From Candidatus Sungiibacteriota bacterium (GTDB lineage: Bacteria; Patescibacteriota; Minisyncoccia; Sungbacterales; HO2-52-23), in assembly GCA_016181585.1 (NCBI GenBank), contig JACOYX010000017.1, forward strand, positions 8,317 to 72,316: a stretch of DNA of 64,000 nucleotides. Direction: 5' to 3'. Position numbers and translations under genes: made by a program. Position 1 is the stretch's first letter. The number at the start of each line of letters is the position of its first letter. The notes beneath the pieces are model-generated. The model did no database searches. It had not been told where the DNA came from and saw only the letters and a program-made list of their open reading frames with translations. Below are positions 1 to 64,000 of this stretch, piece after piece.

Positions 1-264
1 CAAATCGCATGCGGCATAGATGTCCTGATCCTCCGCCTCGGCACGGAAAAATTTTTTACCGAGAGAAAGATTTGCTTCTATCCGATGAATATCCCCTTTG
101 AGATGATGTTTTGTCGTACGCTCCGCTTCGAGATCGAGAATCGGAAGATCGTGCATTACGACTTCCTTCAAAAGTTTTTTCAAAGGTTTCAGGATTTTTT
201 TCTCGATGTATTCTGCAAGAGCAGGAGTGATTTCTAAATTTTTTTTGCGGATGGCAACTCTCAT
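1..264 (-). CDS. hpf: Ribosome hibernation promoting factor (HPF/RaiA family), partial; 3' end lies beyond window start
   Basis: Minus-strand frame from ATG at 264 translates MRVAIRKKNLEITPALAEYIEKKILKPLKKLLKEV..., typical HPF/YfiA N-terminus; no stop before position 1. Not in ORF track because it is incomplete. Confidence 0.6.
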   Translation of the reverse strand, partial: MRVAIRKKNLEITPALAEYIEKKILKPLKKLLKEVVMHDLPILDLEAERTTKHHLKGDIHRIEANLSLGKKFFRAEAEDQDIYAACDL

Positions 265-454
265 GCATTATATAACTCAATTTGTTAAAATTTTGTTTCG
301 CTTTTTCCAAAAATTTTTTTGAAATAAAAAATTTTTGGAAAAAACATTTTGCTTTTCCATTATTTACGAAAGAAAAAAATTCGTCAAGTGTCCCGATAGC
401 AACTCTTCGTCAATTTTACCGATATCGGAGTAATTTTGAATAAATTTTGCAAAA

Positions 455-492
455 AATAAAATCCCGCAAAGCGGGATACTTTAATTTTTTAT
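455..492. terminator. Bidirectional rho-independent terminator hairpin (atcccgc-aaa-gcgggat) with T-runs on both sides
   Basis: Stem atcccgc/gcgggat at 461-477, flanked by aaaaaataaa and ttaatttttt; lies 3' of murB on the minus strand. Confidence 0.6.
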
Positions 493-540
493 TTTGCCTA
501 GCCTGTCGTCAACAGACGGCTTAAGTATATTTACATTTTA
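491..540. repeat. Intergenic repeat family H, copy 1 (attttgcctagcct...cagacggcttaag.atatttacatttta)
   Basis: Near-identical ends to the element at 54393-54472; both sit immediately 3' of a minus-strand gene stop. Confidence 0.6.
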
Positions 541-548
541 CGTTTTTT

Positions 549-1490
549 TTAGAATCCTACATACTGTATCTCTTCTTCGAGGGAAATGCCAAATTTTCTT
601 CGCACCGTGTCTTTTACCAAAGAAATCAGCATTACCACTTCTTCCGCCGTAGCCTCTCCTTCATTTACAAAATAATTGGCATGCTTCGGTGAAACATACA
701 CGCGCCCAACACGCTTACCCTTCAGCTCTGCGCGATCAATCAAAAGCGAAGCGGGAATATTTTCAGAATCACGAAAATCCGCAAGCCATGGAAACCGCTC
801 GATCAATTCAGTTTTTTGTATGCCCTTCTGCGCCCATGTAATATTTTTAAAAATACATCCGCATGATTTCGTGCCGATATCCTGCTTTGCCGCGCGCGCT
901 TCGGTGATTTCCCGAATCCTCTGTTGAATTTGCTTTTGATCTCCTTTTTTTAAAGAAAGAACTGCGGAAAGAATTATCCACTCCGGATGTTTTTTAAAAA
1001 CCGAATGCCGATATGAAAATTCGCAACGTGCCGCTTCCAACATGCGGCGTTCAGCGCTCAAAGAATCAAATATCTCCACATTCTCCACAACATCTTTCAT
1101 TGCGCCGCCAAAACACCCCGCATTGCCGCGAATGGAACCGCCTATGCTTCCCGGAACGCCGATCCCCCACTCAAAACCGGAAAGTCCGGCTTTGGCAGAA
1201 GCCACTACCGCACGCGCGGTCATTACCCCCGCGTCGGTGAAAAGTTTTTCTCCTTCGGTACGCACCTCGCCTCCACCTACATGAATCGCAACCCCAAAAA
1301 AACCTTTGTCTGCAACCAACATATTGGAACCGGCTCCGATAATTACAAACGGCAGGTGTTTTTCTTTTGCGAATACAATCGCCTCGATGATATCTTCACT
1401 TTTTTTGACATCGGCAAAGAAGCGGGCATGTCCTCCGATTTTATAAACAGTATACAAAGCAAGCGAAATATTTTCTTTGATCTTGATCAT
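549..1490 (-). CDS. murB: UDP-N-acetylenolpyruvoylglucosamine reductase MurB
   Basis: FAD-binding MurB motifs (IGGHARFF..., VIIGAGSNML, C-terminal MurB domain). Start moved to internal ATG (MIKIKENISL...); the 46 upstream codons in the ORF track read as non-homologous extension. Confidence 0.85.
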   Translation of the reverse strand: MIKIKENISLALYTVYKIGGHARFFADVKKSEDIIEAIVFAKEKHLPFVIIGAGSNMLVADKGFFGVAIHVGGGEVRTEGEKLFTDAGVMTARAVVASAKAGLSGFEWGIGVPGSIGGSIRGNAGCFGGAMKDVVENVEIFDSLSAERRMLEAARCEFSYRHSVFKKHPEWIILSAVLSLKKGDQKQIQQRIREITEARAAKQDIGTKSCGCIFKNITWAQKGIQKTELIERFPWLADFRDSENIPASLLIDRAELKGKRVGRVYVSPKHANYFVNEGEATAEEVVMLISLVKDTVRRKFGISLEEEIQYVGF

Positions 1491-1696
1491 ATAAGTTTCT
1501 TTGAAAAAGCCATTAAGACCTCTTTTAGTTATAGTATTGCAACCGGTATCAAGTTGCAATATAGTTGAAAGGAAAAGTATCCGCCCGATCGGACAATCAT
1601 TCGTTTCTGCGACATGAGGAGCTGGCATTCACATAAGGACAAATTGTTGGAATCTACCCTCCTCGTGTCCCAGAAGCAAGTGATATTATAACGAAC

Positions 1697-1724
1697 ACAA
1701 AATCCCGCTAAAGCGGGATTTTGT
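1697..1724. terminator. Perfect 12-bp-stem hairpin acaaaatcccgc-taaa-gcgggattttgt in divergent intergenic region
   Basis: Same core motif (aaatcccgc.aaagcgggat) as the hairpin at 455-492. Confidence 0.4.
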
Positions 1725-1850
1725 GCGGACAAATTGGAATGTTAGGAATATCCCTAAGTAAATAGGAACACACCCTAAACAGACACTCACATCTATATAT
1801 AGTATAGATAGATAAAACCGGTAAGTCAAGGACGAGGTTATCCACATCCT

Positions 1851-1881
1851 CCCTACTTGGAGGTTTAACCTCCAAGTAGGG
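1851..1881. promoter_or_regulatory. 31-bp perfect palindrome (15-bp arms, 1-nt centre) upstream of the GT4 gene; candidate operator
   Basis: ccctacttggaggtt-t-aacctccaagtaggg; ends 24 bp upstream of a TATAAT-like box at 1906-1911 and 36 bp upstream of ATG 1917. Confidence 0.4.
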
Positions 1882-1916
1882 AACATTCTCGTATTTTTTG
1901 CGTTATATATAATATC

Positions 1917-3062
1917 ATGTCAAGAGCAACCATCCTCTACTGTGTCACAAAATCGGTGTGGGGAGGCGCACAACGCTATGTCTACGACCTTGCGGCGGCA
2001 ATGCCAAAAGAGCAATTTTCAGTCATTGTCGCCGCAGGAGGGAACGGCCGCCTTTTTGATAAACTGAAAGAGAGAAATATCCGTACCATAACCATCGCGT
2101 CGCTTGAGCGTGACGTGCATTTTTTTAATGAGCTTTGCGTACTTAAAGAACTTTTTTGTTTATACAAAAAAGAAAAACCTGACATTGTCCACCTCAATAG
2201 TTCAAAAATAGGCATACTCGGCGCAATAGCCGCACGAGCGGCTTCCTTCGCGACAGGAAAAAGAATAAAAATCATTTTCACTGCCCACGGCTGGGCATTC
2301 AATGAAGATCGCAGCGCCCTGCAAAACAAATCGATCTATTGTGCCGTACGATTCGGTTCTCTTCTTCAAGACCGTGTTATTGTCATCAATTCCCGCGATC
2401 TCGAGACTGCCAAAAAATTTATTACAGAAAAAAAATTAGCACTTATCTTAAACGGCATCACTGCACCGGATTTTTTCCCGCAAACTTACGCTCGCGAATA
2501 TCTTGGAAAAAAAGCAGGCACTATTTTCAGCGAGCATACGCTGGTTATCGGCACCATCGCGGAACTTACCAAAAATAAAGGCATTACCTATCTTATCGCA
2601 GCGTCTCCCCGCTTGAATAAATCCTACTCATTCCATACTGTTATTATAGGCGATGGAGAAGACCGCGAAGCGCTCAATGCGGAAATTAAAAAACATCGTA
2701 TGGAAGACAAAATTTCTCTTGCGGGCTTTCTCGCCGGCGCCGCGCAATACATACACGGTTTTGATATTTTTGTTCTTCCCTCGTTAAAGGAAGGACTGCC
2801 CTATGTTATCTTGGAAGCGATGCATGCCGGAGTGCCAGTGGTGGCAACGGACATCGGGGGAATTTCTGACTTGATCGAACACAAAAAAACCGGCTTCCTT
2901 GTCCCCGCAAAAAGTCCTGGGCATATCGCATCCGCAGTAAGACGGCTCGCCGCGGATAAAAAACTTAGAGGAACCATCAGCACCAATGCCAAGGAAACAC
3001 TCAAGAAAAAATTCGACTTTAGTGCAATGATTAAAAAAACAATTGCAGTATACCTAAAATAA
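1917..3062 (+). CDS. Glycosyltransferase family 4 (GT-B, retaining GT1/GT4-like)
   Basis: 381 aa; N-terminal GT4 donor domain, C-terminal EX7E-type region (FVLPSLKEGLPYVILEAMHAGVPVVATDIGG). Confidence 0.8.
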   Translation: MSRATILYCVTKSVWGGAQRYVYDLAAAMPKEQFSVIVAAGGNGRLFDKLKERNIRTITIASLERDVHFFNELCVLKELFCLYKKEKPDIVHLNSSKIGILGAIAARAASFATGKRIKIIFTAHGWAFNEDRSALQNKSIYCAVRFGSLLQDRVIVINSRDLETAKKFITEKKLALILNGITAPDFFPQTYAREYLGKKAGTIFSEHTLVIGTIAELTKNKGITYLIAASPRLNKSYSFHTVIIGDGEDREALNAEIKKHRMEDKISLAGFLAGAAQYIHGFDIFVLPSLKEGLPYVILEAMHAGVPVVATDIGGISDLIEHKKTGFLVPAKSPGHIASAVRRLAADKKLRGTISTNAKETLKKKFDFSAMIKKTIAVYLK

Positions 3063-3094
3063 GCGGTAGAAAGTATTGTTAACAATGCAACGAT

Positions 3095-4477
3095 ATGACC
3101 AAATCCCGCCACTATATAAAACTACTCATTCTTTTTTGCGGAGACATAGCGCTTCTCTACCTCTCGCTTTTAGCGGGCCTTTTCGTCCGCTATTATCCAG
3201 AATCTGGCTGGCTTCTGGTAGATCAGCACATCATCCCCTTCAGTATTATTTTCGCTGTGTGGATAATTCTTTTCAACGCATTCGGGCTTTATGATCTGAA
3301 ATTCATGAAAAATGAAAAGATGTTTCTTTATCGGATTTTGCGGCTTATGCTCGCCAATACTATTCTTGCCATTATTCTTTTTTATTTTTTCCCCTTCACC
3401 ATAGAACCCCGCCGCAATCTTTTGATTATAGCCGTACTTACCACAGTACTCATTGCTCTATGGCGTTATCTTTTCAATTTTTTCCTCCTCAAAACACCGG
3501 CTTCGCGCATACTGTTTTTCGGTTTGAATACCGACATGAACGAACTCGCCGAATACATCCTCCAAAATCGCCAACTCGGGTTTAAACCCATCGGATTTAT
3601 TGCCGAAAACGCTTCCATTCCCATACTCTCTCCGGAATTTCTGTCCCTTCCCCTCCACACACTCGCTGAAAAAAAATTGAAAGCCATCGTACAGGAAACA
3701 CATGCGGATTCGATTATCATTTCCCGCGAAATAAAAGAAAACAAAACACTTACTAAAATTCTTTTCCAGGTTATTCCTTTGGGCGTTGGGGTTGTGGAAT
3801 TTGCCAAATTCCACGAAATGGTAACGGGGAAAATACCCCATTCTCTCATCGGGGAAATCTGGTTTTTGGAAAATCTTATCGGCATTAAAAAAGGACTTTA
3901 CGACTCCCTCAAACGCACCTGTGATATAGTCCTATCACTGGTATTCCTTTTTCCATCATTCTTTCTTTTTCCGCTCGCCGCGCTAGCGATAAAATGCGAA
4001 TCGCGGGGACCTGTGTTTTTCCGCCAAAAACGCGTCGGAAAAAACGGACAGGAATTTTGGCTGGTAAAATTCCGCTCCATGGTTGAAGATGCGGAAAAAA
4101 TGAGCGGTTTCAAAGGAGGAGGCCGTGACCCGCGACACACCCGCGTCGGCGCATTTTTGCGCAAAAGCTATCTTGATGAATTGCCGCAAATTTTCAATAT
4201 TATTCGCGGCGAGATGTCTTTCGTTGGTCCCCGCCCCGAACGCCCGGAATATGTGGCGGAGCTCAAGCAAAAAATCCCGTTTTACGAAATGAGACTTTTG
4301 GTATTACCCGGCATTACCGGCTGGGCGCAGATCAATATGGAAGACGATGCGTCCGTCGAAGACGCTCCGGAAAAAATGCAGTACGATCTTTATTACATTA
4401 AAAATCGGACATTTATTCTTGATCTTCTCATTATTATCCGCACTATTTTTGCCATTTTGGGAAGACAGGGACGTTGA
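3095..4477 (+). CDS. Polyprenyl-phosphate sugar phosphotransferase (bacterial sugar transferase, WbaP/CpsE/PglC-like initiating enzyme)
   Basis: N-terminal TM helices plus C-terminal PF02397-type catalytic domain (SLVFLFP...ESRGPVFFRQKRVGKNGQEFWLVKFRSM...DELPQIFNIIRGEMSFVGPRPE). Confidence 0.85.
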   Translation: MTKSRHYIKLLILFCGDIALLYLSLLAGLFVRYYPESGWLLVDQHIIPFSIIFAVWIILFNAFGLYDLKFMKNEKMFLYRILRLMLANTILAIILFYFFPFTIEPRRNLLIIAVLTTVLIALWRYLFNFFLLKTPASRILFFGLNTDMNELAEYILQNRQLGFKPIGFIAENASIPILSPEFLSLPLHTLAEKKLKAIVQETHADSIIISREIKENKTLTKILFQVIPLGVGVVEFAKFHEMVTGKIPHSLIGEIWFLENLIGIKKGLYDSLKRTCDIVLSLVFLFPSFFLFPLAALAIKCESRGPVFFRQKRVGKNGQEFWLVKFRSMVEDAEKMSGFKGGGRDPRHTRVGAFLRKSYLDELPQIFNIIRGEMSFVGPRPERPEYVAELKQKIPFYEMRLLVLPGITGWAQINMEDDASVEDAPEKMQYDLYYIKNRTFILDLLIIIRTIFAILGRQGR

Positions 4478-4542
4478 CAGCTATGTCTAAATTTGCTATT
4501 ATAATTTTAGGTCATTAAGGGTCCAAAAAGGAGGTATTTCGA

Positions 4543-4758
4543 ATGTGTGATTACCTATTGCCGGGAGAATCAGCTACTTACCTCGCCGAAGGGCGACAAA
4601 CTAATGATTTGATCGAAAAAATTGAAGCATTGGAGACATTTCGCTTTCACCTATTATATGAAAGCAGTAGTAATAAAGCTCCAATGAGCTGTGAATGTCC
4701 CAAGTGTAAGCCAGACCTCTATCCTTCAAACATTTGGGAATTAATGTATCCTGATTAG
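4543..4758 (+). CDS. Small cysteine-containing hypothetical protein (71 aa)
   Basis: Strong SD AAAGGAGGT 7 nt upstream; CECPKCKPD motif; lies in a low-GC block distinct from its flanks. Confidence 0.45.
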   Translation: MCDYLLPGESATYLAEGRQTNDLIEKIEALETFRFHLLYESSSNKAPMSCECPKCKPDLYPSNIWELMYPD

Positions 4759-4768
4759 AGGAGGAATA

Positions 4769-5005
4769 ATGCTGACATTCTTGGAATACTGGTATTGCGC
4801 TGGATTAATCTTAGTTGTAATTGGCTGCTTAAATTGCTTATACAGGGGAAAGCCGCTATTCGTGCCGCCCAAAGGATGCGAAAGAGGATGGAAAAAATTT
4901 ATTGCAGGTGTTATAGCATTCACTATTATCCCGCTCATTGGACCAGTTTTCGTATTCGTTTTTTGTGCGGCTTGGTTAGTGAAATTTTTTTACAGGGAGG
5001 TCTAA
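4769..5005 (+). CDS. Small two-TM membrane protein (78 aa)
   Basis: SD GAGGAGGAATAATG; two hydrophobic helices; cysteine pairs (CLNC, GCERG). Confidence 0.5.
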   Translation: MLTFLEYWYCAGLILVVIGCLNCLYRGKPLFVPPKGCERGWKKFIAGVIAFTIIPLIGPVFVFVFCAAWLVKFFYREV

Positions 5006-5184
5006 TGGCTCACTTCAAAAACGTGCACCGGATGTGAAAAGACCATTGAGGAGTGCCCATGCGAATCGGATAATAAAATGCTTATCCTCATGGTATGCGC
5101 AAAAAAAGGACTGCATCTTAAAAAACCTCTGAAAATTATAGATTATCTTCCGCCGGAATTGGAGACGATTATATCTCCAAACTA

Positions 5185-5212
5185 AAAAGACGTACGAAAG
5201 TACGTTTTTTAT
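5185..5212 (+). terminator. Rho-independent terminator (agacgtac-gaaa-gtacgt + T6)
   Basis: Palindromic stem followed by tttttt; closes the small-gene cassette. Confidence 0.6.
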
Positions 5213-5241
5213 AATATTCTTAAATCACAAGCGTTTGCGTA

Positions 5242-5399
5242 GGGAAACCCGCGGATTTTTCGCGGGGTTACGAAGTTGTGCAAGCATGGTTCCCGATATT
5301 CATTATTTTCTCTATAAATAAAAATCGGGATTGCACAACTTCGACCTTTTGTTTGCTCACTGGAGCAAACAAAAAAAGCGAAAAATCTGTGGGTTTCCC
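5242..5399. repeat. Structured repeat family F, copy 1: nested inverted repeats around core catggttcccgatattcatt...aaatcgggattg
   Basis: Outer IR gggaaaccc.c.gatttttcg; second IR gaagttgtgcaa/ttgcacaacttc; inner stem tcccgat/atcggga; side hairpin tttgctcactggagcaaa. Homologous copies at 45823-45957 and 7526-7589 with compensatory changes. Confidence 0.7.
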
Positions 5400-5416
5400 T
5401 ACAGGAACATACTAAA

Positions 5417-6331
5417 TCAAACTATCCTCATCATCTTTTTCAACTCCCCAATCCCGTCTTCAAATTTCACATTTGGCGCCCACCCGATAAGATTTTTTGC
5501 GCGAGAGTTGTCCGCAAGCGTAGCTTTCACCTCTCCTCGTCTCACTTCGGCAAATTTCCATTCACCGCCTATTAATTGCGCCACATCAAGAACACTGTAA
5601 TTTTTCCCCGTACCTACATTAATAATTTCTCCTTTTCCGACACGCGGCGATCCCATCGCGAGAATATTGGCACGCGCGATATCGGTAACGTGCGTAAAGT
5701 CCCGGCGCTGGGTGCCATCGGGAACCACAGTCATAATATCTCCCTTTTTTCGCTGTTCCAAAAATATGCCAATCACAGTCGCATATGGCCCATCAGATGC
5801 TGTAGTCTGCCGTGGTCCGTATACATTAAAATAGCGCAAACACACCGTTTCAAGTCCATAAAATTGTGATGCCATCTCGCAATATTGTTCTCCCACTCGC
5901 TTCTGGATCGCATAGGGAATAACCGGTTCCGGCCTCATATCTTCCTTGAGTGGCATAGGATTATTGGGTCCATACGCCGACGAAGAAGCGGAATAGACAA
6001 CCCGCTTCACCCCGGTGTCACGCGCGGCAAGAAGCACATTTAGCGTGCCGGTGATATTGATATCATTCGTCAACTGCGGCTCCAGTATGGAGTATTGCAT
6101 CCGCGGCTGTGCGGCAGTATGGAAAATCCCCGCGGCCCCCTGAAAAATCGGCTTTAATTTTTCAAAATCGCGTATATCCGCTTCGTGCAATACCGCTTTG
6201 GAATTCACCCGTTCGCGCTTTCCTGTTAAGAAAATATCAACAATATGCGCCTCATCGCCGCGCTCCAAAAGTTGATCCACAATATGCGATCCGATAAATC
6301 CCGCGCCTCCGGTTACAATATATTTCGCCAT
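5417..6331 (-). CDS. NAD-dependent epimerase/dehydratase (SDR; UDP-sugar 4-epimerase-like, WbpP/GalE-type)
   Basis: TGGAGFIGSH Rossmann motif; YxxxK region (SSSAYGP); 304 aa. Confidence 0.8.
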   Translation of the reverse strand: MAKYIVTGGAGFIGSHIVDQLLERGDEAHIVDIFLTGKRERVNSKAVLHEADIRDFEKLKPIFQGAAGIFHTAAQPRMQYSILEPQLTNDINITGTLNVLLAARDTGVKRVVYSASSSAYGPNNPMPLKEDMRPEPVIPYAIQKRVGEQYCEMASQFYGLETVCLRYFNVYGPRQTTASDGPYATVIGIFLEQRKKGDIMTVVPDGTQRRDFTHVTDIARANILAMGSPRVGKGEIINVGTGKNYSVLDVAQLIGGEWKFAEVRRGEVKATLADNSRAKNLIGWAPNVKFEDGIGELKKMMRIV

Positions 6332-6342
6332 TTTAATAATTA

Positions 6343-6488
6343 GACCTACTGCGTAAAGATTTTCGTAACGAAATTTCTTAATTTAGAGACAAAATCGTTG
6401 AATAAATTTCGAGGCCTATCGGCTTAGATAAGTCAAGTTTGGCCGAAATTAAGAAATTGCAGTAGAAGTATCTTTACGCAGTAGGTCT
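6343..6488. repeat. Palindromic repeat family A, copy 1 (terminal IR agacctactgcgtaaag...ctttacgcagtaggtct)
   Basis: 17-bp terminal inverted repeats enclosing about 110 bp of imperfectly palindromic sequence; near-identical to the copy at 51264-51426. Confidence 0.75.
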
Positions 6489-6489
6489 A

Positions 6490-7413
6490 TTATTTATTAT
6501 TTTTCTTTTTTTGAGACTCAACTTTCCTCTTAACCCATTCGTGGTCGTGTACACTCACATCCTCAAGCGTCAGCCCTTGGCTCAAAAGCAACGCCTCATT
6601 GAACGCGCGATCCTGTTTCAAAAGATTTGCCGCATCGCTCATGCAATTTATCTCAAGCGAAGCGATCAATCCGTCAAGATCTTTGGGTAAGCAAAACCCG
6701 CCGAAACCTTTGTACCCTCCATGCGCCACATCGAGATGCGAATCGCCAATGCGAAAATCCGCCGCCAGGCCGCACCGCACGTTTTCGTAATCCCCCCCGA
6801 GGCTTGCCGCAAGCATCGCCAAAGAATTTGCAAAATTTATTTTCCGCGCAAAGTGAATATTACCCCCGTATTTTATAATCTCCGCTTCCGTTGCGGTTAT
6901 TTTCAACGAGCGATAGGTGTTGAGGCCTCCTGGCGACATAAAAGGCGCGCGCGGAAGCAGAGAGAGAGCGAGATAAGCCGCATCAATGCTTTGATTGGTA
7001 AACCCAACGATCTGGCGATCGGGACGGATAAAATCCTCCCATGCACGCCGCTCCGTTAAAAATTCAGGATTGAAGAGAAACTTGTGATGCGGATATTCCT
7101 CCTGAAATTTTTCAGTAGTTCCCGGCGGAACAGTGGATTTTATCACGATAATTTTCTCTCCCTTAATTTTTGAGATCGCGTTCTTTACAAAATTAATATT
7201 AGCCGAACCGTCTTCCGAACGAGGTGTCGGCACTGAAATAAAAACAATATCAGCATTGCTCACACGGTCGTTAAAGCCTTTTTTAGGGTCAATGTCATAC
7301 AAAAAAAGATCCTTGCCGCGCTTGTACTCCTGATACTCTTCAAAATACCGCGCAAGCGGACCTCCCACCATGCCAATCCCCACAATGCCGATTTTAATCT
7401 TTTTATTTTTCAT
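6490..7413 (-). CDS. UDP-glucose/GDP-mannose dehydrogenase family protein, short form lacking the C-terminal UDP-binding domain
   Basis: GIVGIGMVGG NAD-binding motif; catalytic GFGGFCLPKD; only 307 aa; stop lies 2 nt from the family-A repeat. Confidence 0.6.
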   Translation of the reverse strand: MKNKKIKIGIVGIGMVGGPLARYFEEYQEYKRGKDLFLYDIDPKKGFNDRVSNADIVFISVPTPRSEDGSANINFVKNAISKIKGEKIIVIKSTVPPGTTEKFQEEYPHHKFLFNPEFLTERRAWEDFIRPDRQIVGFTNQSIDAAYLALSLLPRAPFMSPGGLNTYRSLKITATEAEIIKYGGNIHFARKINFANSLAMLAASLGGDYENVRCGLAADFRIGDSHLDVAHGGYKGFGGFCLPKDLDGLIASLEINCMSDAANLLKQDRAFNEALLLSQGLTLEDVSVHDHEWVKRKVESQKKKNNK

Positions 7414-7525
7414 ACGTTAAATCTTACAGACAAACATAGAACGCCCTGTCTTCGATCGAGGTTACCAACAGTAACAACAGAGTTTTGCATCGAAGCGAGG
7501 CGTTATACTTTCGAGACAATTTGGA

Positions 7526-7589
7526 AAAGCGGCAGCTTGGTTCCCGCTATTCTTATAATTCTTTATAAATAATAGCGGGACGCCGCTTT
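7526..7589. repeat. Structured repeat family F, copy 3 (core only)
   Basis: aaagcggc-agcttggttcccgctatt...aatagcgggacgccgcttt; inner stem tcccgctatt/aatagcggga covaries with tcccgat/atcggga of copies 1 and 2. Confidence 0.5.
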
Positions 7590-7653
7590 GATAGTTAGCG
7601 AGGCCGCCGCGGGAAGCGGCCGAGCGTGTCGAGAAAGCATAATGCTGAGCGAA

Positions 7654-9909
7654 CTATTTACCCCGAATCGATTCCAAAAACGATTCTGCTTCCGCCTTAA
7701 AATTCGGATCCACCCTCATAGATTCTCTCGCCTCCGCCCGCGCCTCCTCATACCTTCCCACAAATGCAAGATGCGCCGCATACACAGCGTGATATTTCGG
7801 ATTCGTCGGCGAAACTTTTACTAAAGCGGCATATATCGGCACGGCGGATTTATATTCCTCAATTTTTTGATACGCTTGCGCAATACGATAGAGTTCCGGT
7901 TCCTTGAGTAAAACAAAATCAGTGGCTGATGCGATCTCTGCGGCAATTTCAGGCTTTTTTCCTATAATGGCGATCACCCACGCATTCACCCTAGCGTCGG
8001 GATATGAATGATCCGCCCGCCACGCGTCTCGCAATGTCTCGGCCGCTCGATCGTTTTTGCCTATATTCATATACATTTGCGCAAGTTCAAAAGCAAGCAT
8101 TTGTTTCTTGGGGCTCATCGCGACTGCCTCTTCAAGAACGCGTACTCCCTCCTCCGCAAATTCTGATTTTAAATCCAGCGCCCGATCTATTATGGCTCCG
8201 TAAAACAAAAGGTGCTTTACATCTTTCGCGGAATGTGATGTTTCTTTGCGAAACTCATCCACAGCAAATTCAATAAAATGCTGTTGTTCCTCTTTAGTAA
8301 ATCTTTCATTGCCTGGAATACTGCGCGCCACATTGCCGATCTGCTCCCTTACTTCCGTATTGCCAAACGAGTCATAACTCAATGCTTTTTGATATGCGCC
8401 GATAATCTGATCTGCCGAACCTCGCTGCTGGATAGTAAGCGCCGTAATGAGCGCTTTGGCTTCATTGATCGGTTTTACATGCAAAAAGTAACCGGCAAAA
8501 ATCACAAGAATAATTGTCGCACTCAATACCGCAAGACCTTGGGGAGCGCGCGCTGAAGCTTTATGGAAAGCAATTTTTTCATGGCTATTTCCCCAAACCG
8601 CAAAATTGGCATACGCCAGAAAAGCGAAAAAGAGAATATAGGTGTTAAGATTGTCGAAGACGAAAATGTCTTGAATAATATGCGAGATAAAAACTCCCAA
8701 AACCACGAGACCCGCCCAAAAAGGAAGTTCTTTCTTTTTCAACGCATGAAAAACGCCCCAAACCGCGGCACCCACCATGGCAAAAAATGCGGCAAATCCC
8801 AAAATCCCAGCATGAATCAGCCAATCAAAGATAATATTGTGCGAGCGGTCAAACCACGGCTCCTGACTCCAGAGTCCGGGGTTATAGTATTTCTGAAACA
8901 CTAAATAATAATTTTCCTGTCCCCAGCCTAAAAAGGGGCGTTCCAAAACACCCTGCCACGACATTCCCCAAATCATCCGCCGTGCGCGAATGGTGTCTTC
9001 CTGGAAAGAATAGTTGGTCAAACGGCGCAGTACTTGATTGGACTGCACAAACGAAGTTCCGCGCATGAGCCAGAGTATCAAGGGTACTGCAATCACCACC
9101 GCAAGCAAACTAGCGGCGATCGCGCGGCCGCGCGCTGTCGGCTTAAATCCGTCGCCCACGCTGAACCCGTGCTGATTTTTTTCTGAAAGTTTTTCCCACC
9201 ATACCACCAGCGCCGAAAGAAAAAGAAAACCCGTAAGCACCATCGCGAGAATAGCCCCGCGGGTTGCGGTGAAATAGAGTATTGTAAATTCAAATAGAAA
9301 AATTAGGGCATAGATTGCCTCGAGCCACCATTTTTTCCAAAAGTTGTACGCAAGCAAAAGCAAAATCCAGAGATGAAACACAAGATACGCCGCAAGGTAG
9401 GTCGGATTGCCGATAGTTGAATCCACGCGAAATCCTCCCTGCATGGAAATCCGGTAACCGAGTTTTTGTAAAAACGCAATGTAGGAAACCAGAACGCTCG
9501 CAATAAGCGTCGTGTGAAAAAAAATAATCCAATCGCGGCGGCGAAACACCGAAACCAGCATGACAAAATAAAGGTACAAATGAACTAGCATCATGAACCC
9601 TTCCATGCGCTCATAGTTGGAGAAAAGCGAACGGTAAGGATTCGGACTCAAAATATCCGCCGCAAACAATATGACTATAAATATGGTTGCCGTTTTAAAT
9701 ACCGGCGTAAGCTTCGGACGGAATTCCTCGCGCATAACCGCAAGGCCCGCCCATGCCGCAAATAAGATTTCCACCATCATGCGAAACGCAAAATTTTTTC
9801 CCGTAATAAAAGGAAAAAGCATTGCAGGTTCTATATAGAGTGGCAAAAAAGGAATCGCCCACAAGCCGATTTTTACGAGCCAAAGCAAGATACTTTCAAG
9901 GTTTTTCAT
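7654..9909 (-). CDS. O-antigen ligase/polymerase (Wzy_C)-like polytopic membrane domain fused to C-terminal TPR repeats
   Basis: 751 aa; about 12 TM helices with a Wzy_C-like loop; C-terminal 280 aa of TPR-like helical repeats. Confidence 0.65.
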   Translation of the reverse strand: MKNLESILLWLVKIGLWAIPFLPLYIEPAMLFPFITGKNFAFRMMVEILFAAWAGLAVMREEFRPKLTPVFKTATIFIVILFAADILSPNPYRSLFSNYERMEGFMMLVHLYLYFVMLVSVFRRRDWIIFFHTTLIASVLVSYIAFLQKLGYRISMQGGFRVDSTIGNPTYLAAYLVFHLWILLLLAYNFWKKWWLEAIYALIFLFEFTILYFTATRGAILAMVLTGFLFLSALVVWWEKLSEKNQHGFSVGDGFKPTARGRAIAASLLAVVIAVPLILWLMRGTSFVQSNQVLRRLTNYSFQEDTIRARRMIWGMSWQGVLERPFLGWGQENYYLVFQKYYNPGLWSQEPWFDRSHNIIFDWLIHAGILGFAAFFAMVGAAVWGVFHALKKKELPFWAGLVVLGVFISHIIQDIFVFDNLNTYILFFAFLAYANFAVWGNSHEKIAFHKASARAPQGLAVLSATIILVIFAGYFLHVKPINEAKALITALTIQQRGSADQIIGAYQKALSYDSFGNTEVREQIGNVARSIPGNERFTKEEQQHFIEFAVDEFRKETSHSAKDVKHLLFYGAIIDRALDLKSEFAEEGVRVLEEAVAMSPKKQMLAFELAQMYMNIGKNDRAAETLRDAWRADHSYPDARVNAWVIAIIGKKPEIAAEIASATDFVLLKEPELYRIAQAYQKIEEYKSAVPIYAALVKVSPTNPKYHAVYAAHLAFVGRYEEARAEARESMRVDPNFKAEAESFLESIRGK

Positions 9910-9950
9910 ATAAAATGTATGGTACTATGAGAAAAGTTGAACGTCAATTA

Positions 9951-9985
9951 TAAAAACTCCGGAAAATCCGGAGTTTTATTTTTTA
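9951..9985. terminator. Hairpin terminator aaaactccgg-aaaa-tccggagtttt + T-run
   Basis: 9-bp stem followed by attttttac. Confidence 0.55.
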
Positions 9986-10975
9986 CTTAAGCAATTTAAA
10001 AATCTCATCCATAGTGCTCAAACCTTCGGGCTGCAGAGGAAACGCGGCTTCCTGTTTAGCTTTTAGTTCTATCCGCCCATCTCCTACAATCAGCCTATCA
10101 AGCACCTCAGTCATATTATCCATGGTTGCCACCTCGCATGCACCCGCGGCAACCGGCCCCCAAAGCTCCTCATTCACCTGTTTTTTCATATACTTCTTTA
10201 CCTCATCGTTGAGATAATAAATCACGGGAAGCCGCAACAGCGCCGCTTCCATAACACCAGTAGATCCGCCGGTTACGACCGAAATATCTGCCGTAAGCAT
10301 AAGCGAAGGCACGCTTTCGCGCGACTGCAACACCTTAATCCCTTTTTGCCGCAAAAGCATAGCCCGACATTCCGGGTCTTGCGTGTCTTTCATTTCACTG
10401 GGGTGCTCCTGAAAAAGCACCGTATAATTTACACCAATTACACACAAACCAGCAACTATAGAATTTAACATACTGTCGGTAATCCCCGCATGCTTCAATC
10501 CCGATACATAGACGAGTAGTCCCGGAAAATCCGCACGATTCAAATTTGCCGGCTTCACCTTTTTTGGATCCGCCCAATGCGATGGATAACCAACCCACAT
10601 CGCGTCTTTATATCCAAATTCTTTTGCGGGTTCGATATCAGAAGGGGAAGCAACAACAGCAGTTGCATTACCAACACGTCCTTTTACTCCAGGACGGAGA
10701 ATACTGCGCGGCGTATCTCCGAGAACAAGCACCGGCTTACTGTGCGCATAAGCATTACTCAGCATAATTTGATCCAGCCTACTCTCAAACGAAGATGGAC
10801 CGCCAACTACCGAAAAATTATACCGATATGCATAAATAGCTTCAGCGCTTACTTCGGGATTATTCCCCAAATACATAACGCCGTAATTTCTTTTCAAACC
10901 CTCTACAGCGACATCGCGACAGTAGTTCGAGGGCCCCGTGTCATACGCCCCGACCAATAATTGCGGTTTTGCCAT
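9983..10975 (-). CDS. Hypothetical GT-B-fold-like protein (family not recognised), paralogous to 11145-12260
   Basis: 330 aa; two Rossmann-like halves with a C-terminal ...ADISVVTGGSTGVMEAALLRLPVI... nucleotide-sugar-binding-like motif; divergently arranged with its paralogue. Confidence 0.4.
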   Translation of the reverse strand: MAKPQLLVGAYDTGPSNYCRDVAVEGLKRNYGVMYLGNNPEVSAEAIYAYRYNFSVVGGPSSFESRLDQIMLSNAYAHSKPVLVLGDTPRSILRPGVKGRVGNATAVVASPSDIEPAKEFGYKDAMWVGYPSHWADPKKVKPANLNRADFPGLLVYVSGLKHAGITDSMLNSIVAGLCVIGVNYTVLFQEHPSEMKDTQDPECRAMLLRQKGIKVLQSRESVPSLMLTADISVVTGGSTGVMEAALLRLPVIYYLNDEVKKYMKKQVNEELWGPVAAGACEVATMDNMTEVLDRLIVGDGRIELKAKQEAAFPLQPEGLSTMDEIFKLLK

Positions 10976-11144
10976 CTTGCATCTCCTTACTTAGTGCATT
11001 AAAAGAACAAATTTAGCTAAATTATACAATTTAGCGGTGTTTTTATATATAACAATTATTTAGCTTTATGTCAATAAAATCTTATAAAGTTATCTCGCCA
11101 ATAAATTCGATGACATTTTCCATATTTTCTGTTACATTAACTCC

Positions 11145-12260
11145 ATGAAAAAACTCCTTATCGTCGCCGACTCCCCTGGTTCCGCAGAATTCATTGCGCC
11201 CGTCATTCCCTTGCTTCAGAAAAAAACAAAGATCGTGGTCGTGACAGTCAACACTTCTACCGAAGCGCCGTATACGATATTAAAAAAATATAAGCCATTA
11301 CGATGCGATCATGAAAAAGATGCGGAGGCATTGTTTCGAAAAATAAAACCCGATATTCTGCTCGCGGGGACAAGCTCGCTCATCCCCGGCCCATTTGTCA
11401 ATAACTGCTTCATCCGCCTCATGCACCGAGAGCAAAAACCGGTTTTAGTCTTTCAAGACTATTGGGCAAACCACCGCTGGCCGCAAAACAAAGAAACTCT
11501 GCATTTGTGGAACGCCGTATTTGTGCCTGACGAACTTGCAAAAAAGTTTTTGCAGGAAGATGCTTTTTCGGGAAATATCATAACCACCGGCAATCCTGCG
11601 TTTGATAAATTCACAACTGCCAATCCCGCCGCGATTCGCAATGCATTGCGCAAGGAGCTCAACATACGCGGATATGAGTTTGTCATACTCTACGCCGGCA
11701 CCGGCACGCCGCAAGCATGGCAGGAAGATGAAGCAACATTTCGTTTTCTCGCTAATGCATTGCAGGAATTTTTTGCGAACACGCCGAATATCGTTTTTAT
11801 TCCCCGCTCTCACCCGCGCGATGAAGAAAAAAATCGGTATCAAAAACTGGCACCTCGTTTGCGGATGTATAACCCAGATCACGGAAAAAACATCTATTCT
11901 ACCGACAATCTACTCTTAATGGCAGATTGTATAATCAGCATGTATTCAACCGCGCTTCTGCACGCCTGTTTTCTCAAAATACCGGCCATAAGCATTCTTC
12001 TTCCCGATGCGGGCCGCGCGCGCCTTCGAAAAATCAATCTCGATAATTTTCCTCCCAATACCGTTGGCGCGACTATTGGTGTTTACAAAGAATCTACCAA
12101 GGACCTTGTCGCCGCATTCGACGCCGTTAAAAATGACCCGCACTATCGCCAAAAGATAACCAACGCGCAAACGCAATTTTTCTCTTTGGCACAGAACAAA
12201 AAATCAGCCACGGAAACTGCGGCCGATGCGATCACTTCTTTTATTAGACCTGCTGCGTAA
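11145..12260 (+). CDS. Hypothetical GT-B-fold-like protein, paralogue of 9983-10975
   Basis: 371 aa; similar architecture (..LLMADCIISMYSTALLHACFLKIPAI..); stop codon lies within the family-A repeat. Confidence 0.4.
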   Translation: MKKLLIVADSPGSAEFIAPVIPLLQKKTKIVVVTVNTSTEAPYTILKKYKPLRCDHEKDAEALFRKIKPDILLAGTSSLIPGPFVNNCFIRLMHREQKPVLVFQDYWANHRWPQNKETLHLWNAVFVPDELAKKFLQEDAFSGNIITTGNPAFDKFTTANPAAIRNALRKELNIRGYEFVILYAGTGTPQAWQEDEATFRFLANALQEFFANTPNIVFIPRSHPRDEEKNRYQKLAPRLRMYNPDHGKNIYSTDNLLLMADCIISMYSTALLHACFLKIPAISILLPDAGRARLRKINLDNFPPNTVGATIGVYKESTKDLVAAFDAVKNDPHYRQKITNAQTQFFSLAQNKKSATETAADAITSFIRPAA

Positions 12261-12360
12261 AAATTTTTCTACTGCAATTTCAATTCGCACCAAAATCGCT
12301 TCAGCAATTTTATCTCAAAATTCTGAAATTTCGCTATGAAAATCTTTACGCAGTAGGTCT
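12246..12360. repeat. Palindromic repeat family A, copy 2
   Basis: agacctgctgcgtaaaaa ... ctttacgcagtaggtct; supplies stop codons for both flanking genes. Confidence 0.7.
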
Positions 12361-12745
12361 ATTTCTTAATTCCTGTTTTTTTCTCAAGTTCAGCAATTCG
12401 TGATTCAAGTTTAGTATATTCGTCGTAGGTAATAAGACGCTTTTTACCCCGAGGATCGGTCCACTCGTTAATTTTTCTATGGATAAAGCGAAGTTCTTCA
12501 GAGTGATCTTCAAGAATTTCTTCTATAGTACCAATTCTTTGCTCTACCGCACCCATGCGAACTTTAAGATCCTCAATATCAGACTCCAGTTTCGAGAAAT
12601 GCTTGTCCACTCGATCAAACCGCGCATCTATTGCCTCAAACCGCGCATCAACCGCGTCAAAGCCAGCTTTTACCATCACAGCCAATTCATCGATTGTAAC
12701 GCCCTTCTTTTTGGCCATAGTGCCATTATAATCAATCCATCCCAT
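12359..12745 (-). CDS. Hypothetical coiled-coil protein
   Basis: About 128 aa; repeated ARFxAIDARFDRVD heptad-like segments; the ORF-track start is TTG, so I used the first ATG. Confidence 0.45.
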   Translation of the reverse strand: MGWIDYNGTMAKKKGVTIDELAVMVKAGFDAVDARFEAIDARFDRVDKHFSKLESDIEDLKVRMGAVEQRIGTIEEILEDHSEELRFIHRKINEWTDPRGKKRLITYDEYTKLESRIAELEKKTGIKK

Positions 12746-12750
12746 ACTCG

Positions 12751-13860
12751 TCAAATCAGCAAACCTTCAACGATAGGGTCGTACTTTTTAAATGGCTTTG
12801 AGAGTTTTTTTCCTATCACATATTCATATCGCTCCGAAGGCATCCCTCCAGCAAATTTCTGAGGGCGCATGGCATAGATCATATCCGCCGTCAAAATAAC
12901 GCCGGCCGCAATATCTTGTCCTGCCATAAGCGATTTTCGAAAATAAGGACGAAATATCGCCTCTCCATCTTGAAGAACCTTCCCTTCTTTTCCCATGCCT
13001 TTCTGGACAATTTCTTTAGCGAGATATTCTTCTTTTTTTGCGGGATTATTTTCAATATCGCGAATACCTTTGGTAAGAGTCTTGAATTCCTCCGGCGTCA
13101 TGGATACTTTGTGGTCTGCGCCCCATAAATCCCGTGCAAACGAAAAGTGCTTTTCAATCACTCGCGCTCCCAGCGCCACTGCGGCAAGCGCGGAATCAAT
13201 ACCGATCGAATGATCAGAAAATCCGGTTGGCACATGATAACGATCGGCTAAATACTTAATTGATTTTAAATAAAGCTCATCCGGCGGACAGGGGTATTTT
13301 GATACGCAATGCAATAATATTATTTCCGAGTTTCTTCGTTTCAGAAAGTCAATTGCGCTATCAATCTCTTCTTCCGTCGACATACCGGAGGAAATAATAA
13401 TAGGTTTTTTGGTGGAAGCCAGATAATCAAGCATTACAAAATCCAAGAGATCACCGGAACCAACTTTCCATAATTCAACACCAAGTTGCGAAAGTTTTTG
13501 CGCCGCGCCGCGTGACATTGGTGTAGAAAAAAACGTAATGCCAATTTCATCGCAGTACGTTTTTAATGGCCGCCAAAATTCTTCAGGTGGCGTCGCCGCA
13601 GTATTTCGAGAAACCCAAGAATAGCGGTCGGAACCCCTGAAGTGAGGCGAGACAACGTTGATATTCAACTGCTCGTCCTCCACATTGTGCGTCTGAAATT
13701 TCACCGCATCCGCTCCAGCATCTTTTGCAGCTCTAACTAATTTTTTCGCATTTTCCAGATATTCAAAAACCGGACACTCTTCTTCGGTTTGTATAAAATT
13801 CTTGCCCATTTCGGCAATGATGAAAACTTTATTGTTTAGTTGTTGAGGAAAAGAAAGCAT
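12751..13860 (-). CDS. NeuB-family nonulosonic acid synthase (N-acetylneuraminate/legionaminate/pseudaminate synthase-like) with C-terminal SAF domain
   Basis: 369 aa; NeuB TIM-barrel motifs (FIIAEMGKNF, ..KFQTH.., GFSDHS.G); C-terminal SAF-like region. Confidence 0.8.
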   Translation of the reverse strand: MLSFPQQLNNKVFIIAEMGKNFIQTEEECPVFEYLENAKKLVRAAKDAGADAVKFQTHNVEDEQLNINVVSPHFRGSDRYSWVSRNTAATPPEEFWRPLKTYCDEIGITFFSTPMSRGAAQKLSQLGVELWKVGSGDLLDFVMLDYLASTKKPIIISSGMSTEEEIDSAIDFLKRRNSEIILLHCVSKYPCPPDELYLKSIKYLADRYHVPTGFSDHSIGIDSALAAVALGARVIEKHFSFARDLWGADHKVSMTPEEFKTLTKGIRDIENNPAKKEEYLAKEIVQKGMGKEGKVLQDGEAIFRPYFRKSLMAGQDIAAGVILTADMIYAMRPQKFAGGMPSERYEYVIGKKLSKPFKKYDPIVEGLLI

Positions 13861-13968
13861 GGGTTTAGCGACTGATGTTATTAAAACGCATCAAAACCAT
13901 AACACGTTTCAGAGAAAAATAAAAACCCCGCATGATATATGCTGGGGCTCTTTCAGATTATATGCAAA

Positions 13969-14523
13969 TTATACCTTCGGCTCAATACATTTTGCTTCCA
14001 AAATAAGCTCGCACACTTCACGCACCGCGTGACTGCCTCCCCGTGCTTCAGTGACATAGTCAGCAATCGCTTTCAATTTTTTGTGTCCGTCGGCGACAGT
14101 CACTTTCACCCCAGCAAATTGCATGGGCTCAATATCATTCACATCATCACCCATGTAAAGAATCTCTTCCGGGCTTACGTTATTTTCCGCCGCAATCCGT
14201 TTCAGGATTTTCAACTTCCCCTCACCATTTTCCACTCCCTGCCAACACTGCACTTTTATTTTTTCGCAACGCTTCGCCACAACAGGATTCGCTTCTTTCG
14301 AAATGACACCAACCACAATCCCTGCTTGTTTTTGCAGCATGCCAACACCGAGAGAATCACGCCGCGAACAACGCACCATTTCATGTCCTGTATCATCTAC
14401 ATAAACCATGCCATCGGTCATAATCCCATCAAAATCAAACGCAACGAGCCGGACAGGAACAAGTTTTCTTAACACATTTTCCCTCATTTGTCTTTGATAA
14501 TTAATCACACCACCTAGTGACAT
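13969..14523 (-). CDS. KdsC-family HAD phosphatase (sugar-acid 8- or 9-phosphate phosphatase)
   Basis: VAFDFDGIMTDG HAD motif I; GDDVNDIEPM motif; 184 aa. Confidence 0.7.
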   Translation of the reverse strand: MSLGGVINYQRQMRENVLRKLVPVRLVAFDFDGIMTDGMVYVDDTGHEMVRCSRRDSLGVGMLQKQAGIVVGVISKEANPVVAKRCEKIKVQCWQGVENGEGKLKILKRIAAENNVSPEEILYMGDDVNDIEPMQFAGVKVTVADGHKKLKAIADYVTEARGGSHAVREVCELILEAKCIEPKV

Positions 14524-14544
14524 GTTGTATTCCTCCTTCCGGTT

Positions 14545-14979
14545 TTATCCAATCCTTATCTCCTCCACCGTTGTCGTGGGAAGCCCTCCATCTATCTTTT
14601 CGCCGTAATGCTCTTCCATACGCACGCGATCATTGAACACAGGATTTGATACTTCGAAAATAACGCAATCAGTAATTGCCGTTTCGCGATGCACAGCTCC
14701 GGTCGGAATGAGCACGGTTTGTCCCGGTTTGACCGTCACCTTTGTAATCTTGCCGTCTCCCTCATCATATTCCAAAAGCATTTCGCCGGAAACAAGATGC
14801 CCCGCTTCATTTTTAACTTGATGCTTCTGCAGGCCACCCCTTGTCCCCGCTTTCATTTTTAAAATTTTGCCCGTGGCGACACCTTTGATATGCGCCACCA
14901 AAATTTCCTCTCCCCATACCCGCTCCCGCACTTCGGGTGTAAAAAATTCTATGGTTGCTTTTTTTTCTTGATTCCCCAT
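14545..14979 (-). CDS. Cupin-domain protein
   Basis: 144 aa; beta-barrel cupin signature (G.TVLIPTGAVH). Confidence 0.55.
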   Translation of the reverse strand: MGNQEKKATIEFFTPEVRERVWGEEILVAHIKGVATGKILKMKAGTRGGLQKHQVKNEAGHLVSGEMLLEYDEGDGKITKVTVKPGQTVLIPTGAVHRETAITDCVIFEVSNPVFNDRVRMEEHYGEKIDGGLPTTTVEEIRIG

Positions 14980-15045
14980 ATGTGTCCTTTCTTATGTTTT
15001 CTAATGGGCTATATTATGCAACATTTATTTGTAGATAAAAGTAAC

Positions 15046-15076
15046 AGCTACTTAGCGTTGAAACCGCTAAGTAGCT
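15046..15076. terminator. 12-bp perfect-stem hairpin agctacttagcg-ttgaaac-cgctaagtagct
   Basis: Lies 3' of the minus-strand cupin gene 15086-15511. Confidence 0.5.
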
Positions 15077-15085
15077 TATAGTTAA

Positions 15086-15511
15086 CTACACCTTAGGCAC
15101 CTTAATCACAAAAAACCGCGCCGTACCTTCCGCGCGATGCGTGTGCGGCACTCCCGCCGGAATCCAAAGACAATCACCTTTTTTTATCACTTGCTCATCT
15201 CCCCCCGCAATTTCCTTGGCAAAAATTTCCGTTTTATCTTCCGTGCCGTCGGTATTCTTTTTAAACCATGGACTCACCATTTCTCCGCCAATGGTAAATA
15301 CGGCCTCCCCCTCAATACACTGCCATAAATCAGCTTTTTCCGTATGCACTTCCGCATCATTTACTATATCAGTATCTTCAAGCATGGCCAAAGGCACATC
15401 GTTTAATTTTGTGAATGAACGCAGAGGCTCGAGCGAATGCTTACCTTGCACAGGAGATTTTTTTTTCGTCTCTTCCACAATCGAGTGAGGTATGTATATG
15501 TAAGTATGCAT
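15086..15511 (-). CDS. Cupin-domain protein
   Basis: 141 aa; LWIPAGVPHTHRAEG cupin motif. Confidence 0.55.
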   Translation of the reverse strand: MHTYIYIPHSIVEETKKKSPVQGKHSLEPLRSFTKLNDVPLAMLEDTDIVNDAEVHTEKADLWQCIEGEAVFTIGGEMVSPWFKKNTDGTEDKTEIFAKEIAGGDEQVIKKGDCLWIPAGVPHTHRAEGTARFFVIKVPKV

Positions 15512-15582
15512 GAAATATAAAATTAAATATACAGCATTTATTCACGATCGCTAATAAACGCTGGATATTTCAATTATGTCTT

Positions 15583-16299
15583 TTATCTATTGTGGCGGAG
15601 TAGCGCTTTTTCCGCCTCTTCCCAATCTTCCATGCTATCAATATTCACGCTATATTTTTGCTCCATTGGATACGCCCGCACATCATCACCATAAAAAGTT
15701 GGTTCCGAACGAAATAAAAGTTCGGTCTTAAAAAGATATATGGCGCCGTTTCGCGTATATGTTTTTCCGAGCTCCTGCCTTCGCTTCACGATTTGCGAAA
15801 ACGGCTCGCCCGTAAAAATTTGCAAATGATTTTCCGCGTCAATTAAAAACTGCCAATGCGGATTAAAATGTTGGGGAATTTCCGAGACGCTCACGATCGA
15901 ATCTGCATTAATTTTTTCCATAAGCTCCGCCGACTCGCGAATATGAAAATCCTGCCGCAGGGGACATGTGGGCTGTAAAATCATCACATAATCCGATACA
16001 AAATTTTCATTGTCGCGAAGCCAGTTTACCGCGTGTTGTAGTACCGGTAAGTGCGGCGTGGTATCTTGCGCAAGTTCCGCCGGACGCATGAAAGGCACTT
16101 CGGCGCCGCACTGCTTTGCAACATTGGCAATTTCTCTATCATCCGTTGAAAGAATCAAGCGTGAAATAACGCCGGATTCTTTGGCGGCTTTGATGGTATA
16201 AGCAATGAGGGGTTTTCCCGCAAGCTCTTTTACGTTTTTCCGCGGAATACCTTTTGACCCTCCGCGAGCAGTGATGATACCGAGAATAGTTTTTGGCAT
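15583..16299 (-). CDS. Acylneuraminate cytidylyltransferase family (CMP-nonulosonic acid synthetase, NeuA/KdsB-type)
   Basis: ILGIITARGGSKGIPRKN signature; 238 aa. Confidence 0.8.
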   Translation of the reverse strand: MPKTILGIITARGGSKGIPRKNVKELAGKPLIAYTIKAAKESGVISRLILSTDDREIANVAKQCGAEVPFMRPAELAQDTTPHLPVLQHAVNWLRDNENFVSDYVMILQPTCPLRQDFHIRESAELMEKINADSIVSVSEIPQHFNPHWQFLIDAENHLQIFTGEPFSQIVKRRQELGKTYTRNGAIYLFKTELLFRSEPTFYGDDVRAYPMEQKYSVNIDSMEDWEEAEKALLRHNR

Positions 16300-16383
16300 A
16301 AGTAAACCTTACAAGATTAAAACGATTTATTCAAATGTTTTGTAATATTTTAAAATCGGCGCTATAAACTAGCGCCGATTTAT

Positions 16384-17313
16384 TTATAAAGAAAGCAGAA
16401 TTGTTCCCAGAAAAAGTACTGCTGATCCGATGATTCTTTGCCGAAAATATCCCTCACCAAGAAACAAAAATGCAAGGAGAACTGTCCATAAAATTTGTGT
16501 CCGTTTCAGCGCTCCCACATAGGGCGCAATTCCATAATAATATCCCGCATTGTACATACACGCCGCAACACCAAACATCATACCAACCATAAATACCCGC
16601 CAAAACATTTCTTTGGAAAGTTTTTGCCACACGCCTCGTCTCATTGATTCAAAAAATACCACACACGCAACGATAGTAAAAACCGAGCCGGTAAAAAACA
16701 TAGGGTCAGAGCGGAGTACGCCGAGTTTATCAAAACTGATGCTTATGGCGCCAAGATACGCTACCAAAAGCGCCAATCTTGCGCCCTTACTTGCAAACAA
16801 GCGAAACCACGGCCCTCCCCAATATGCCAAAAAGTTTTGCCATCGCACCGGGCACACACTGGCCATTGTCTTGGGTAAAGCAACCGGTTTTCCGCCAAGA
16901 TAAAGCGTATATGCGCCAATACCTATTAACACAATCCCAACTCTTCCCCATGCCGTAGGCCACTCGCCAAGAATTACATACGACATCAGTATCGCAAACA
17001 TCGGCATTGCGGAAGATAACGGGACAACGATAGACGCATCTTCAAGCTTGAGTGATTTGATATTGAGATATTGGATAAACACATTGAGAAATGCGGTAAT
17101 GGCAAAGGGAATCCAAAATCCCTGTTGTACGTTTGGCGTGCCGTAAAAAATCAAACTTCCTGAAAACCCCGCGCATGCTGCGCCCAACATGGTCACCACC
17201 GTTACAAAATCTTCATGCACCGCCTGCGTCAGCAATTTCTTTTTAATAATATTGGAAATAGCATGAAGCAATGCTCCGCCCATCACAAACCCATAAATCG
17301 GTAACCCCATCAT
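16384..17313 (-). CDS. EamA/DMT-superfamily membrane transporter
   Basis: 309 aa; 10 predicted TM helices; duplicated EamA-like halves. Confidence 0.55.
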   Translation of the reverse strand: MMGLPIYGFVMGGALLHAISNIIKKKLLTQAVHEDFVTVVTMLGAACAGFSGSLIFYGTPNVQQGFWIPFAITAFLNVFIQYLNIKSLKLEDASIVVPLSSAMPMFAILMSYVILGEWPTAWGRVGIVLIGIGAYTLYLGGKPVALPKTMASVCPVRWQNFLAYWGGPWFRLFASKGARLALLVAYLGAISISFDKLGVLRSDPMFFTGSVFTIVACVVFFESMRRGVWQKLSKEMFWRVFMVGMMFGVAACMYNAGYYYGIAPYVGALKRTQILWTVLLAFLFLGEGYFRQRIIGSAVLFLGTILLSL

Positions 17314-17364
17314 TGTTAGACCCTTTCTTAAAAAAAGGAGGACTGGCTTGTCCTCCTTAGTTAC

Positions 17365-18357
17365 TTATACCTTCACCGCAGTAAACACCGCAGTCGGATG
17401 ATATGACATCATATTTTGCATTTGCTCAAAATCCGGCTCACGAAAAAGTTGAGTCATCGCTTCGTTCATCAACGCGAGTTTTTTCTCGCTTGATAATTCA
17501 GAAAGCGGAGGCCAGCGGAAAAATACCGTCCAGCCGTTGCGGATGAATTCAATTACGCGTAAACCATTCAAGGGAATAAAATTCTCAGTAAACAACAAAG
17601 AAGAAAGTCCGGCTTTAAGACTTGCCTGTACCAAAAAATCATATGTCATTTTTGCAGAACCCAAAGGCCAAAGGTTTTCCCGAGTAAAATCAGGGTATTC
17701 CCGCTTCACAACGCCGTAAAGAATTTGATGTGTCCGCTGATATAACGGATGTGAAAGCTCGGTAAGAATTTCTCCGCTATTTGTGAATGTGCGATGATCA
17801 CTGATACGCGTCAAGAATTTAAAATTTGAAGGTCCGAGATCAAAAGCAAATACACCGCATTTTTTGAGCACACACGAAACTTGCTCAAGAACTTTTGGCA
17901 CCAAACTTTCCTTGCCCGGAGGGTTGAAGAGATGAAATGCCTGGCAACACAATATCGTATCCACACCATTGAAAGATTCGTGGAAAGGTTCGTCCTGCAA
18001 TCCCGGTACACCAGTCCACAGATCTGCTACTTGGTGGAGCGAACGTAAAAGCGTCTCACCGCGCCCGCCAACGATAGTCACCAGCGGGTCACCCATGGTG
18101 TTCAACCCTAAGAAATATCTCATTCCCTCATCGGGCTCAACCGCTATCACGCGCTCTGCGTGTTGCAAAATTTCCATTGTGGAAATTCCAATGCCTGCAC
18201 CAATTTCTACCACTGCACCAAGATTCTTTTTTCCAAGCCGCGCTTTCGCCGCATTAATAACAAACCGAGCTGATTCTCGGTAATAATCATCTCGCAAATT
18301 AAACGCCGCATACGGTATCGCCGCATTTCCTGAAAAAATACTCGTTACTTCTACCAT
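17365..18357 (-). CDS. Class I SAM-dependent methyltransferase
   Basis: VVEIGAGIGIST motif I; 330 aa. Confidence 0.65.
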   Translation of the reverse strand: MVEVTSIFSGNAAIPYAAFNLRDDYYRESARFVINAAKARLGKKNLGAVVEIGAGIGISTMEILQHAERVIAVEPDEGMRYFLGLNTMGDPLVTIVGGRGETLLRSLHQVADLWTGVPGLQDEPFHESFNGVDTILCCQAFHLFNPPGKESLVPKVLEQVSCVLKKCGVFAFDLGPSNFKFLTRISDHRTFTNSGEILTELSHPLYQRTHQILYGVVKREYPDFTRENLWPLGSAKMTYDFLVQASLKAGLSSLLFTENFIPLNGLRVIEFIRNGWTVFFRWPPLSELSSEKKLALMNEAMTQLFREPDFEQMQNMMSYHPTAVFTAVKV

Positions 18358-18439
18358 CTAGCATTACCTCCCTTATAATTTTGCTCTTAAGAGCTAATAA
18401 AACTAGTACATTATATAAAGATTACTGTCAAGACACAAA

Positions 18440-18480
18440 TAAAAAACCTTACGAGACATGGTCTCGTAAGGTTTTTTATT
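18440..18480. terminator. Bidirectional terminator: 13-bp-stem hairpin aaccttacgagac-atg-gtctcgtaaggtt flanked by A/T runs
   Basis: aaaaaa...tttttt flanks a perfect stem. Confidence 0.65.
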
Positions 18481-18485
18481 GAACA

Positions 18486-19658
18486 TTATATCTCCTTTGC
18501 TTCAAAAAAATTTTTTTGTATCTGCAAGGTTGCGCGCGCGAGCACTTTTGCAATTTTTTCGCTCGTTTTGGCTTGGTGATAAAGTATTGCGGGCGGATAG
18601 CGGCCGTGTTCGAGCTGACGCAAAATAGCACCTTTGATTTCTTGTTTCCTGTGGCCAACATCAAGCACGTTTGGCCCGCGAAGGCGGTTTTGCTGGCGCG
18701 TGCCGATATTGACCACCGGCGTACCGAGATACGAACATTCTTTAATGCCAGATGAGGAATTGCCGATTAAGCACTTTGCGCTCCGCAAAAGACCAATAAA
18801 ATCCTCAGGCAAGAGATCAGTCACAAAACGAATGTGATGATTTTCCGATCCCACGCGCTCGCGCCAGACGCGAATCACTTTTGCAATTTCATGCGTGCCT
18901 GCGTCGCTATTCGGCCAAAACCAAGCCGTAGGCATTTTGAGCTCATCAATTACCTTAAAAAGTTCTTCTGCGTTTTCTTGATTATTCTTTTCCGTAGTTA
19001 CGGGATGCTGCATAACCACAAGAAATGGTTTTGCAACATCAATGTGCGCTCCCACACCCGCGGCATTCACCACTTCGCCTTTATTTTTTTTGGAAATGGA
19101 TGCCACAAATTCTATGTCTAGCGAACCCACATTAAATACATATTCCGGATGCTCCCCCATCTGAATTACGCGCCTTCGCGAATCTTCATTGGTAACAAAA
19201 TGAATATGCGAAAGTTTGGTAATCGCGTGGCGCACGCTTTCATCAATCGTACCGGAAAGATCGCCGCCTTCAATGTGCGCGATTGTTTTATTCAAATACG
19301 CCGCCGTCATCGCAAGCGCCAACTGCTCAAAACGATCTCCGCGGATCAAAACAATATCCGATTTAAGGCGATCCAAAGAATTAGAAAATTCAAGCGCCGT
19401 AAGTCCTGCCGTGCGTGCCATTGCCACATGATGCCCGCCTTCTATAACATTATACAACACATCGCTGATTTTAAACCCCGCCTTTTCCATTGCAGGCAAA
19501 AATCGCTCGCCGTATTTATCGATCAGAACTGATCCTCCAGCAACAAGCTGCAAATCAATATCCTTATGATGCAGCATTTTTTCCAGCAATAATTTCTGCC
19601 TCGCGTAATGCACGCGGCTGGTGATCGGAAAACAGATTTTTCTTTTACCTTTTTTCAT
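18486..19658 (-). CDS. UDP-N-acetylglucosamine 2-epimerase, hydrolysing type (NeuC/LegG family)
   Basis: 390 aa; Epimerase_2 motifs (HIEGGDLSGTIDESVRHAITKLSHIHF, QHPVTTE). Confidence 0.8.
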   Translation of the reverse strand: MKKGKRKICFPITSRVHYARQKLLLEKMLHHKDIDLQLVAGGSVLIDKYGERFLPAMEKAGFKISDVLYNVIEGGHHVAMARTAGLTALEFSNSLDRLKSDIVLIRGDRFEQLALAMTAAYLNKTIAHIEGGDLSGTIDESVRHAITKLSHIHFVTNEDSRRRVIQMGEHPEYVFNVGSLDIEFVASISKKNKGEVVNAAGVGAHIDVAKPFLVVMQHPVTTEKNNQENAEELFKVIDELKMPTAWFWPNSDAGTHEIAKVIRVWRERVGSENHHIRFVTDLLPEDFIGLLRSAKCLIGNSSSGIKECSYLGTPVVNIGTRQQNRLRGPNVLDVGHRKQEIKGAILRQLEHGRYPPAILYHQAKTSEKIAKVLARATLQIQKNFFEAKEI

Positions 19659-19714
19659 ATATCTCTCGCCTTAACACTAAAAATTGGTCTAATACTGAAA
19701 TTCACAAAGGCTGT

Positions 19715-19907
19715 CTCGGCTGCTATGATTTCAGACAATTGGATCGTCGGATTGGATTGGTTCCGCGTACTCGCGGGACAATCCGACGATCCATTAGAGA
19801 GGCCGCCGCCGGGTCAAAAGCACTGCTTTTGACGGGCAGTACTCTACCCCTGGATTTTGCTGTCGGAAGCAAAATCGGCGAAAGGGTCTGAAATCATAGC
19901 AGCCGAG
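19715..19907. repeat. Structured intergenic element with 22-bp perfect terminal inverted repeats (ctcggctgctatgatttcagac / gtctgaaatcatagcagccgag) and three internal hairpins, copy 1
   Basis: Interior holds a 14-bp-stem hairpin (ggatcgtcggattg...caatccgacgatcc) with apical ttccgcgtactcgcgg, plus hairpins gtcaaaagc/gcttttgac and gattttgct/gcaaaatc. Confidence 0.75.
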
Positions 19908-19927
19908 GCAACCGCCCCCTCGACAAC

Positions 19928-21283
19928 TTACAAATTTTCCAAAATAAAATTACCAATTCTCTCCCCAGATTTTCCATCCACAAACTTACACTGGCTTTCA
20001 ACAAGTTTTCTGCGTCCCGCAGAATCGAGCATGGGATCCGCCAAATACTTCTTCACCCACCCTATCAAATCTTCCTCGCTTCCGGCAAGACGGATACCCC
20101 CGTGATCAAGGGCTTTTTTATAATGCGCCATGGCATAAAATTGTGTGGGTGACTTGCACAAAGCCTCATGCGGCCGAATTTCAAAATTAAGATTTATCAC
20201 CGGCTTGTTAAACACCGAGCCGTCTATACTGATGCTCGAAGCGTAACACACGAGAATCGACATATGGTACAACGTATCGGCAAGGTATTTTAGTTCCGCA
20301 AAATCCATATCCCAATCCACTCCCCTTTTCTCGGAAAATCGCGTTCCTGGGTAAGTATAGAGAAGCTTTGGGCGATTGTTTAAATCTTTCGGATCAATAA
20401 AATCATTGGGAGGGAACCGCACTAAGATTTTTATATTATTCCCAAATTTTCCTTCTTCCGCAAGTCGGTTCAATAAATCCATCATATCCCAATCGGAATT
20501 ACTAAACGCACTGCCAATCGGAGAATAGACAATCAATTTCGTGTCGGCAGGCAAATTCAGTCCCCGAAAATATTCTTCGCGCGTGTTTGGCCTCAAAGAA
20601 AAATATTGGTCATATTGCGGTATGCCGCCGGTAAAAATAATATCAGGATTGATGTTGTTATAGAGCATCAAATCTTCTTTGATAAGATCATTAAAAACCA
20701 CAAGATGGTCCGGCACGATGCGTAAAATACACCTTCCTGAAACCCGATCCCATGTATTGATAAATCCTATTGTCTTCACCTTGTTTTTTTTCGCCTCCCG
20801 CAAAAAATGCACCTCCCGTTCATCAAAAAGATTTGCAAGAAATACAAGATCCGGCCGGTATTTCGCAAAATATTTCGCGTACACGCGATCACGCACAAGG
20901 CGATAATCCAAAAAACGCACTGCGGCGAGAACTACAGGACGCGCCAAAAGCCAATTGATAACATTGCTCCATTGATAGGAAACGTAATTTCCTCGCATAT
21001 CATAATCCATACGACGCCGCAATTTTGTGGTCTCCGTCCGCAAAAGCGTGTATTTAAATTTGCGGAATAACCCGTCGAAACCCATTACTGCAGGGTTTTC
21101 CACCACTTCATAAAAAACCCGCGGATCATTGAATTCTTTTTTAAGATACTCAAGCCGTTTTTTATTTTTCGTAAACAAAACAAGGCGAATATCTTTTCGC
21201 TTCATCAATATTTCAAAAACAGGAGTCCGCAAAATATTTTTCGACTCCACCCCCTCAAAAATTGTTATAAAAATTGTTTTCAT
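19928..21283 (-). CDS. TagF-like (CDP-alcohol glycerophosphotransferase-type GT-B) putative transferase, paralogue 1 of 3
   Basis: 451 aa; shares WDxxxxxG and C-terminal ...F.DG..G.R... segments with 45992-47377 and 51455-52837. Confidence 0.45.
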   Translation of the reverse strand: MKTIFITIFEGVESKNILRTPVFEILMKRKDIRLVLFTKNKKRLEYLKKEFNDPRVFYEVVENPAVMGFDGLFRKFKYTLLRTETTKLRRRMDYDMRGNYVSYQWSNVINWLLARPVVLAAVRFLDYRLVRDRVYAKYFAKYRPDLVFLANLFDEREVHFLREAKKNKVKTIGFINTWDRVSGRCILRIVPDHLVVFNDLIKEDLMLYNNINPDIIFTGGIPQYDQYFSLRPNTREEYFRGLNLPADTKLIVYSPIGSAFSNSDWDMMDLLNRLAEEGKFGNNIKILVRFPPNDFIDPKDLNNRPKLLYTYPGTRFSEKRGVDWDMDFAELKYLADTLYHMSILVCYASSISIDGSVFNKPVINLNFEIRPHEALCKSPTQFYAMAHYKKALDHGGIRLAGSEEDLIGWVKKYLADPMLDSAGRRKLVESQCKFVDGKSGERIGNFILENL

Positions 21284-21343
21284 TTTCTTCCTTCATCACA
21301 GACCCCCACATGTGAGAAAATGCCATCGAAAAAGAATGCGGCC

Positions 21344-21476
21344 TCGGCACACTCTGTTTGCGACAATTGGACCCGCAAGTTTGCATGGTTTCCGCGCACT
21401 CGCGGAAAAACTTGCGGGTCCCTTAACAAATTCCGCGCTGGCGGAATTTGTCGGGTCGCAAACAGAGTGTGCCGAG
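21344..21476. repeat. Structured intergenic element with 22-bp perfect terminal inverted repeats (ctcggcacactctgtttgcgac / gtcgcaaacagagtgtgccgag), copy 2
   Basis: Same architecture as 19715-19907: aattgga start, 14-bp stem gacccgcaagttt/aaacttgcgggtc around ttccgcgcactcgcgg, then hairpin aattccgc-gctg-gcggaatt. The stems differ by compensatory changes. Confidence 0.75.
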
Positions 21477-21502
21477 AAAGCCGCAACCCATAACTACAAA
21501 AC

Positions 21503-22192
21503 CTATTTTTTCTCCATCACATAAATCACATAATTCCCAAACCATTCATTCGCCGGCAATATATGCTTAAACCGTTCTTTCCCAAAGAGAAAAACCCCGG
21601 GCTTTGTATAAATTGTTTTCTCCAAATCAAAATATCGTAAAAACGTTTTTTTAAACGTGTCTTTCGTGAATACCGTAATATGATTATTTGATTCATTCCA
21701 GCGCGGAAACGTGCCTTTTTTCAAAAATAAAAGTCGGCTTGTAACGTGGAAAACATTGGGAAGGGCAAAAATAAATTTAGCGCCCGGTTTTATGACACGA
21801 TACACTTCCCGCATAAAGTGATAGGGATTTTCCATGTGCTCCCCGATTCCCCACGCCGCAACCCCGTCGAATGAATTGTTGGGATACGGAATTTTTTCAG
21901 TATTCAAATCAATAACTGTAAAAGCCATTTTGGTGCGATCCGCAAATTTCAAGGCATCATAAAAATCCACCGCGTGAATATCGGTATAATTATGGTCCTG
22001 AAGAATTTTCGTAAAAGCTCCCGTGTGCGGTCCGCATTCAAGAATCTTTCCATTTTTGGGAAAATACTGCAAAGCAAGAGACGGCTCTGTTGTCCCCATA
22101 AACCGCGTACCGCCCTCGACCTCTTCTTTTTCCCGCACCCATTCGGGATGCATGCGCATTTCTTCAACAGTGATATATGCTGGTTTTTTCAT
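21503..22192 (-). CDS. Class I SAM-dependent methyltransferase
   Basis: Methyltransf_11-like (ILECGPHTGAFT..., DGVAAWGIGEHMENP); start moved to MKKPAYI; the ORF-track N-terminal extension runs through a structured repeat. Confidence 0.65.
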   Translation of the reverse strand: MKKPAYITVEEMRMHPEWVREKEEVEGGTRFMGTTEPSLALQYFPKNGKILECGPHTGAFTKILQDHNYTDIHAVDFYDALKFADRTKMAFTVIDLNTEKIPYPNNSFDGVAAWGIGEHMENPYHFMREVYRVIKPGAKFIFALPNVFHVTSRLLFLKKGTFPRWNESNNHITVFTKDTFKKTFLRYFDLEKTIYTKPGVFLFGKERFKHILPANEWFGNYVIYVMEKK

Positions 22193-22215
22193 ATAATAAT
22201 AGAGTTTGGCGAATA

Positions 22216-22354
22216 TTGTCATTGCGAGCCTGCCCGCCTGCTGTCTTAGGACAGCCAAACCAGGTCGCAGACATCGGCTAGGGTGCTGACGAAGCAATCT
22301 CATACTTACGATATGAGATTGCTTCGTCCAGGTAGAACAGGGACTCGCAATGAC
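22216..22354. repeat. Nested inverted-repeat element (outer tgtcattgcgag/ctcgcaatgaca; inner 15-bp-stem hairpin cgaagcaatctcata-cttacga-tatgagattgcttcg)
   Basis: Outer 12-bp IR encloses gctgtc-ttag-gacagc and a 15-bp perfect hairpin; sits immediately 5' of methyltransferase gene 21503-22192. Confidence 0.6.
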
Positions 22355-22448
22355 ACTGTAGGCCATTATTCACCAAACCCTGTTTTACCTACTTGACTAT
22401 TACTTAGCTTAGTTATACTTTATTCTTAAGATCTTTCTTGGAGAAGAT

Positions 22449-22676
22449 ATGAACAGAAAATATGGTGCACTGCCTCCTCCTGAAGCAGCTTGGCAAATTG
22501 GCAAAACAGCTAAATTTATCACGCGAATTAATGAAATTAGCAGACGGTTGGAAGAATATCATAAGCATCTCAATGACCCTTATACTTTCTACCCGGACGA
22601 AGTTGATGCTGTTCGTGAATTAAAAACACACGCAGCTGAAGATATCGAATTTTTGCTTGGTGAAATTAGAAAGTAA
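22449..22676 (+). CDS. Small hypothetical protein (75 aa)
   Basis: Upstream TTGACT...TATACT promoter-like boxes and GGAGAAG RBS. Confidence 0.45.
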   Translation: MNRKYGALPPPEAAWQIGKTAKFITRINEISRRLEEYHKHLNDPYTFYPDEVDAVRELKTHAAEDIEFLLGEIRK

Positions 22677-22984
22677 ACCGCTCTTTTTTTCATTTCCTCA
22701 TTGCCCGTGACACCTCTGCTTTTCCAATAACCAACCGCAGGGATTTTCCTTATTTTAAGCCACCTTTTCAGCTACTTGACTTCTCAACAAAGAAATGATA
22801 GCGTGTAAATGTCTGATGGGACAGAGGTTGGAATTGTCTACAGACAGTTTGCCTTAAAGCGCCGACCTCTCGGGACTACCCATCCAGCCCAATTGGGACG
22901 AATGCCGCGATAGACGCGGGGTAGAGAGGAAACGCGACCATCCCATCAGGCATGCTCAGCTCTTTGGAGTTGAGCTTTTCTTTG

Positions 22985-23033
22985 TCCTCACTTTCCATGA
23001 CACCTCTGCTTTTTCAATAACCAACCGCAGGCC
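22985..23033. repeat. Repeat family G (cctcactttccatgacacctctgcttttcaataaccaaccgcagg); four copies at 22692-22750, 22985-23033, 23563-23620 and 23990-24050
   Basis: Copies 2 and 4 share an identical 23-mer. On the minus strand it reads gaggtgtcATGgaaagtgagga.aaa and forms the RBS/start of the NUDIX gene; copy 3 encodes the NUDIX C-terminus. Confidence 0.6.
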
Positions 23034-23206
23034 TGCCAGCCGAAGCCTCGGCGTAGGCGGGGATTTTCCCGCGGCCTTCCGTAGCTTTTAGCGTAGGAGG
23101 CTTTATTTCCCGCCAGAGGCGTGTCCGCCTTCGGCGGATAAGCTGTTTTTCCATCTTTGGCACGATTGAATTTGCTGAATGATAGAAAATGTCATGCGAA
23201 ATTTTC

Positions 23207-23235
23207 TTGACATAGCATACATTTATTTCTATACT
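23207..23235 (+). promoter_or_regulatory. Sigma70-type promoter TTGACA-N17-TATACT for the 23272 gene
   Basis: TTGACA 23207-23212; 17-nt spacer; TATACT 23230-23235; AGGAGG RBS at 23258. Confidence 0.6.
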
Positions 23236-23271
23236 TTTTTCAGAACCTGATAACACAGGAGGTACCCTCGC

Positions 23272-23511
23272 ATGAAGTATCTGCTTACTTTTCTCGCTAT
23301 TTTTGCTGCCTTTACGCTTTTGATTTTCGGTGCTATCCATCTTGATCTATTGCTAAATCCTTGGCTTCGTAACGCCGTGCAGGAGTGGAGGTGGTATAAC
23401 TATTTCACCTCGCATCATGCCGTTACTGCTCTTTACCTGGGAGGATGGCTCTGGTTAATTCCTTCGTTCATCATCTCGGCAATAGCATCTTTAGTTATCA
23501 CACAAGATTAG
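23272..23511 (+). CDS. Small two-TM membrane protein (79 aa)
   Basis: Strong promoter and SD; hydrophobic helices; terminator follows at 23521-23556. Confidence 0.55.
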   Translation: MKYLLTFLAIFAAFTLLIFGAIHLDLLLNPWLRNAVQEWRWYNYFTSHHAVTALYLGGWLWLIPSFIISAIASLVITQD

Positions 23512-23520
23512 CCAGTCATC

Positions 23521-23556
23521 TGCGCCCGGTTCACTGGAATCGGGCCTTTTTCTTTA
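23521..23556 (+). terminator. Rho-independent terminator gcccgg-ttcactggaat-cgggc + T-run
   Basis: Stem-loop followed by ctttttcttt. Confidence 0.5.
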
Positions 23557-23583
23557 TATTATCTCCCATGACACTTTTGCTCT

Positions 23584-23982
23584 TTATTGACTAGCCCGCA
23601 GGGATTTACTCACAAAATCTTTTAAATACGGCGTTGTCTCTAACTCCATAAATTCGTCTTTTGTAACCCATCGGAATTCGGTGTGCTCGTTGTTTAACTT
23701 TACATCACCGTTTACCGCCTTGCATCTGTAGCCGATAAATAGCACATAATTATCTTCATCCTTGTTGTAAGCGGTTTCCACAACCAGCGGAATAATATTG
23801 TCTATATCTATTCCAGCTTCTTCTTTTACTTCTCGTCTTAGTGCGGTTTCGTGTTCTTCTGGTATTTCAACTGCTCCGCCCGGTAAATCCCATCGCAATC
23901 CTTTATATGATGCTTTCAACACAAGAAACTTACCCTCTCTATTTGACACAATTGCTTTCTGGTGAAAATTGATTTTAGCCAT
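23584..23982 (-). CDS. NUDIX hydrolase
   Basis: Nudix box GGAVEIPEEHETALRREVKEEAGI; start moved to the second ATG (MAKINF...), which has GGAAAGTGAGGA upstream. Confidence 0.75.
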   Translation of the reverse strand: MAKINFHQKAIVSNREGKFLVLKASYKGLRWDLPGGAVEIPEEHETALRREVKEEAGIDIDNIIPLVVETAYNKDEDNYVLFIGYRCKAVNGDVKLNNEHTEFRWVTKDEFMELETTPYLKDFVSKSLRASQ

Positions 23983-24012
23983 ATTTTTTATCCTCACTTT
24001 CCATGACACCTC

Positions 24013-24687
24013 TTATATTTCTTTCCACTTCCTCACTTCCTCATTTGCCTTTTTATATCTCTCCTCGGTTCCCGCATCGATCCAATATCCTTTATGCAAA
24101 AAAACATTCAGTTCGCCGCTCTCGGCAAGCCGCGGAAAAATCTCTTTTTCGATCATAAATTCTTCCGGTGTGTTTTCAAACACAGTCGGCGACAAAAGAT
24201 AAAATCCGCAATTCACATACCCCGTAATTTTTTCCTGCGGTTTTTCGAGAAACTCTTTTATCTTGCCATTATCAATGTTTAAAAGCCCAAAATCCCGCGC
24301 ATCGCTCACCTCCACACACATGATAGTATTGGGCAAAGAGCGCATCATCGCGGAAATATCCACATCAGTTAAACCATCTCCATTGAGCACCAAAAATGGT
24401 TCTTTCAAATCACGACTCGCGAATTTAATTCCCCCGCCCGTACCCAAAGGCCTCGGTTCCACCACATACTCAAATTTTCCCGGCCACTTCGCCTCACAAA
24501 ATGCGATAACCTGATCTGCCTTATGATACAAACTCAAGCGAATGTCGAAGATGCCATGCTTTTGCAATAAATTTACTTGATGCTCCAAAATCGTAACTCC
24601 ACCGACTTCAGCAAGCGGCTTTGGCCTCTCTCCCGTAATTTTTGCAAGCCGGGTGCCGAAACCACCGGCTAAAATAATTGCTTTCAT
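24013..24687 (-). CDS. Sugar-phosphate nucleotidyltransferase (NTP_transferase family)
   Basis: MKAIILAGGFGTRL signature; 224 aa; the start codon lies inside the left 22-bp TIR of the MITE-like element. Confidence 0.75.
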   Translation of the reverse strand: MKAIILAGGFGTRLAKITGERPKPLAEVGGVTILEHQVNLLQKHGIFDIRLSLYHKADQVIAFCEAKWPGKFEYVVEPRPLGTGGGIKFASRDLKEPFLVLNGDGLTDVDISAMMRSLPNTIMCVEVSDARDFGLLNIDNGKIKEFLEKPQEKITGYVNCGFYLLSPTVFENTPEEFMIEKEIFPRLAESGELNVFLHKGYWIDAGTEERYKKANEEVRKWKEI

Positions 24688-25142
24688 CCCACACATAACT
24701 TACACAAGACTATATTGAAGACACTCTTTAAGTCTCCGTAAACCCTGCGCATTTAATTGGTCTGTTGCCGAATAGCACTTTGACTACAATTGCATAAATT
24801 CGGTCAAATTTTTCAAAAAATTTCTTGGCTTATCTTCCAGATAGGCCGCAAAATTTTTTGAAAAATTTGCCTCGAATTTCTGCAACTTCGCGACGTAGGC
24901 TATTCGGCAACAGACCCTTAATTTTAAAGATTGTTCTCTCTTATAAGCATCATCTTTTTACACATAAGCTTCATAGTACACAAGTCGCCATGGCAAATAC
25001 TTTTTTGTGTACGACGACTTGCCACTGTTATGCTGATATAGTCTTCTACGAAGATCACCTGTACCCTACGTACAAACCATCAACAGTTTCAGATTTGAGC
25101 AAATACACATAATACATGTTTGTGTAAGTTATGTGTGGGATG
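24685..25142. mobile_element. MITE-like element: 458 bp bounded by 22-bp perfect terminal inverted repeats (catcccacacataacttacaca / tgtgtaagttatgtgtgggatg); non-coding interior built from mosaic repeat modules
   Basis: TIRs at 24685-24706 and 25121-25142. Interior carries module D (ggtctgttgccgaatagc ... gctattcggcaacagacc) and module C (cttggcttatcttccagataggccgcaaaa), both shared with 40596-40775, 42021-42477 and 57660-57893. The TIRs supply the start codon of 24013-24687 and the last 5 codons plus stop of 25129-25857. Confidence 0.6.
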
Positions 25143-25857
25143 AATTACTTTTTCTCAATAACAACTCCGCAATCTCAAAATCAATCGCGTGATCAATATC
25201 CACCGTCGGCCTTTTAAGAAAATACGGCAAAACCTTACCACCAATGACTGAATTTTTCTCCATAATTGTACTATAACGCACCACACCGATATCTGCAGTG
25301 GTCTGATACACTTTGGGCAATGACTGACGAGGTGCGGTATGCCAATCTTTCATGCCAGGCATATCTGAAACAAAGGGGTCAATAAAATCTCCCGCTATCT
25401 TCCACATTTTAAAGGGTGGCTTCGATGGCTCTTCTATCGAACGCACACTATCGGCTTCCGGAAATTTTTCCAAAAGCTCAATGGACTCATCAATCTCCTC
25501 CGCGGTACGCAAAGGCCCGGTCGGCCGCAAATGCACTAGAATATCCGGCTGATATTTTTCATGATCCTTCAGCCACTCCAGTGCGTGTAAAAAAACCGGC
25601 GTATCCGGCGTCAAATCTTCAGCTAAATTTGCGGGACGCAAAAAAGGCACCTCGACGCCATATTTTCTTGCGATGTCGGCAATCTCTTCATTGTCGGTAG
25701 ACACAATCACGCGATCAATATATTTTGATTTTTTTGCCACACCAATGCTCCACGCAAGCAACGGTTTACCCGCAAGTAATTGTATGTTTTTTTTCGGTAT
25801 CCCCTTTGATCCCCCCCTCGCAGGGATGAGAGCTAATATCTTTTTTCTATTTATCAT
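25129..25857 (-). CDS. Acylneuraminate cytidylyltransferase family (second CMP-nonulosonic acid synthetase)
   Basis: ILALIPARGGSKGIPKKN signature; start moved to MINRKK; last 5 codons lie in the TIR. Confidence 0.75.
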   Translation of the reverse strand: MINRKKILALIPARGGSKGIPKKNIQLLAGKPLLAWSIGVAKKSKYIDRVIVSTDNEEIADIARKYGVEVPFLRPANLAEDLTPDTPVFLHALEWLKDHEKYQPDILVHLRPTGPLRTAEEIDESIELLEKFPEADSVRSIEEPSKPPFKMWKIAGDFIDPFVSDMPGMKDWHTAPRQSLPKVYQTTADIGVVRYSTIMEKNSVIGGKVLPYFLKRPTVDIDHAIDFEIAELLLRKSNSSHT

Positions 25858-25886
25858 AAATAGTTTTGAGTGATACAATACTTACC

Positions 25887-26876
25887 TCAAACCCTATGTC
25901 TATTTTTTAGAACCGTCTTTTCCTCCCAATTATACACCCATTCATTCCCCACCAAACTCGCAAAACGACCCCTATAATAATCACGATTCAGCATTTCCGT
26001 ATGTGTCATATCCCGCTCCGCATGCCCCAACATGATCCGCCACTCCGGAATTTCTTTGTCAACAAACAGTCTCTGCTCATCTTTAGCAATCTTGGCAAAC
26101 CGCGAAAGCTCTTTCAGTTGCGAAGGATTAATCGAAACCGGCCCGTCTTTTGTTTTATCGGCTGGCAAAACAGTAAAATGCCGCTCAATATAATCCGCGC
26201 CAAGCATAAGCGCGGTTTGCGCGGCTTTTATTCCATCCCGAGCGACCAGCGTATGGTCGGACCATCCCACTTCCGGAGTAAACTTTCGAAGCCACTCCAT
26301 ACGCGTCAAATTTGCCATTGAGAGCGTATTGGGATAGCTTGTCACGCAATGAAGCAATGTAAACCGTTTATTTTTTTCTTTCAAAATCCTTGCCGTTTCT
26401 TCCACCTCTTCATTAAATGTAGCGCCAGTTGAAACAACCAATGTGTCAAAATTATCCGCTAGTTCGCGGATCATGGGAAAACTGCCGCAATCGTAACTCG
26501 CAACTTTTACCAATCTTTCACCGCCATAGGGAAGCGATGCGGACAGCGGAATTCTTTTGCGGGAAAACACCGTAAGCATGGGCACAGCACCCGCCCTTTT
26601 TACTTCTTCTACAAAAAAATGATAGTCCGCTTCGGCAAGATCAAGAGCCCTCAACCGTGAGGCTTCCGCACCATACGGCCGATGAATCGCTTTGCGGACG
26701 CCGTTATGTTCAACATGCCCCGCATCAAAACGCTCGCGGCGCGTGGTATCTTCTGAAAAAATAATCTGCCCTTTAATAATATCCGCACCGCTTTCTGCCG
26801 CCGCATGAATCAAATCCTTTAAAAGCGCACGATCGCCATTATGATTTTGACATACCTCTACAATAATTTTAGGCAT
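25887..26876 (-). CDS. NeuB-family nonulosonic acid synthase, second paralogue (no clear SAF domain)
   Basis: 329 aa; NeuB TIM-barrel motifs (VEVCQNHNGD, GWSDHT); diverged from 12751-13860 and 42478-43557. Confidence 0.65.
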   Translation of the reverse strand: MPKIIVEVCQNHNGDRALLKDLIHAAAESGADIIKGQIIFSEDTTRRERFDAGHVEHNGVRKAIHRPYGAEASRLRALDLAEADYHFFVEEVKRAGAVPMLTVFSRKRIPLSASLPYGGERLVKVASYDCGSFPMIRELADNFDTLVVSTGATFNEEVEETARILKEKNKRFTLLHCVTSYPNTLSMANLTRMEWLRKFTPEVGWSDHTLVARDGIKAAQTALMLGADYIERHFTVLPADKTKDGPVSINPSQLKELSRFAKIAKDEQRLFVDKEIPEWRIMLGHAERDMTHTEMLNRDYYRGRFASLVGNEWVYNWEEKTVLKNRHRV

Positions 26877-26963
26877 TTTGATAATATGTTTCGAGCCTGT
26901 CGAGAAACACCATTAGTATATTCCCTTTTGCCCGTTTCTTCATTCTCTCATATTACTAGAATT

Positions 26964-27020
26964 GCCCCGCAGAACACAACGGGGCATAGATAATGATAAA
27001 ACCCCATGTGCGGGGTTTTT
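26964..27020. terminator. Tandem hairpins gccccg-cagaacacaa-cggggc and aaaacccca-tgtg-cggggttttt (bidirectional terminator region)
   Basis: Second hairpin has T-runs on both strands. Confidence 0.55.
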
Positions 27021-27058
27021 GTTTCAGAATATGTTTGCAGTGCCTAACAAGAATAGTA

Positions 27059-27385
27059 TCAAAATTTATCCTTAAACTCCGCATGCAAAAGAGGAATATA
27101 TTCCTTAAGCCACGATTTGTGATTTTTAAATAAAATTTTCTCTGCCTCATTCAAAAATGAAACACGCCCGCTTAATGGAATTACATTAGCAATCATACTA
27201 ATCAATATACGCTCGCGCATCGCAAGCAACGCTGCAACGTTGCTTGGTATCAATTCCTGTTTCCACTTTTTTGTGTCGGTGATATGGAACAGAGTTAAGA
27301 ACTCTGTCAAATCTTTATGCACAATCGTCGCGCGTCGCTTCTGCGCCGGCGTCACCGTAGTTGTTGGATGTTTTTTATGCGGCAT
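27059..27385 (-). CDS. Hypothetical protein (108 aa)
   Basis: Complete ORF with a terminator downstream; no recognisable motif. Confidence 0.4.
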   Translation of the reverse strand: MPHKKHPTTTVTPAQKRRATIVHKDLTEFLTLFHITDTKKWKQELIPSNVAALLAMRERILISMIANVIPLSGRVSFLNEAEKILFKNHKSWLKEYIPLLHAEFKDKF

Positions 27386-27442
27386 TTATAATACTCCATT
27401 GCCGTAACGTACTATAGTTTAGTATAACAACATATCACAAAA

Positions 27443-28648
27443 TCAAACATTTTCTACAATCTTTTTCGCCGCATACTCATTGCCGTTCAATGTTCCAAAT
27501 TGCTCCAACAGTTTATGATTAAAATTTTGAATTCTTGCTTTTAATTTTTCCGCTTCGCGTATAATTTCCGCAAGCGATTGGCCGCGGTAAATCACCCCAA
27601 GCCCGAGCTTTTCGATACACTTGTTATTAAAATAAATTTCCGGATCATCTTTTGGATCGAAATTCGGCGCAACAAAGGGCGTGCCGGAGAGCTGGGAGAG
27701 CCACACCGAACCCCAGCCGGATCGCGCGAACTGTAGTTTTATATTTTGGTTTGAAATATAGTGTGGCGATAAATACTCGCTTCCCGGAATTGCTTTTGTG
27801 TCGTTGGAATACAGCTTCAGGCCGAGTTTTCGCGTTTCCTCATACAGCCGTTCAAGGCCGGGAATGCCCGTTATCGTCACATAAATCCCATTAGAAATCT
27901 CCGATGTTTCAGTTTGAACGCTATTTTTAACGGGATAAACCCCTTCGGTAATTTTTCCAATATTTGGTAAAATATTGGCAATAGTAGGAGGTATTAAAAT
28001 TTCATCCGAGAACCGCGGCATCCGATCTTTTTTAAATGAAAACGTCCCTGGATGCGCTAAAGCGTGAAAAACATGGCTCGCTTCTATTTTTTCCGCAATG
28101 GCAATAGCTTGTTTTACCAAAGCACGATCCAACGCAACGGTCTCTTGCGGCACATCCAGCACGCTTTGCAAAATTTCCGACACATAGCCAAACGTTACCG
28201 AATACGCCGGAGCAATATTATAACAAATCCGCGGAGCTCGGTTTATCTCAAACGCAATATCCGCTGATCGCACCGTATGCTTGTTGCCTTGCAAATCAAA
28301 AACATCAAAATTACGAGAAAGATGCTCGTGCTCTTCTTTGCTTAACATATCAAACTGTTCCACAAAAATGCGGAGAGCTTCTTCATAACTTTTTTCTCCA
28401 TAAAAAACTTTTTGTAAAGTCGCGCCGAGCATCGGATCAAGCAAAATTAACCCGGGATTTTTTTCTTCATAAGACTCAAACTCCTCAAGCATTATCCGCT
28501 TTTGCTTCTCACCGTACACCCATGGCACGATAATCCCCATTTTTTCTTTCCCTCGCCCATCAAACTCATTATTTATCGCAATCGCAAGTTCAGTTGTCCT
28601 AAGATAAGGACCAGTACCGTAGACGAAGTTGGTTATGATGTATTGCAT
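27443..28648 (-). CDS. Hypothetical protein, possibly GT-B-fold; candidate glycosyltransferase of unknown family
   Basis: 401 aa; N-terminal YGTGPYLRT glycine-rich loop; C-terminal ARSGWGSVWLSQLSGTPFV resembling GT-B donor-binding loops; operon-adjacent to NeuB-2 and NeuA-2. Confidence 0.4.
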   Translation of the reverse strand: MQYIITNFVYGTGPYLRTTELAIAINNEFDGRGKEKMGIIVPWVYGEKQKRIMLEEFESYEEKNPGLILLDPMLGATLQKVFYGEKSYEEALRIFVEQFDMLSKEEHEHLSRNFDVFDLQGNKHTVRSADIAFEINRAPRICYNIAPAYSVTFGYVSEILQSVLDVPQETVALDRALVKQAIAIAEKIEASHVFHALAHPGTFSFKKDRMPRFSDEILIPPTIANILPNIGKITEGVYPVKNSVQTETSEISNGIYVTITGIPGLERLYEETRKLGLKLYSNDTKAIPGSEYLSPHYISNQNIKLQFARSGWGSVWLSQLSGTPFVAPNFDPKDDPEIYFNNKCIEKLGLGVIYRGQSLAEIIREAEKLKARIQNFNHKLLEQFGTLNGNEYAAKKIVENV

Positions 28649-28764
28649 CTCAATTTCTAATATCTAATTCCTAATTTCTAATGAAATTTGAATGTTTAAA
28701 ATGTCCCAAATTAAAAATCGCATTTAGCTATTTCATTGGAAATAGGATATTAGAAATTAGGAAT

Positions 28765-30513
28765 TTATAGTTTATTGTAGATAACTCCTTCTGCTTTTTT
28801 TACCTCTTCTTCATTATAAATCCCCCACGTATCAAACATCAAAACAGGCTTTTTAGAAACAGCAAGAAGCGGGCGTATATTCAGCTCTTCAAAGTGAGGG
28901 TTATTGTTCATGACTAAAACAACATCCGCGCCGCGAATGCCCTTTTTGATATCCCCTACATGCGAAACGCCAAACCGCGTAATGTCGCTTTTAACCACCG
29001 CCGGATCAAATCCGTGAATATTGCGATATCCTTTTTTCTGGAGATGCTCAACAATTTTTATCGTTGAAGAACCGCGCACATCGGAAGTGACCGGCTTCCC
29101 TTTAAATGCAAATCCCAAAATAACTATTTTTGTTTTTTGAGCCTGCTTTTTTTCTTTTTTCAAAAACGATTCTATTTCAGACAAAACATGATTCACCATA
29201 AGCTCGCTCACCGCACGCGCATTTTGGAAAAGCAGGGGAATGTATCCCTTTTTGCCGGCGCTATCGATAAAAATATAAGGGTCTTTTTCAAGGCAGTAGC
29301 CGCCTACGCCGGGACTTGGCTTCGGCACGCGCGCGCGTTCATAGCCATAATTTGCCGCATCAATCACGCGATGCGTGTCCACTCCCCATTTTTTTGCAAT
29401 CAAAGAAACCTCGTTGGCAAAGGCAAATGTCACATCACGGTAGGTGTTGTTTACGAGCTTCACCATCTCCGCCTCTTCAAGGGATTCGACGGTAATAATC
29501 GAGTGCGTCATCACATTAAAGATATTTGCCGCGGCATCCGCGCTGGCGCGGTTGACCCCGCCAATCACTTGCGGCAAATGGCGCAATTCTTCAAGTGCTT
29601 TTCCTTCGATCGTTCGCTCCGGAGCAAAAGACACGAAAAATCCTTCGCCTGCCTTAAGCCCGGATTCTTTTTCCAAAATCGGTATCACGACCGTCCGCGT
29701 ACTGCCCATCGGAACCGTGGAGCGTAAAATAACCGAATCACCACGCTTTAATATTCCGCCGACAGTGCGCGCCGCGCTTTCCAAATACGAAAGATTGGGT
29801 TTGTTGTCGGGTCCCAGCGGCGTACCCACGGTAATAAAATAAATATCACAAATATTTTTGCCGAGAAAATCAGAAACGGCAGAAAAGTTAATTCCGTAAT
29901 TATCACAAAGCAGAGTTTCAAGCCCCGCTTCGTAAAAATGAGTTTTTCCTTTTTTAAGCAGTTTGCCGATTTCCGGATTCGCATCGAGTCCCTTCACTTT
30001 AAAGCCAAGGTTCGCGAGGGTTAGGCCAAGCGTTAAACCGACATAGCCAAGCCCTACAATACCGATATGCTTGAAACGCGTATCACTGCGATGCCAAATA
30101 TCGTAGAGCGACATCAGTTCTAACAGTTTTTTGCTCTTATCGACAACGATAATCTTATTGAGTTTATCCGCATGCCATGACTCCTGCTTTATTTTATCCA
30201 TCGCGTGAGAAAGCATTTCTCTGTCTGAAATCGGCCCTTCAATCAAAAAAGGATTTTTGTTCATTACGCCGGAAACCGAATCGTCGAGCATCATGTCCCG
30301 GCTCAAACCGCGCCGAAGATCGCCGTTGGTCACAATACCCAGCACTTTTCTTTGCCGATCCGTTACCACCACAATTCCTGCAGGCAAATTGGTTTTTGCC
30401 GGATCGTTTTCCCCCATCTTTCGCAATACCTCGCGAATCGTATCATTCGGACTCACACAGATTGTAGAAATAAATTTATTTTGCATATGTTTCTTGCTAT
30501 TTTTGGGCAACAT
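28765..30513 (-). CDS. CBS-domain pair fused to a nucleotide-sugar dehydrogenase (UDP-glucose/GDP-mannose dehydrogenase family, WecC/Ugd-like)
   Basis: 582 aa; N-terminal about 130-aa CBS pair; then HIGIVGLGYVGL NAD motif, catalytic GGYCLEKD, and a complete C-terminal UDP-binding domain. Confidence 0.75.
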   Translation of the reverse strand: MLPKNSKKHMQNKFISTICVSPNDTIREVLRKMGENDPAKTNLPAGIVVVTDRQRKVLGIVTNGDLRRGLSRDMMLDDSVSGVMNKNPFLIEGPISDREMLSHAMDKIKQESWHADKLNKIIVVDKSKKLLELMSLYDIWHRSDTRFKHIGIVGLGYVGLTLGLTLANLGFKVKGLDANPEIGKLLKKGKTHFYEAGLETLLCDNYGINFSAVSDFLGKNICDIYFITVGTPLGPDNKPNLSYLESAARTVGGILKRGDSVILRSTVPMGSTRTVVIPILEKESGLKAGEGFFVSFAPERTIEGKALEELRHLPQVIGGVNRASADAAANIFNVMTHSIITVESLEEAEMVKLVNNTYRDVTFAFANEVSLIAKKWGVDTHRVIDAANYGYERARVPKPSPGVGGYCLEKDPYIFIDSAGKKGYIPLLFQNARAVSELMVNHVLSEIESFLKKEKKQAQKTKIVILGFAFKGKPVTSDVRGSSTIKIVEHLQKKGYRNIHGFDPAVVKSDITRFGVSHVGDIKKGIRGADVVLVMNNNPHFEELNIRPLLAVSKKPVLMFDTWGIYNEEEVKKAEGVIYNKL

Positions 30514-30782
30514 GCTATCATTTATGCAGTTCTAGGAGGTGGCCATGTGAAGCAAACTTGCAGCAAGATCTCTTTTATTTGGTATATTTTTGGGTTACGG
30601 AATATATGACTTAACAGATAGCCCAAGTGCTGCAATTGCATTCGGTGCCGCTATGGCAATATTGCCTCACTCGCTTCTTGATTGTAAATAATATTTTTCA
30701 CCTGAGAGCCTCAAATCGAGGCTTTTAATTATTATATCTGTCGCCTTATAAATTTCGTGACGAACTTTATAAGGCGACATGC

Positions 30783-31508
30783 CTATTTTCTCGCGCGAAT
30801 AGTAAAATACTGCGTTAAATCACGGCCGTACCCATTATCGAAGCGATCGATAAAAAAACAAATCGGCTGTACTATCCAGTAGTGCGCGAAATCAAAACTA
30901 TTTTCAATCCATTTGGGAAGCCCGAGCCCTCGCTCAAAAAAATACGCATATTCGCCGAATGTTCCGAAGGCTCCATTGGTGGGACGCGCGGAAAATTCTC
31001 TGAAGCCGACTTTTTTAAATAAATACTCAAGCCCGAATTCGGTATAGCGGAAATAATCATATGGTTTTTGATGCTGGCGCCGCACATGCGCGGCAACCAC
31101 AAAAGCTTCCCCGCCCGGCTTCAATACCCTATAAAACTCTCGAAGAAGCCGCTCGGGTTCCGCCACATGCTCCATGATATATTTTGTAGTTACCAATATA
31201 TCATACGATTGATCGGGAAACGGCAATGTATGCAGTTCGGAAACGGGAGTTGCGCCATAGATAAATCTGTTTTCCCAAAAATCAATTTCATCGAATTCAC
31301 AATCAGTAAAAAAATTATTTTTGTAAACTTCCTCTCTTCCCCCCGAAAAATCTTTTGACGTATATATATTTAAAAGTTTTTTCCCGGGACGCGCCGCCTG
31401 ATGCACTTCATACATAAATTCAAAAATCGACCGGAAAAAAGGATTGATCTTCCGCGCCTTAGGTATACATTTAAAAAATTCTTTTTCCAGCTCTTTTTTG
31501 CTTTTCAT
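30783..31508 (-). CDS. Class I SAM-dependent methyltransferase (Methyltransf_11-like)
   Basis: DILVTTKYIMEHVAEPERLLREFYRVLKPGG motif; 241 aa. Confidence 0.65.
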   Translation of the reverse strand: MKSKKELEKEFFKCIPKARKINPFFRSIFEFMYEVHQAARPGKKLLNIYTSKDFSGGREEVYKNNFFTDCEFDEIDFWENRFIYGATPVSELHTLPFPDQSYDILVTTKYIMEHVAEPERLLREFYRVLKPGGEAFVVAAHVRRQHQKPYDYFRYTEFGLEYLFKKVGFREFSARPTNGAFGTFGEYAYFFERGLGLPKWIENSFDFAHYWIVQPICFFIDRFDNGYGRDLTQYFTIRARK

Positions 31509-31510
31509 AT

Positions 31511-32311
31511 TTATTTCTTCAAATGAAAGAGCGCCACCGCCCCTGCATGAATTTCATTTTTTTCCAAACGTACAGCATGCTCATCGAGCCAATGAATAAA
31601 CTCTTTTATTTTGTTTTGCGAAATCCTAATGCCTGCATCGCGAAACACATTCGGCAAGCGGCGCGATAAATCTTCAATCATCTTTTTTCCGTGTCCCCAT
31701 TCCTGCTCAACCGTCCTCCATGAAAGCTTAAGGTGGAGTTTCTTCGCCCACGCTTCAAATTCAACGGGCGTGAAATAATGCAAATCGGCTTTCGTGATGG
31801 ACATATCAAATAAAAATTTTAAAGTAAGCAAAATGTACCCGCGAACGTTAGTCCAATTAGGACAGGTGATAATCAGCGAACCTTTGGGCTTCACTAAAGA
31901 AGAAAGTTGTTTGAGCGCCCCAAACGGATCGTCTAAATGCTCAAGCGTGCCCAAACTCACTACCACATCAAAGCGTTCTTTCGTGTCGGATATATTTTTA
32001 CAACGAAACTCCAGATTCCTCCTCACATGTGTCTTCTTTGCTTCTCCTATCGCCGCATCGGAATAGTCAATTCCCACCACACTCTCTGCGCCTCGCTTGG
32101 CGATTGCGTGTGCAAGCTCGCCGGTGCCGCATCCGGCGTCCAATACGTTTTTCCCTTTCCACGAAAGTTCCTTCAGCACTTCGGCTTTAGCCGGAGGGAT
32201 TTTGTCACCCGAAAGCAAAAGCGATGTATAGTGCCGTTTTTCTCCTTTTTCATAAACGCTGTTATAAAACGATTGCAGTTCTTTGTTTTTCATATAGTTA
32301 TGCGCATTCAT
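31511..32311 (-). CDS. Class I SAM-dependent methyltransferase
   Basis: VLDAGCGTGELA motif I; 266 aa. Confidence 0.7.
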   Translation of the reverse strand: MNAHNYMKNKELQSFYNSVYEKGEKRHYTSLLLSGDKIPPAKAEVLKELSWKGKNVLDAGCGTGELAHAIAKRGAESVVGIDYSDAAIGEAKKTHVRRNLEFRCKNISDTKERFDVVVSLGTLEHLDDPFGALKQLSSLVKPKGSLIITCPNWTNVRGYILLTLKFLFDMSITKADLHYFTPVEFEAWAKKLHLKLSWRTVEQEWGHGKKMIEDLSRRLPNVFRDAGIRISQNKIKEFIHWLDEHAVRLEKNEIHAGAVALFHLKK

Positions 32312-33246
32312 GACGCTCCGCAGGCCGCGAAAATATTTTCTAATACAACCCGCGCAATCTCTTCATGCGCTTCTTGAGTAAATGAAGCGGCGTGAGGCGT
32401 AGCAATAACTTTCGGATGCAACGCCAAAAGTTTTGAGATACCGTCTTCCCTAAACGGCGGCTCTTTTGCAAAAACATCCAAAGCCGCCCCCGCTATTTTT
32501 TCTTCGTTCAATGCATCCAAAAGCGCTTTTTCGTCTACCACTCCGCCGCGCGAGGTATTAATTAAAAATGCATCTTTTTTCATGAAAGCGATCGCCGCAC
32601 TATTCATAAGATGTTTGGTGGCATCGGTAAGCGGCACATGAAGCGATACAAAATCACTTTCCTGCATGAGCATATTAAAGTCATTCTGTAGAACTTCTGC
32701 CCGGCGAAATTCATCCAAAGAAGCGTGCGGATCGAAAGCGGATACTTGCATGCCAATACCCCGCGCCATAGCGGCAACTTCCTTGCCAATAGCGCCAAAC
32801 CCGACAATACCAAGTTTTTTCCCAACCACACCACGGCTGTAGTCGCGCCGCCACTCTCCTCTTTTAATTTGCCTATCAAACTCGGGGATTTTCCTCGCCA
32901 TGGAAAACATAAAACCAACCGCAAGCTCCGCAACAGCTTTATTGCTTCCGTGCGGCACGCTGGTTACCGCGATGCCTCGGCTTTGCGCACAAGCAATATC
33001 GATATTATCCAGCCCGCGCCCGAACCGCGCAATAATTTTCAAATTTGGAAAATGTGAAAGTTCGCTCGCTCCAAGTTTTGGTTCCCCCGCCGCGATAGCA
33101 ACCACATCCGCAGGATCAAAAGAAAAAGGCGATGCCAAAATGGCAACCTCTCTATAAAAAAAACCGCGCGCCTCAATATCGCTTTTAAGATTTAGATTTT
33201 CCACCGCGCGTACAAACGAATGGGTTGTAGCAAGGATTATAGGCAT
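32308..33246 (-). CDS. D-isomer-specific 2-hydroxyacid dehydrogenase family (glycerate/phosphoglycerate dehydrogenase-like)
   Basis: KLGIVGFGAIGKEVA NAD motif; catalytic R/E/H arrangement; 312 aa. Confidence 0.75.
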   Translation of the reverse strand: MPIILATTHSFVRAVENLNLKSDIEARGFFYREVAILASPFSFDPADVVAIAAGEPKLGASELSHFPNLKIIARFGRGLDNIDIACAQSRGIAVTSVPHGSNKAVAELAVGFMFSMARKIPEFDRQIKRGEWRRDYSRGVVGKKLGIVGFGAIGKEVAAMARGIGMQVSAFDPHASLDEFRRAEVLQNDFNMLMQESDFVSLHVPLTDATKHLMNSAAIAFMKKDAFLINTSRGGVVDEKALLDALNEEKIAGAALDVFAKEPPFREDGISKLLALHPKVIATPHAASFTQEAHEEIARVVLENIFAACGAS

Positions 33247-33289
33247 ACTTGATTAAAGTATACAACGCAAAAAGTCAATATTTTGTCTT

Positions 33290-34048
33290 TCAGCGTTTAG
33301 ACAGATTTTTTGTATACTTCCCCGACCACTTCCACCACAATATTTTAAATATCCCCTTAAAAGAACGGCGAATTTCCCGAAAAGGGCGCACTTTTGAATC
33401 ACGATTATCAGACCATAAAACAGGCAAATCTTTTATCTTCCACCCGCGATATTTTCCTACCTGCACGATTTCCGCCTCCGCAAAAAAGTGATCAATATAT
33501 TGGTACCGAAAAATATCGTGCGCCGCATCTAGACGAAACATCTTAAACCCATTTACCAAGTCTTTCATCCGCCAGCCGAAAAAGATCGAGCATAAAAACA
33601 AAAAACCGTTTCCCAAAAATATGCGAAGCGCGGGCTGGGGCGCTAAAATCCTCGATTTCGCGGCGTTTCTGCTTCCCACCAGAAAATCCGCCTCCGGATG
33701 ATCTTTCAAATACTCCAAAAACCTCGGAATTGCTTCTGGGTCAACACTCCCATCCGCGTCCATTTCCAAAATATAATCTGCACAGCTTGCGAGCACCGCA
33801 TCGCGCACCACAGCACCACGGCCGCGATTTTGCGAAAATGCCATAATCCTAAGCTCCGGAAAATGCTCCATATAGTTCCGTACCACTGCCGCGGTCTCAT
33901 CCCCGCTTCCGTCGTCAGCCACCACCACCTCGAAATTTCCCTGATAACTTTTTCTCAAATGCATAAAAACCTTCTCCAAAGTAGAAGGAAGACGCAGAGC
34001 TTCGTTATATGCGGGAATTATTATTGAAAGCTCCATAAGTATTTCCAA
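33290..34048 (-). CDS. GT2 glycosyltransferase (polyprenol-phosphate sugar synthase DPM1/ArnC-like)
   Basis: SIIIPAYNE, DDGSGDET and DAD motifs; 252 aa. Confidence 0.75.
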   Translation of the reverse strand: MEILMELSIIIPAYNEALRLPSTLEKVFMHLRKSYQGNFEVVVADDGSGDETAAVVRNYMEHFPELRIMAFSQNRGRGAVVRDAVLASCADYILEMDADGSVDPEAIPRFLEYLKDHPEADFLVGSRNAAKSRILAPQPALRIFLGNGFLFLCSIFFGWRMKDLVNGFKMFRLDAAHDIFRYQYIDHFFAEAEIVQVGKYRGWKIKDLPVLWSDNRDSKVRPFREIRRSFKGIFKILWWKWSGKYTKNLSKR

Positions 34049-34065
34049 TCATACTCATGAATTTA

Positions 34066-34098
34066 AAAACGGACAACTCTTGGTTGTCCGTTTTTTTA
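34066..34098. terminator. Bidirectional terminator aaaaacggacaac-tcttg-gttgtccgttttttt
   Basis: 11-bp stem with A5/T7 flanks. Confidence 0.6.
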
Positions 34099-34146
34099 AT
34101 TTACTATGACATTGCCACTTGCTATTACACAAGCGCCGGAATTTTT

Positions 34147-34971
34147 TTAAATTTTATCGTCAGTTTCTTTATCCATTGCGGCATCAAGTTCTCGCTGTAC
34201 CAGCCTTGCGTTATAGTTCGCAATGCGGTCAAACAGCGGCAGAAGCAATAAATACATCCGCTTGAACATCTTCCACAAAAATTCCCGTAAGACCGTATCC
34301 ACCAAATAAAACGGCCAATACATCATCCAGCCGATTATTTTGATCTTATTGTTTCTAGCTTCGGGTTTTTTGTAGTGATGCAATCTCTCCAATTGCCTCT
34401 TAAGTGTCTCTTCGTCATGGCGATACTTGTCTTTCATCATCCCCACCTCATCCAAATGCGCTTCGCCATCATCAATTCCGAACAAATGCCACTTTAAAAG
34501 AGCTGTAAGAGGCGCCCCAATAAATACAAAAACAAGCGCGCATTTAACAATCGTCCACACGTTATCCCATAAAAATTCGCCAAGTCCGTGCACACCCATT
34601 TCCATTGAAGCGAGAATCAAACCCGCAAATACTAAAACACTAAACGCGACATTTTCTTTGTCATTCATCCAGAATATAAATCCTGAAACAAGCGCCACAA
34701 CCACAACAGCCCAAAACCAAAATCCCGTTGCGGCTAAAAAATCAAAAGTACCCTCCGATACCATGTTTACTCCTCCCTGCGGAATAGCTTGTGTTGCCCG
34801 TTCCGCAATGGTTGTTACCGATGCAGAATCGCCAGAATAGTGTATATAAATCAGAAAACCAGCTACAATAAGTCCGCAAAAAAACGGACCTGCGGAATAA
34901 GCCGCACTACTCCACGAAAATGAACCTACTCCAATCGCAATTACGATAATCCAAAACAAAACATCTGGCAT
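34147..34971 (-). CDS. Hypothetical membrane protein
   Basis: 274 aa; 5-6 TM helices followed by a charged C-terminal tail. Confidence 0.45.
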   Translation of the reverse strand: MPDVLFWIIVIAIGVGSFSWSSAAYSAGPFFCGLIVAGFLIYIHYSGDSASVTTIAERATQAIPQGGVNMVSEGTFDFLAATGFWFWAVVVVALVSGFIFWMNDKENVAFSVLVFAGLILASMEMGVHGLGEFLWDNVWTIVKCALVFVFIGAPLTALLKWHLFGIDDGEAHLDEVGMMKDKYRHDEETLKRQLERLHHYKKPEARNNKIKIIGWMMYWPFYLVDTVLREFLWKMFKRMYLLLLPLFDRIANYNARLVQRELDAAMDKETDDKI

Positions 34972-35050
34972 ATTATAGAACCTCCCTTCTCAAGGACCTA
35001 CTGCAGAGCTTAAATTAAAATAGTTACCTTGTCAAGGTAACTATGAAAAC

Positions 35051-35833
35051 TTAGATAGTTTCAGCAAAGAGCGTATGCGCCACCACGCGCCGCATTGCGG
35101 CGCCAACAAATGCACCAACCGCCGCCGCAAGAAGGATAAAGCCGGCATTATATGGCACAGTAAAGAAAATAATAACTGCGCCAGCAAGTCCGTATAAACC
35201 GCATGCCGTGAAATCCTCGGAATGCACGAAGCGGAAAAATGATTTCAGGAATCGCCAACCATGGCCGCACAAAGAGGGAATATAAGTTAGCCTATAAAAC
35301 ATCCACGCAACCCCAATACCGAGCCAGCGCAATATATAATAATGTATTGCCACTGAATTAAAATTTACACCGAACCGCATAAAAATATTCGCCCCTTCCG
35401 GCTCTTCAGCATTCACTGGATAAAGAATCAACAGCGAAAAAAAGACCGCAATGACGTTGCTTGCAATTGTGTATAACCCATACCGAACCAAAGGATTTTG
35501 GATGCCGAAATAAGGATCTTCGCCGCTGATTAAACTCACACTACCCGAATAAATACCGAGTATCCCGCCAAACCCAATGCCACAATAAAAATCACTGATC
35601 ATGCGTTGCTTCCAATTAACGGCGAGACTGCCAACTATGGTCTGCCACGCCCGTTTTCCCGCATATTTTATTCTCTCCGGCTCGGTGAGCATCCGCACAA
35701 CGTAGCCTAATGCTCCACCGCTCAATATACCCAAAAACCATAAATATCCTACCGCATGCGCGAGCATAGCCCCAAGCGCCATGCCGACAAACATTGCAAA
35801 TACGTCCTTTCTGAACGCAGTATCCGTATCCAT
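35051..35833 (-). CDS. Hypothetical polytopic membrane protein
   Basis: Start moved to MDTDTAFRKD, which has a strong GAGGAGG SD 8 nt upstream; about 8 TM helices. Confidence 0.5.
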   Translation of the reverse strand: MDTDTAFRKDVFAMFVGMALGAMLAHAVGYLWFLGILSGGALGYVVRMLTEPERIKYAGKRAWQTIVGSLAVNWKQRMISDFYCGIGFGGILGIYSGSVSLISGEDPYFGIQNPLVRYGLYTIASNVIAVFFSLLILYPVNAEEPEGANIFMRFGVNFNSVAIHYYILRWLGIGVAWMFYRLTYIPSLCGHGWRFLKSFFRFVHSEDFTACGLYGLAGAVIIFFTVPYNAGFILLAAAVGAFVGAAMRRVVAHTLFAETI

Positions 35834-35948
35834 ACAAACCTCCTCAAAATTAGAACGAAAAGAACCATGGAAACCATAGCAAAGTTGATTACATTTGTCA
35901 ATTCCAGCAAATGTGCGCGATCGCGCATATTTGCTGGACTCCAGGATT

Positions 35949-36947
35949 TTATAATATCTGTGTAAAGGTATCAAGGTGCTTTGTAATCCTTAAACCATGG
36001 CGATAGTCAGTAAACGGTTCGCGATGCTCTTCAATGCAGGAAATAAAATGCTCAAGTTCATTTTGCAGAGGCTCGCGAGTGACTCCGTTTTTTACCGTAA
36101 CTTCGGCATATTCTCCGCCATCGATTTCGGCCTTATAAAGCCGCAATGGTTTTTCCTTATTCCGCATTTCATCAAAGACAGCGGCCCCTTTTTCTCCGAC
36201 GACCGAAAACCTCCGGATCTTTTCAGGTGCGCACCATGAAGTGAGCACAGTAACCGGAATCATTGCTTGACTCGCGTTTCCTATTCCAATGTTCTCAAGA
36301 ATTTGAGAATAAGCTTTGGAGTTAATCGCAAACGATACGTTTGCAAAATCATCCCTGCCTTTTTTGAAAAAATCTTCAAACCGCGCGAATTTTTGCTCGA
36401 TAGAAAATCCGCCAAAGAGGTAGTCGAGAATCGCAAATTCATGCGTTGCTGTTTCCCAAAAACACCCTGTATTTCCTGTAAGCGGAAAAGTATAAAAATG
36501 CTCCGCATGAATATAGTGAATTTTACCAAAAAATCCGCTGTCAAGCTTTTGTTTCAGGAGCCTAATATGATCATTGTAGCAATACTGATGCCCGATCATT
36601 AAAATTTTTCCGCTGTCTTTCACGATGCCCGCCAGCGCTTCCGCCTCTTCGAGCGTTGCGGTCATCGGCTTTTCAAGCAATACATGCTTTCCCTGCTTCA
36701 GTGCGGAAGATGCAAGCGTAAAATGTATTTTTGTGGGTGTTGCAATTATCATCGCATCAATACTCGAATCATGAAAAATTTCTTCAGCATTCGTGGTTTT
36801 TTTGATTGCATCTGCTACCTGAATTTCTTTCAGCGTTTTCTCTGAAGACGCGGCAACAGCTACAAGCGTAATACCCGGCATATCCTGTAACAATCGCAAA
36901 TAATTTTTGCCAAATTTTCCGATGCCAACAAGTCCAAACCTGATCAT
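35949..36947 (-). CDS. Gfo/Idh/MocA-family NAD(P)-dependent oxidoreductase (sugar-nucleotide dehydrogenase-like, e.g. WbpB type)
   Basis: MIRFGLVGIGKFGKNY Rossmann N-terminus; EKP motif; 332 aa. Confidence 0.7.
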   Translation of the reverse strand: MIRFGLVGIGKFGKNYLRLLQDMPGITLVAVAASSEKTLKEIQVADAIKKTTNAEEIFHDSSIDAMIIATPTKIHFTLASSALKQGKHVLLEKPMTATLEEAEALAGIVKDSGKILMIGHQYCYNDHIRLLKQKLDSGFFGKIHYIHAEHFYTFPLTGNTGCFWETATHEFAILDYLFGGFSIEQKFARFEDFFKKGRDDFANVSFAINSKAYSQILENIGIGNASQAMIPVTVLTSWCAPEKIRRFSVVGEKGAAVFDEMRNKEKPLRLYKAEIDGGEYAEVTVKNGVTREPLQNELEHFISCIEEHREPFTDYRHGLRITKHLDTFTQIL

Positions 36948-37351
36948 GAATCAAGAAGTTTAACTCTTATAGTATCCGCCTCGTATTCATCCTGATTGCG
37001 CGACTCGGTGGCAAAGGCGAGAAACACCGAATCCTCGAGCGCTTTTGCGGCATGTATCATCATAGGCGGCGTGTATACCATATCTCCAGGTCCCAGCACC
37101 GCGGTTTCCACCTCCTCGCCGCCTTCCGCCGGCTTCTCATGCCATTCCATTTTTCCCGAGATGATAAAACAAAAATGCGCGTCTTTCTTGTGATAATGAT
37201 TTGAACGAATCGCACCCGCTTTTGAAGTGATGTAGAGAATGGATTTTATCGCGGTTTTGCCGTCATCCAAAACTTTGGTTATTGCTCCCCGCGTATCGAT
37301 AAATTCCGGTGTTTGATGGTGAGTTATATGCATATATTTTGCTATGGACAT
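36944..37351 (-). CDS. Cupin-fold sugar isomerase/epimerase-like protein (WxcM/FdtA-like)
   Basis: HYHKKDAHFCFIISGKMEW and PPMMIHA cupin motifs; ORF-track start is TTG with a hydrophobic extension, so I used the first ATG. Confidence 0.5.
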   Translation of the reverse strand: MSIAKYMHITHHQTPEFIDTRGAITKVLDDGKTAIKSILYITSKAGAIRSNHYHKKDAHFCFIISGKMEWHEKPAEGGEEVETAVLGPGDMVYTPPMMIHAAKALEDSVFLAFATESRNQDEYEADTIRVKLLDS

Positions 37352-37409
37352 TATTATTTGAGTACTATATAAGAAAGCTAGCACAATTATAAAAAATATT
37401 GGAGTACTC

Positions 37410-37760
37410 GTGTACAAGTGGCAGAATTACGTTAAAGATGTATCGATGGTAATCTTTACTGTTTCACTGCTTTCGAGCGCACCTGTGGTAAACCTCTTTT
37501 TTTCCGGCGAGACCGCAAAAGGGTATATTATTTTAATGTCTGCCATCTTTTTTGGAACAGCAAGTTTTGTTCTTGCTGACTACTGGCACAAACGCAATAT
37601 CCACGCAACTCCTTACGGAAACATAATATCTCTTTTGACTTTTGTCACAGGAATAATAACGCTTTGGCAGTATGGATTTTATTTTTGGGTCCCCCTAATC
37701 CTTTGTGCGTGTTTTATCAGTTTCGGCTATATTATCGCCAAAAATGAGCAAAACAAATAG
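37410..37760 (+). CDS. Small membrane protein (3-4 TM)
   Basis: GTG start preceded by GGAG; alternative ATG at 37446; hairpin terminator at 37768-37795. Confidence 0.45.
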   Translation: MYKWQNYVKDVSMVIFTVSLLSSAPVVNLFFSGETAKGYIILMSAIFFGTASFVLADYWHKRNIHATPYGNIISLLTFVTGIITLWQYGFYFWVPLILCACFISFGYIIAKNEQNK

Positions 37761-37798
37761 TAATCTTGAACATACAGTTTTCGCTGTATGTTTTTATT

Positions 37799-38815
37799 TT
37801 ATCCTTCGTGATATGTCGCTCTCCCCCCAATTTCTTCCCGCCAGCGCATAACATAACTAAACAACTTTCTATTTAGCGCTGAAACGGTAAAAGGAGCGGC
37901 GGCGTATTGCGCCGCAGGGGAAAACTTCATTGCAGAAAGTTTCTCGCGGTAATTTTCCGGATACCGAATTCTATTCGGCGTTACCGCGCCATTCGTGCGG
38001 TACCCCGCCGTAAACATGACTCTTTCTTTTGCGGTGGCGTAGCCCCCCTTATGGAGTCCCGAGGTATCGCAAAAAATAATGGTGCCTACGCGGCCGGTAC
38101 ATACTTTAACGTCTTCTTTATCTATTGTTTTTTCAAGTGTTGAAACATCGGGGTATGCGCCAATGGGCGGCTTCTGCGGGAAAAGCGAACCATACTTCAA
38201 ACCATAGCACGATTTCGCCGCATACATAAATGGCCCCGCGGTTTCATCGACATCGTTCAAATACAAAAAGACCTTGCACATTCTGCGATCCTCGGGATCA
38301 CGGTGCCAACGCTGGGAAGCTATCGCGGCGGCACCACTCCCCACCGGCAATGTTATATTGAGCGTAAGATAATAGAGTTTTGCATAAAGCCCAAAGTATG
38401 CGTTCACTATGTCTACAATATTCGGATATAGCGCGAAACTGTGGAAAGGGTTTTGAAAATTAATAACCGGAGTCGGCTCAAACAAATTCATCAAAAACGG
38501 CTTGCTCACTTTTTCTTTTGCTACCACCCTATCTGTTTTTTCTCTCTGTAAAACTTCAGCATACGCTTTTAATTCTTCTAACATCTTGTTATCGGGAAAA
38601 AACTCATCACAATGTGCGATCGCAATACCATTCTCTTCAAGATCGCGCACAATACGCGCCGCCACTCCGCCAAGCTCACGCTTTTCACTTTCCCATAGCC
38701 TGTTTGGCCGCATATTAACTCCGTATTTCCAAACAGGCCAAACCATGCGCAACCTAAAATATCCTTCAAAAAATGGAAGGAGAATGCGTTTTACCGTCGT
38801 TTTTATTATTCTCAT
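37799..38815 (-). CDS. Phytanoyl-CoA dioxygenase (PhyH)-like Fe(II)/2-oxoglutarate-dependent oxygenase
   Basis: WHRDPED...H.D facial-triad context and GTIIFCDTSGLHKGG; 338 aa. Confidence 0.5.
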   Translation of the reverse strand: MRIIKTTVKRILLPFFEGYFRLRMVWPVWKYGVNMRPNRLWESEKRELGGVAARIVRDLEENGIAIAHCDEFFPDNKMLEELKAYAEVLQREKTDRVVAKEKVSKPFLMNLFEPTPVINFQNPFHSFALYPNIVDIVNAYFGLYAKLYYLTLNITLPVGSGAAAIASQRWHRDPEDRRMCKVFLYLNDVDETAGPFMYAAKSCYGLKYGSLFPQKPPIGAYPDVSTLEKTIDKEDVKVCTGRVGTIIFCDTSGLHKGGYATAKERVMFTAGYRTNGAVTPNRIRYPENYREKLSAMKFSPAAQYAAAPFTVSALNRKLFSYVMRWREEIGGRATYHEG

Positions 38816-38817
38816 AA

Positions 38818-40593
38818 CTATTTCAAAACAGAATAAATTCTTATCCCTTCTTTATCAAACACTTTCTCAAGCGACGGAGTTACTAAAGCGGGATCCTTGC
38901 CAAGGCCAAGTTCCTTTTCGTCGATATGCAGGTAATCAAGCCGGTAACGCATTGCAGGCTTCTCCACATACGCACTATATTCTTTTACCTTTTCTCTCAA
39001 AATATCGTCCGGCAGTTTTCGTTCATAATGCTTGAAGTTTGCATCAAATGAATGATCTCCGTATTTTTCGGCAAATAAATAATACACGCTTCCTTGAATA
39101 TATGCGCTAAATTCTTCCGGTGTAAAACCGTACAGCCGAGCCAGTGTCATAGTACGCTCCCAAATTTCCCGATCGCTTGCCTGTGTTGCAAACCCAAACG
39201 GCAGAAATATTTTATTTTCCGTATGTAAGAGTATCTCGTTATTACGCGAGCCGGAAAGGGTTCCCACCACCGATCCCTTCTCCGTGTGCTCGCGAAGCCA
39301 TGCAAACACCGCATCATCGCGCCTCAATACCGCATAATCCCCTGAGTGAGTGACAGAATACATTGCGCCGGCATAAAAAGTACCTGCCAAAAAATAGAGC
39401 AAGAAGAATGCGGCTATTGTATTGCCGCGCATCCGTATCTTTTCGGTTGCAGGAACGGCAAACAAATCATAGAGCCGCAAGAAAATAAGCCACGCCGCAA
39501 GCGCCAGCGGCAAAAATTGCACGCGGTACCAATGATCCGGCTGGGGATTAAAACCGGTGATAATTTGCACATTCACCACGGCGAAATACGCAAAAAGCAA
39601 TGCGCCGATAATGCGAAGATGTCTTTTATCATGGTTATGCCAAAAGGCAATAAGAACGAATACAAAAACAAATACGCGAAGATAGCTTTTCCACACACTA
39701 GCAAATCGGAGCGCATGCGAAAACTCTCCGCCGGCGCGAGCCAAAACATCAGGATACTCCAGGAGATGCCAGAAGTTATACCAATACCCGACGGAGCATA
39801 AAACTCCTACAGCCGCAATCGCCGCGGTTTGTTTCGCCGCAGTAAAATCCTTTTTATACAGCGACCAAAAGGAAAAAAGCCCCATTGCCGAAATTAGTGT
39901 TACCCAATCGTAGAGATAGGTATAAAAAAGCGCTCCAAGAGAAACTCCTGCCAGCAAAATAGTTCCTGCAGAATTTCTTTTCATGGCGCGTACAAAGAAA
40001 AAGAGCGCCATAGCAAAAAATAAGAAAGTCAGTTTCGGCTCTTCAAATTGAGAAAAATAAAACGGCTCCTGCATATTTAAAAAAGGAAAAAATAGTTTCC
40101 CGAATTCTTTGAGATTTAAAAAAGTTACCGGTGGAATTGCGATGCCGAATTTCGGAACAAAAAGGAAAATGGTCGCAAACACCAGCGACCATTTTTTTCG
40201 CCCTGAAAGCTCGTATGCTAGAAAATATACCGCAAGAAAAATCAGCATGGGGAAAATAAAATCCGATGCGATAATCCCCGCCTTCATCGAGCCGGATAGC
40301 CGCCCCAATCCTCCGAGCAGTAAAGGATTAAGCATGGGAAGCACCGAAGGGCCTCCTTGATACTCGGCAAGCGCGATATCTCCGCCAAACCATCGCCCCT
40401 GCATGGCCGCATGTGCCCGCGGCGCATAGAGAAGCGCCTCATCGGGATAGCTTTGCGTCGTGATTGGATAATAGACCGCGGTTTTTGCATCGAGAAAATT
40501 CGGTATGATAAAGTGATGGCACGCATAAATCAAACCCACAAAGAGTGATAGGAAAAGTGCAAGATGATGTTTTTTAAATTTTTGAAACATCAA
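38818..40593 (-). CDS. Large polytopic membrane protein, GT-C-like (ArnT/PMT/GT39/GT83-type) putative glycosyltransferase with C-terminal soluble domain
   Basis: 591 aa; about 11 TM helices then about 200-aa soluble domain; family assignment is tentative. Confidence 0.4.
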   Translation of the reverse strand: MMFQKFKKHHLALFLSLFVGLIYACHHFIIPNFLDAKTAVYYPITTQSYPDEALLYAPRAHAAMQGRWFGGDIALAEYQGGPSVLPMLNPLLLGGLGRLSGSMKAGIIASDFIFPMLIFLAVYFLAYELSGRKKWSLVFATIFLFVPKFGIAIPPVTFLNLKEFGKLFFPFLNMQEPFYFSQFEEPKLTFLFFAMALFFFVRAMKRNSAGTILLAGVSLGALFYTYLYDWVTLISAMGLFSFWSLYKKDFTAAKQTAAIAAVGVLCSVGYWYNFWHLLEYPDVLARAGGEFSHALRFASVWKSYLRVFVFVFVLIAFWHNHDKRHLRIIGALLFAYFAVVNVQIITGFNPQPDHWYRVQFLPLALAAWLIFLRLYDLFAVPATEKIRMRGNTIAAFFLLYFLAGTFYAGAMYSVTHSGDYAVLRRDDAVFAWLREHTEKGSVVGTLSGSRNNEILLHTENKIFLPFGFATQASDREIWERTMTLARLYGFTPEEFSAYIQGSVYYLFAEKYGDHSFDANFKHYERKLPDDILREKVKEYSAYVEKPAMRYRLDYLHIDEKELGLGKDPALVTPSLEKVFDKEGIRIYSVLK

Positions 40594-40595
40594 TT

Positions 40596-40775
40596 TTCTA
40601 GCAATATAAAAATGAAAAATGACGGTTAAAATTTAAAATTTCGCATTTTACATTGTCATTTTTCATTTTTATATTAGACCCACTGATTAAAGATAAATCT
40701 ACTGCAATTTCATAATTTCGGCCAAAATCGTCTCAAAATTTATTGGCTTACCTTACAGGTAGGCCGCAAATTTTT
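40596..40775. repeat. Mosaic intergenic repeat: 21-bp perfect IR (aatataaaaatgaaaaatgac / gtcatttttcatttttatatt) + family-A-like arm (agacccactgattaaagat) + module C
   Basis: Module B (gtcatttttcattttt) recurs at 54370-54390 and 55545-55565; module C (ttggcttaccttacaggtaggccgcaaatttttgaa) recurs at 24860-24890, 42225-42255 and 57795-57835 (reverse). Confidence 0.65.
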
Positions 40776-40778
40776 GAA

Positions 40779-42020
40779 CTACTTTGGTATGACCCTTTCC
40801 CCTCCCACTGGCATGATAAATTTGCCGCCTTTGGCGATAAAATCCTTTTCCTTTTGTAAAATGATATCCTTGTACGGCCACGCGAGCAAAAAATAATAAT
40901 CAGGAGGATTTTGCCGCGCCCATGAGATATCTACAATAGGAATATGCGTGCCCGGAGTAAATTTGCCGATTTTTGAAGGAAGCGTTTCAGTCGCAAAATC
41001 AAGCACCGACCTGCCGATACCAAAATAATTCAGGAGAGTATTTCCGCGCGCCGGAGCGCCATAGGCCGCAATGCGTTTCCCTTCCCGCTTCAGCCGAAGC
41101 AGTGTCCCTTTTATGTCCTCCCGCAGAGCCTCAACGCTTTTTGCCAATTTTTGATACGAAGAAAAGTTATCAAAACCGCGCATCCTCTCAAGCGCGGAAT
41201 ACCGCCCGACACTTTCTTCGATAGCATACGTGCCCGGACGCGCCGCATAGTAGCGAAGCGAATTCCCTTGCACAGGGAAAGGCTTTACGTCAAAAAGTTC
41301 AAGTCCATACTGCGTCAAAAGCTTATTTAGCGGTTTCACCGCCAAGTAAGACATATGCTCATGATAAACAGAATCAAACGCCAACTGGTCAAACATATCC
41401 CCGAGATAGGGCGCCTCGAACACAAAAACACCTTGTGGAGAAAGAAGCGACACAACACCTTTCATAAGATCATGATGATCATCTATATGTGCCACGACAT
41501 TATTGCCGATAATTACATCGGCCTGTCCGAATTCGTCTGCAATTTTCTGTGCCGTCGCTTCACCGAAAAATTCCGCACGCGTCATAACTCCGCGCTCGTT
41601 TGCCATCGCCGCAACATTTTCCGCAGGATCAACCCCCAGTACCTGCACGCCGTATTGTTTGATTAAATAAAGCAAATGCCCGTCGTTTGATCCGATTTCT
41701 ATAACAAATTTTCCCGTATCAGGCAAAAACCGCGCCCGCATTTCCTCCGCATAGCCCGTGAAATGCAAAGAGCTGGGAATACCGGAAGAAAGATATACAT
41801 AGTCATGCACAAAGAGAAGCCGCGGATCAACCACATGGCTTAATTGCACCAGATTGCAGTTTTCACAAAACACGAGACCTAAAGGAAAACGTTTTTCCGA
41901 CGCAAACGATGCAGTATCGCGAAGCAGTGAATTTGCCAGTGGCTGATCCCCCAAATCAAAAAAATGTCTGAGACTTTCCGACTCGCACATTCTACATTTT
42001 ATTTGTTGATAAACATCCAC
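40779..42020 (-). CDS. SAM-dependent sugar C-methyltransferase (TcaB9/TylC3-like) with N-terminal Zn-ribbon
   Basis: CRMCES...CENC zinc ribbon; methyltransferase domain (VIEIGSNDGHLL); C-methyltransferase C-terminal domain; 413 aa. Confidence 0.7.
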   Translation of the reverse strand: MDVYQQIKCRMCESESLRHFFDLGDQPLANSLLRDTASFASEKRFPLGLVFCENCNLVQLSHVVDPRLLFVHDYVYLSSGIPSSLHFTGYAEEMRARFLPDTGKFVIEIGSNDGHLLYLIKQYGVQVLGVDPAENVAAMANERGVMTRAEFFGEATAQKIADEFGQADVIIGNNVVAHIDDHHDLMKGVVSLLSPQGVFVFEAPYLGDMFDQLAFDSVYHEHMSYLAVKPLNKLLTQYGLELFDVKPFPVQGNSLRYYAARPGTYAIEESVGRYSALERMRGFDNFSSYQKLAKSVEALREDIKGTLLRLKREGKRIAAYGAPARGNTLLNYFGIGRSVLDFATETLPSKIGKFTPGTHIPIVDISWARQNPPDYYFLLAWPYKDIILQKEKDFIAKGGKFIMPVGGERVIPK

Positions 42021-42477
42021 GTTGATAATTTAAAAGATATCTTTACGTATAGGTCTATTTAATGGGTTTGTTGCCGAATATCGCTTATGAGCTACGATTG
42101 CATAAATTCGGGTAAATCGCATCGCGATTTACGGGAAATTTAGCGAAGCCGGGTATTCCCGTGCGAAGCGTAAAATTTCCCCGGCTTTTGCTCAAGGAAG
42201 CAAAAGAATTTTTCAAAAAAATTCTTGGCTTATCTCAGCATATAGGCCTTAAACGGTCGATCAGTCCCAGACCGTTCGTACCGAACGGCATGGACCAAGT
42301 CAGGTTTTAGACCGCGTAGTTTGTGTGAGTATTTGCCTCGTCCAGACATGTCGGGATCGCTTCAAAGGCTATTCGGCAACAGTCCCTTAAAGCAGATTGA
42401 GCCTTTTTATACTAAAAAGAATTCAAAATAAAGGCAAATAGAAAAACCCTTCTGAAAGGGTTTTTCTCCAGAAACAG
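42021..42477. repeat. 457-bp non-coding spacer built from repeat modules A-like, D, C and E
   Basis: tctttacgtataggtct; gttgccgaata...ctattcggcaacag; cttggcttatctcagcatataggcc; ggccttaaacggtcgatcagtcccagaccgttcgtaccgaacgg...caggttttagacc (reverse complement of 57700-57790). Confidence 0.6.
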
Positions 42478-43557
42478 TTAACCCCACATAACGTCATCGT
42501 GCTTAATCACCGTATCGAGCGGAATATCTACTTTAGTTTTTTTGCCGATTACTTTTTCAATCATGTTAGGCTTCAAACCGTATCCAGGGCTTTTGCAGGT
42601 AAGCATGGATGCGCTGATTACTGTGCCCGCCGGAATTGCGGCGGCGGAAACTATACTTTTTGAATGCTTCTCCCGCGTCTTCTTTTCTTCTTCAGTAAAT
42701 TTCTTTACCGGCTCGCCAAATGCTTTTTCAATTCTGCGTGTATCCCTCACCATTGAGTTGAATGTCTCCGGTTCGATGCTTACCGTCGCATGATCCGGCC
42801 CAGGAAGAGAACGATCAAGCGTGAAGTGGCGCTCCACCGAAACCGCACCCAGTGTCACCGCCGCAAGCGTCGGCAAGGTATCCTGCTCATGACCGGAATA
42901 GCCGATCGGGAGCGGAGCATAGCGTTCCTTCAAAAGCGGGATTGTTTTTAAATTTATTTTTTCATCCGGAGAAGGATACACCGAAACACAATGCTTGATA
43001 ATCAACTGATCATTGTGTTTTAAAATAGCGTCTACCGCTTCATCAAGCTCTTCGATCGTGCACATACCCGTGGAAAGGAACATCGGTTTTCCTTTTTTTG
43101 CCACATATTCAAGCAGAGGAATATTGGTTACGTCAAAAGACGCAACTTTGTATACCGGAACATTTATTTCCTCCAAAAAATCAGTGCTTTTTTTATCAAA
43201 GGGAGTTGCAAAAAATATGACTCCGAGAGAATCTGACAACGCTTTGAGTTTGGCAAATTCCTCCTGATTGAGCTCAAGCGCTTGGCGGTATTCGCCGTAT
43301 GTTTTCCCGAAAATCTGGTCTTTATTTTGCGGCTTATCCACGAGCTCCTTGGCAAAGGTTTCGTTAATGAACCGCTTCTGCAATTTCACCGCATCCGCAC
43401 CGGCTTTCACCGCTTCCTCGATAGAACGCTTTGCAAGGTAATAATCGCCGTTATGGTTATTGCCGATTTCCGCGATAAAAAACACGGACTCTCCTTCTCC
43501 CACATATTTATTGCCAACCTTGACACGATTCGGGAGATTCTTTTTTGCTAAAGTCAT
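42478..43557 (-). CDS. NeuB-family nonulosonic acid synthase with C-terminal SAF domain, third paralogue
   Basis: FFIAEIGNNHNGD, KLQK and GYSGHE motifs; 359 aa. Confidence 0.8.
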   Translation of the reverse strand: MTLAKKNLPNRVKVGNKYVGEGESVFFIAEIGNNHNGDYYLAKRSIEEAVKAGADAVKLQKRFINETFAKELVDKPQNKDQIFGKTYGEYRQALELNQEEFAKLKALSDSLGVIFFATPFDKKSTDFLEEINVPVYKVASFDVTNIPLLEYVAKKGKPMFLSTGMCTIEELDEAVDAILKHNDQLIIKHCVSVYPSPDEKINLKTIPLLKERYAPLPIGYSGHEQDTLPTLAAVTLGAVSVERHFTLDRSLPGPDHATVSIEPETFNSMVRDTRRIEKAFGEPVKKFTEEEKKTREKHSKSIVSAAAIPAGTVISASMLTCKSPGYGLKPNMIEKVIGKKTKVDIPLDTVIKHDDVMWG

Positions 43558-43689
43558 GGTATAGAATCACGAATTATGAATAATGAATTATGGAATTAAC
43601 CATGACTCATGATTCTTGATTCATGCTTCAGTTGTACAAACAAAGACAAAAAATAAAACATCCCGTTCAATAAAAAGGTAACAAAAGAA

Positions 43690-44862
43690 TCATTTTGCCG
43701 GATGTTTTTTCAAAATCTCCTCATTTATACCCGTTCCCCACCCGGGCCGATCTTCAATAAGCAATTCCCCGTTTGCTATTTTCGGAACATGAGTAGCCAG
43801 CTCATCTTTCCATGGCACATCATCCACGTCGGTTTCCAAAATCCGCAAATTAGGAATTGCCGCAGAAAAATTGCCGGAAATAAATGTGCCTAAGTGGCTA
43901 TGATGATTATGCGGCGCTACGTTCATTTCGTAGAGCTGTGCCATATCCGCTATTTTTTTTGACTGCGCAAACCCGTTCCATGTTACATCGATACTGGCAA
44001 TATCCATGGCGCGCCGCTCAAAGTATAGCCTGAAATCGCGCGTGCCATAAAGCACCTCGCCGGAACAAATAGGAGTTTTAAGAGCATCTCGAATGATCCG
44101 CAATGATTCCGGATCATAGCAGTCGAGCTCGAGCCACATTAAATTAAATTGTTCAAGCGCGCGGCCAAGGCGGATATATCCCTCCGGTTTGAAATTAAAA
44201 TTTAAATCAAGAATAAAATCAATATCTTCGCCGATCCCCTTGCGCCACGCCGCAACATACCGCACCACATGGTCAATAATTTCTTTGCTTACATTCAATT
44301 CCGGCCCTCCCGCACTGCGGTTAAACCCGGGCATATAAATAAACGGCTTATCTCCAAAAAACGCAGGATTTGTTTTTACGGCTGTATATCCGCTTTTTTT
44401 GATTTCTTCACCGAAGACGGCGATATCTTCCAAAGATTTGATGGCGGGTTTTCCTGCTTTTTCCGCCGCACGCACTCGCGTTGTGCCGCAATGCGACCAG
44501 TATAGTTTAGCGCGATCGCGAATGGGCCCGCCAAACAAACGATGCACAGGAACGCCATACGATTTCCCCGCGATATCTAAAAGCGCGTTTTCAATCCCCG
44601 CAATTCCTTTCTGCACCACACTCCCCGTGCTTTGGCGCGTAACCGCATACATATCCCAAAACAGTTTTTCATACGCGCACGGATCTTTGCCAAGCAATAC
44701 CGGTTCCAAATCCTTGATCACGCCCGCAACGCCAGTAGTCGAACCAAAAGCATCCGTGCAGTCGCTCCATCCGGTTATTCCCCCGTCGGTTTGAATTTTT
44801 ACAAAAGCCCACGTGCGCCACCCTCCGTCGCAGTGAAGTACATCGATTTTGGTGATTTTCAT
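43690..44862 (-). CDS. Enolase-superfamily protein (mandelate racemase/muconate lactonizing enzyme family; sugar-acid dehydratase-like)
   Basis: 390 aa; MR/MLE N- and C-terminal domains with metal-ligand acidic residues (..LDLNFN.., ..LELDCYD..). Confidence 0.7.
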   Translation of the reverse strand: MKITKIDVLHCDGGWRTWAFVKIQTDGGITGWSDCTDAFGSTTGVAGVIKDLEPVLLGKDPCAYEKLFWDMYAVTRQSTGSVVQKGIAGIENALLDIAGKSYGVPVHRLFGGPIRDRAKLYWSHCGTTRVRAAEKAGKPAIKSLEDIAVFGEEIKKSGYTAVKTNPAFFGDKPFIYMPGFNRSAGGPELNVSKEIIDHVVRYVAAWRKGIGEDIDFILDLNFNFKPEGYIRLGRALEQFNLMWLELDCYDPESLRIIRDALKTPICSGEVLYGTRDFRLYFERRAMDIASIDVTWNGFAQSKKIADMAQLYEMNVAPHNHHSHLGTFISGNFSAAIPNLRILETDVDDVPWKDELATHVPKIANGELLIEDRPGWGTGINEEILKKHPAK

Positions 44863-44895
44863 TGGTGAAAAAACAATACCATATATTGCTTCAGT

Positions 44896-45795
44896 TCACA
44901 ATATCTCTGGCTTCTCTTCTTTTTTAGTGTCCCTTTCGGCAACAAATTTTTTTACTTGTTCGTACCACATCGGCTTCGGCCACAAAAGATTGCCATTTTC
45001 ATCATAGACCGGAAGTAAAACTTTTTCTTCCTGCATAATTTCAATTATTTCTTTTTCAAACTCTACTGAATTTCCGTGCAAACCAAGACTTTTGACACCA
45101 CCAAAGTCTCTTGCTACCACAATCCCTTTGAAAAATCGCGGCGACACACGCGAAAAGATTTCAAAACCGTGTTCAGTATCAGCCTTCGGAAAACCATTTT
45201 CATCTATAATATTATGCTGTTTTAGTCTCTCAAATTCTGGATGTTCCAATATACGCGGATCACCGGGTCGTAACCCTTTAAAATACTTTTTCCAGATTTC
45301 TTGCATACCCTCTCCTGCATTCCAAAATGATTTTACGTTTTTGTTCTCTTTATTGCGCTCATCCGGAGAAATTTCTTTAAATGACGATGGATCAAAAATA
45401 ATTCCTATGGAACCGGATAACCACCAATATGATTTCTTTATCTCAATTGGGTTTTGATCAGAAGTCCTTTTAAAGGAGTTTGCTCTGCCGACAATGTTAA
45501 AACACAACCACAAACCACCTTCTCTTTTCCGCGTAGCTTCCGCCCATGGCTCCTTCCATGGACCTGAATGCAGACCCGTACCAAGAATACCTTCATGGAG
45601 CACTTTTGGAAGTTTTCCTAATGAATTTCCTCTCTCACCATACGCACCTAAAACATGATACGCCGTTCCTTTTTTATTAATATCCTGTACTTTTTCCATA
45701 ATCTTCTCGATCACTTCCGGAGAAAGTTCTTTCTCCCTTTCTTTTCCTTCATCAGCCCTCTCCACAGATTTATTTTCAAATTTTGATTTTTCCAT
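44896..45795 (-). CDS. Hypothetical protein
   Basis: About 300 aa; Lys/Glu-rich; no recognised motif; start moved to MEKSKF to exclude the part overlapping repeat F2. Confidence 0.4.
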   Translation of the reverse strand: MEKSKFENKSVERADEGKEREKELSPEVIEKIMEKVQDINKKGTAYHVLGAYGERGNSLGKLPKVLHEGILGTGLHSGPWKEPWAEATRKREGGLWLCFNIVGRANSFKRTSDQNPIEIKKSYWWLSGSIGIIFDPSSFKEISPDERNKENKNVKSFWNAGEGMQEIWKKYFKGLRPGDPRILEHPEFERLKQHNIIDENGFPKADTEHGFEIFSRVSPRFFKGIVVARDFGGVKSLGLHGNSVEFEKEIIEIMQEEKVLLPVYDENGNLLWPKPMWYEQVKKFVAERDTKKEEKPEIL

Positions 45796-45822
45796 GGCAA
45801 TAGCACGAGAAAGGTCACTATT

Positions 45823-45957
45823 GATTTTTCGCGGGGTTTTGAAGTTTCGCAAGCATGGTTCCCGATATTCATTATTTTATTTTTATAAATGAAAATCGGG
45901 ATTGCGAAACTTCACCCTTCAATTTGCTCGCTGGAGCAAATTGAAAAAGCGAAAATT
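45823..45957. repeat. Structured repeat family F, copy 2
   Basis: gaagtttcgcaa-gcatggttcccgatattcatt...aaatcgggat-tgcgaaacttc; side hairpin atttgctcgctggagcaaat; compensatory changes relative to copy 1. Confidence 0.7.
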
Positions 45958-45991
45958 AATAGTGACATTTCTCCAATTTTAATAATAAAAG

Positions 45992-47377
45992 CTAGTTGAA
46001 TAACTCTCTCTTCACATACTCCGCAATCCTTTTTCCGCACATACCATCATAAAACTGTATCTGTTCTTTTCTCATGCGTTCCCGCCCTTCTCGATCAAGC
46101 GCGGGATTTTTTAAATAGGCATCAACGGCATAAATAAGCTCATAATTATTATACACCAATCGCACCCCTTTTGTATCTTCCAGCTCGCGATAGTGATCGT
46201 GCCTGTCCGGCACATATTTCACGCTATGAATCGGTGGAGTATTCTGATCCGCATCGTAACGAATACCAATCATCGGTTTATCAAACGCCACTGCATCAAT
46301 CGTCAACGTGGAAAACGTATTAATCATGATTTCAGAAAAATACAGAGAATTTATCATGAGCTGTAAATCAACCTCGTCAAATTCCCAGTCTTTGCGCGAC
46401 ATGGCAATTTGCGTTTGAATTGGAAAAAAATATTGGCACGGCTGTGAAAAAGAAACATGATCGCTTTTACGAATTTGCTCCACGGGAATTTCTGGCGTAG
46501 CAGGGCGATAGCGAACTAAAATATGTAAATCATTTGGCAATTTTCCGGTATCAATCGCCTCAAGCAACGCATTGAGCATAATGACCGCCGAACCTGTAAA
46601 CCGATCATAAAACGGCGCAAAAAGAATAATGCGCCGATGGGGATCGATGCCTATGGTTTTGCAAAAATCCTCACGCGAAACCGGACGCGGCCGGAAAAAT
46701 TCATCGTATCCCGGCGGTCCCGTGATAATAATGTCGTCCTCCGAAATGCCGGTGTATTTTACAGCCTGTTTTTTCATCCTTTCTGTGTATAGAATCAACT
46801 TATCCGGCAAAAGCTGTATTGCCCCTTTCGATGTTAAGTTGTCCCACGAGCGTACCATGCCGATGATCGAAATACCCAAACGCTTGCATGCCCGCAAAAA
46901 CACGCGGTCTATTCCAAACGCCACATCTGGCGCGAGCAATAAATCAGGTTTATATTTATCGACAAGCTTCAAAACTCCTTCGTCCACCGGCACAAAACGA
47001 TCAAGCCAACGCACCATTTTGCGGGGAAAGAGAAAAGGGCCAAAAACAAAATTCACTGCGCGCTGTAAAAAGAATTTTGTAAAATTGCCGTATTTTAAAT
47101 ACCGCTCGCGCTGGCGAAACCAAATAGTCCGCGTGCGAAGCAAGTTGAAAGCAAAGCTTGAGAGCGCTTCTCCAAACCAATTTTCTCCGATACCATCCAA
47201 CACTTCAAACACCACGTTCGGCGCCTGAAACCGCTTCTGATAAAACTCCAGTTTCGACGATGGAATCACCACCACGAGCCTTATTCGCGGATCGCTCACC
47301 AGCTCCCGATAAATATCCGTCGGAAAAAAATTCTTAGACACAAACCCGTTATAAATGGGAATAAGGATGGTTTTCAT
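45992..47377 (-). CDS. TagF-like putative transferase, paralogue 2 of 3
   Basis: 461 aa; MVRSWDNLTSKG...FYDGMCGKRIA. Confidence 0.45.
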   Translation of the reverse strand: MKTILIPIYNGFVSKNFFPTDIYRELVSDPRIRLVVVIPSSKLEFYQKRFQAPNVVFEVLDGIGENWFGEALSSFAFNLLRTRTIWFRQRERYLKYGNFTKFFLQRAVNFVFGPFLFPRKMVRWLDRFVPVDEGVLKLVDKYKPDLLLAPDVAFGIDRVFLRACKRLGISIIGMVRSWDNLTSKGAIQLLPDKLILYTERMKKQAVKYTGISEDDIIITGPPGYDEFFRPRPVSREDFCKTIGIDPHRRIILFAPFYDRFTGSAVIMLNALLEAIDTGKLPNDLHILVRYRPATPEIPVEQIRKSDHVSFSQPCQYFFPIQTQIAMSRKDWEFDEVDLQLMINSLYFSEIMINTFSTLTIDAVAFDKPMIGIRYDADQNTPPIHSVKYVPDRHDHYRELEDTKGVRLVYNNYELIYAVDAYLKNPALDREGRERMRKEQIQFYDGMCGKRIAEYVKRELFN

Positions 47378-47446
47378 AATTTTTTAACATCTTCTACATC
47401 CACATGGTGTGTTTGTTTGCAGTTGTATTCATCACTCCTTTCAAAA

Positions 47447-49237
47447 TCACTTCCCCTCGACATACCATTCCCCAACCACCACTCCATCAACCCACCCGCT
47501 TACCAAGTGCTCCAGCGCATCGCGCGGCGAACCCACAATCGGAAGGCCGTGGCGATTAAATGATGTATTGAGCAAAAGCCCAATGCCGGTTTTCGCTTTA
47601 AACTCTTTTAATATATCATAAAACCACGGATTCCATTCTTTGGATACCGTCTGCGGCCGCATCGTGCCATCCACATGCACAACTGCCGGAACTTCCTTTT
47701 TTGCAAAATCATTTGCGGGAACTGCAAATGTCATATAACGATATTCGCCGCCGCCCTCCCAAAAACGATGCGCCTCTTCTTCCATGAGTGAAGGCGCAAA
47801 CGGAACAAAAGGCTCTCTGCCTTTTAAAATTTTATTGATCCGGTCCTTCACGGCGTTATTTCGCGGATCGGCCAACACCGAGCGATTACCAAGAGCGCGA
47901 GGCCCCATTTCAAGCCGCCCATGAAACGTGCCGATTACTTTTCCTTGAATCAATTTCTCCGTAATGAGCATAGGTGTCGCATCTTGCACTGAAAACTCTC
48001 CAGTAGAAACAACGGCATCAATATCTTTTTTTATTTCATCATCCGAAAATTCGTGCCCCAAATATGGATTGCCAAATTTCACCCGCCCTTTCAATGCGTC
48101 CATTTGATAGAGCGCTTCCATAGCGGCGCCAGCGGCAAGACCGGAATCTCCCGAATCTGGAAACACGAAAAAATTATCCGGCTTTAATTCATCGCGAATG
48201 CGCGCATTGCCTTTTACATTCAGCATTACACCGCCCGCCGCCGCGATATTTTTAGAGGCAGTAAGGCGCGTCGCGTCACGGACATAGTCCGCCATATTTT
48301 TCTCGCAATGTTCTTGCGCATAATAGCTGAAGTCTTCCCGCGTCATCGTATCCAAATATTTTTTAAATTCATCAGCTTGGGCAATAGATATTAAAGGATT
48401 GGGAAGCGCTTTTTCCGGATACACTTTGTTGAAATCACGCAGATTCCAATGAATGTTCGAGCGCATGACTCCGTCTTCCACCCGCACGATATCGCGAAAA
48501 GGATTTTCTCCGTGAGGATCGGCAAAAGCCGCCAACCCCATAGTTTTGTATTCTCCGTCCACAGGCACAAATCCCAGCGCTTCGGTAACCGCCTGATAAA
48601 AATGCCCCAAACTATCTTTTGCGGCGGAGCTCCGCAAAAGCTCCATAGTTCCATCGGCAGAACCTTTATATATGGTTCCGCAAAGCCCGTCGCCCACGCC
48701 ATCGAGCGTAACCACACACGCCTCGGAAAACCCCGAAAGCCGAAAAGCCGAAGCCGCATGAGCGCGGTGATGGGCGATATAAAAAAAAGGCACATCGCCC
48801 CGCATAAGACCGATTTCTTTCAAATAATCTTGAAAACGAAGCCAGTGCCTTTCAGGGAAAGGATTTTCCGTTTTCTTTTTGTGGTCATTACTTTCGCCGT
48901 ATACAATACGCTTTGCCCACGCGCGCGTCGCGCTCGGCGATACAGCCGGTTCAACGCTTTCCTTCCCCGCGGCATCAATTGAAAAAGTTTTTTTATGTTC
49001 CGGATACAGCACGCGCCGCGTGGTAAACGCCACTGCAGAAATTTCCGCCGGGGAAACCCCCGCGGTTTTCAAAACCGTTTCCAACGCTTGACGCGGAAAT
49101 CCGCAATGATGTTTTATCCGCGAAATTCTTTCCTCCGCAACCGCCGCCACAACCCCATCCGAAGAACACAAGGCCACTGAAGCATCATGCTTAACGTGAA
49201 TTCCAAGAACCATCGGCGCTTTTTTTGGTAATACCAT
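47447..49237 (-). CDS. Carbamoyltransferase (NodU/CmcH family)
   Basis: 596 aa; N-terminal Kae1/YgjD-like fold (LGIHVKHDASVAL) plus C-terminal carbamoyltransferase domain. Confidence 0.8.
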   Translation of the reverse strand: MVLPKKAPMVLGIHVKHDASVALCSSDGVVAAVAEERISRIKHHCGFPRQALETVLKTAGVSPAEISAVAFTTRRVLYPEHKKTFSIDAAGKESVEPAVSPSATRAWAKRIVYGESNDHKKKTENPFPERHWLRFQDYLKEIGLMRGDVPFFYIAHHRAHAASAFRLSGFSEACVVTLDGVGDGLCGTIYKGSADGTMELLRSSAAKDSLGHFYQAVTEALGFVPVDGEYKTMGLAAFADPHGENPFRDIVRVEDGVMRSNIHWNLRDFNKVYPEKALPNPLISIAQADEFKKYLDTMTREDFSYYAQEHCEKNMADYVRDATRLTASKNIAAAGGVMLNVKGNARIRDELKPDNFFVFPDSGDSGLAAGAAMEALYQMDALKGRVKFGNPYLGHEFSDDEIKKDIDAVVSTGEFSVQDATPMLITEKLIQGKVIGTFHGRLEMGPRALGNRSVLADPRNNAVKDRINKILKGREPFVPFAPSLMEEEAHRFWEGGGEYRYMTFAVPANDFAKKEVPAVVHVDGTMRPQTVSKEWNPWFYDILKEFKAKTGIGLLLNTSFNRHGLPIVGSPRDALEHLVSGWVDGVVVGEWYVEGK

Positions 49238-49246
49238 AATAGTACT

Positions 49247-49894
49247 TTAACTGTTTACGAGATGGTCTGTATACCCCATGCTTACTAATTTATCATATGC
49301 GTCCCACACATCTGAAGGAATATCTTGTACAATTTGAAAACCTTTTTTGGGATATATTTTTATTCTTTGCAAATCCCCAACCATGATATTAATTATCAAG
49401 TCGATTGGAAGTTTCTCTGTGGGGTACTGTTCAAATGAAATTTGCGGCGAGGTGACAACAAAATTTTTCTCCGGCCATACTTTTTTAAAAGTAGCATACG
49501 CCCGCCGCTCCATATATGGTTTTTGTACCAAAATTATTTTTTGCGGGTCGAGACCGTGCGACACAAGCAATTCTTTAACAAATTGAATATTCTCTCCCGT
49601 ATTTGTAGATTTATTTTCGACTAAAATTTTATCTTCAGGTACACCCATTTCTAAAGCGCGTTTCTTAAACATATCCGCTTCCGCGTCTTTCCACTCTTCC
49701 GGCGTTAGCCAGCCTCTTCCTCCGGAGAAAATAATAAATAGCGCCCAGTTTTTCAAAAAAAGTTCTGCGGCTCGCTCCGCAACCCTAACATCATTGCTCC
49801 CCAACGCCAAAATGCAATCCGCTTGTTCAAGCGGCTGATGCATGTGGTGATAATTCCAGATTTTCTCGGCCAGTTTATAAACTTCGTTGTCCAC
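49247..49894 (-). CDS. DUF218/YdcF-SanA-ElyC-like protein
   Basis: 215 aa; ILALGSNDVRVAERAAELF... DUF218 core. Confidence 0.6.
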   Translation of the reverse strand: MDNEVYKLAEKIWNYHHMHQPLEQADCILALGSNDVRVAERAAELFLKNWALFIIFSGGRGWLTPEEWKDAEADMFKKRALEMGVPEDKILVENKSTNTGENIQFVKELLVSHGLDPQKIILVQKPYMERRAYATFKKVWPEKNFVVTSPQISFEQYPTEKLPIDLIINIMVGDLQRIKIYPKKGFQIVQDIPSDVWDAYDKLVSMGYTDHLVNS

Positions 49895-50116
49895 GATAAC
49901 AGTGTTACAAAGGCGACATTGAAAAAACTATGAGACCATTACTAAACTCTTTTTTCTCAGCGAGATCGCAGTTCGCGCGGGAAACTTGAATAATGAGGAA
50001 AGACTATTAGGATAATAATCTGATGAAGGCGGATGTTTTGGGGCCGACGCTTTGCCGTGCTGTCGAGTGCGAAATTATGCCGGTCATAAGCAGAAAAAGG
50101 AGTTTTGTAATGGTCT

Positions 50117-51097
50117 CTATATCCACTTCTGATTATCAAGAGTCCATTGTATCGTGTGCTTGAGCGATTCTTCAAAGGTCATCGGCATATGCCAGCCAAG
50201 CGTTGCAAGTTTTGATCCGTCCAAAGCATACCGAAGATCATGCCCCGGGCGCGACGAATGAAAATCAACCAATTCATATTCCAAAGGCTTCCCCACAACC
50301 CGCGCAATGGACTGCGCCATCGAAAGATTGTCCACTTCCCGTTCACCCGCGATGTTGTATTTCTCGCGCTGTTTTGCATGGGCAAGTAAAAACAAAAGCG
50401 CTGAAGAAACATTTTGCGCATGAATCCATGATCTCCTCCCTGCCTGTGTTTTTGTTGGATCGGCATGAATCGTTACTTTCTCTCTCGCTAGCAAACTTTT
50501 GATAACTTTGGGGATAAATTTTTCTCGATATTGGCGATCGCCAAAAATATTCATGGTGTGCGTAATGAAAAGCGGAAGTTTATAGGTATTTGCATAGGAC
50601 AACGCAAGCTCTTCACCCCCCGCTTTCGTTGCGGAATACGGATTCGCTGAATTATAGCGATCCCACTCTTTATAGGAAACGCCTTCCTCTGCCGGCCCAA
50701 ATATCTCGTCCGTGCTGAAATAGACAAACCAAGTAAGATGAGGAAGAGACCGCGCAAAATTTAGCATATGCATGGTTCCAACCACATTGGACATAACAAA
50801 CGGCTCCGGGTTTTCAATACTGCGATCAACATGCGTTTCCGCTCCCATGTGGACAATATAATCCACCTCGCCGACTTCATGGCGCACGCCCTCGCTCAGC
50901 GATTGAGAAAAATCGCATCCCAAAACCAAAACACGTTTGTTGTCGAGCGCCGCAATATCGCGAAGCCGATCCAGCCCGTGCGACGCATAGGTCAATTTAT
51001 CGATAATCACCACGTCCCAATCGGTATTTTTCAGGACATAATCCACAAAGTGATGCCCCATAAACCCACATCCGCCGGTGATAAGAATTCTTTTCAT
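50117..51097 (-). CDS. rmlB: dTDP-glucose 4,6-dehydratase
   Basis: ILITGGCGFMGHHF; YSATKAGGE catalytic YxxxK; 326 aa. Confidence 0.85.
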   Translation of the reverse strand: MKRILITGGCGFMGHHFVDYVLKNTDWDVVIIDKLTYASHGLDRLRDIAALDNKRVLVLGCDFSQSLSEGVRHEVGEVDYIVHMGAETHVDRSIENPEPFVMSNVVGTMHMLNFARSLPHLTWFVYFSTDEIFGPAEEGVSYKEWDRYNSANPYSATKAGGEELALSYANTYKLPLFITHTMNIFGDRQYREKFIPKVIKSLLAREKVTIHADPTKTQAGRRSWIHAQNVSSALLFLLAHAKQREKYNIAGEREVDNLSMAQSIARVVGKPLEYELVDFHSSRPGHDLRYALDGSKLATLGWHMPMTFEESLKHTIQWTLDNQKWI

Positions 51098-51263
51098 AAC
51101 TTTTTATTTTTAATTATGAGGCATGACCTCATAAATGAGAAAACTCCATAATAAACATATAACAAGCGAAAAGAGCTTTACGTTTCGACCATGCTGTCTT
51201 TAAGAAACTGTCTGAAAAGTACTCTTTCGGTAAAAACAAACCGTCTTTTCGATAAAAATCATT

Positions 51264-51426
51264 AGACCTACTGCGTAAAGATTTTCGTAACGAAATTTCT
51301 TAATTTAGAGACAAAATCGTTGAATAAATTTCGAGGCCTATCGGGCTTAGATAAGTCAAGAAATTTTGAAGCGATTTTGGCCTAAATTAAGAAATTGCAG
51401 TAGAAGTATCTTTACGCAGTAGGTCT
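51264..51426. repeat. Palindromic repeat family A, copy 3 (first 95 nt identical to copy 1 at 6343)
   Basis: agacctactgcgtaaagattttcgtaacgaaatttcttaatttagagacaaaatcgttgaataaatttcgaggcctatcgg...ctttacgcagtaggtct. Confidence 0.75.
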
Positions 51427-51454
51427 ATTGATTTTAACTTCGAAAGGTACTTTT

Positions 51455-52837
51455 TCAACAGTTTCTAAGCATATTCTCAACTTCCCTTGCGGCCGCTTCC
51501 CCCGCAGGAGTTTCCACGCCGCGTGGCCGGATATAGCGCTTGATGAACTGCTGTCGCTTTTCGCGATGCTCATCCTTACCTTCGAGAATAGCGTGTACCG
51601 CCGCAGGAAATTTCTCGGTGTTGCGCACAAGCTTAAGTACGTCCGCCTCTAGCAATTGCCGGAAGTGCTTCGTTTGCTCCTGCGTCTTGCCATACTCGCC
51701 CGTCAAGATTCCTATGGCGGGTTTTCCCATAACCATGGCGTCAATAATGCCCGTAGTATTGGCGCCCACCACCGCCGCCGAAGAAAAATATAAAGTATCA
51801 AAAAATAACTGCAATGCCTGCGTGGTGTCCGGCAAATCCCCGTCTTTCGGCACAATGACGACATTCCTTCTCTTTATTTTTTCATATATTTTCGCATTGG
51901 CAGGGTGTGGCCGTACGATCATTTGCGTACGCTGAAGCAGTTCGTCAGAACAATTGTCCAGCGCATCGCGTAATTTCTCGACAAGCCATGTTTCATCCTC
52001 CGCCATATTGCTTGAGGAGCCGAGATATACAATGATTGCATCTTCCGGCCGCAATCCGTGCCGTTGGCAAAATTCCTCGCGAGAAATAGATGGCTCCATA
52101 CCGGAAAACCACTCATCAAACATGGGTGCACCGATAATCCGTATCCGCTCCCGCGGAAAGTCTTGATGCTCAACCGCCTCTTCTTTCTGCACATCGTTCC
52201 AGACAAAAAGCATATCAGGAAATACATGAATCAAACCTTTGGTTGTAAGGTTATCCCATGAAGCCACAGGCACCGCCGAAGGAATGCCCAGAGCCTTCGC
52301 GGCTTTCAAGTATTCCAATTCGGAGGATGCAAAACGCAAATCCACAGGAGAAGCAAGAAAAAAATCCGGCGCAAAACGCCTCACTGCGGCAATAATATTT
52401 TTATCGGAAGGAGCGATACGCTCCGCCATTTTAAGCATTGCTCCAAAAAAGGCGGTCTTCAAAAAATTCCCCGCATAAGGAATACGCAGGAATGCGCGGA
52501 AAAAATTCGGCAAATACGCTTCGTAGCGATCTTTGTAATAATCGGATTGTCGTCCCTGACGCACCCGCAAATAGCGCCGGTAACTTAAAATTTCCCTCGT
52601 ATAAAAAAGCAGAGTGCTCCACCGATCAGTTCTCCTCAAAGAAAATTCATAGGAAAACTGCGGAAACTTTTTTTTGTATTCGCGCACTGCACCAAGCCCG
52701 CCTTCATGCTTGCTCCAGCGCGGATCAAAAAGCGCATGCACAGTATGCCCGCGACCGCAAAGCGCGGCAACAATGCTTTTTACATGATGAAAATTATTGG
52801 TTGAGCGGACGGCAAATAAAATTTTTAAACTGCTCAT
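51455..52837 (-). CDS. TagF-like putative transferase, paralogue 3 of 3
   Basis: 460 aa; VASWDNLTTKG. Confidence 0.45.
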   Translation of the reverse strand: MSSLKILFAVRSTNNFHHVKSIVAALCGRGHTVHALFDPRWSKHEGGLGAVREYKKKFPQFSYEFSLRRTDRWSTLLFYTREILSYRRYLRVRQGRQSDYYKDRYEAYLPNFFRAFLRIPYAGNFLKTAFFGAMLKMAERIAPSDKNIIAAVRRFAPDFFLASPVDLRFASSELEYLKAAKALGIPSAVPVASWDNLTTKGLIHVFPDMLFVWNDVQKEEAVEHQDFPRERIRIIGAPMFDEWFSGMEPSISREEFCQRHGLRPEDAIIVYLGSSSNMAEDETWLVEKLRDALDNCSDELLQRTQMIVRPHPANAKIYEKIKRRNVVIVPKDGDLPDTTQALQLFFDTLYFSSAAVVGANTTGIIDAMVMGKPAIGILTGEYGKTQEQTKHFRQLLEADVLKLVRNTEKFPAAVHAILEGKDEHREKRQQFIKRYIRPRGVETPAGEAAAREVENMLRNC

Positions 52838-53751
52838 AAGGGAATATGATATTTTCGCTTAGCGCGGAATAAAAATTCATATATCCGCGGAAAAAATTCA
52901 TGCAAGACAAACCCGCGATTATTCCATAAAAACAAAGGAATTTCCGTGGGCAGAATTGTTATCTTTTGCAAAAAAGAAGCGTTCGGAGAAGTGACAAGGC
53001 GACCGATCATGGCAGTAATCGTGCGTGAACGGCGATACCGGCTCCTCATTGCCTTGCCGAAGGCATCTTTTTGAAACCGCTCCAAAATCTTTTTTCTCTT
53101 CACCGTCTTATGCCACAATACATCGGGGGTTCCGTATATTCTTGCCGCAAGCGCCGCTTCCGACATAAATACCCTATCAGGAGCCACGCATTTTGGAAAC
53201 GGCCGGGAAAAAAGCCGCGCCAAAAATTTTCTCTCAAAAAGCCCGTAAAGTATATAATGAAACGGCGTATCCCAGCGCATCATATTGCGCAACATGGCGC
53301 GCTCATTCCATGCAGTAATGTCATAATCGCCCGCAAAAACGACAGTTCCAGCAATAGTCCCCTCCATATCTATGCGTTCAAACGAACTCATGGCAATGCG
53401 ATAGACCGGATGCTCCTCCAAAGCAAGCACCAGTGTTTCAATAAACTTCTGCTCCCACCAGTCATCATCCGCCGCCCACATAAAATATTCGCCTCGCGCC
53501 TCAAACACCACACTGCGGAAATTCGCTCCCGCACCTCCCTGCTTTTCGCGGCGCACAACACGCACACGCGGATCTTTTTTGGCATATTCTGCGGCTATAG
53601 CAGGAGTCTCATCGCTTGAAGCATCATCGGCAATGATCAATTCAAAATTAAGGTATGTTTGCGCAAGAAGCGAATCAAGCGCTCGCTTCATATAGCGGGC
53701 ACCATTGTAAACCGGCAGTCCTATGCTTACCAATTTTTGCGTATTTTCCAT
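52834..53751 (-). CDS. GT2 glycosyltransferase
   Basis: SIGLPVYNGARYM, DDASSDET and DDD motifs. Confidence 0.75.
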   Translation of the reverse strand: MENTQKLVSIGLPVYNGARYMKRALDSLLAQTYLNFELIIADDASSDETPAIAAEYAKKDPRVRVVRREKQGGAGANFRSVVFEARGEYFMWAADDDWWEQKFIETLVLALEEHPVYRIAMSSFERIDMEGTIAGTVVFAGDYDITAWNERAMLRNMMRWDTPFHYILYGLFERKFLARLFSRPFPKCVAPDRVFMSEAALAARIYGTPDVLWHKTVKRKKILERFQKDAFGKAMRSRYRRSRTITAMIGRLVTSPNASFLQKITILPTEIPLFLWNNRGFVLHEFFPRIYEFLFRAKRKYHIPL

Positions 53752-53764
53752 TTTATAATTTTAC

Positions 53765-54298
53765 CTAGTTGAGCTTTAACAACGGCCACATTTGATCCTT
53801 CTGGGATACAAAAATATTATTATCCGGCCATTCGATCCCGATCGAGGGATCATCCCACCGTACTCCCCGTTCAAGTTCTTTAGAATAAGATTCGGAAGCC
53901 AAATACTCCACCATCGTATCACCTGCAAGCACTTGAAACCCATGTGCACACCCGCGAGGAATGTAAAGCATGGAGTGATTTTCGGGACTCAATTCAGCGC
54001 CAAACCATTTTCCGAAACTTGGAGAATCCGGCCGCAAGTCTGCGACCACATCAAAAACTCTTCCTCTCGTGCACCATATGAGCTTTTGCTCCTCCTTAGG
54101 CGCCAGCTGAAAATGCAAACCGCGGATAATTCCTTTCTTTTTATTGAGCATCTGGCTCGCCCGCACCGAAACAAAATCAATGCCTTGCTGTAAAAATTCT
54201 TCACGGGAAAAAATATATGCAAAATATCCACGTTCATCCTCGCGCGGATCCTGCGTAATATAATATGCGCCCTCACATGCGGTTTTTTGAAAAATCAT
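53765..54298 (-). CDS. rmlC: dTDP-4-dehydrorhamnose 3,5-epimerase
   Basis: RmlC cupin with GLHFQ and catalytic His/Tyr context; 177 aa. Confidence 0.8.
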   Translation of the reverse strand: MIFQKTACEGAYYITQDPREDERGYFAYIFSREEFLQQGIDFVSVRASQMLNKKKGIIRGLHFQLAPKEEQKLIWCTRGRVFDVVADLRPDSPSFGKWFGAELSPENHSMLYIPRGCAHGFQVLAGDTMVEYLASESYSKELERGVRWDDPSIGIEWPDNNIFVSQKDQMWPLLKLN

Positions 54299-54392
54299 GT
54301 CTAAAAAAGTTCAAAATGAAAATTTTTGGTATTCTTTTCACTCATAAAATTTATACAATACGTCCCGATTTATCGGGACACAACAATTTTTC

Positions 54393-54472
54393 ATTTTGCC
54401 TAGCCTATTCGCATTAGACCGTCTGCGGCAGTCAGACCAGGTCACAGACGGCTTAAGGATATTTACATTTTA
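54393..54472. repeat. Intergenic repeat family H, copy 2, preceded by module B
   Basis: attttgcctagcct...gaccgtctg...cagacggcttaaggatatttacatttta; abuts the stop of 54473-55444. Confidence 0.6.
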
Positions 54473-55444
54473 TTAGCTAAATCCTCCATCCCAAATATAT
54501 TCTTTTTCTTTTACTTTGAATGAAGAAGTTTTTTCTACGCCCTTTTTCATCCTCAAAAGCACTCCCGCGCACTTCCAATAGAGCTTAGCCGGCCAATACA
54601 AAAAAGGATGTTCCTTGAGAAATTTATTTATGCGGAATTTATAATACCACATGCGCGGAACGGAACGCTTCATCACCGTATAAATAAGATTCCGGCTCTT
54701 TTTATGCCACCGCTCATACGCTTCAGGAGACATCGGAGACTGAATATGGTGATACATCTTCACTCTGCAAAACTTTACATTGGCGCCGTTTTTAATAAAT
54801 GCCAGCACATACTCCATATCACCCTCCCATGTTGACATAAGCCCGCCCAACGCATGTGATTTGCGCCGCACAAAATGTCCAAAAGAAGACGCCGCGCGAT
54901 AGCGAAAAACATCAGTAATATCTTTTCCATAATTTACCCCTGGAGGAAGATAAGAAGTAACAATCTTTCCCGCCTTAGCAGTGTTCTCCCCTGAAAGATA
55001 TGCGGCAGTATCTGTGCCATATATTTCTTTTGTTCCGCCGCATACCAGCATATCCACCTCCGGATGCTGTTCCATTACCTCCGCCGCCTTTTCCATCGCG
55101 TCGCGATAATAGATATCGTCGTCCAAAAGCAGTTTGATATATTTCCCGCTCGAGAGCAGGATTCCTTTATTGCACGCCTCGTTCGCACAACGGTCTTTCT
55201 CGGAAATGAAAATATCCACAATATCCGCGTATTTTTGCACCACTTTTTTTGTGCCGTCTTCCGACGCGCCGTCAACGACAATCAATTCATCTTGCGGCCC
55301 CACAAGTTCCCTTGCACGCGTTAAAAAATCATCCAGAATGGCGGCGCGGTTTTTGGTAATTACGATATATGAAATCCTTTTGGTAGAATGCGCATCAAAG
55401 GAAGTGTTTGGAAATATTTTTTTTTGTGTATTAATTTCTGACAT
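54473..55444 (-). CDS. GT2 glycosyltransferase; paralogue of 58997-59875
   Basis: SYIVITKNRA; VVDGASEDGT; DDD. Confidence 0.7.
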   Translation of the reverse strand: MSEINTQKKIFPNTSFDAHSTKRISYIVITKNRAAILDDFLTRARELVGPQDELIVVDGASEDGTKKVVQKYADIVDIFISEKDRCANEACNKGILLSSGKYIKLLLDDDIYYRDAMEKAAEVMEQHPEVDMLVCGGTKEIYGTDTAAYLSGENTAKAGKIVTSYLPPGVNYGKDITDVFRYRAASSFGHFVRRKSHALGGLMSTWEGDMEYVLAFIKNGANVKFCRVKMYHHIQSPMSPEAYERWHKKSRNLIYTVMKRSVPRMWYYKFRINKFLKEHPFLYWPAKLYWKCAGVLLRMKKGVEKTSSFKVKEKEYIWDGGFS

Positions 55445-55477
55445 TGCAAAATTTAAAAATCAAAATTAAAAATGATG

Positions 55478-55560
55478 CTTCGGGCGTCATCCCGGCGGAA
55501 GCTGGGATCCAAGTTCTCTGGATCCCGCATCTAGTGCGGGATGACACCGCTGTGTCATTT
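55478..55560. repeat. Nested hairpin element (gtcatcccg...cgggatgac enclosing gggatcca-agttctc-tggatccc), followed by module B
   Basis: 9-bp outer stem, 8-bp inner perfect stem, additional gcttc...gaagc pairing. Confidence 0.5.
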
Positions 55561-55571
55561 TTCATTTTGTA

Positions 55572-56573
55572 TTAGATTTCATGCATATCTTCTTCCATTT
55601 GAAAAATAACCTTGCTCCCTTCCTGTTCAAACTTAAACGGCACATGAGGCAATGCGACTACCGCTTTTATTTTCTCATGCATTTCCGGCAATGCGAAAAT
55701 AAGCATGAATCCTCCGCCTCCCGCTCCCAAAAGTTTCCCTCCCAAGGCGCCCTCACTGCGCGCGCGGGCGTAGATGTCATCGATAAACGAATTGGTGATT
55801 TTTGTGCTCAGAGTGCGCTTTAATTGCCACGATTCGTGAAGCAGGGCGCCAAAATCGGCAAATCGCGCGGGACTCGTGGTCAATATTTTTTCCGCCTCAT
55901 CCACCATCTCGAGCATTCTCCACAATTCTGCGCTTTTGTCGTGCGTATTTTTAATCTGCTCAATCGCTATATCCGAAGCGTTGCGCGCTTGCCCCGTATT
56001 AAACAAAATCAAATGCGCTTCGAGTGCGCGTATAGCGGAGGTTTCAAGAGGAAGCGGCGTAACATGAATTTTTTTATCTCCCCCGAATTCAATTTTGTTA
56101 ATCCCTCCAAATGCCGTTGCGGTCTGATCCTGCGAGCCGACATTTTCTTTGATGCAGTTTTGCTCCACATGAATAGCGTCAGTAGCAAGCTGGTATTTTG
56201 TAACCTCCCTTTTCTGCAGTGCATAGAGCGCATGCAAAAAACCAACCGTAAACGCGGAGCTCGAGCCAAGCCCTGAACGCCCCGGCACGTCGGTATTGTG
56301 CTGAAGTTCGATCCCTTTGCCAAGGTTTACATACGATAAACACTCCCGCGCCGAAGGATGCCTGATTTCGTGAATATGCTGAGTTTCCTCCTGCTCACGA
56401 TAGCGGATGCGATAGTTGAAATTGAAAAATGGTGGCAGATACCTGCACGTTACATAGCAATACTTATTTATGGAAGCGGAAAGCACCGCCCCTCCATTTT
56501 TTTCGTACCAAACAGGATAATCCGTTCCGCCTCCGAAAAAAGAAATACGGAACGGCGTTCGTGTGATAATCAT
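55572..56573 (-). CDS. GHMP-family sugar kinase (HddA/fucokinase-like)
   Basis: PGRSGLGSSSAFTVGFL GHMP motif; 333 aa. Confidence 0.7.
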   Translation of the reverse strand: MIITRTPFRISFFGGGTDYPVWYEKNGGAVLSASINKYCYVTCRYLPPFFNFNYRIRYREQEETQHIHEIRHPSARECLSYVNLGKGIELQHNTDVPGRSGLGSSSAFTVGFLHALYALQKREVTKYQLATDAIHVEQNCIKENVGSQDQTATAFGGINKIEFGGDKKIHVTPLPLETSAIRALEAHLILFNTGQARNASDIAIEQIKNTHDKSAELWRMLEMVDEAEKILTTSPARFADFGALLHESWQLKRTLSTKITNSFIDDIYARARSEGALGGKLLGAGGGGFMLIFALPEMHEKIKAVVALPHVPFKFEQEGSKVIFQMEEDMHEI

Positions 56574-56594
56574 ATTTTCGACACCAGTTGATTC

Positions 56595-57650
56595 TTAAAA
56601 CGGTCCGCGAAATTTATGTTCCCAGCTATTGGGCGCTTCTTTTGGCAAAACGCAAGGCTTCAGCTCAAGTTTTTTTTCAACGCTTCGCACGATAGACAGC
56701 GAATCTGGATAAAATACATTTTCGAGCTGGCGTGTCGTAGGACAGGGAGTATGGGGAAAACCAATGCGTACGACCGGCGACTGCAGTTTTTTAAAGCATT
56801 TTTCCTGCACCAATGCGGCTACTTCCGCGCTGAACCCGCAAAAAAGCCAATCATAATCGGCAACGATGCAATGGCCTGTTTTCTCCACCGATTGAAGAAT
56901 AATTTTTTCGTCCAAGGGATAAATTGTCCGCGGATCAATAATTTCCACTTGTATACCGTGCGCCGCTTCCAGAATTTCCGCCGCTTTAAACGCCTCCACA
57001 TTCATCCATGAGGTGGCGACAATGGTGATATCTTTTCCCTTGCGGAATATTTTCCCTTTTCCCAATGGCACTTCGTAGGGCTCCGCAGGAACTTCGCCTT
57101 CAACCCAATAGAGCTGGCGATGTTCTAAAACAATCACCGGATTTTCGTCGCGGATAGCCGCAATTAAAATCCCTTTGATGTCATAAGGAGTTACCGGCAT
57201 CACCACCTTCAAACCGGGAATATGGGCAAAGATCGATTGCATGCTTTTGCTATGCTGGAATCCTTGTCCCCATCCGCGCCCGATAATAGACCGTATAACC
57301 AACGGCACTTTCAGTTTTCCTCCCGATCCGTAATGATACGAGGAAACCATATTGCCGAGCTGATTCATGGCAAGGAGCAAAAAATCACTGCGTATATGGA
57401 TATTGACCGGACGCAATCCGGCAATCGCCGCACCGAGTCCGACGCCCATAAGCGCCTCTTCGGAAAGCGGCGTGCTAAACATCCGTTCACTGCCGAATTG
57501 CTCCAAAATCCCAAACGTACTACCCGAAGTCCGCTTGTGATCCGCAACATCAAGTCCATATAAAAACACAGAAGAATCGCGCTCCATTTCTTGCTGCAGC
57601 GCTTCACCAATGGCGGTGCTGTAGGAAATAATTCTATTTTTCTTCATCAT
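56595..57650 (-). CDS. TPP-dependent 2-oxoacid dehydrogenase E1 component, beta subunit-like
   Basis: 351 aa; transketolase-like Pyr and C-terminal domains. Confidence 0.7.
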   Translation of the reverse strand: MMKKNRIISYSTAIGEALQQEMERDSSVFLYGLDVADHKRTSGSTFGILEQFGSERMFSTPLSEEALMGVGLGAAIAGLRPVNIHIRSDFLLLAMNQLGNMVSSYHYGSGGKLKVPLVIRSIIGRGWGQGFQHSKSMQSIFAHIPGLKVVMPVTPYDIKGILIAAIRDENPVIVLEHRQLYWVEGEVPAEPYEVPLGKGKIFRKGKDITIVATSWMNVEAFKAAEILEAAHGIQVEIIDPRTIYPLDEKIILQSVEKTGHCIVADYDWLFCGFSAEVAALVQEKCFKKLQSPVVRIGFPHTPCPTTRQLENVFYPDSLSIVRSVEKKLELKPCVLPKEAPNSWEHKFRGPF

Positions 57651-57659
57651 GTGGAAATT

Positions 57660-57893
57660 AGATCTGCTGATTAAAGATTTTCGTTACGATCCCGACATAT
57701 CGGGACAGAATTTCGAGACAAAATCGCTTAACAAATTTTGCGGTCTAAAACCTGACCTGCTCCGTACCGTTCGGTATGAACGGTCTGGGACGTTTCGGCC
57801 GTTTAAGGCCTATCTGTAAGGTAAGCCAAAAAGTTTTGAAGTGATTTTGGAGCGAATTGAAATTGCAGCAGAATTACCTTTACGCAGTAGGTC
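57660..57893. repeat. Palindromic repeat family A, copy 4 (long mosaic variant carrying modules E and C)
   Basis: agatctgctgattaaag...ctttacgcagtaggtca; internal hairpin tcccgacatatcgggac; modules E and C in reverse orientation relative to 42021-42477. Confidence 0.65.
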
Positions 57894-57909
57894 AATTAAA
57901 TAAAATATA

Positions 57910-58893
57910 CTAGCGCGCTTCGTAAAATACATTGGTAAAAAGTTCTTTTTGATCAGGAAATTTGGCTTTCTTGGCACGCTCAATACTCTCCGCAATCTGT
58001 TTATCAGTCACCCCTTCTTCTTTTTTTATCGCATCCTCCGTTATGCCCAGTCCAAGCAATCGCTTGCGTTGCAAGAGCACAGGATCACGTTTTTGCCATT
58101 GTATAAATTCTTTCTGCGAACGGTATCCCTGGTCAAAATCTTCATTTACTCCCACATGCTCCAGATAGCGATAATAATGCAACCGCAAAAAAGCCGGCTT
58201 TTCCTGCTCGGCATAACCCCGCATTGCTTTTTTAGTGATCGCGGAAATTTCTTCTACGTCAGTAGTGCGCGATTCAAACACATTACCGGTAAATTGTTTT
58301 AAAACATTCACGATAGACCGATATCCGTGGCGTTCTTCACCCGAAGTATGGACCGCGAGACGATTGTCTTCGCAAATAAATAAAATAGGCAGTTTCATGA
58401 GACACGCGATATTCCAGCTTTCCCAAAAAACTCCCTCATCAATCGCACCGTCTCCAAAAAATACCGCCGCCATATTTTTAGTTTTTTTCCGTTTGCATGC
58501 AAGCGCCACGCCTACCGCAACAGGAATAGTGCTTGCCACAATTGCCGATGCGCCCAAAAACCCATGCTCTGGAGAAGAAAGATGCATGGAGCCCGCCTTG
58601 CCGCGTGCAATGCCGGAAACTTTGCCGTAAAGCTCCGCAAAATAGTCATCCGTTTCTTCGGTTTTTGCAAGATACGTGGCGTGGCTTCGATAGGTGCAAA
58701 ACACCTGTCCACGCTCCCCCAGTGCATGGCACACGCCCGCCGCAATCGCTTCAGCGCCGATAGACATATGCATCGGCATTTTCATTTCATTTTCTCCGTA
58801 ATGCGCGCGAATCGCATTTTCAGCTGTACGAATAAGATACAACTGGCGATATAACTTACGGCTTGTTTCTTTTGTGACGGCGTGCTTAACCAT
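57910..58893 (-). CDS. TPP-dependent 2-oxoacid dehydrogenase E1 component, alpha subunit-like
   Basis: TPP-binding GDG(X)n motif (VFFGDGAIDEGVFWESWN); 327 aa. Confidence 0.7.
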   Translation of the reverse strand: MVKHAVTKETSRKLYRQLYLIRTAENAIRAHYGENEMKMPMHMSIGAEAIAAGVCHALGERGQVFCTYRSHATYLAKTEETDDYFAELYGKVSGIARGKAGSMHLSSPEHGFLGASAIVASTIPVAVGVALACKRKKTKNMAAVFFGDGAIDEGVFWESWNIACLMKLPILFICEDNRLAVHTSGEERHGYRSIVNVLKQFTGNVFESRTTDVEEISAITKKAMRGYAEQEKPAFLRLHYYRYLEHVGVNEDFDQGYRSQKEFIQWQKRDPVLLQRKRLLGLGITEDAIKKEEGVTDKQIAESIERAKKAKFPDQKELFTNVFYEAR

Positions 58894-58996
58894 AGTAATA
58901 ACCTTACCCCAATCATTAATTTATACAATCCTTGACATTTGTTATTTTATGAGTTCTTTTATCTATTCTCTCCCTGCTTAGCGGTTTCTAAGTAAC

Positions 58997-59875
58997 TCAC
59001 CAGCTAAGTCCTCCATCCCACGATTCGACCACATTTTTTGGAACAGTTTTCCAGATAAAAGAATGCAATGATCCGAACCATGATTGATGTTCTTTCAGAA
59101 ATCTCCACATACAATAACGCAAATAAAAGCGGTACGAACAATACTCCCGTACAACTCGCCGGTCAGCTCCAGATCCTTCTCTTTTTACCGAAACGCCATG
59201 TTGATAAATAATATGGTGATACAAACGCACACGGCAAAATTTTACTATTCCGCCTTTTTTAATAAAAGCCGCGACACATGCAAGATCGGTTAAATGCGTA
59301 AGATATTGCTCACACGGCATCAATTGGCCCATGCGGGCAAATGATTTGCGGCGGGTAAAAAGCCCCAATCCGGCGCCCGCTTTATAGCGAAACGCATCTT
59401 CCGGATGTTTGCCATAGGGAATTCCTGATGGAATATATTTACTACCCATCTTGCGGCCGTCTTTTTCTTTGGTACCGCCGCATACGAGAAGATCAATCTC
59501 CGGATTTTCATCCATAACCTTCACCACATGATCAATACCTTCTTTGAAAAATTTATCATCATCAGTGAGGAGCTGCGTATATCTTCCGCGCGCAAAAACA
59601 ATACCTTTATTAATAGCATTGGGTCCCGATTCATCCGGTTCGGAAATAAATATATCAATCACATCTTTATAGCGCTCCGCCACATCCCTTGTGCTATCCG
59701 TCGAACCACCATCCACTACGATAATTTCATCATCCGGCCCTTTGAGAGAGCGATACCGCTCTAATGCGCTCGCGAGATATTCGGCGCGATTTTTAGTGGG
59801 AAACACAAAAGAAACACGCTTCTCACAAAGCGACTCAAAAGTAGGATCATTGGCTTCCCCTTGTCTTGATTCCAT
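58997..59875 (-). CDS. GT2 glycosyltransferase; paralogue of 54473-55444
   Basis: SFVFPTKNRA; VVDGGSTDST; DDD. Confidence 0.7.
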   Translation of the reverse strand: MESRQGEANDPTFESLCEKRVSFVFPTKNRAEYLASALERYRSLKGPDDEIIVVDGGSTDSTRDVAERYKDVIDIFISEPDESGPNAINKGIVFARGRYTQLLTDDDKFFKEGIDHVVKVMDENPEIDLLVCGGTKEKDGRKMGSKYIPSGIPYGKHPEDAFRYKAGAGLGLFTRRKSFARMGQLMPCEQYLTHLTDLACVAAFIKKGGIVKFCRVRLYHHIIYQHGVSVKREGSGADRRVVREYCSYRFYLRYCMWRFLKEHQSWFGSLHSFIWKTVPKNVVESWDGGLSW

Positions 59876-59884
59876 TTAAATACA

Positions 59885-59924
59885 AGACCTACTGCGCAAA
59901 GAATTATCTTTGCGCAGTAGGTCT
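59885..59924. repeat. Minimal family-A palindrome: 17-bp perfect-stem hairpin agacctactgcgcaaag-aattat-ctttgcgcagtaggtct
   Basis: Fills nearly the whole 54-nt spacer between two minus-strand genes. Confidence 0.7.
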
Positions 59925-59929
59925 GCAAT

Positions 59930-60598
59930 TTAAGCCAGTAGCGCACCAATCGGAATCGTGTTCATGAGCGCTTCAAAAGAATCGACAACTTCATCCGCAT
60001 CTTTGAGTGCCAATCTCGGCATGGTAGAGGTGATTGCAATGCAATACGCACCCGCGCCTTTTGCCGCACTCACCCCCAAGGGCGCATTTTCCACCACTAT
60101 GCACGATTCCGCGTCAATTCCCAAGCGACGTGCGCCCTCAAGGTAAGCATCGGGAAACGGCTTCCCGCGCGCCGTCTGTTCTCCTGTCACAACCGCATCA
60201 AAGTGGGAAAGAAAATATTGTGGAGTCGATTTTTGAATACGATCCAGCCTTCCGCCGCTCACAATCGCCATAGGCACATTTTTCTTGCGAAAAAGCGTAA
60301 TATACTCTTCCACTCCGGGATATAATGAAAAATGATTATGCGAAAGATAGTATTCTTCTTTTACACGCAAAATCTCCTCCGCATTTGCGCCACCCACACC
60401 GGCACGCTCGCACACCGTCTGCGCCATGAGCGCTACAGGCATACCCTCAAGCGCGTAAAATATGTCCGCGGCAACGGCGGCATCAAAACGCCCAAGCGCA
60501 TAATTCCATGCGGCAAAGTGATCCCGCATGGTATCCGCAAGCACTCCGTCGAAATCGAAAAGTACGCCCCGAAATTTTACTGTATTATTTTTTATCAT
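59930..60598 (-). CDS. HAD-superfamily hydrolase, subfamily IA (phosphatase/beta-phosphoglucomutase-like)
   Basis: VLFDFDGVLADT motif I; 222 aa. Confidence 0.7.
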   Translation of the reverse strand: MIKNNTVKFRGVLFDFDGVLADTMRDHFAAWNYALGRFDAAVAADIFYALEGMPVALMAQTVCERAGVGGANAEEILRVKEEYYLSHNHFSLYPGVEEYITLFRKKNVPMAIVSGGRLDRIQKSTPQYFLSHFDAVVTGEQTARGKPFPDAYLEGARRLGIDAESCIVVENAPLGVSAAKGAGAYCIAITSTMPRLALKDADEVVDSFEALMNTIPIGALLA

Positions 60599-61100
60599 GC
60601 AGGAGATTTAACGCTTCTCTCATCCAATCTCCCATGTAATTATAGTGCGGGCTGGTGACTATATTTCCATCCACCACCGCCGGCGCATCCACATAGGTCG
60701 CGCCTGCGTTTTCGATATCGTCTTTAATACTGTAATATCCTGAAATCTTTTTATCTTTTACGATCCGCGCAGAAATCAGAAGTTGGGTGCCGTGGCAGAT
60801 ACAGGCAATCACTTTCCCTTTTTTATGAAATTCAGCAACCGCTTTAATGACTTCCGGCTCTTGGCGCAAATATTCCATACAGCGAGCCCCTCCCGGAAGT
60901 ATGAGAATATCATAATCACTCGCTTTGATATTTTTAAGATTGCGCGTAGGAACTACTTTAATTCCATTGACGCCGAACACAAGTTCTTTATCTTTCACCG
61001 CAACATCTAATTTAAAACCCGCCTCCTGCAGACGGTAGAACGGATAGACATATTCGACATCTTGCACAAATTTACCGGCGATAATAAGCGCTTTTTTCAT
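60585..61100 (-). CDS. DJ-1/PfpI-family protein
   Basis: CICHG nucleophile elbow; 171 aa. Confidence 0.75.
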   Translation of the reverse strand: MKKALIIAGKFVQDVEYVYPFYRLQEAGFKLDVAVKDKELVFGVNGIKVVPTRNLKNIKASDYDILILPGGARCMEYLRQEPEVIKAVAEFHKKGKVIACICHGTQLLISARIVKDKKISGYYSIKDDIENAGATYVDAPAVVDGNIVTSPHYNYMGDWMREALNLLHDKK

Positions 61101-61867
61101 ACAATTTTTACATCATGTTTAATAATTAGTAACTCTACTTCTTCCGGCATGAGCACATCTTCCCATGTTTGCGGTTCCTGCGCATTGAGCGTGTCTCCCG
61201 CCTCCGCGGCAAGTTGTCCACTGCTATAATAAAAATTTCCGCGGAGAAGCGATATGATGTCGGCATTCGCTTCCGCTAAAACAGTTTTCAATTCCATCGC
61301 ATTAGTGCAACGCGCCATCATCAGCGTACAGTCACCAAATTTTCTGCTTCGGTGGTAGCGATCCTCTTCTTGATGAAAATGGTGCAAAGTATCGTCAAGC
61401 GGCATATGGTGGGTTTTATCTTCATATCCCTTCCCGCTTCGGCCGTATGCATCGGAAAAACGCACCAGATCTTTTTTATTTACCGGAGTTTCTACTTCCA
61501 TCACCACAATTCCTTCCGGAGACAAGGCTTCAGTTGAGTGAAATGTGCCTTTTTCAATTACAAACCCCTGCCCGGCGTTTATCTCATGCGCGGTGTTGAG
61601 CGAGGTTATGCACGCATTGCCCGCAAGCAATACCAGCCCTGTTTTTTTGTTTGGGTGGCAGTGAAGCGATGTTTTATTGCCGTGCGCAATAGAAAGCAAC
61701 CAAACAGCCGTTTGATCATTTTGAAAAATAAGGTATTCATGCCCCCATGGTTTTTTTATCACCACCCGGGAATAATCGAACAAATCATTTTCCTGTGTTG
61801 CGGGATCTATGGCAAGCAAGGATATGTGCTCTTTATCTTTATCAGAAAATTGGAGTTTTTTGATCAT
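61097..61867 (-). CDS. Cupin-domain protein (mannose-6-phosphate isomerase-like cupin)
   Basis: 256 aa; HCHPNKKTGLVLLAG cupin motif. Confidence 0.5.
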   Translation of the reverse strand: MIKKLQFSDKDKEHISLLAIDPATQENDLFDYSRVVIKKPWGHEYLIFQNDQTAVWLLSIAHGNKTSLHCHPNKKTGLVLLAGNACITSLNTAHEINAGQGFVIEKGTFHSTEALSPEGIVVMEVETPVNKKDLVRFSDAYGRSGKGYEDKTHHMPLDDTLHHFHQEEDRYHRSRKFGDCTLMMARCTNAMELKTVLAEANADIISLLRGNFYYSSGQLAAEAGDTLNAQEPQTWEDVLMPEEVELLIIKHDVKIV

Positions 61868-61906
61868 ATCCTGTTGATATAAAAGTATAGGGATATTTTA
61901 AAAATA

Positions 61907-62842
61907 TCAAGAGAGACGAAACATGAATCTTGAATCCGTGTCATCCACCATAATCTCTTTCACTTTTCTGCAAATTTTCTCTGCAGTAGGTGGAAGATTA
62001 TCGAGTTGCGGCGCAAACCCCGCCGCACGTTCTTCCAAACCAAACACACGAATGTTTTTCCCGGTCTTCTGCATCAAATCAAATGCAATGCACTTTGCCG
62101 CGCCATTTTCAAAATCACCATCAAGCACCAAACCGCCGTGCCGAGAACTTTCGAGCGCACGATTCACGTCGGGTGTTGCCACAAACGGCTTTAGCCATGT
62201 GAGATGCACAACATTGCAAGTAATTCCCTCTCCCGCAAGCATATCCACTGCCTTTACTGCTTCGAGTCGCGTGGAGGAAATCGGAAAAAGCGTAAAATCG
62301 GCTTCTGAGTGTACAATATTTTCCATTTCATAATCAATCGGAAAACTTCTGCGATGTTCGCTTATGTACATCGGATCATCATGGGCCATAAAAAATTCCC
62401 ATCCGGCACGCCATTCGTTGGGAGTCATTGGTGCATAAACAAACATGCCGGGCATCCTCGTAAATAAGCTGTGGTGCGACCCCCCGGCAACGGGCCCAAT
62501 GGCTCCGTCCATCGCAATAGAACGCACAAAAATAGGACAGGGAATTCCCCACATGTCTTTCGATTTTGCCGCATAATTCACAATATGCGCGGCATTAAAC
62601 CACTGAAATCCTTGATAACGGACAATATAAATAGGCCGGCGTCCGGCAAGCGCCATTCCCACCGCAATACCGCCACCTGCGACATCCGCCATGGAGAGCT
62701 CAACCAATCCGTCTTCATCACCCATTTCAGGCACTGTTCCTCCTACCCAACCTACCGCAGTCAAGCATTGTCCCAATGCCAAACCATTGTTTTTAAGAAG
62801 ATGTTCGCGCGTTATTTGTTTAATTGTTTCTGCTACGTTCAT
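61907..62842 (-). CDS. Transketolase C-terminal section / E1-beta-like TPP-enzyme subunit
   Basis: 311 aa; Pyr and C-terminal transketolase-like domains. Confidence 0.65.
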   Translation of the reverse strand: MNVAETIKQITREHLLKNNGLALGQCLTAVGWVGGTVPEMGDEDGLVELSMADVAGGGIAVGMALAGRRPIYIVRYQGFQWFNAAHIVNYAAKSKDMWGIPCPIFVRSIAMDGAIGPVAGGSHHSLFTRMPGMFVYAPMTPNEWRAGWEFFMAHDDPMYISEHRRSFPIDYEMENIVHSEADFTLFPISSTRLEAVKAVDMLAGEGITCNVVHLTWLKPFVATPDVNRALESSRHGGLVLDGDFENGAAKCIAFDLMQKTGKNIRVFGLEERAAGFAPQLDNLPPTAEKICRKVKEIMVDDTDSRFMFRLS

Positions 62843-62851
62843 ATAAAAAGT

Positions 62852-63745
62852 TTATATTGTACCGAGTGCCAGTTGCGTTTCCCATGCCCTGTCCATAGAA
62901 TCCCGCGCATCTTCTTCTATCGACGTTATTTTTTCGTTCATACCCACTTTCTGCAATTCTTCTTTTATCAAAGCAAACCTGTCCCACTCGGGCGGACCAT
63001 CCACACCTGTACCATTATGCCAGAGATGGCGCACCACATGGATATTCATAAATATCGGCATTGCGCCTCCGAATTTCCGCATATGATGCACAATTAACCA
63101 CGGATTATCCGTAATTTCGACAGCCTGTATACCGAAAGCGGCCGCAATGTCGGTCATTTTCCAGTTTCTGCGCACCGCAACTTTAGTCAGAATCGAAAGC
63201 CCATTATCCATACAAACAAATGCCATAGGAAGTTTTTTGTGCGCAGCATATCCCAAAGCGCCAAGCACATAATCCTCTTCCGCGGATGCATCTCCCATCA
63301 CCGCAAGAGTCCGTTTATTTTTTGCAAAAGCATAACCGACTGCGATAGGAATTTGCGTTCCCATGAGCCCGTCATGACCAAACATATTAATCGCCGGCGA
63401 ATGAATAGAGGCCGATCCTCCCATGCCTTTTGCACAACCTGTCGGCCGATGAAGTAATTCATCAATAAGCGCTTCCACACTCCCTCCATAAGCAAGGTAG
63501 AGGTCGTGGCACCGGTGCTGTCCAAAAATGGCTGCATCAGGATACACCAGAGAAAGCGCCGCGGCGACAGACTCCTGTCCCACCGATAAGTAAATCGGCA
63601 TCTTTATAAGCCCTTTATCAAATGCTTTTTTTACATTCAATTCAAAATAACGAATCATGCAGATTCGTTTGAATATCTCCAGTATGTCCTGCTCGCTCAA
63701 TTCCCGTATTACGTTTTCAATTGCTCCGGTATTTTGAGAACGCAT
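62852..63745 (-). CDS. Transketolase N-terminal section / E1-alpha-like TPP-binding subunit
   Basis: TPP motif (AVMGDASAEEDYVLGALGYAAHKKLPMAFVCMDNG); 297 aa. Confidence 0.65.
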   Translation of the reverse strand: MRSQNTGAIENVIRELSEQDILEIFKRICMIRYFELNVKKAFDKGLIKMPIYLSVGQESVAAALSLVYPDAAIFGQHRCHDLYLAYGGSVEALIDELLHRPTGCAKGMGGSASIHSPAINMFGHDGLMGTQIPIAVGYAFAKNKRTLAVMGDASAEEDYVLGALGYAAHKKLPMAFVCMDNGLSILTKVAVRRNWKMTDIAAAFGIQAVEITDNPWLIVHHMRKFGGAMPIFMNIHVVRHLWHNGTGVDGPPEWDRFALIKEELQKVGMNEKITSIEEDARDSMDRAWETQLALGTI

Positions 63746-63759
63746 AACTTATGTAAAAA

Positions 63760-64000
63760 TTATCGCAACGGCACACGCTCCCGTTTTGCATTTTTACCGG
63801 GAATAAATTCAACTCCTTTATTCAAATAAGTAATTTGCATAATTGGACGCGGGCGGTCTTTGGTAAGGTTGGGGTAAGAGCCATGCACCACGTTTCCGTT
63901 AAGAATAAGCATGCCGCCCTTTTTGACATATACCGTAGATTCTTTTCCCTTATGCTTTGCAGGAAGAAGAACTGTATTGCCGGGATTGGTACCCGGCTTT
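63760..64000 (-). CDS. PhyH-like Fe(II)/2OG oxygenase, C-terminal fragment; 5' part lies beyond window end
   Basis: Minus-strand translation ...KPGTNPGNTVLLPAKHKGKESTVYVKKGGMLILNGNVVHGSYPNLTKDRPR... ends at TAA 63760. Confidence 0.4.
   Translation of the reverse strand, partial: KPGTNPGNTVLLPAKHKGKESTVYVKKGGMLILNGNVVHGSYPNLTKDRPRPIMQITYLNKGVEFIPGKNAKRERVPLR

Follow-up and report, generated by a model that had tools for sequence, protein, structure and literature searches.

A putative non-autonomous transposon family with a 161-nt hairpin unit in the mosaic intergenic spacers of a Candidatus Sungbacteria genome

Gene junctions flanking the C-methyltransferase gene

The window, that is, the whole 64,000-nt stretch of DNA that was analyzed, contains a C-methyltransferase gene between two long, repeat-rich spacers (positions 40596–42477; Table 1). 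The order of NeuB, the methyltransferase, and a 590-aa gene is kept in relatives (loci L225, L226, and L227) that lack the elements described below, and the NeuB proteins of the close relatives are 85–94% identical to that of the window. The spacer between NeuB and the methyltransferase is 457 nt long here versus 94–151 nt in the relatives, and a spacer of 185 nt separates the methyltransferase from the next gene, whereas the two genes overlap by 4 nt in L226 and L227. Because the relatives keep the gene order without the elements and with short or overlapping junctions, both spacers are lineage-specific insertions.

In the NeuB–methyltransferase spacer, the ancestral segment includes a terminator-like hairpin (42440–42467) and an A/T-rich stretch conserved in the relatives. 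A possible degenerate terminus at approximately 42393–42407 was rejected because this stretch belongs to the ancestral spacer conserved in L226. The same spacer holds a copy of a non-autonomous DNA transposon, a miniature inverted-repeat transposable element (MITE), with variant termini, and this whole block is missing from L225, L226, and L227. It also holds a solo MITE terminus, which shares exact matches of 10–11 nt with the termini of other copies.

On the other side of the gene, the preliminary description had placed repeat modules in the spacer at 40596–40775, and the presence of arm B and module C there was confirmed. Positions 40675–40779 (minus strand) align with positions 57–161 of the family profile (nhmmer E = 4e-16). 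The terminus of this half copy, TAGACCCACTGATTAAAGAT, lies at 40675–40694 and is preceded by ATT, and the truncated end provides the stop codon of the methyltransferase. The remainder of the 185-nt spacer is occupied by a 73-nt palindrome that belongs to a different small repeat family. Ends related to this palindrome are found at approximately 54314–54398 and 55468–55568 and in loci L008 and L184; the palindrome is missing in the relatives, where the methyltransferase and the next gene overlap. We considered the methyltransferase as cargo carried between the half copy at 40.7 kb and the solo terminus at 42.04 kb. This was rejected because the gene occupies the same place in the relatives without any elements, and it is a resident gene.

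Table 1. Positions of the MITE copies and associated features in the window
Feature	Position	Strand	Remarks
MITE copy	6339–6491 (element 6342–6488, 147 nt)	+	Flanks ATT/ATT; nhmmer E = 8e-31
MITE copy with internal deletion	12243–12363 (element 12246–12360)	−	Flanks ATT/ATT; between convergent genes
Variant-terminus MITE copy (GGTCTGTTGCCGAATAGC...)	24756–24920	−	Flanks TTAAT/TTAAT; nhmmer profile 23–136, E = 6e-11
Separate 73-nt palindrome (ATAAAAATGAAAAATGAC...GTCATTTTTCATTTTTAT)	40596–40675		Perfect 21-nt inverted repeat 40603–40623/40655–40675
Half MITE copy	40673–40779	−	B terminus, arm B, module C, and a few more bases; A side truncated
C-methyltransferase gene	40779–42020	−	GTG start at 42020; Pfam Methyltransf_13, _23, and _14
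Solo MITE terminus (ATCTTTACGTATAGGTCT), then ATT	42037–42057		Rest of copy missing; absent from relatives
Variant-terminus MITE copy (GGGTTTGTTGCCGAATATC...GCTATTCGGCAACAGTCCC)	42062–42390	−	Same internal scaffold; flanks TTAAT/TTAAA
Private 89-nt hairpin block of the 42 kb copy	42118–42206	−	Between arm B and central stem; alignment gap
Module E, optional self-contained hairpin block	42239–42324	−	Reverse complement of 57731–57816
Ancestral part of the NeuB–methyltransferase spacer	42400–42477	−	Aligns with L225 and L226
Near-canonical MITE copy	51261–51429 (element 51264–51426)	+	Flanks ATT/ATT; nhmmer full length, E = 4e-35
Full MITE copy	57657–57897 (element 57660–57894)	+	Flanks ATT/ATT; absent between E1alpha and E1beta in L222, L223, and L224
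Minimal MITE copy	59885–59924		Two termini and a 4-nt loop; flanks ACA/GCA

Organization of the repeat unit

The canonical unit is 161 nt long, has the ends AGACCTACTGCGTAAAGAT...ATCTTTACGCAGTAGGTCT, and forms a rod-like hairpin. The modules of the spacers are all parts of one oriented scaffold, which runs in the order of terminus, arm A, optional hairpins, central hairpin (module C), optional hairpin (module E), arm B, and terminus. All of the copies in the window align collinearly on this single scaffold, as judged from an nhmmer profile and an alignment. The termini of 19–20 nt contain a GTAG/CTAC motif, are perfect inverted repeats in most copies, and are nearly invariant among 52 aligned canonical copies. 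The sub-terminal arms are not identical: arm A contains TTTTCGTAGCGAAAT, and arm B contains ATTGCAGYAGAA, in which the terminal CTACTGC motif recurs approximately 19 nt farther inward. The rod is closed by module C, a short hairpin (GGCTTATC-loop-GATAGGCC) that is located at 24827–24847, 40745–40765, and 57807–57827, with a variant at 42225–42250. A small hairpin, GATCCCGACATATCGGGAC, is found at 57688–57706 and, inverted, at 42340–42358. The core of module E, CCGTTCGGTAYGAACGGTCTRGG, is also present within the MITE copies of L160 and L207, and a 44-nt GC-rich hairpin is an optional module in other genomes.

The length of the copies ranges from 40 to 466 nt with a mode of 161 nt. More than half of the paired copies at the metagenome loci (51 of 97) fall in a peak of 161–167 nt, and there are secondary classes of approximately 205 and 250 nt and short forms of 52–121 nt. 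ORFs that span the copies are only spurious translations of the repeat; therefore, the element has no coding capacity.

Seven standard copies or fragments and two copies with variant termini are present in the window. Compared with the 51.3 kb copy, the 6.3 kb copy lacks 16 nt internally, and the two have an 84-nt perfect match in common. The 51.3 kb copy folds with a ΔG of −75.6 kcal/mol (z = −12.3). Both stop codons of the convergent genes at 12.2 kb come from MITE termini, and the 24.8 kb copy is nested in a spacer bounded by another inverted repeat of 34 nt. The 57.7 kb copy contains the small hairpin, module E (57731–57816), and module C, and its two termini do not match each other. On its minus strand, the minimal copy at 59.9 kb resembles a terminator. 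The 42 kb copy is enlarged by three extra hairpin blocks and is collinear with the copies at 24.8, 40.7, 51.3, and 57.7 kb. Its variant termini recur at 24759–24776/24899–24916 and at positions 445–603 of L013, and no second match to the 89-nt hairpin block was found in the window or in 227 loci.

The preliminary description had reported modules shared in opposite orientation between the 42 kb spacer and a 234-bp element at 57660–57893. The shared inverted module is real: module E in the former is 85% complementary to that in the latter over 86 nt by a repeat finder, and blastn-short gave 88% over 74 nt (42242–42315 versus 57813–57740, E = 4e-16). The small hairpin and module C were likewise located at both spacers, and the boundaries of the 57.7 kb copy derived here, with ATT on both sides, are almost the same as those given previously. 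Internally, the 42 kb copy is a mosaic, in which the termini and B side are like those of the 24.8 kb copy (97% over 29 nt and 96% over 25 nt) and module E and the small hairpin resemble those of the 57.7 kb copy. Because of this mosaic and the unmatched termini of the 57.7 kb copy, exchange between MITE copies, or a site-specific gain of hairpin modules, is possible.

Target duplication and empty sites

The three nucleotides before AGACC are identical to the three after GGTCT in 77 of 103 distinct copies, whereas in 2000 trials with permuted flanks, 22.6 copies matched on average and 38 at most. The middle base of the triplet agrees in 91 of the 103. The duplication is mostly ATT or AAT, and the reconstructed target sites are A/T-rich. 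In 20 cases, the apparent end base of the element is not T or A; in 14 of these, an identical base stands in the other flank, and ends of the form GGTCTT, GGTCTG, or AAGACC are accounted for in this way. The duplication is 3 bp long; this length rests on approximately 20 informative copies and the empty site in L081 because, in most copies, the outer A and T of the prevailing A-N-T duplication are indistinguishable from the end bases of the element.

At the paralogous empty site (L081, 5120–5360), a 193-nt element is lacking and a single ATT is present. Orthologous empty sites were found in L222, L224, L225, L226, and L227. The genes of E1alpha and E1beta are 6 nt apart in L222, whose E1beta is 91% identical, and overlap in L224, versus a distance of 259 nt in the window. 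Terminal inverted repeats, a fixed-length target duplication, a small non-coding size, and dispersal with empty sites, which are features of MITEs, are all found in this family. The repeats are very probably copies of a MITE resident in the Candidatus Sungbacteria genome. The mosaic spacers consist of MITE copies, fragments, and nested copies, and they are insertions rather than products of recombination that shuffled the adjacent genes.

The variant-terminus copies have TTAA-like flanks, not A-N-T. These copies may use another enzyme.

Distribution, gene context, and search for a partner

The family is present in MAGs of Sungbacteria, Staskawiczbacteria, Jorgensenbacteria, and other Patescibacteria, and it was found in more than 120 groundwater contigs. 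The window itself matches a protein of a Candidatus Sungbacteria MAG, located on an 84-kb contig, at 100% identity. At least nine copies or fragments lie in the 64-kb window, and the retrieved parts of one Sungbacteria MAG contain at least 15. Chance is excluded because the same termini and scaffold recur in more than 120 independent contigs. No match was obtained in phage, plasmid, and viral collections, and a search of the literature on the sequence of the element, or on MITEs or REPINs in CPR/Patescibacteria, yielded nothing relevant. By comparison with these collections and this literature, the 161-nt family is previously undescribed. The preliminary description had named a derivation of the modules from a single known IS or transposon end as evidence against its own view; searches of the plasmid and phage collections and of the literature revealed no such origin.

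The copies are intergenic and are located upstream (68) and downstream (70) of the flanking genes with nearly equal frequency. Their orientation is random: between co-directional genes, five are sense and seven are antisense. The flanking genes match 160 Pfam families, no family being matched by more than three. An association with glycan genes was rejected; the adjoining genes are functionally diverse. Many contigs end inside a MITE, and the Logan assembly is collinear with the window or broken in the repeat.

For the partner search, 898 ORFs of 147 loci were clustered, a Pfam census of 138 flanking proteins was made, and distant pairs of termini with matching duplications were collected. Neither the 147 loci nor the window yielded an autonomous partner or a transposase gene enclosed by the termini. 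The sole candidate among the distant terminus pairs (L008, 5715–7050) was rejected because it encloses a Na/Ca exchanger gene, not a transposase. Two other candidates were set aside: a NeuB-like gene of L152, which has a complete copy on one side and, on the other, a terminus interrupted by the end of the contig, and a PaaX/Cas2-like protein, which occurs in nine loci but usually kilobases from the element.

Rfam gave no gathering-level match in the whole window; by E-value, the spacers yielded nothing meaningful, with weak sub-threshold hits to generic hairpins (miRNA precursors). A tRNA/tmRNA scan of the window was negative, and the promoter and terminator scans gave counts at the level of shuffled sequences, apart from the known hairpins.

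Folding, covariation, and strand preference

Compensatory double changes were observed in 35 of the 52 pairs of the rod, and 96% of the cells along it are paired versus 86% in shuffles. The fold has z-scores near −13. In 90 of 98 copies, the A-to-B strand is the better-folding one, and at paired columns, G-U combinations greatly exceed A-C combinations (59 versus 14 in 19 sequence clusters). The internal loops are conserved and asymmetric, and the small hairpins (TTCG-TAG-CGAA) form on one strand only.

Covariation along the hairpin and a preferred folding strand are not predicted by a plain double-strand cut-and-paste MITE. A tentative explanation, which we regard as rather unlikely, is that the 161-nt rod is selected as a single-stranded molecule. 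It might be a hairpin-DNA intermediate of transposition or a mobile RNA module, such as an RNase III-type processing or insulating hairpin, kept across class-level lineages of Patescibacteria, and the optional modules might form a further level of units that are themselves mobile or convertible. If this is true, a folded-DNA-hairpin intermediate would be a mechanism not described for target-duplicating elements.

Alternative explanations

The preliminary description attributed the mosaics to repeated recombination, homologous or illegitimate, between intergenic repeats, by which the inverted copies at 42 and 57.7 kb could invert or exchange a 15-kb block. The mosaic structure of the 42 kb copy and the unmatched termini of the 57.7 kb copy are compatible with such events, and the 84-nt perfect direct repeat of the 6.3 and 51.3 kb copies could support a deletion. 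However, the relatives without the elements have the same gene order and orientation, including at the E1alpha–E1beta junction, and the genes between and around the inverted copies are all still co-oriented. The longest perfect inverted match between these copies is 17 nt, and the only other assembly of the strain, from Logan, is 100% collinear. The opposite orientation of the modules, part of the pattern that had been read as recombination between spacers, is produced by a transposon that inserts either way, in agreement with the balance of sense and antisense copies. Insertion as the origin of the copies is shown by the target duplications and empty sites. Nothing points to inversion or exchange of gene blocks, and we consider this explanation improbable. 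Little credence is also given to a REP/REPIN-like or other hairpin element that is moved as single-stranded DNA by an HUH enzyme (RAYT or IS200/IS605 type) recognizing the folded A-to-B strand. It would account for the better-folding strand, the excess of G-U over A-C, the asymmetric conserved loops, the one-strand small hairpins, and the GTAG/CTAC motif in the termini, and the 59.9 kb copy resembles a bare doublet of ends. The 3-bp target duplication contradicts it; HUH single-strand transposition is not known to leave a target duplication. Moreover, no Y1/RAYT-like protein is among the recurrent neighbors, and perfect inverted-repeat termini are typical of DDE elements.

The covariation over the 161-nt rod is very strong, and together with the z-scores and single-strand G-U intermediates, it would suit a unit whose primary role is that of a structured RNA in many copies (the gene of a small RNA, or an element acting in cis on the mRNA, for example a terminator or a hairpin for processing or stability), with only secondary spread. 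Hairpin expansions at defined positions are likewise a feature of structured RNAs, and terminator-like scores were obtained for module C and the 59.9 kb copy. This role is nevertheless quite doubtful as the primary one: the copies show no orientation bias relative to transcription and are placed equally upstream and downstream, no conserved promoter-like signal (counts at shuffle level) or Rfam family was found, and the duplications and empty sites show insertion. Very improbable is a set of invertons, in which invertible promoter segments switch glycan genes as in the capsule loci of Bacteroides. Inverted repeats of 20 nt do surround segments of 100–200 nt in a polysaccharide gene cluster, with copies in both orientations. 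However, copies also adjoin unrelated housekeeping genes, 3′ ends, and convergent genes, and the 59.9 kb copy contains no segment that could be inverted. Insertion is again indicated by the target duplications and empty sites, no recombinase gene was found among the scanned ORFs of the window, and the only other assembly of the locus has the same orientation. We find it scarcely conceivable that the repeats are integron-type attC sites delimiting mobile gene cassettes, even though hairpin sites lie exactly between stop and next start codons in a co-oriented array, the structure is more strongly conserved than the interior sequence, folding is strand-asymmetric, and in L152 the NeuB-like gene is bracketed by an element and, at the contig end, a second terminus. 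The R″/R′ boxes of attC are RYYYAAC...GTTRRRY, and the MITE ends (TTAGAC...GTCTAA) have the opposite arrangement. The copies occur in both orientations, 2–28 kb apart, with a 3-bp duplication; one of them splits the functional pair E1alpha/E1beta, which is contiguous in relatives; and no integrase was seen.

Proposed mechanism and significance

As a MITE, the element would be mobilized by a transposase acting in trans, which would make cuts staggered by 3 bp in A/T-rich intergenic DNA, at A-N-T targets that are mostly ATT or AAT, and insertion would proceed in either orientation. The copies then diversify in several ways: hairpin modules of 40–90 nt (module E and the 44-nt GC-rich hairpin) are gained or lost, internal sequence is deleted (the 12.2 kb copy, and the 59.9 kb copy, of which only the ends are left), one side is truncated (the 40.7 kb half copy), and copies become nested or juxtaposed (the 42 kb spacer). 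At the methyltransferase gene, insertions have converted a 4-nt overlap into 185 nt and a spacer of approximately 100 nt into 457 nt. A structured block of approximately 355 nt now lies between the conserved spacer segment, with its terminator-like hairpin and A/T-rich stretch, and the methyltransferase start. The kind of transposase, movement by cut-and-paste or copy-out, and the effect on expression are matters on which we infer rather than observe. MITE hairpins in polycistronic mRNA could serve as sites at which the transcript is processed, stabilized, or terminated.

In Patescibacteria MAGs, the family accounts for inflated spacers that are rich in repeats and for breaks in contigs. Its copies provide stop codons and change gene junctions, and they could be mistaken for regulatory RNAs, invertons, or recombination scars. 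In the glycan cluster, the insertions have uncoupled genes whose counterparts in relatives overlap, and long hairpins in operon transcripts may alter the expression of surface-sugar genes. Ultra-small, streamlined genomes thus tolerate an active or recently active miniature transposon. The near-invariant termini across lineages of Patescibacteria suggest recent horizontal spread or a conserved putative transposase. With its covariation and strand preference, the family is a useful test of why bacterial MITEs retain hairpins over their whole length.

Comparison with known repeat systems

The preliminary description compared the modules to enterobacterial BIMEs and Neisseria Correia elements. 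The likeness holds for the general kind, that of modular, dispersed intergenic repeats, and the copies of the present family do vary in the presence, absence, and orientation of sub-modules, but the likeness does not extend to membership. REP, BIME, and REPIN sequences are also dispersed intergenic palindromes with a mosaic organization, a GTAG/CTAC motif, and inverted doublets that form long hairpins. However, their units are approximately 35 nt long, produce no target duplication, and are associated with a RAYT gene, whereas the present unit measures 161 nt, has perfect termini of 19 nt, and is flanked by a duplication, and no Y1/RAYT gene is among its recurrent neighbors. The reversed ends and the occurrence in both orientations likewise separate the family from integron attC sites. 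ERIC (IRU) sequences of enterobacteria are imperfect palindromes of approximately 127 bp in transcribed intergenic regions. Their size classes arise from internal deletions and insertions of approximately 70 bp at fixed internal sites, and these insertions parallel module E and the 44-nt module. They differ from the present family in having no demonstrated target duplication or transposase-type termini and no sequence similarity to it.

The Correia elements (NEMIS) are similar in more respects. They are intergenic MITEs of approximately 100–160 bp with terminal inverted repeats of approximately 20–26 bp and a short target duplication; they insert in either orientation, have length variants that differ in internal blocks, and form hairpins co-transcribed with adjacent genes. 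They have no known sequence similarity to the present family, and the hosts belong to another phylum (Neisseria versus Patescibacteria). Correia elements duplicate TA, in contrast to the 3-bp A-N-T duplication of the Patescibacteria family, which is further distinguished by its near-perfect full-length rod, covariation, and preferred folding strand. Termini, duplication, and host all differ, and the family is therefore not a Correia/NEMIS member. Tourist-type MITEs (PIF/Harbinger, related to the bacterial IS5 family) reside in eukaryotic hosts, and their duplication is TWA, not AWT; however, like the present family, they are small and non-coding, can fold back on themselves, and have terminal inverted repeats and a 3-bp A/T-rich duplication.

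Structure of the repeat family

The spacers called recombination-shaped mosaics in the preliminary description are explained in ordinary terms by one family of hairpin-shaped miniature transposons (MITEs) of 161 nt. The repeat relationships first described were recovered. A repeat finder detected the inverted sharing between the 42 and 57.7 kb spacers as two 86-nt arms with 85% complementarity, and blastn-short found the same pair with 88% over 74 nt (E = 4e-16). Both spacers also have in common, in inverted form, the small hairpin GATCCCGACATATCGGGAC and another short hairpin, module C. The 40.6–40.8 kb spacer contains one arm and module C.

The 20-nt ends TAGACCTACTGCGTAAAGAT and their reverse complement enclose the repeats at 6.3, 12.2, 51.3, 57.7, and 59.9 kb; a lone end of this type is located at 40.7 kb, and another lone end at 42.04 kb. 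The unit is directional, each copy having a single A arm (TTTTCGTAGCGAAAT) and a single B arm (ATTGCAGYAGAA). Among the metagenome loci in the matches listed, the lengths are quantised: 51 of 97 paired copies measure 161–167 nt, other classes lie at ~205 and ~250 nt, and the short forms range from 52 to 121 nt. A family profile was built from 52 distinct canonical copies (matches in the table). A five-way alignment places all of the spacers collinearly on a single scaffold, in which modules A and B correspond to the arms. One subfamily has module C as its central hairpin, and this module also occurs in L007, L112, L141, L163, L182, and other comparison loci from genomes and metagenomes. The hairpin block of module E is optional, and its core was found again within copies in L160 and L207.

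Positions of the repeats and associated features (window positions unless a comparison locus is named)
Feature	Position	Strand	Detail
MITE copy	6.3 kb	plus	full-length profile match
MITE copy	12.2 kb	minus	profile match with internal deletion
MITE copy	24.8 kb	minus	profile match to interior only
MITE copy	40.7 kb	minus	profile match to B half only
MITE copy	51.3 kb	plus	full-length profile match
MITE copy	57.7 kb	plus	full profile match with insertions
MITE copy	59.9 kb		profile match to termini only
Solo terminus	42037-42057		within inserted ~355 nt
329-nt MITE copy	42062-42390		within inserted ~355 nt
Inverted arms	42239-42324; 57731-57816		86 nt each
Hairpin GATCCCGACATATCGGGAC	57688-57706		inverted in 42 kb spacer
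Palindrome GTCCCGAYWTRTCGGGAC	54361-54380		free in spacer
Palindrome GTCCCGAYWTRTCGGGAC	42340-42358; 57688-57706		optional module in two MITE copies
Palindrome GTCCCGAYWTRTCGGGAC	L187 8427-8446; L188 13200-13219
B-half copies	L011 7467-7563; L039 6360-6463
Copies near P-type ATPase genes	L012 2187-2391; L016 2026-2187; L103		L103 copy ~280 nt upstream of ORF 2376-3828
Canonical 161-nt copy	L008 6891-7051
131-nt repeat	5254-5384; 45823-45955		85% identity; second copy overlaps 5' end of ORF 44896-45852
56-nt repeats	starts 22686, 22976, 23547, 23982		region 22686-24037; 61-84% identical
NUDIX-like ORF	23584-24009
34-nt inverted repeat	24683-24716; 25111-25144		88%
Palindromes AAAATGAAAAATGAC...GTCATTTTTCATTTT	40603-40675; ~54314-54398; ~55468-55568
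A/T-rich segment	55448-55473		matches L139 three times, also L112

Smaller modules are found within the copies. A 44-nt GC-rich hairpin (GACGCGAGGCG...CGCCCCGTC) is inserted into either arm in either orientation (L012, L025, L029, L091, L175, L176, L160, and L207) and accounts for the ~205- and ~250-nt size classes. The GC-rich palindrome GTCCCGAYWTRTCGGGAC may be an independently mobile mini-hairpin. L011 and L039, from two different Parcubacteria MAGs, carry near-identical B halves at different sites, cut at the same base just beyond the central hairpin. Together with the B half at 40.7 kb, they suggest that a breakpoint recurs or that the half-element is mobile.

Evidence for transposition

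With AGACC...GGTCT as the element boundaries, the three flanking bases are identical on both sides in 77 of 103 distinct copies, versus 22.6 on average and 38 at most in a flank permutation control. The duplications are ATT (33), AAT (22), ACT (7), AGT (4), ATA (3), and others found singly. Because most of them are A-N-T, their outer bases could pass for element ends; therefore, the duplication length rests on copies with an unusual "end base", and the same base is present on the other flank in 14 of these 20. ATT occurs on both flanks of the copies at 6.3, 12.2, 51.3, and 57.7 kb, and the 59.9 kb copy is flanked by ACA and GCA. The targets, as reconstructed, are A/T-rich. In L081, an empty site was found, where the paralogous counterpart of one insertion junction has a single ATT and no 193-nt element.

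The copies are intergenic, 68 upstream and 70 downstream of flanking genes. These genes represent 160 different Pfam families, with no more than three matches for any one family. Between co-directional genes, five copies are sense and seven antisense; others lie between divergent or convergent genes. In three different genomes, a copy is located 48–280 nt upstream of a heavy-metal P-type ATPase gene, which may be a coincidence or a favoured A/T-rich target.

No transposase gene for the element was found in the window or in 147 element-bearing loci. A winged-helix protein with a PaaX_M (Cas2-like) domain is encoded in nine of these loci (L006, L062, L091, L114, L129, L159, L175, L176, and L196), sometimes adjoining the copy (10–68 nt) and usually kilobases away. 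It probably represents merely an abundant Patescibacteria family.

Folding and strand preference

The element folds into a near-complete rod; the energy is −79 kcal/mol (z = −13) in a canonical copy and −76 kcal/mol in the one at 51.3 kb. Among the 52 distinct copies, compensatory double changes occur at 35 of 52 predicted pairs, and 96.2% of cells are paired, versus 86.3% in column shuffles and 29–43% with partners slid. In 90 of 98 distinct copies, folding is more favourable for the A-to-B strand than for the complementary strand (mean −83.8 vs −72.8 kcal/mol with RNA parameters; −48.8 vs −45.1 with DNA parameters). In paired columns, with one sequence from each of 19 clusters, G-U exceeds A-C (59 vs 14); this excess is suggestive and not decisive, given that the copies share ancestry and that the A-to-B strand was the one used for structure prediction. 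Because copies are oriented at random with respect to genes, the element is unlikely to have a cis-acting role in mRNA that depends on one strand. The strand preference may reflect a step in transposition that involves single-stranded DNA, or a function with either strand transcribed.

Insertions in the glycan-biosynthesis cluster

The window is a 64-kb glycan-biosynthesis cluster with nearly all genes on the minus strand. It encodes an initiating sugar transferase, glycosyltransferases, a Wzy_C-domain protein (O-antigen ligase family), epimerases, NeuB, a carbamoyltransferase, and both subunits of a thiamine-dependent E1 enzyme. Two of its proteins have 100% identical counterparts on an 84-kb contig of a Candidatus Sungbacteria MAG.

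NeuB and the C-methyltransferase are separated by 457 nt in the window, 94 nt in L225 (NeuB identity 94%), and 114 nt in L227 (85%); in L226 (88%), a 163-aa ORF is followed by 151 nt. The methyltransferase lies 185 nt from the 590-aa gene in the window and overlaps it by 4 nt in L226 and L227; this junction is not covered in L225. In all three relatives, NeuB, the methyltransferase, and the 590-aa gene follow one another in this order on one strand. Therefore, the methyltransferase is a resident gene, and both spacers result from insertion in the window's lineage. A truncated MITE half and an unrelated 73-nt palindrome make up the 185-nt block, and the end of the MITE half provides a new stop codon for the methyltransferase, one codon past its ancestral C-terminus. 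The 457-nt spacer retains ~80 nt of ancestral sequence beside NeuB, with an A/T-rich segment and a terminator-like hairpin; the remainder is ~355 nt of inserted DNA. Its 329-nt copy has diverged termini, GGGTTTGTTGCCGAATATC and an inverted partner. Termini of this type are also found on the 24.8 kb copy and on a 159-nt copy in L013, and all three are flanked by TTAA-like sequences, not A-N-T.

The 259-nt E1alpha–E1beta spacer also results from insertion. Its two genes are separated by 6 nt in L222 (E1beta 91% identical) and by 56 nt without the element in L223; in L224 (73%) they overlap.

Recombination between spacers

Recombination between spacers that inverts or exchanges gene blocks, as proposed in the preliminary description, is not supported. 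Opposite orientations follow from insertion in either direction, and element-free relatives have the same gene order and orientation. Between the inverted 42 and 57.7 kb copies, perfect identity extends over 17 nt at most. Parts of the window are identical to Logan contigs of run SRR12113430, one of which stops within the 42 kb spacer; no alternative junction was found in these contigs. The 6.3 and 51.3 kb copies have an 84-nt perfect direct repeat in common, and they are the only pair long enough for an obvious deletion substrate.

Within elements, something like exchange may still take place. In its termini and B side the 42 kb copy corresponds to the 24.8 kb copy, but it has module E and the small hairpin in common with the 57.7 kb copy, where they occupy equivalent positions. 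The two termini of the 57.7 kb copy are of different sub-types. The 42 kb mosaic may reflect gene conversion between copies or site-specific gain of hairpin modules.

Other repeats in the window

A 131-nt hairpin-rich intergenic repeat is unrelated to the MITE. Four 56-nt repeats, without an Rfam match, are located in a gene-poor stretch by a NUDIX-like ORF; each ends in a ribosome-binding site and start codon on the minus strand, and the set may derive from tandem duplication of a gene start followed by decay. A 34-nt inverted repeat encloses the entire 430-nt spacer holding the variant MITE copy and overlaps the ends of both flanking genes; it may be a further, larger fold-back element. Pieces of a separate palindrome family (AAAATGAAAAATGAC...GTCATTTTTCATTTT), neighboured by an A/T-rich segment, match the Patescibacteria loci L008 and L184.

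Distribution and comparison with known elements

In a scan of species-representative genomes, paired ends 95–205 nt apart were found in Sungbacteria, Staskawiczbacteria, Jorgensenbacteria, "Parcubacteria group", and "Saccharibacteria"-labelled MAGs, and in one contig labelled Pacearchaeota. The exact 20-mer end matched at least 120 metagenome contigs, mostly from groundwater assemblies, and many of those listed terminate within the repeat. No match was found in viral contigs, phage records, or plasmid records. The family is documented across several Patescibacteria lineages, with unusually strong structural conservation. L008 (DAOSDI010000025.1, labelled Candidatus Pacearchaeota archaeon, a DPANN bin) carries a canonical copy adjoining an isoleucyl-tRNA synthetase fragment homologous to those on Patescibacteria contigs, reflecting either mis-binning or cross-domain spread.

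No description of the element was found in the literature searched, by sequence string or topic. It is a MITE by the criteria tested, except that it has no known autonomous partner, and it falls outside Correia, ERIC, REP/BIME, attC, and all Rfam families. The earlier likening to Correia- or BIME-type repeats was apt. The size classes are reminiscent of ERIC, and the closest likeness in how the element works is to the Correia element.

Follow-up and report, generated by a model that had tools for sequence, protein, structure and literature searches.

Carbon branching of deoxy-keto sugars has been described for the alphaKADH2 class, which includes AviB1/B2, Pau11/12, the aldgamycin enzyme, and KbDH-alpha/beta; these enzymes use pyruvate as donor, and for KbDH-alpha/beta the branching was demonstrated in vitro (PMC12247030, PMC4753412). 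YerE-type enzymes take CDP-4-keto-3,6-dideoxyglucose as acceptor and either plain or functionalized keto acids as donors (PMC9306805). Here, we describe a 64-kb stretch of DNA (hereafter, the window) from an uncultured ultra-small bacterium, with two alpha/beta pairs of E1 genes inside a very large sugar-coat gene cluster. We propose, with a probability of roughly 0.6, that both pairs act on their own as ThDP carboligases with the 2-oxoacid-dehydrogenase-E1 fold (alphaKADH2 type) and serve glycan biosynthesis outside any dehydrogenase complex, a function predicted from the genes alone.

Results and Discussion

Two nonequivalent E1 pairs in one locus

The nine named genes of the two E1 modules all lie on the minus strand (Table 1). 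Open reading frames named in the original prediction were recovered at their positions, apart from the nucleotidyltransferase, which is present but ends at 24696 (predicted as 24013-24687). Pairs 1 and 2 belong to different families and are not equivalent; identity is 26% between the alpha and 23% between the beta subunits, which indicates old paralogues and not a recent duplication. The 259 nt that separate E1alpha-1 from E1beta-1 are taken up by a MITE-like repeat, whose pattern was found 4 times against 0 expected, with three intergenic copies aligned. Both of its terminal inverted repeats, back to back, constitute the hairpin just 3' of the HAD stop codon (folding energy -35.1 kcal/mol, z = -11.4), where the pair-2 transcription unit probably ends.

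Table 1. Features of the two E1 modules and of possibly associated genes, in window coordinates
Feature	Position	Strand	Evidence
Sugar-1-phosphate nucleotidyltransferase, ManC/HddC type	24013..24696	-	NTP_transferase 6.6e-30
Enolase-superfamily acid-sugar dehydratase	43690..44862	-	MR_MLE_N and _C domains
RmlB-like NDP-hexose 4,6-dehydratase	50117..51097	-	TIGR01181 285 bits, cutoff 365
RmlC-type NDP-4-keto-6-deoxyhexose 3,5-epimerase	53765..54298	-	dTDP_sugar_isom 1e-58
GHMP sugar kinase, HddA-like	55572-56573	-	GHMP_kinases_N and _C domains
E1beta-1, PDH-type	56595-57650	-	Transket_pyr 1e-31, Transketolase_C 2e-33
MITE-like repeat with terminal inverted repeats	57636..57908		pattern search
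E1alpha-1, PDH/acetoin-type	57910-58893	-	E1_dh 2.7e-47
GT2 (family-2 glycosyltransferase), between E1 modules	58997-59875	-	Glycos_transf_2 1.8e-19
Perfect 18-bp hairpin	59885..59924	-	terminator-like scan
HAD-IA hydrolase, beta-phosphoglucomutase/BT2127-like group	59930-60598	-	HAD_2 2.3e-26
DJ-1/PfpI protein, PfpI/YhbO-type	60585-61100	-	PF01965 1.8e-48
Cupin, two-barrel metal (bicupin)	61097-61867	-	weak PMI C-terminal domain and Cupin_2 match
E1beta-2, pyrimidine-binding beta subunit	61907-62842	-	Transket_pyr 4.4e-12, 46 bits
E1alpha-2, ThDP-binding alpha subunit	62852-63745	-	E1_dh 4.7e-16, 59 bits
PhyH-type Fe(II)/2-oxoglutarate oxygenase, 3' part	63760..64000	-	Pfam PhyH match to fragment

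The nucleotidyltransferase is the only PF00483 (sugar-1-phosphate type) gene in the window and lies 31 kb from the E1 genes; its top model is mannose-1-P guanylyltransferase (130 bits; HddC, 106 bits), it shares 37-39% identity with the NTP-transferase domain of archaeal NTPt-CBS-GHMP fusions, and matching genes occur in 27 loci. The RmlB-like dehydratase is a possible source of the keto-sugar acceptor within the window, and the enolase-superfamily enzyme, for which galactonate and mannonate dehydratase are the top models, might tentatively be taken as the source of a 2-keto-3-deoxy acid donor for the E1 pairs.

Acceptor-making enzymes upstream

The contig L001, which matches the window end with 0 mismatches in 3015 nt, carries directly upstream of that end a 4,6-dehydratase-family gene, a ColD-type 3-dehydratase, four SDRs, and the PhyH oxygenase. 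The last of these, of 250 aa, lies 14 nt upstream of E1alpha-2, runs past the window end (full gene at 7826-8578 of L001), and has family members in 15 of the 73 related loci. The ColD-type and 4,6-dehydratase-family genes are just beyond the window end, not inside it. The top PDB match of the ColD-type protein is ColD (2GMS, 175 bits), and its motif FSFYFGHQLSTIEGG has His replacing the Schiff-base Lys, as do 34 of 36 DegT-family genes beside pair-2 homologues. The 4,6-dehydratase and the ColD-type enzyme would together yield a 4-keto-3,6-dideoxy acceptor, as in yersiniose-type branching.

These neighbors also bear on the idea that the E1 pairs make acyl-ThDP for N- or O-acylation of a sugar via an amine, hydroxyl, CoA, or carrier, with no C-C bond to the ring. 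E1 enzymes do form acyl-ThDP equivalents naturally, the clusters are abundant in tailoring enzymes, and in Nitrospira loci pair 2 comes directly after genes for a class-I aminotransferase and a classical SDR. Yet hydroxyalkyl-ThDP can donate an acyl group only when lipoamide or some other oxidant is present, and the loci show no recurrent oxidant partner and, among the annotated gene families of 73 loci, no recurrent acyltransferase. Given that the DegT-family neighbors are in 34/36 cases dehydratases (His) and not aminotransferases (Lys), the adjacent genes would usually not provide an amino sugar acceptor. We consider acylation improbable.

Pair 1 resembles PDH/acetoin E1 in a different setting

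Judged by scores and residues, pair 1 is close to PDH/acetoin E1. E1alpha-1 has a canonical GDG...N motif and the active-site His (alignment to human E1alpha), and E1beta-1, which matches the G. stearothermophilus PDH E1beta of solved structure over its full length (227 bits), keeps both the catalytic Glu and His128 (residue check) and reaches 301 bits against the PDH E1beta subfamily model NF006667 (cutoff 321). All residues required for lipoamide chemistry are retained, and the case against a classical role is made by genomic context alone. On these similarities, pair 1 (or, with lower likelihood, pair 2) could be the E1 of a normal catabolic dehydrogenase for pyruvate or acetoin with E2/E3 elsewhere and an incidental glycan setting, the more so as absence of E2/E3 from the source covers only the 64-kb window, with ~20 kb of the same contig outside. 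We give this very little credence. With TIGR03182 (cutoff 394), E1alpha-1 reaches 243 bits, and none of the four E1 subunits attains the cutoff of any NCBIfam PDH equivalog or subfamily model. E2, E3, and lipoate genes are absent from the window, where a Pfam scan of coding-strand ORFs of at least 150 aa and three plus-strand genes found no lipoyl, 2-oxoacid_dh, or Pyr_redox domain, in agreement with the earlier claim of no E2 or E3 component. The search extended to 77 related cellular loci, covering pair-1-type and pair-2 loci: E2/E3 were found neither among the annotated recurrent gene families of 73 genome loci (a few minor families left out) nor in four independent pair-1-type loci. 2-Oxoacid dehydrogenase complexes are, to our knowledge, generally missing from CPR bacteria.

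CPR homologues of E1alpha-1 are instead located in glycan clusters. In three other CPR genomes (loci L075, L076, and L078), an NDP-hexose 4,6-dehydratase gene adjoins the E1alpha start in such a cluster, either overlapping it by 8-17 nt or leaving a gap of 3 nt; this dehydratase (RmlB model 178 bits, GMD model 172 bits) shares ~50% identity with the L001 fragment. The E1alpha and E1beta genes of L075-L078 abut or overlap, with RmlC, SDR, B12-rSAM, and GT genes around them, and in L076 the RmlC gene follows E1beta. For pair 1, pyruvate is probably the donor and a C2 branch is probably added.

Pair 2 belongs to a divergent family within a conserved cassette

Pair 2 represents a family of its own that has been transferred widely and that by its alignments is a divergent heteromeric E1 with a predicted altered active site. 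E1alpha-2 (113 bits against TIGR03182, cutoff 394) has 2167 homologues, with 55-84% identity among the matches listed, and its family alignment holds the GDA...DN ThDP motif and His243 invariant. The C-terminal domain of E1beta-2 is divergent (partial Transketolase_C match, 25.9 bits); in this family Asp occupies the ThDP-activating Glu position (Bst beta-E59) in 60/61 members, and beta-His128 is replaced by Ala in 47/61, with an invariant His 5 residues further on.

Pair 2, the bicupin, the PfpI/DJ-1 protein, the HAD hydrolase, the HddA-like kinase, and B12-radical-SAM enzymes form a conserved cassette, which is carried by CPR bacteria, DPANN archaea, Nitrospira, SAR11, and 94 IMG/VR contigs. 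The cassette, with pair 2 as its core, is previously undescribed and common to very distant microbes; the original prediction had correctly listed pair 2, the cupin, DJ-1, and the HAD protein, but did not recognize them as a conserved unit. Among 33 pair-2 loci flanked on each side by at least 8 kb, an NDP-sugar SDR is near pair 2 in 32, the GHMP kinase in 28, B12-rSAM in 25, the cupin in 23, and DJ-1 and the ColD-type gene in 22 each. The bicupin (56/73 loci) has invariant H69, C70, H71, K74, H110, E124, and E126, and its AF2 model (pLDDT 94) matches only generic metal cupins in Foldseek. Gene fusions join it to E1alpha (6 loci) and to an Fcl-like SDR (5 loci), tying pair 2 to NDP-sugar-acting enzymes. 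The DJ-1/PfpI protein (51/73 genome loci and 78/80 IMG/VR loci) scores 154 bits against TIGR01382, above the cutoff of 139, and has a Cys-His nucleophile elbow (CICHG). The HAD hydrolase, whose top NCBIfam models stay below their cutoffs, is predicted to be either a phosphatase or a pyrophosphatase and is found in 31/73 loci, mostly with the cupin/DJ-1 genes on one side and the GHMP kinase on the other. That kinase (49/73 loci; HddA model 146 bits, cutoff 600) is a presumed anomeric kinase.

In some loci, one of two unrelated acid-sugar dehydratase families takes the same position, flanked by the cupin and HAD genes: the enolase superfamily (f38, 5 loci; 27-29% identity to the enzyme in the window) or the UxaA/GarD type (f30, 6 loci). 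The products of such dehydratases are alpha-keto acids. The pair-2 donor may therefore be other than pyruvate, and its branch need not be C2.

The same genes could place pair 2 before nucleotide activation, where it would act, by decarboxylation or ketol transfer, on a 2-keto-3-deoxy sugar acid or other keto acid supplied by sugar-acid dehydratases, cupin, PfpI protein, and HAD enzyme; the unusual free sugar, e.g., a 2-deoxy or chain-extended aldose, would then be activated by the HddA-like kinase and nucleotidyltransferase. Besides the two dehydratase families and the enolase-superfamily member in the window itself, this is consistent with the order E1alpha-E1beta-cupin-DJ1-HAD-(SDR)-GHMP-NTPt that recurs in CPR loci, with fusion of the kinase to NTP_transferase-CBS in 7 archaeal loci (compare Fkp), with the weak similarity of the cupin to phosphomannose isomerase, and with the presence of cupin, DJ-1, and HAD genes beside pair 2 but not in the pair-1-only L076, which shares the same kinase (52% identity). 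However, we know of no E1-type enzyme that releases an aldehyde or acts as a transketolase, and the 50 listed fold neighbors of the E1alpha-2 AF2 model (pLDDT 86) are all PDH/BCKDH dehydrogenase E1alpha (TM 0.69-0.83), with transketolase and DXS folds absent from these 50. Sugar-acid dehydratases are missing within 10 kb in most loci, the cupin fusion partner in 5 loci is of NDP-sugar type, and a Nitrospira variant without cupin, DJ-1, and HAD keeps the E1 pair, kinase, and ColD-type gene. Since the same kinase also stands beside pair-1-type modules directly after the 4,6-dehydratase, its proximity is not specific to a role before activation, which we regard as possible but doubtful.

Proposed pathway

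Branching of a nucleotide-activated keto-sugar by E1 pairs without E2/E3, the core of the original prediction, is supported by the upstream 4,6-dehydratase and ColD-type genes, the dehydratase overlap of pair-1 relatives, the SDR in 32/33 loci, and the lack of recurrent E2/E3. In such a pathway, the HddA-like GHMP kinase would phosphorylate a sugar at C1 and the ManC/HddC-like transferase would nucleotidylate the sugar-1-phosphate, probably to a GDP-sugar, with the HAD enzyme as a putative distal phosphatase or pyrophosphatase. The 4,6-dehydratase would then yield an NDP-4-keto-6-deoxy sugar and the ColD-type enzyme its 4-keto-3,6-dideoxy form, upon which the E1 heterotetramer would decarboxylate an alpha-keto acid and attach the resulting acyl-anion equivalent, bound to ThDP, at the ring ketone. 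The product would be an acyl-branched sugar with a tertiary alcohol, as in yersiniose or paulomycose. Tailoring by SDR reductases, the PhyH oxygenase, and methyltransferases could precede its transfer by the neighboring GT2 enzymes. The parts that the original prediction assigned to the GHMP kinase and the HAD phosphatase are plausible. Pair 2 may act together with the bicupin and PfpI protein on another, possibly sugar-acid-derived, keto acid; thus, of the acyl or hydroxyethyl C2 branch originally envisaged, carbon branching is supported, but a C2 size is not required. The branching model leaves the cupin, PfpI protein, and HAD enzyme without explanation, and GHMP kinase proximity and the sugar-acid dehydratases of some cassettes equally fit a role before nucleotide activation.

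Comparison with known systems

On gene content, both E1 pairs match alphaKADH2 by class description, being E1-type and without E2/E3. Compared to PDH/acetoin E1, pair 1 is near by score and residues whereas pair 2 is divergent. The salvage-type activator Fkp likewise combines NTP-transferase and kinase in one fusion, as in the archaeal loci. The GDP-heptose and lincosamide GDP-octose pathways provide the logic for the less likely reading in which pair 2 acts before nucleotide activation, where a ThDP enzyme would be the C-C step.

Two E1 pairs within a large glycan-biosynthesis region

The original prediction had placed two E1-type alpha/beta pairs, without E2 or E3 partners, among sugar-activating genes. 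All nine ORFs of the flagged sub-cluster were recovered exactly where predicted with the expected Pfam and NCBIfam domains, and no lipoyl, E2-catalytic or E3 domain occurred in any window ORF scanned, and the observation is therefore confirmed. Reasoning from gene context and precedent, we propose, at a probability of roughly 0.6, that both pair 1 (E1alpha-1 and E1beta-1) and pair 2 (E1alpha-2 and E1beta-2) are stand-alone ThDP carboligases adding an acyl branch to an NDP-keto sugar.

The window has a GC content of ~44% and a uniformly negative GC skew, with nearly all genes on the minus strand. When its ORFs of at least 150 aa were scanned with Pfam and NCBIfam, overlapping opposite-strand ORFs being excluded, a single very large glycan-biosynthesis region emerged. 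Apart from the genes listed in the table, it encodes MurB, a GT4 glycosyltransferase, several GT2 enzymes, an initiating Bac_transf enzyme, a Wzy_C ligase-like protein, two UDP-glucose/GDP-mannose dehydrogenases, several SAM methyltransferases, a TylC3-type C-methyltransferase, RmlC, an FdtA-like cupin, a carbamoyltransferase, three glycerophosphotransferase-like proteins, a GFO/IDH/MocA oxidoreductase, a D-2-hydroxyacid dehydrogenase and an enolase-superfamily acid-sugar dehydratase. NeuB-family synthases, CMP-sugar-synthetase-like genes and a UDP-GlcNAc 2-epimerase are also present, and the cluster probably makes one or more nonulosonic acids as well. The NUDIX hydrolase gene starts 4 nt past the end of the nucleotidyltransferase gene; NUDIX genes also directly precede E1alpha-2 homologues in three homologous loci (L006, L008 and L009) and lie near the pair-1-type module of another (L076).

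An Rfam scan of the window returned zero hits, and promoter-like sites occurred there at chance frequency. A MITE-like repeat of ~150-270 nt with terminal inverted repeats of ~19 nt (AGACCTACTGCGTAAAGAT ... ATCTTTACGCAGTAGGTCT) occupies five or six intergenic sites, and one copy takes up the 259 nt that separate E1alpha-1 from E1beta-1; in homologous loci these two genes adjoin or overlap one another. Two further repeats were seen: a 56-nt motif in the gene-poor stretch at 22.4-24.0 kb, each copy ending at an apparent ribosome-binding site and start codon on the minus strand, and a 130-nt element whose two copies lie ~40.6 kb apart.

Coordinates of genes, repeats and operons in the window and in homologous loci
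Feature	Sequence	Position	Remark
E1alpha-1 (pair 1)	window	57910-58893	
E1beta-1 (pair 1)	window	56595-57650	
E1alpha-2 (pair 2)	window	62852-63745	
E1beta-2 (pair 2)	window	61907-62842	
RmlB-like gene	window	50117-51097	NDP-hexose 4,6-dehydratase
NeuB-family synthase paralogue	window	12751-13860	
NeuB-family synthase paralogue	window	25887-26876	
NeuB-family synthase paralogue	window	42478-43557	
CMP-sugar-synthetase-like gene	window	15583-16299	
CMP-sugar-synthetase-like gene	window	25129-25878	
UDP-GlcNAc 2-epimerase	window	18486-19658	
Nucleotidyltransferase	window	24013-24696	
NUDIX hydrolase	window	23584-24009	
MITE-like repeat	window	6332-6502	
MITE-like repeat	window	12236-12374	
MITE-like repeat	window	~40652-40712	
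MITE-like repeat	window	51254-51440	
MITE-like repeat	window	57636-57908	
Minimal MITE-like copy	window	59885-59924	after HAD gene; two inverted repeats only, perfect 18-bp hairpin, -35 kcal/mol
56-nt motif	window	22686-24037	four copies
130-nt element	window	5254-5384	
130-nt element	window	45823-45955	
Pair-1-type E1 pair with split transketolase	L075	7025-16963	one operon
Pair-1-type E1 pair with split transketolase	L078	6989-11779	one operon
Extra ORF between cupin and E1alpha	L089	7613-7996	
Extra ORF between cupin and E1alpha	L108	7634-8029	
Extra ORF between cupin and E1alpha	L090	7607-7996	

Sequence, active sites and fold of the two pairs

All four subunits have the E1 domain architecture in Pfam (E1_dh in the alpha chains, Transket_pyr and Transketolase_C in the beta chains). 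Recent duplication of one pair is ruled out by identities of 26% (alpha) and 23% (beta) between them. Pair 1 strongly resembles PDH E1, yet falls under the curated NCBIfam cutoffs, scoring 243 bits against 394 for PDH E1alpha and 301 against 321 for PDH E1beta; the nearest relatives of E1alpha-1, ~60% identical, come from Patescibacteria, and Transketolase_N reaches 20 bits on this subunit, under the Pfam cutoff of 22. Alignment to Geobacillus stearothermophilus E1beta places Glu59 and His128 intact in E1beta-1, and the alpha-subunit active-site His is likewise kept; pair 1 retains the ThDP-activating Glu and the His residues used in reductive acylation of lipoamide. No E2 or E3 genes were found in the four loci of pair-1 relatives (L075-L078). 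Formation of acyl donors by the E1 pairs is improbable.

Pair 2 is far more divergent from PDH E1 than pair 1, with NCBIfam scores of 113 bits for E1alpha-2 (cutoff 394) and 53 bits for E1beta-2 (cutoff 321). E1alpha-2 has 2167 homologues, with identities of 55-84% among the matches listed, and its family shows an invariant GDA...DN ThDP motif and an invariant active-site His. In the E1beta-2 family, numbered on the same reference, position 59 lies in gap-free register and is Asp in 60 of 61 sequences, position 128 is Ala in 47 of 61 with an invariant His five residues later, and the C-terminal domain is divergent. The 50 Foldseek neighbours listed for an AF2 model of E1alpha-2 (pLDDT 86) were all PDH/BCKDH E1alpha, at TM scores of 0.69-0.83; E1alpha-2 is therefore an E1-fold enzyme and not a transketolase. 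Split transketolases have been proposed for branching in miharamycin and amipurimycin. Such a function, or a DXS-like one, was rejected: Pfam transketolase and DXS matches were marginal or under cutoff, with no Transketolase_N match on E1alpha-2, and the fold neighbours listed for that subunit were all E1alpha.

With the E1 components of pyruvate, acetoin and branched-chain dehydrogenases, the pairs share the fold, the ThDP motif and the alpha2beta2-type split, and pair 1 has all catalytic residues. They differ in that no E2/E3 partner was seen, in scores under curated cutoffs and in their glycan-biosynthesis setting, and pair 2 differs further in its Asp for Glu, the loss of beta-His128 in most members and the divergent beta C-terminal domain. 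A classical dehydrogenase role is highly improbable, and housekeeping PDH or acetoin dehydrogenase was rejected as the main reading on the lack of E2/E3 in the window and among the annotated recurrent families of related loci, and on the scores.

Relatives of pair 1 in deoxysugar loci

In pair-1-type loci, E1beta follows directly after E1alpha, and in three of them (L075, L076 and L078) an NDP-hexose 4,6-dehydratase gene either overlaps the E1alpha start by 8-17 nt or ends 3 nt before it. This dehydratase scores 178 bits with the RmlB model and 172 bits with the GMD model, and is ~50% identical to the dehydratase fragment on L001, a contig identical to the window end. RmlC, Fcl-like SDRs, a B12 radical-SAM enzyme, NUDIX, glycosyltransferases and a flippase surround the pair-1 relatives, as does an HddA-like kinase 52% identical to that of the window.

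True split transketolases adjoin pair-1 relatives in L075 and L078. In both loci the two occur within one operon, and L075 additionally carries a YerE-like ALS-family enzyme adjoining a DmpFG-like aldolase/acetaldehyde dehydrogenase pair, giving three kinds of ThDP enzyme; the latter arrangement is the one described for erwiniose (PMC9306805). Three ThDP enzyme classes have been proposed for sugar branching (PMC12247030), and the E1 pairs, split transketolases and YerE-like enzyme together indicate that CPR glycan loci are rich in all three.

A putative deoxysugar supply upstream of pair 2

The gene context of pair 2 is extended by L001, an 11-kb Logan contig that shares 3015 nt with the window end at 0 mismatches. 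From its far 5' end toward E1alpha-2, this contig carries the 3' part of a 4,6-dehydratase-family (GMD-family) gene, a 249-aa gene on the opposite strand without a family match, a DegT-family gene, four SDRs (two of them GDP-fucose-synthase-like), an inositol-monophosphatase-like gene on the opposite strand and a PhyH oxygenase gene, which lies 14 nt ahead of E1alpha-2. The best PDB match of the DegT-family protein is ColD, the GDP-4-keto-6-deoxymannose 3-dehydratase (2GMS, 175 bits). His replaces the Schiff-base Lys in this protein, whose motif FSFYFGHQLSTIEGG lines up with FSSFYSHHIATMEGG of ColD, and the same dehydratase His occurs in 34 of 36 DegT-family genes of related loci. Replacement of this Lys by His is the defining trait of ColD/E1 dehydratases. 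A function as aminotransferase was ruled out by the His for Lys and by ColD as best match, and a ColD-type dehydratase is preferred.

Acting together, a 4,6-dehydratase and a ColD-type enzyme yield an NDP-4-keto-3,6-dideoxyhexose, an acceptor of the type to which YerE, a ThDP enzyme, adds the branch on the way to yersiniose (PMC9306805). For the proposed carboligases, the kinase and nucleotidyltransferase would provide a base sugar, which these two dehydratases would then process; SDRs, the oxygenase and methylases would tailor the branched sugar.

Spread and composition of the pair-2 cassette

Pair 2 is the core of a conserved cassette with a bicupin, a PfpI/DJ-1 protein, a HAD enzyme and an HddA-like GHMP kinase. 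Scanning one genome per species for E1alpha-2 homologues yielded 73 loci, spanning CPR phyla, DPANN archaea (Woese-, Nano- and Pacearchaeota), Nitrospira, Omnitrophota, Elusimicrobia, Planctomycetes, Deltaproteobacteria, Acidobacteria and SAR11; one lies on a complete chromosome, that of Candidatus Pelagibacter sp. Uisw_130 (SAR11). By tblastn, matches were found in these 73 loci to E1beta-2 (70), cupin (56), DJ-1 (51), GHMP kinase (49), Fcl-like SDR (42), SDR314 (40), ColD-type gene (38), HAD (31), GMD-type gene (22), PhyH (15) and pair 1 (3-4). De novo clustering of all locus ORFs added three B12-binding radical-SAM families, NTP-transferase, NUDIX, cytidylyltransferase-like and HemN-like radical-SAM families, and SIS isomerases in 10 loci; E2 and E3 were absent among the annotated recurrent families. 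Where pair-2 loci had at least 8 kb on each side, 32 of 33 carried an NDP-sugar SDR.

The partner genes are joined in several ways. Cupin and E1alpha are fused in six loci and Fcl-like SDR and cupin in five, and the slot between cupin and HAD holds an enolase-superfamily acid-sugar dehydratase in five loci and a UxaA/GarD-type dehydratase in six others. Both dehydratase types yield 2-keto-3-deoxy acids, which are alpha-keto acids. The bicupin itself has invariant residues His69, Cys70, His71, Lys74 and His110 (family alignment and model), and a PDB profile search and Foldseek matched it only to generic metal cupins (quercetinase, oxalate decarboxylase, cysteine dioxygenase, BacB/AerE and PMI). 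The DJ-1/PfpI protein scores 154 bits with TIGR01382 (cutoff 139) and has a CICHG Cys-His nucleophile elbow, which places it in the PfpI/YhbO subfamily.

Two lineages deviate from this layout. Eight Nitrospira loci (L013, L015, L018, L021, L022, L024, L026 and L031) are without cupin, DJ-1 and HAD; a classical SDR and a class-I aminotransferase, for which a GntC-like model is best at 310 bits, under its cutoff, stand directly before the E1 pair, and two B12 radical-SAM genes and a ~1400-aa protein follow it. In seven DPANN archaeal loci (L007, L012, L027, L039, L054, L068 and L071), a single ~680-aa protein adjoining the cassette combines NTP_transferase, CBS and HddA-like GHMP kinase domains, a fusion that suggests direct nucleotidylation of the kinase product. 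The alternative that pair 2 acts before nucleotide activation, building a new sugar skeleton on which kinase and nucleotidyltransferase would then work, is less likely.

The cassette also occurs on 94 contigs classed as viral in IMG/VR (L079-L158; 8-318 kb), where it includes RmlC, DJ-1, cupin, E1alpha, E1beta, the ColD-type gene, Fcl-like SDRs, PhyH and GMD. These contigs have a GC content of 29-53%, mostly 29-40%, and at the DNA level come closest to loci of marine SAR11 and gammaproteobacteria (65-88% identity); no close E1alpha-2 homologue was found in GenBank phage genomes. Marine viruses possibly carry the cassette, the contigs being either viruses or miscalled genomic islands. Marine and IMG/VR versions have an additional ORF of ~130 aa, which sits between cupin and E1alpha and overlaps the E1alpha start, and their E1alpha is ~20 residues shorter at the N-terminus.

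Donors, products and significance

Pair 1 fits the known pyruvate (C2) class, whereas pair 2, given its altered catalytic residue, its fixed partners (cupin and PfpI) and the sugar-acid dehydratases seen in some loci, may use a functionalised keto acid as donor. A bolder reading, which we advance tentatively and with some doubt, is that the pair-2 cassette represents an undescribed, horizontally mobile pathway whose E1-fold ThDP enzyme takes a non-pyruvate, sugar-acid-derived keto acid, its product being a major unseen surface sugar common to CPR bacteria, DPANN archaea, SAR11, Nitrospira and possibly marine viruses. Its parts would be the E1 pair with Asp for the universal ThDP-activating Glu, a 3-His-type bicupin, PfpI and HAD, with or without a sugar-acid dehydratase. 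Two outcomes can be envisaged: (i) a long polyhydroxylated branch on GDP-4-keto-3,6-dideoxyhexose, which would give a caryophyllose-like higher-carbon sugar, or (ii) a new deoxy sugar skeleton that would subsequently be activated by kinase and nucleotidyltransferase. A literature search for this gene combination returned nothing relevant, and no description of the pair-2 cassette was found in the searchable literature.

E1-type enzymes of two separate families are common in the surface-glycan clusters of uncultured lineages. To our knowledge, next to nothing is known of the glycans on the cells of CPR bacteria and DPANN archaea, whose surfaces matter because these organisms live attached to host cells. 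In the pair-2 family an altered catalytic residue goes with fixed partner proteins, and the cassette that they form has passed between bacteria and archaea and possibly also marine viruses. Since the cassette is found in Nitrospira MAGs and a complete SAR11 genome, lineages with cultivable members, the predicted branched sugar and its enzymes become directly testable if a cultured carrier is found. E1-type enzymes of this kind could also widen the set of ThDP biocatalysts for chiral tertiary alcohols.

Comparison with known systems

The closest precedent is the alphaKADH2 type, whose members for sugar C-branching include AviB1/AviB2 (avilamycin), Pau11/Pau12 (paulomycin), the aldgamycin E1 pair and KbDH-alpha/beta (kibdelomycin); these enzymes are known from natural-product (antibiotic) clusters and are reported to be specialised for pyruvate and C2 branches (PMC12247030, PMC4753412). 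The likeness lies in gene architecture and context: a two-gene E1 alpha/beta without E2/E3, standing alone in a deoxysugar cluster among whose genes are an NDP-hexose 4,6-dehydratase and SDRs of the ketoreductase type; for such a pair keto-acid decarboxylation followed by ring-ketone addition would be the expected chemistry. The pairs described here differ in that their loci serve cell-surface glycans, in CPR bacteria, DPANN archaea, Nitrospira and SAR11, and pair 2 differs in its great divergence (113 bits with the PDH E1alpha model), its Asp at the ThDP-activating position and its association with cupin, PfpI and sometimes sugar-acid dehydratases.

Yersiniose and erwiniose are made by a CDP-glucose 4,6-dehydratase and the E1/E3 enzymes of 3-deoxygenation, with YerE or ErwE as ThDP enzyme and YerF as reductase (PMC9306805). 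The predicted order is alike, from 4,6-dehydratase through a His-type PMP/PLP 3-dehydratase and a ThDP branching enzyme to a reductase, as is the idea of functionalised keto-acid donors made by neighbouring genes. YerE and ErwE, however, are single-chain enzymes of the acetolactate-synthase/decarboxylase superfamily, in contrast to the E1 alpha/beta pairs, and neither pair has the YerE-type architecture in Pfam (a single chain of ~560 aa with TPP_enzyme_N, _M and _C). Resemblance of the present 3-dehydratase to ColD also points to chemistry on GDP-mannose, without an E3 reductase, instead of the CDP-glucose E1/E3 system.

Much of the colitose pathway (ManC, GMD, ColD, ColC) has counterparts in or beside the window, namely ColD-type and GMD-family dehydratases, Fcl/ColC-like SDRs and a ManC-like nucleotidyltransferase. 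Colitose biosynthesis itself proceeds without a ThDP enzyme, cupin, PfpI, GHMP kinase or radical-SAM enzyme, and the 4-keto-3,6-dideoxy intermediate of that route would here be intercepted for branching.

GDP-D-glycero-alpha-D-manno-heptose is made by GmhA, HddA, GmhB and HddC, and the lincosamide GDP-octose by LmbR, N, P, K and O. An HddA-like GHMP kinase, a phosphatase and an HddC/ManC-like nucleotidyltransferase likewise occur together here, with SIS genes in 10 related loci. Yet the kinase scores 146 bits against the NCBIfam HddA cutoff of 600, the HAD is of type IA and not the type IIIA of GmhB, and no SIS gene was found among the annotated window ORFs; kinase and HAD thus lack the equivalog match, HAD-IIIA type and SIS partner of the GDP-heptose HddA/GmhB enzymes. 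The suggestion that cupin, GHMP kinase, HAD and nucleotidyltransferase form a mutase-independent supply line for GDP-mannose or GDP-heptose is weakened because L076, a locus with pair 1 only, has the same kinase without cupin or HAD. Finally, the C-C step of the octose pathway is performed by a transaldolase, as opposed to the E1-type ThDP enzyme proposed here.
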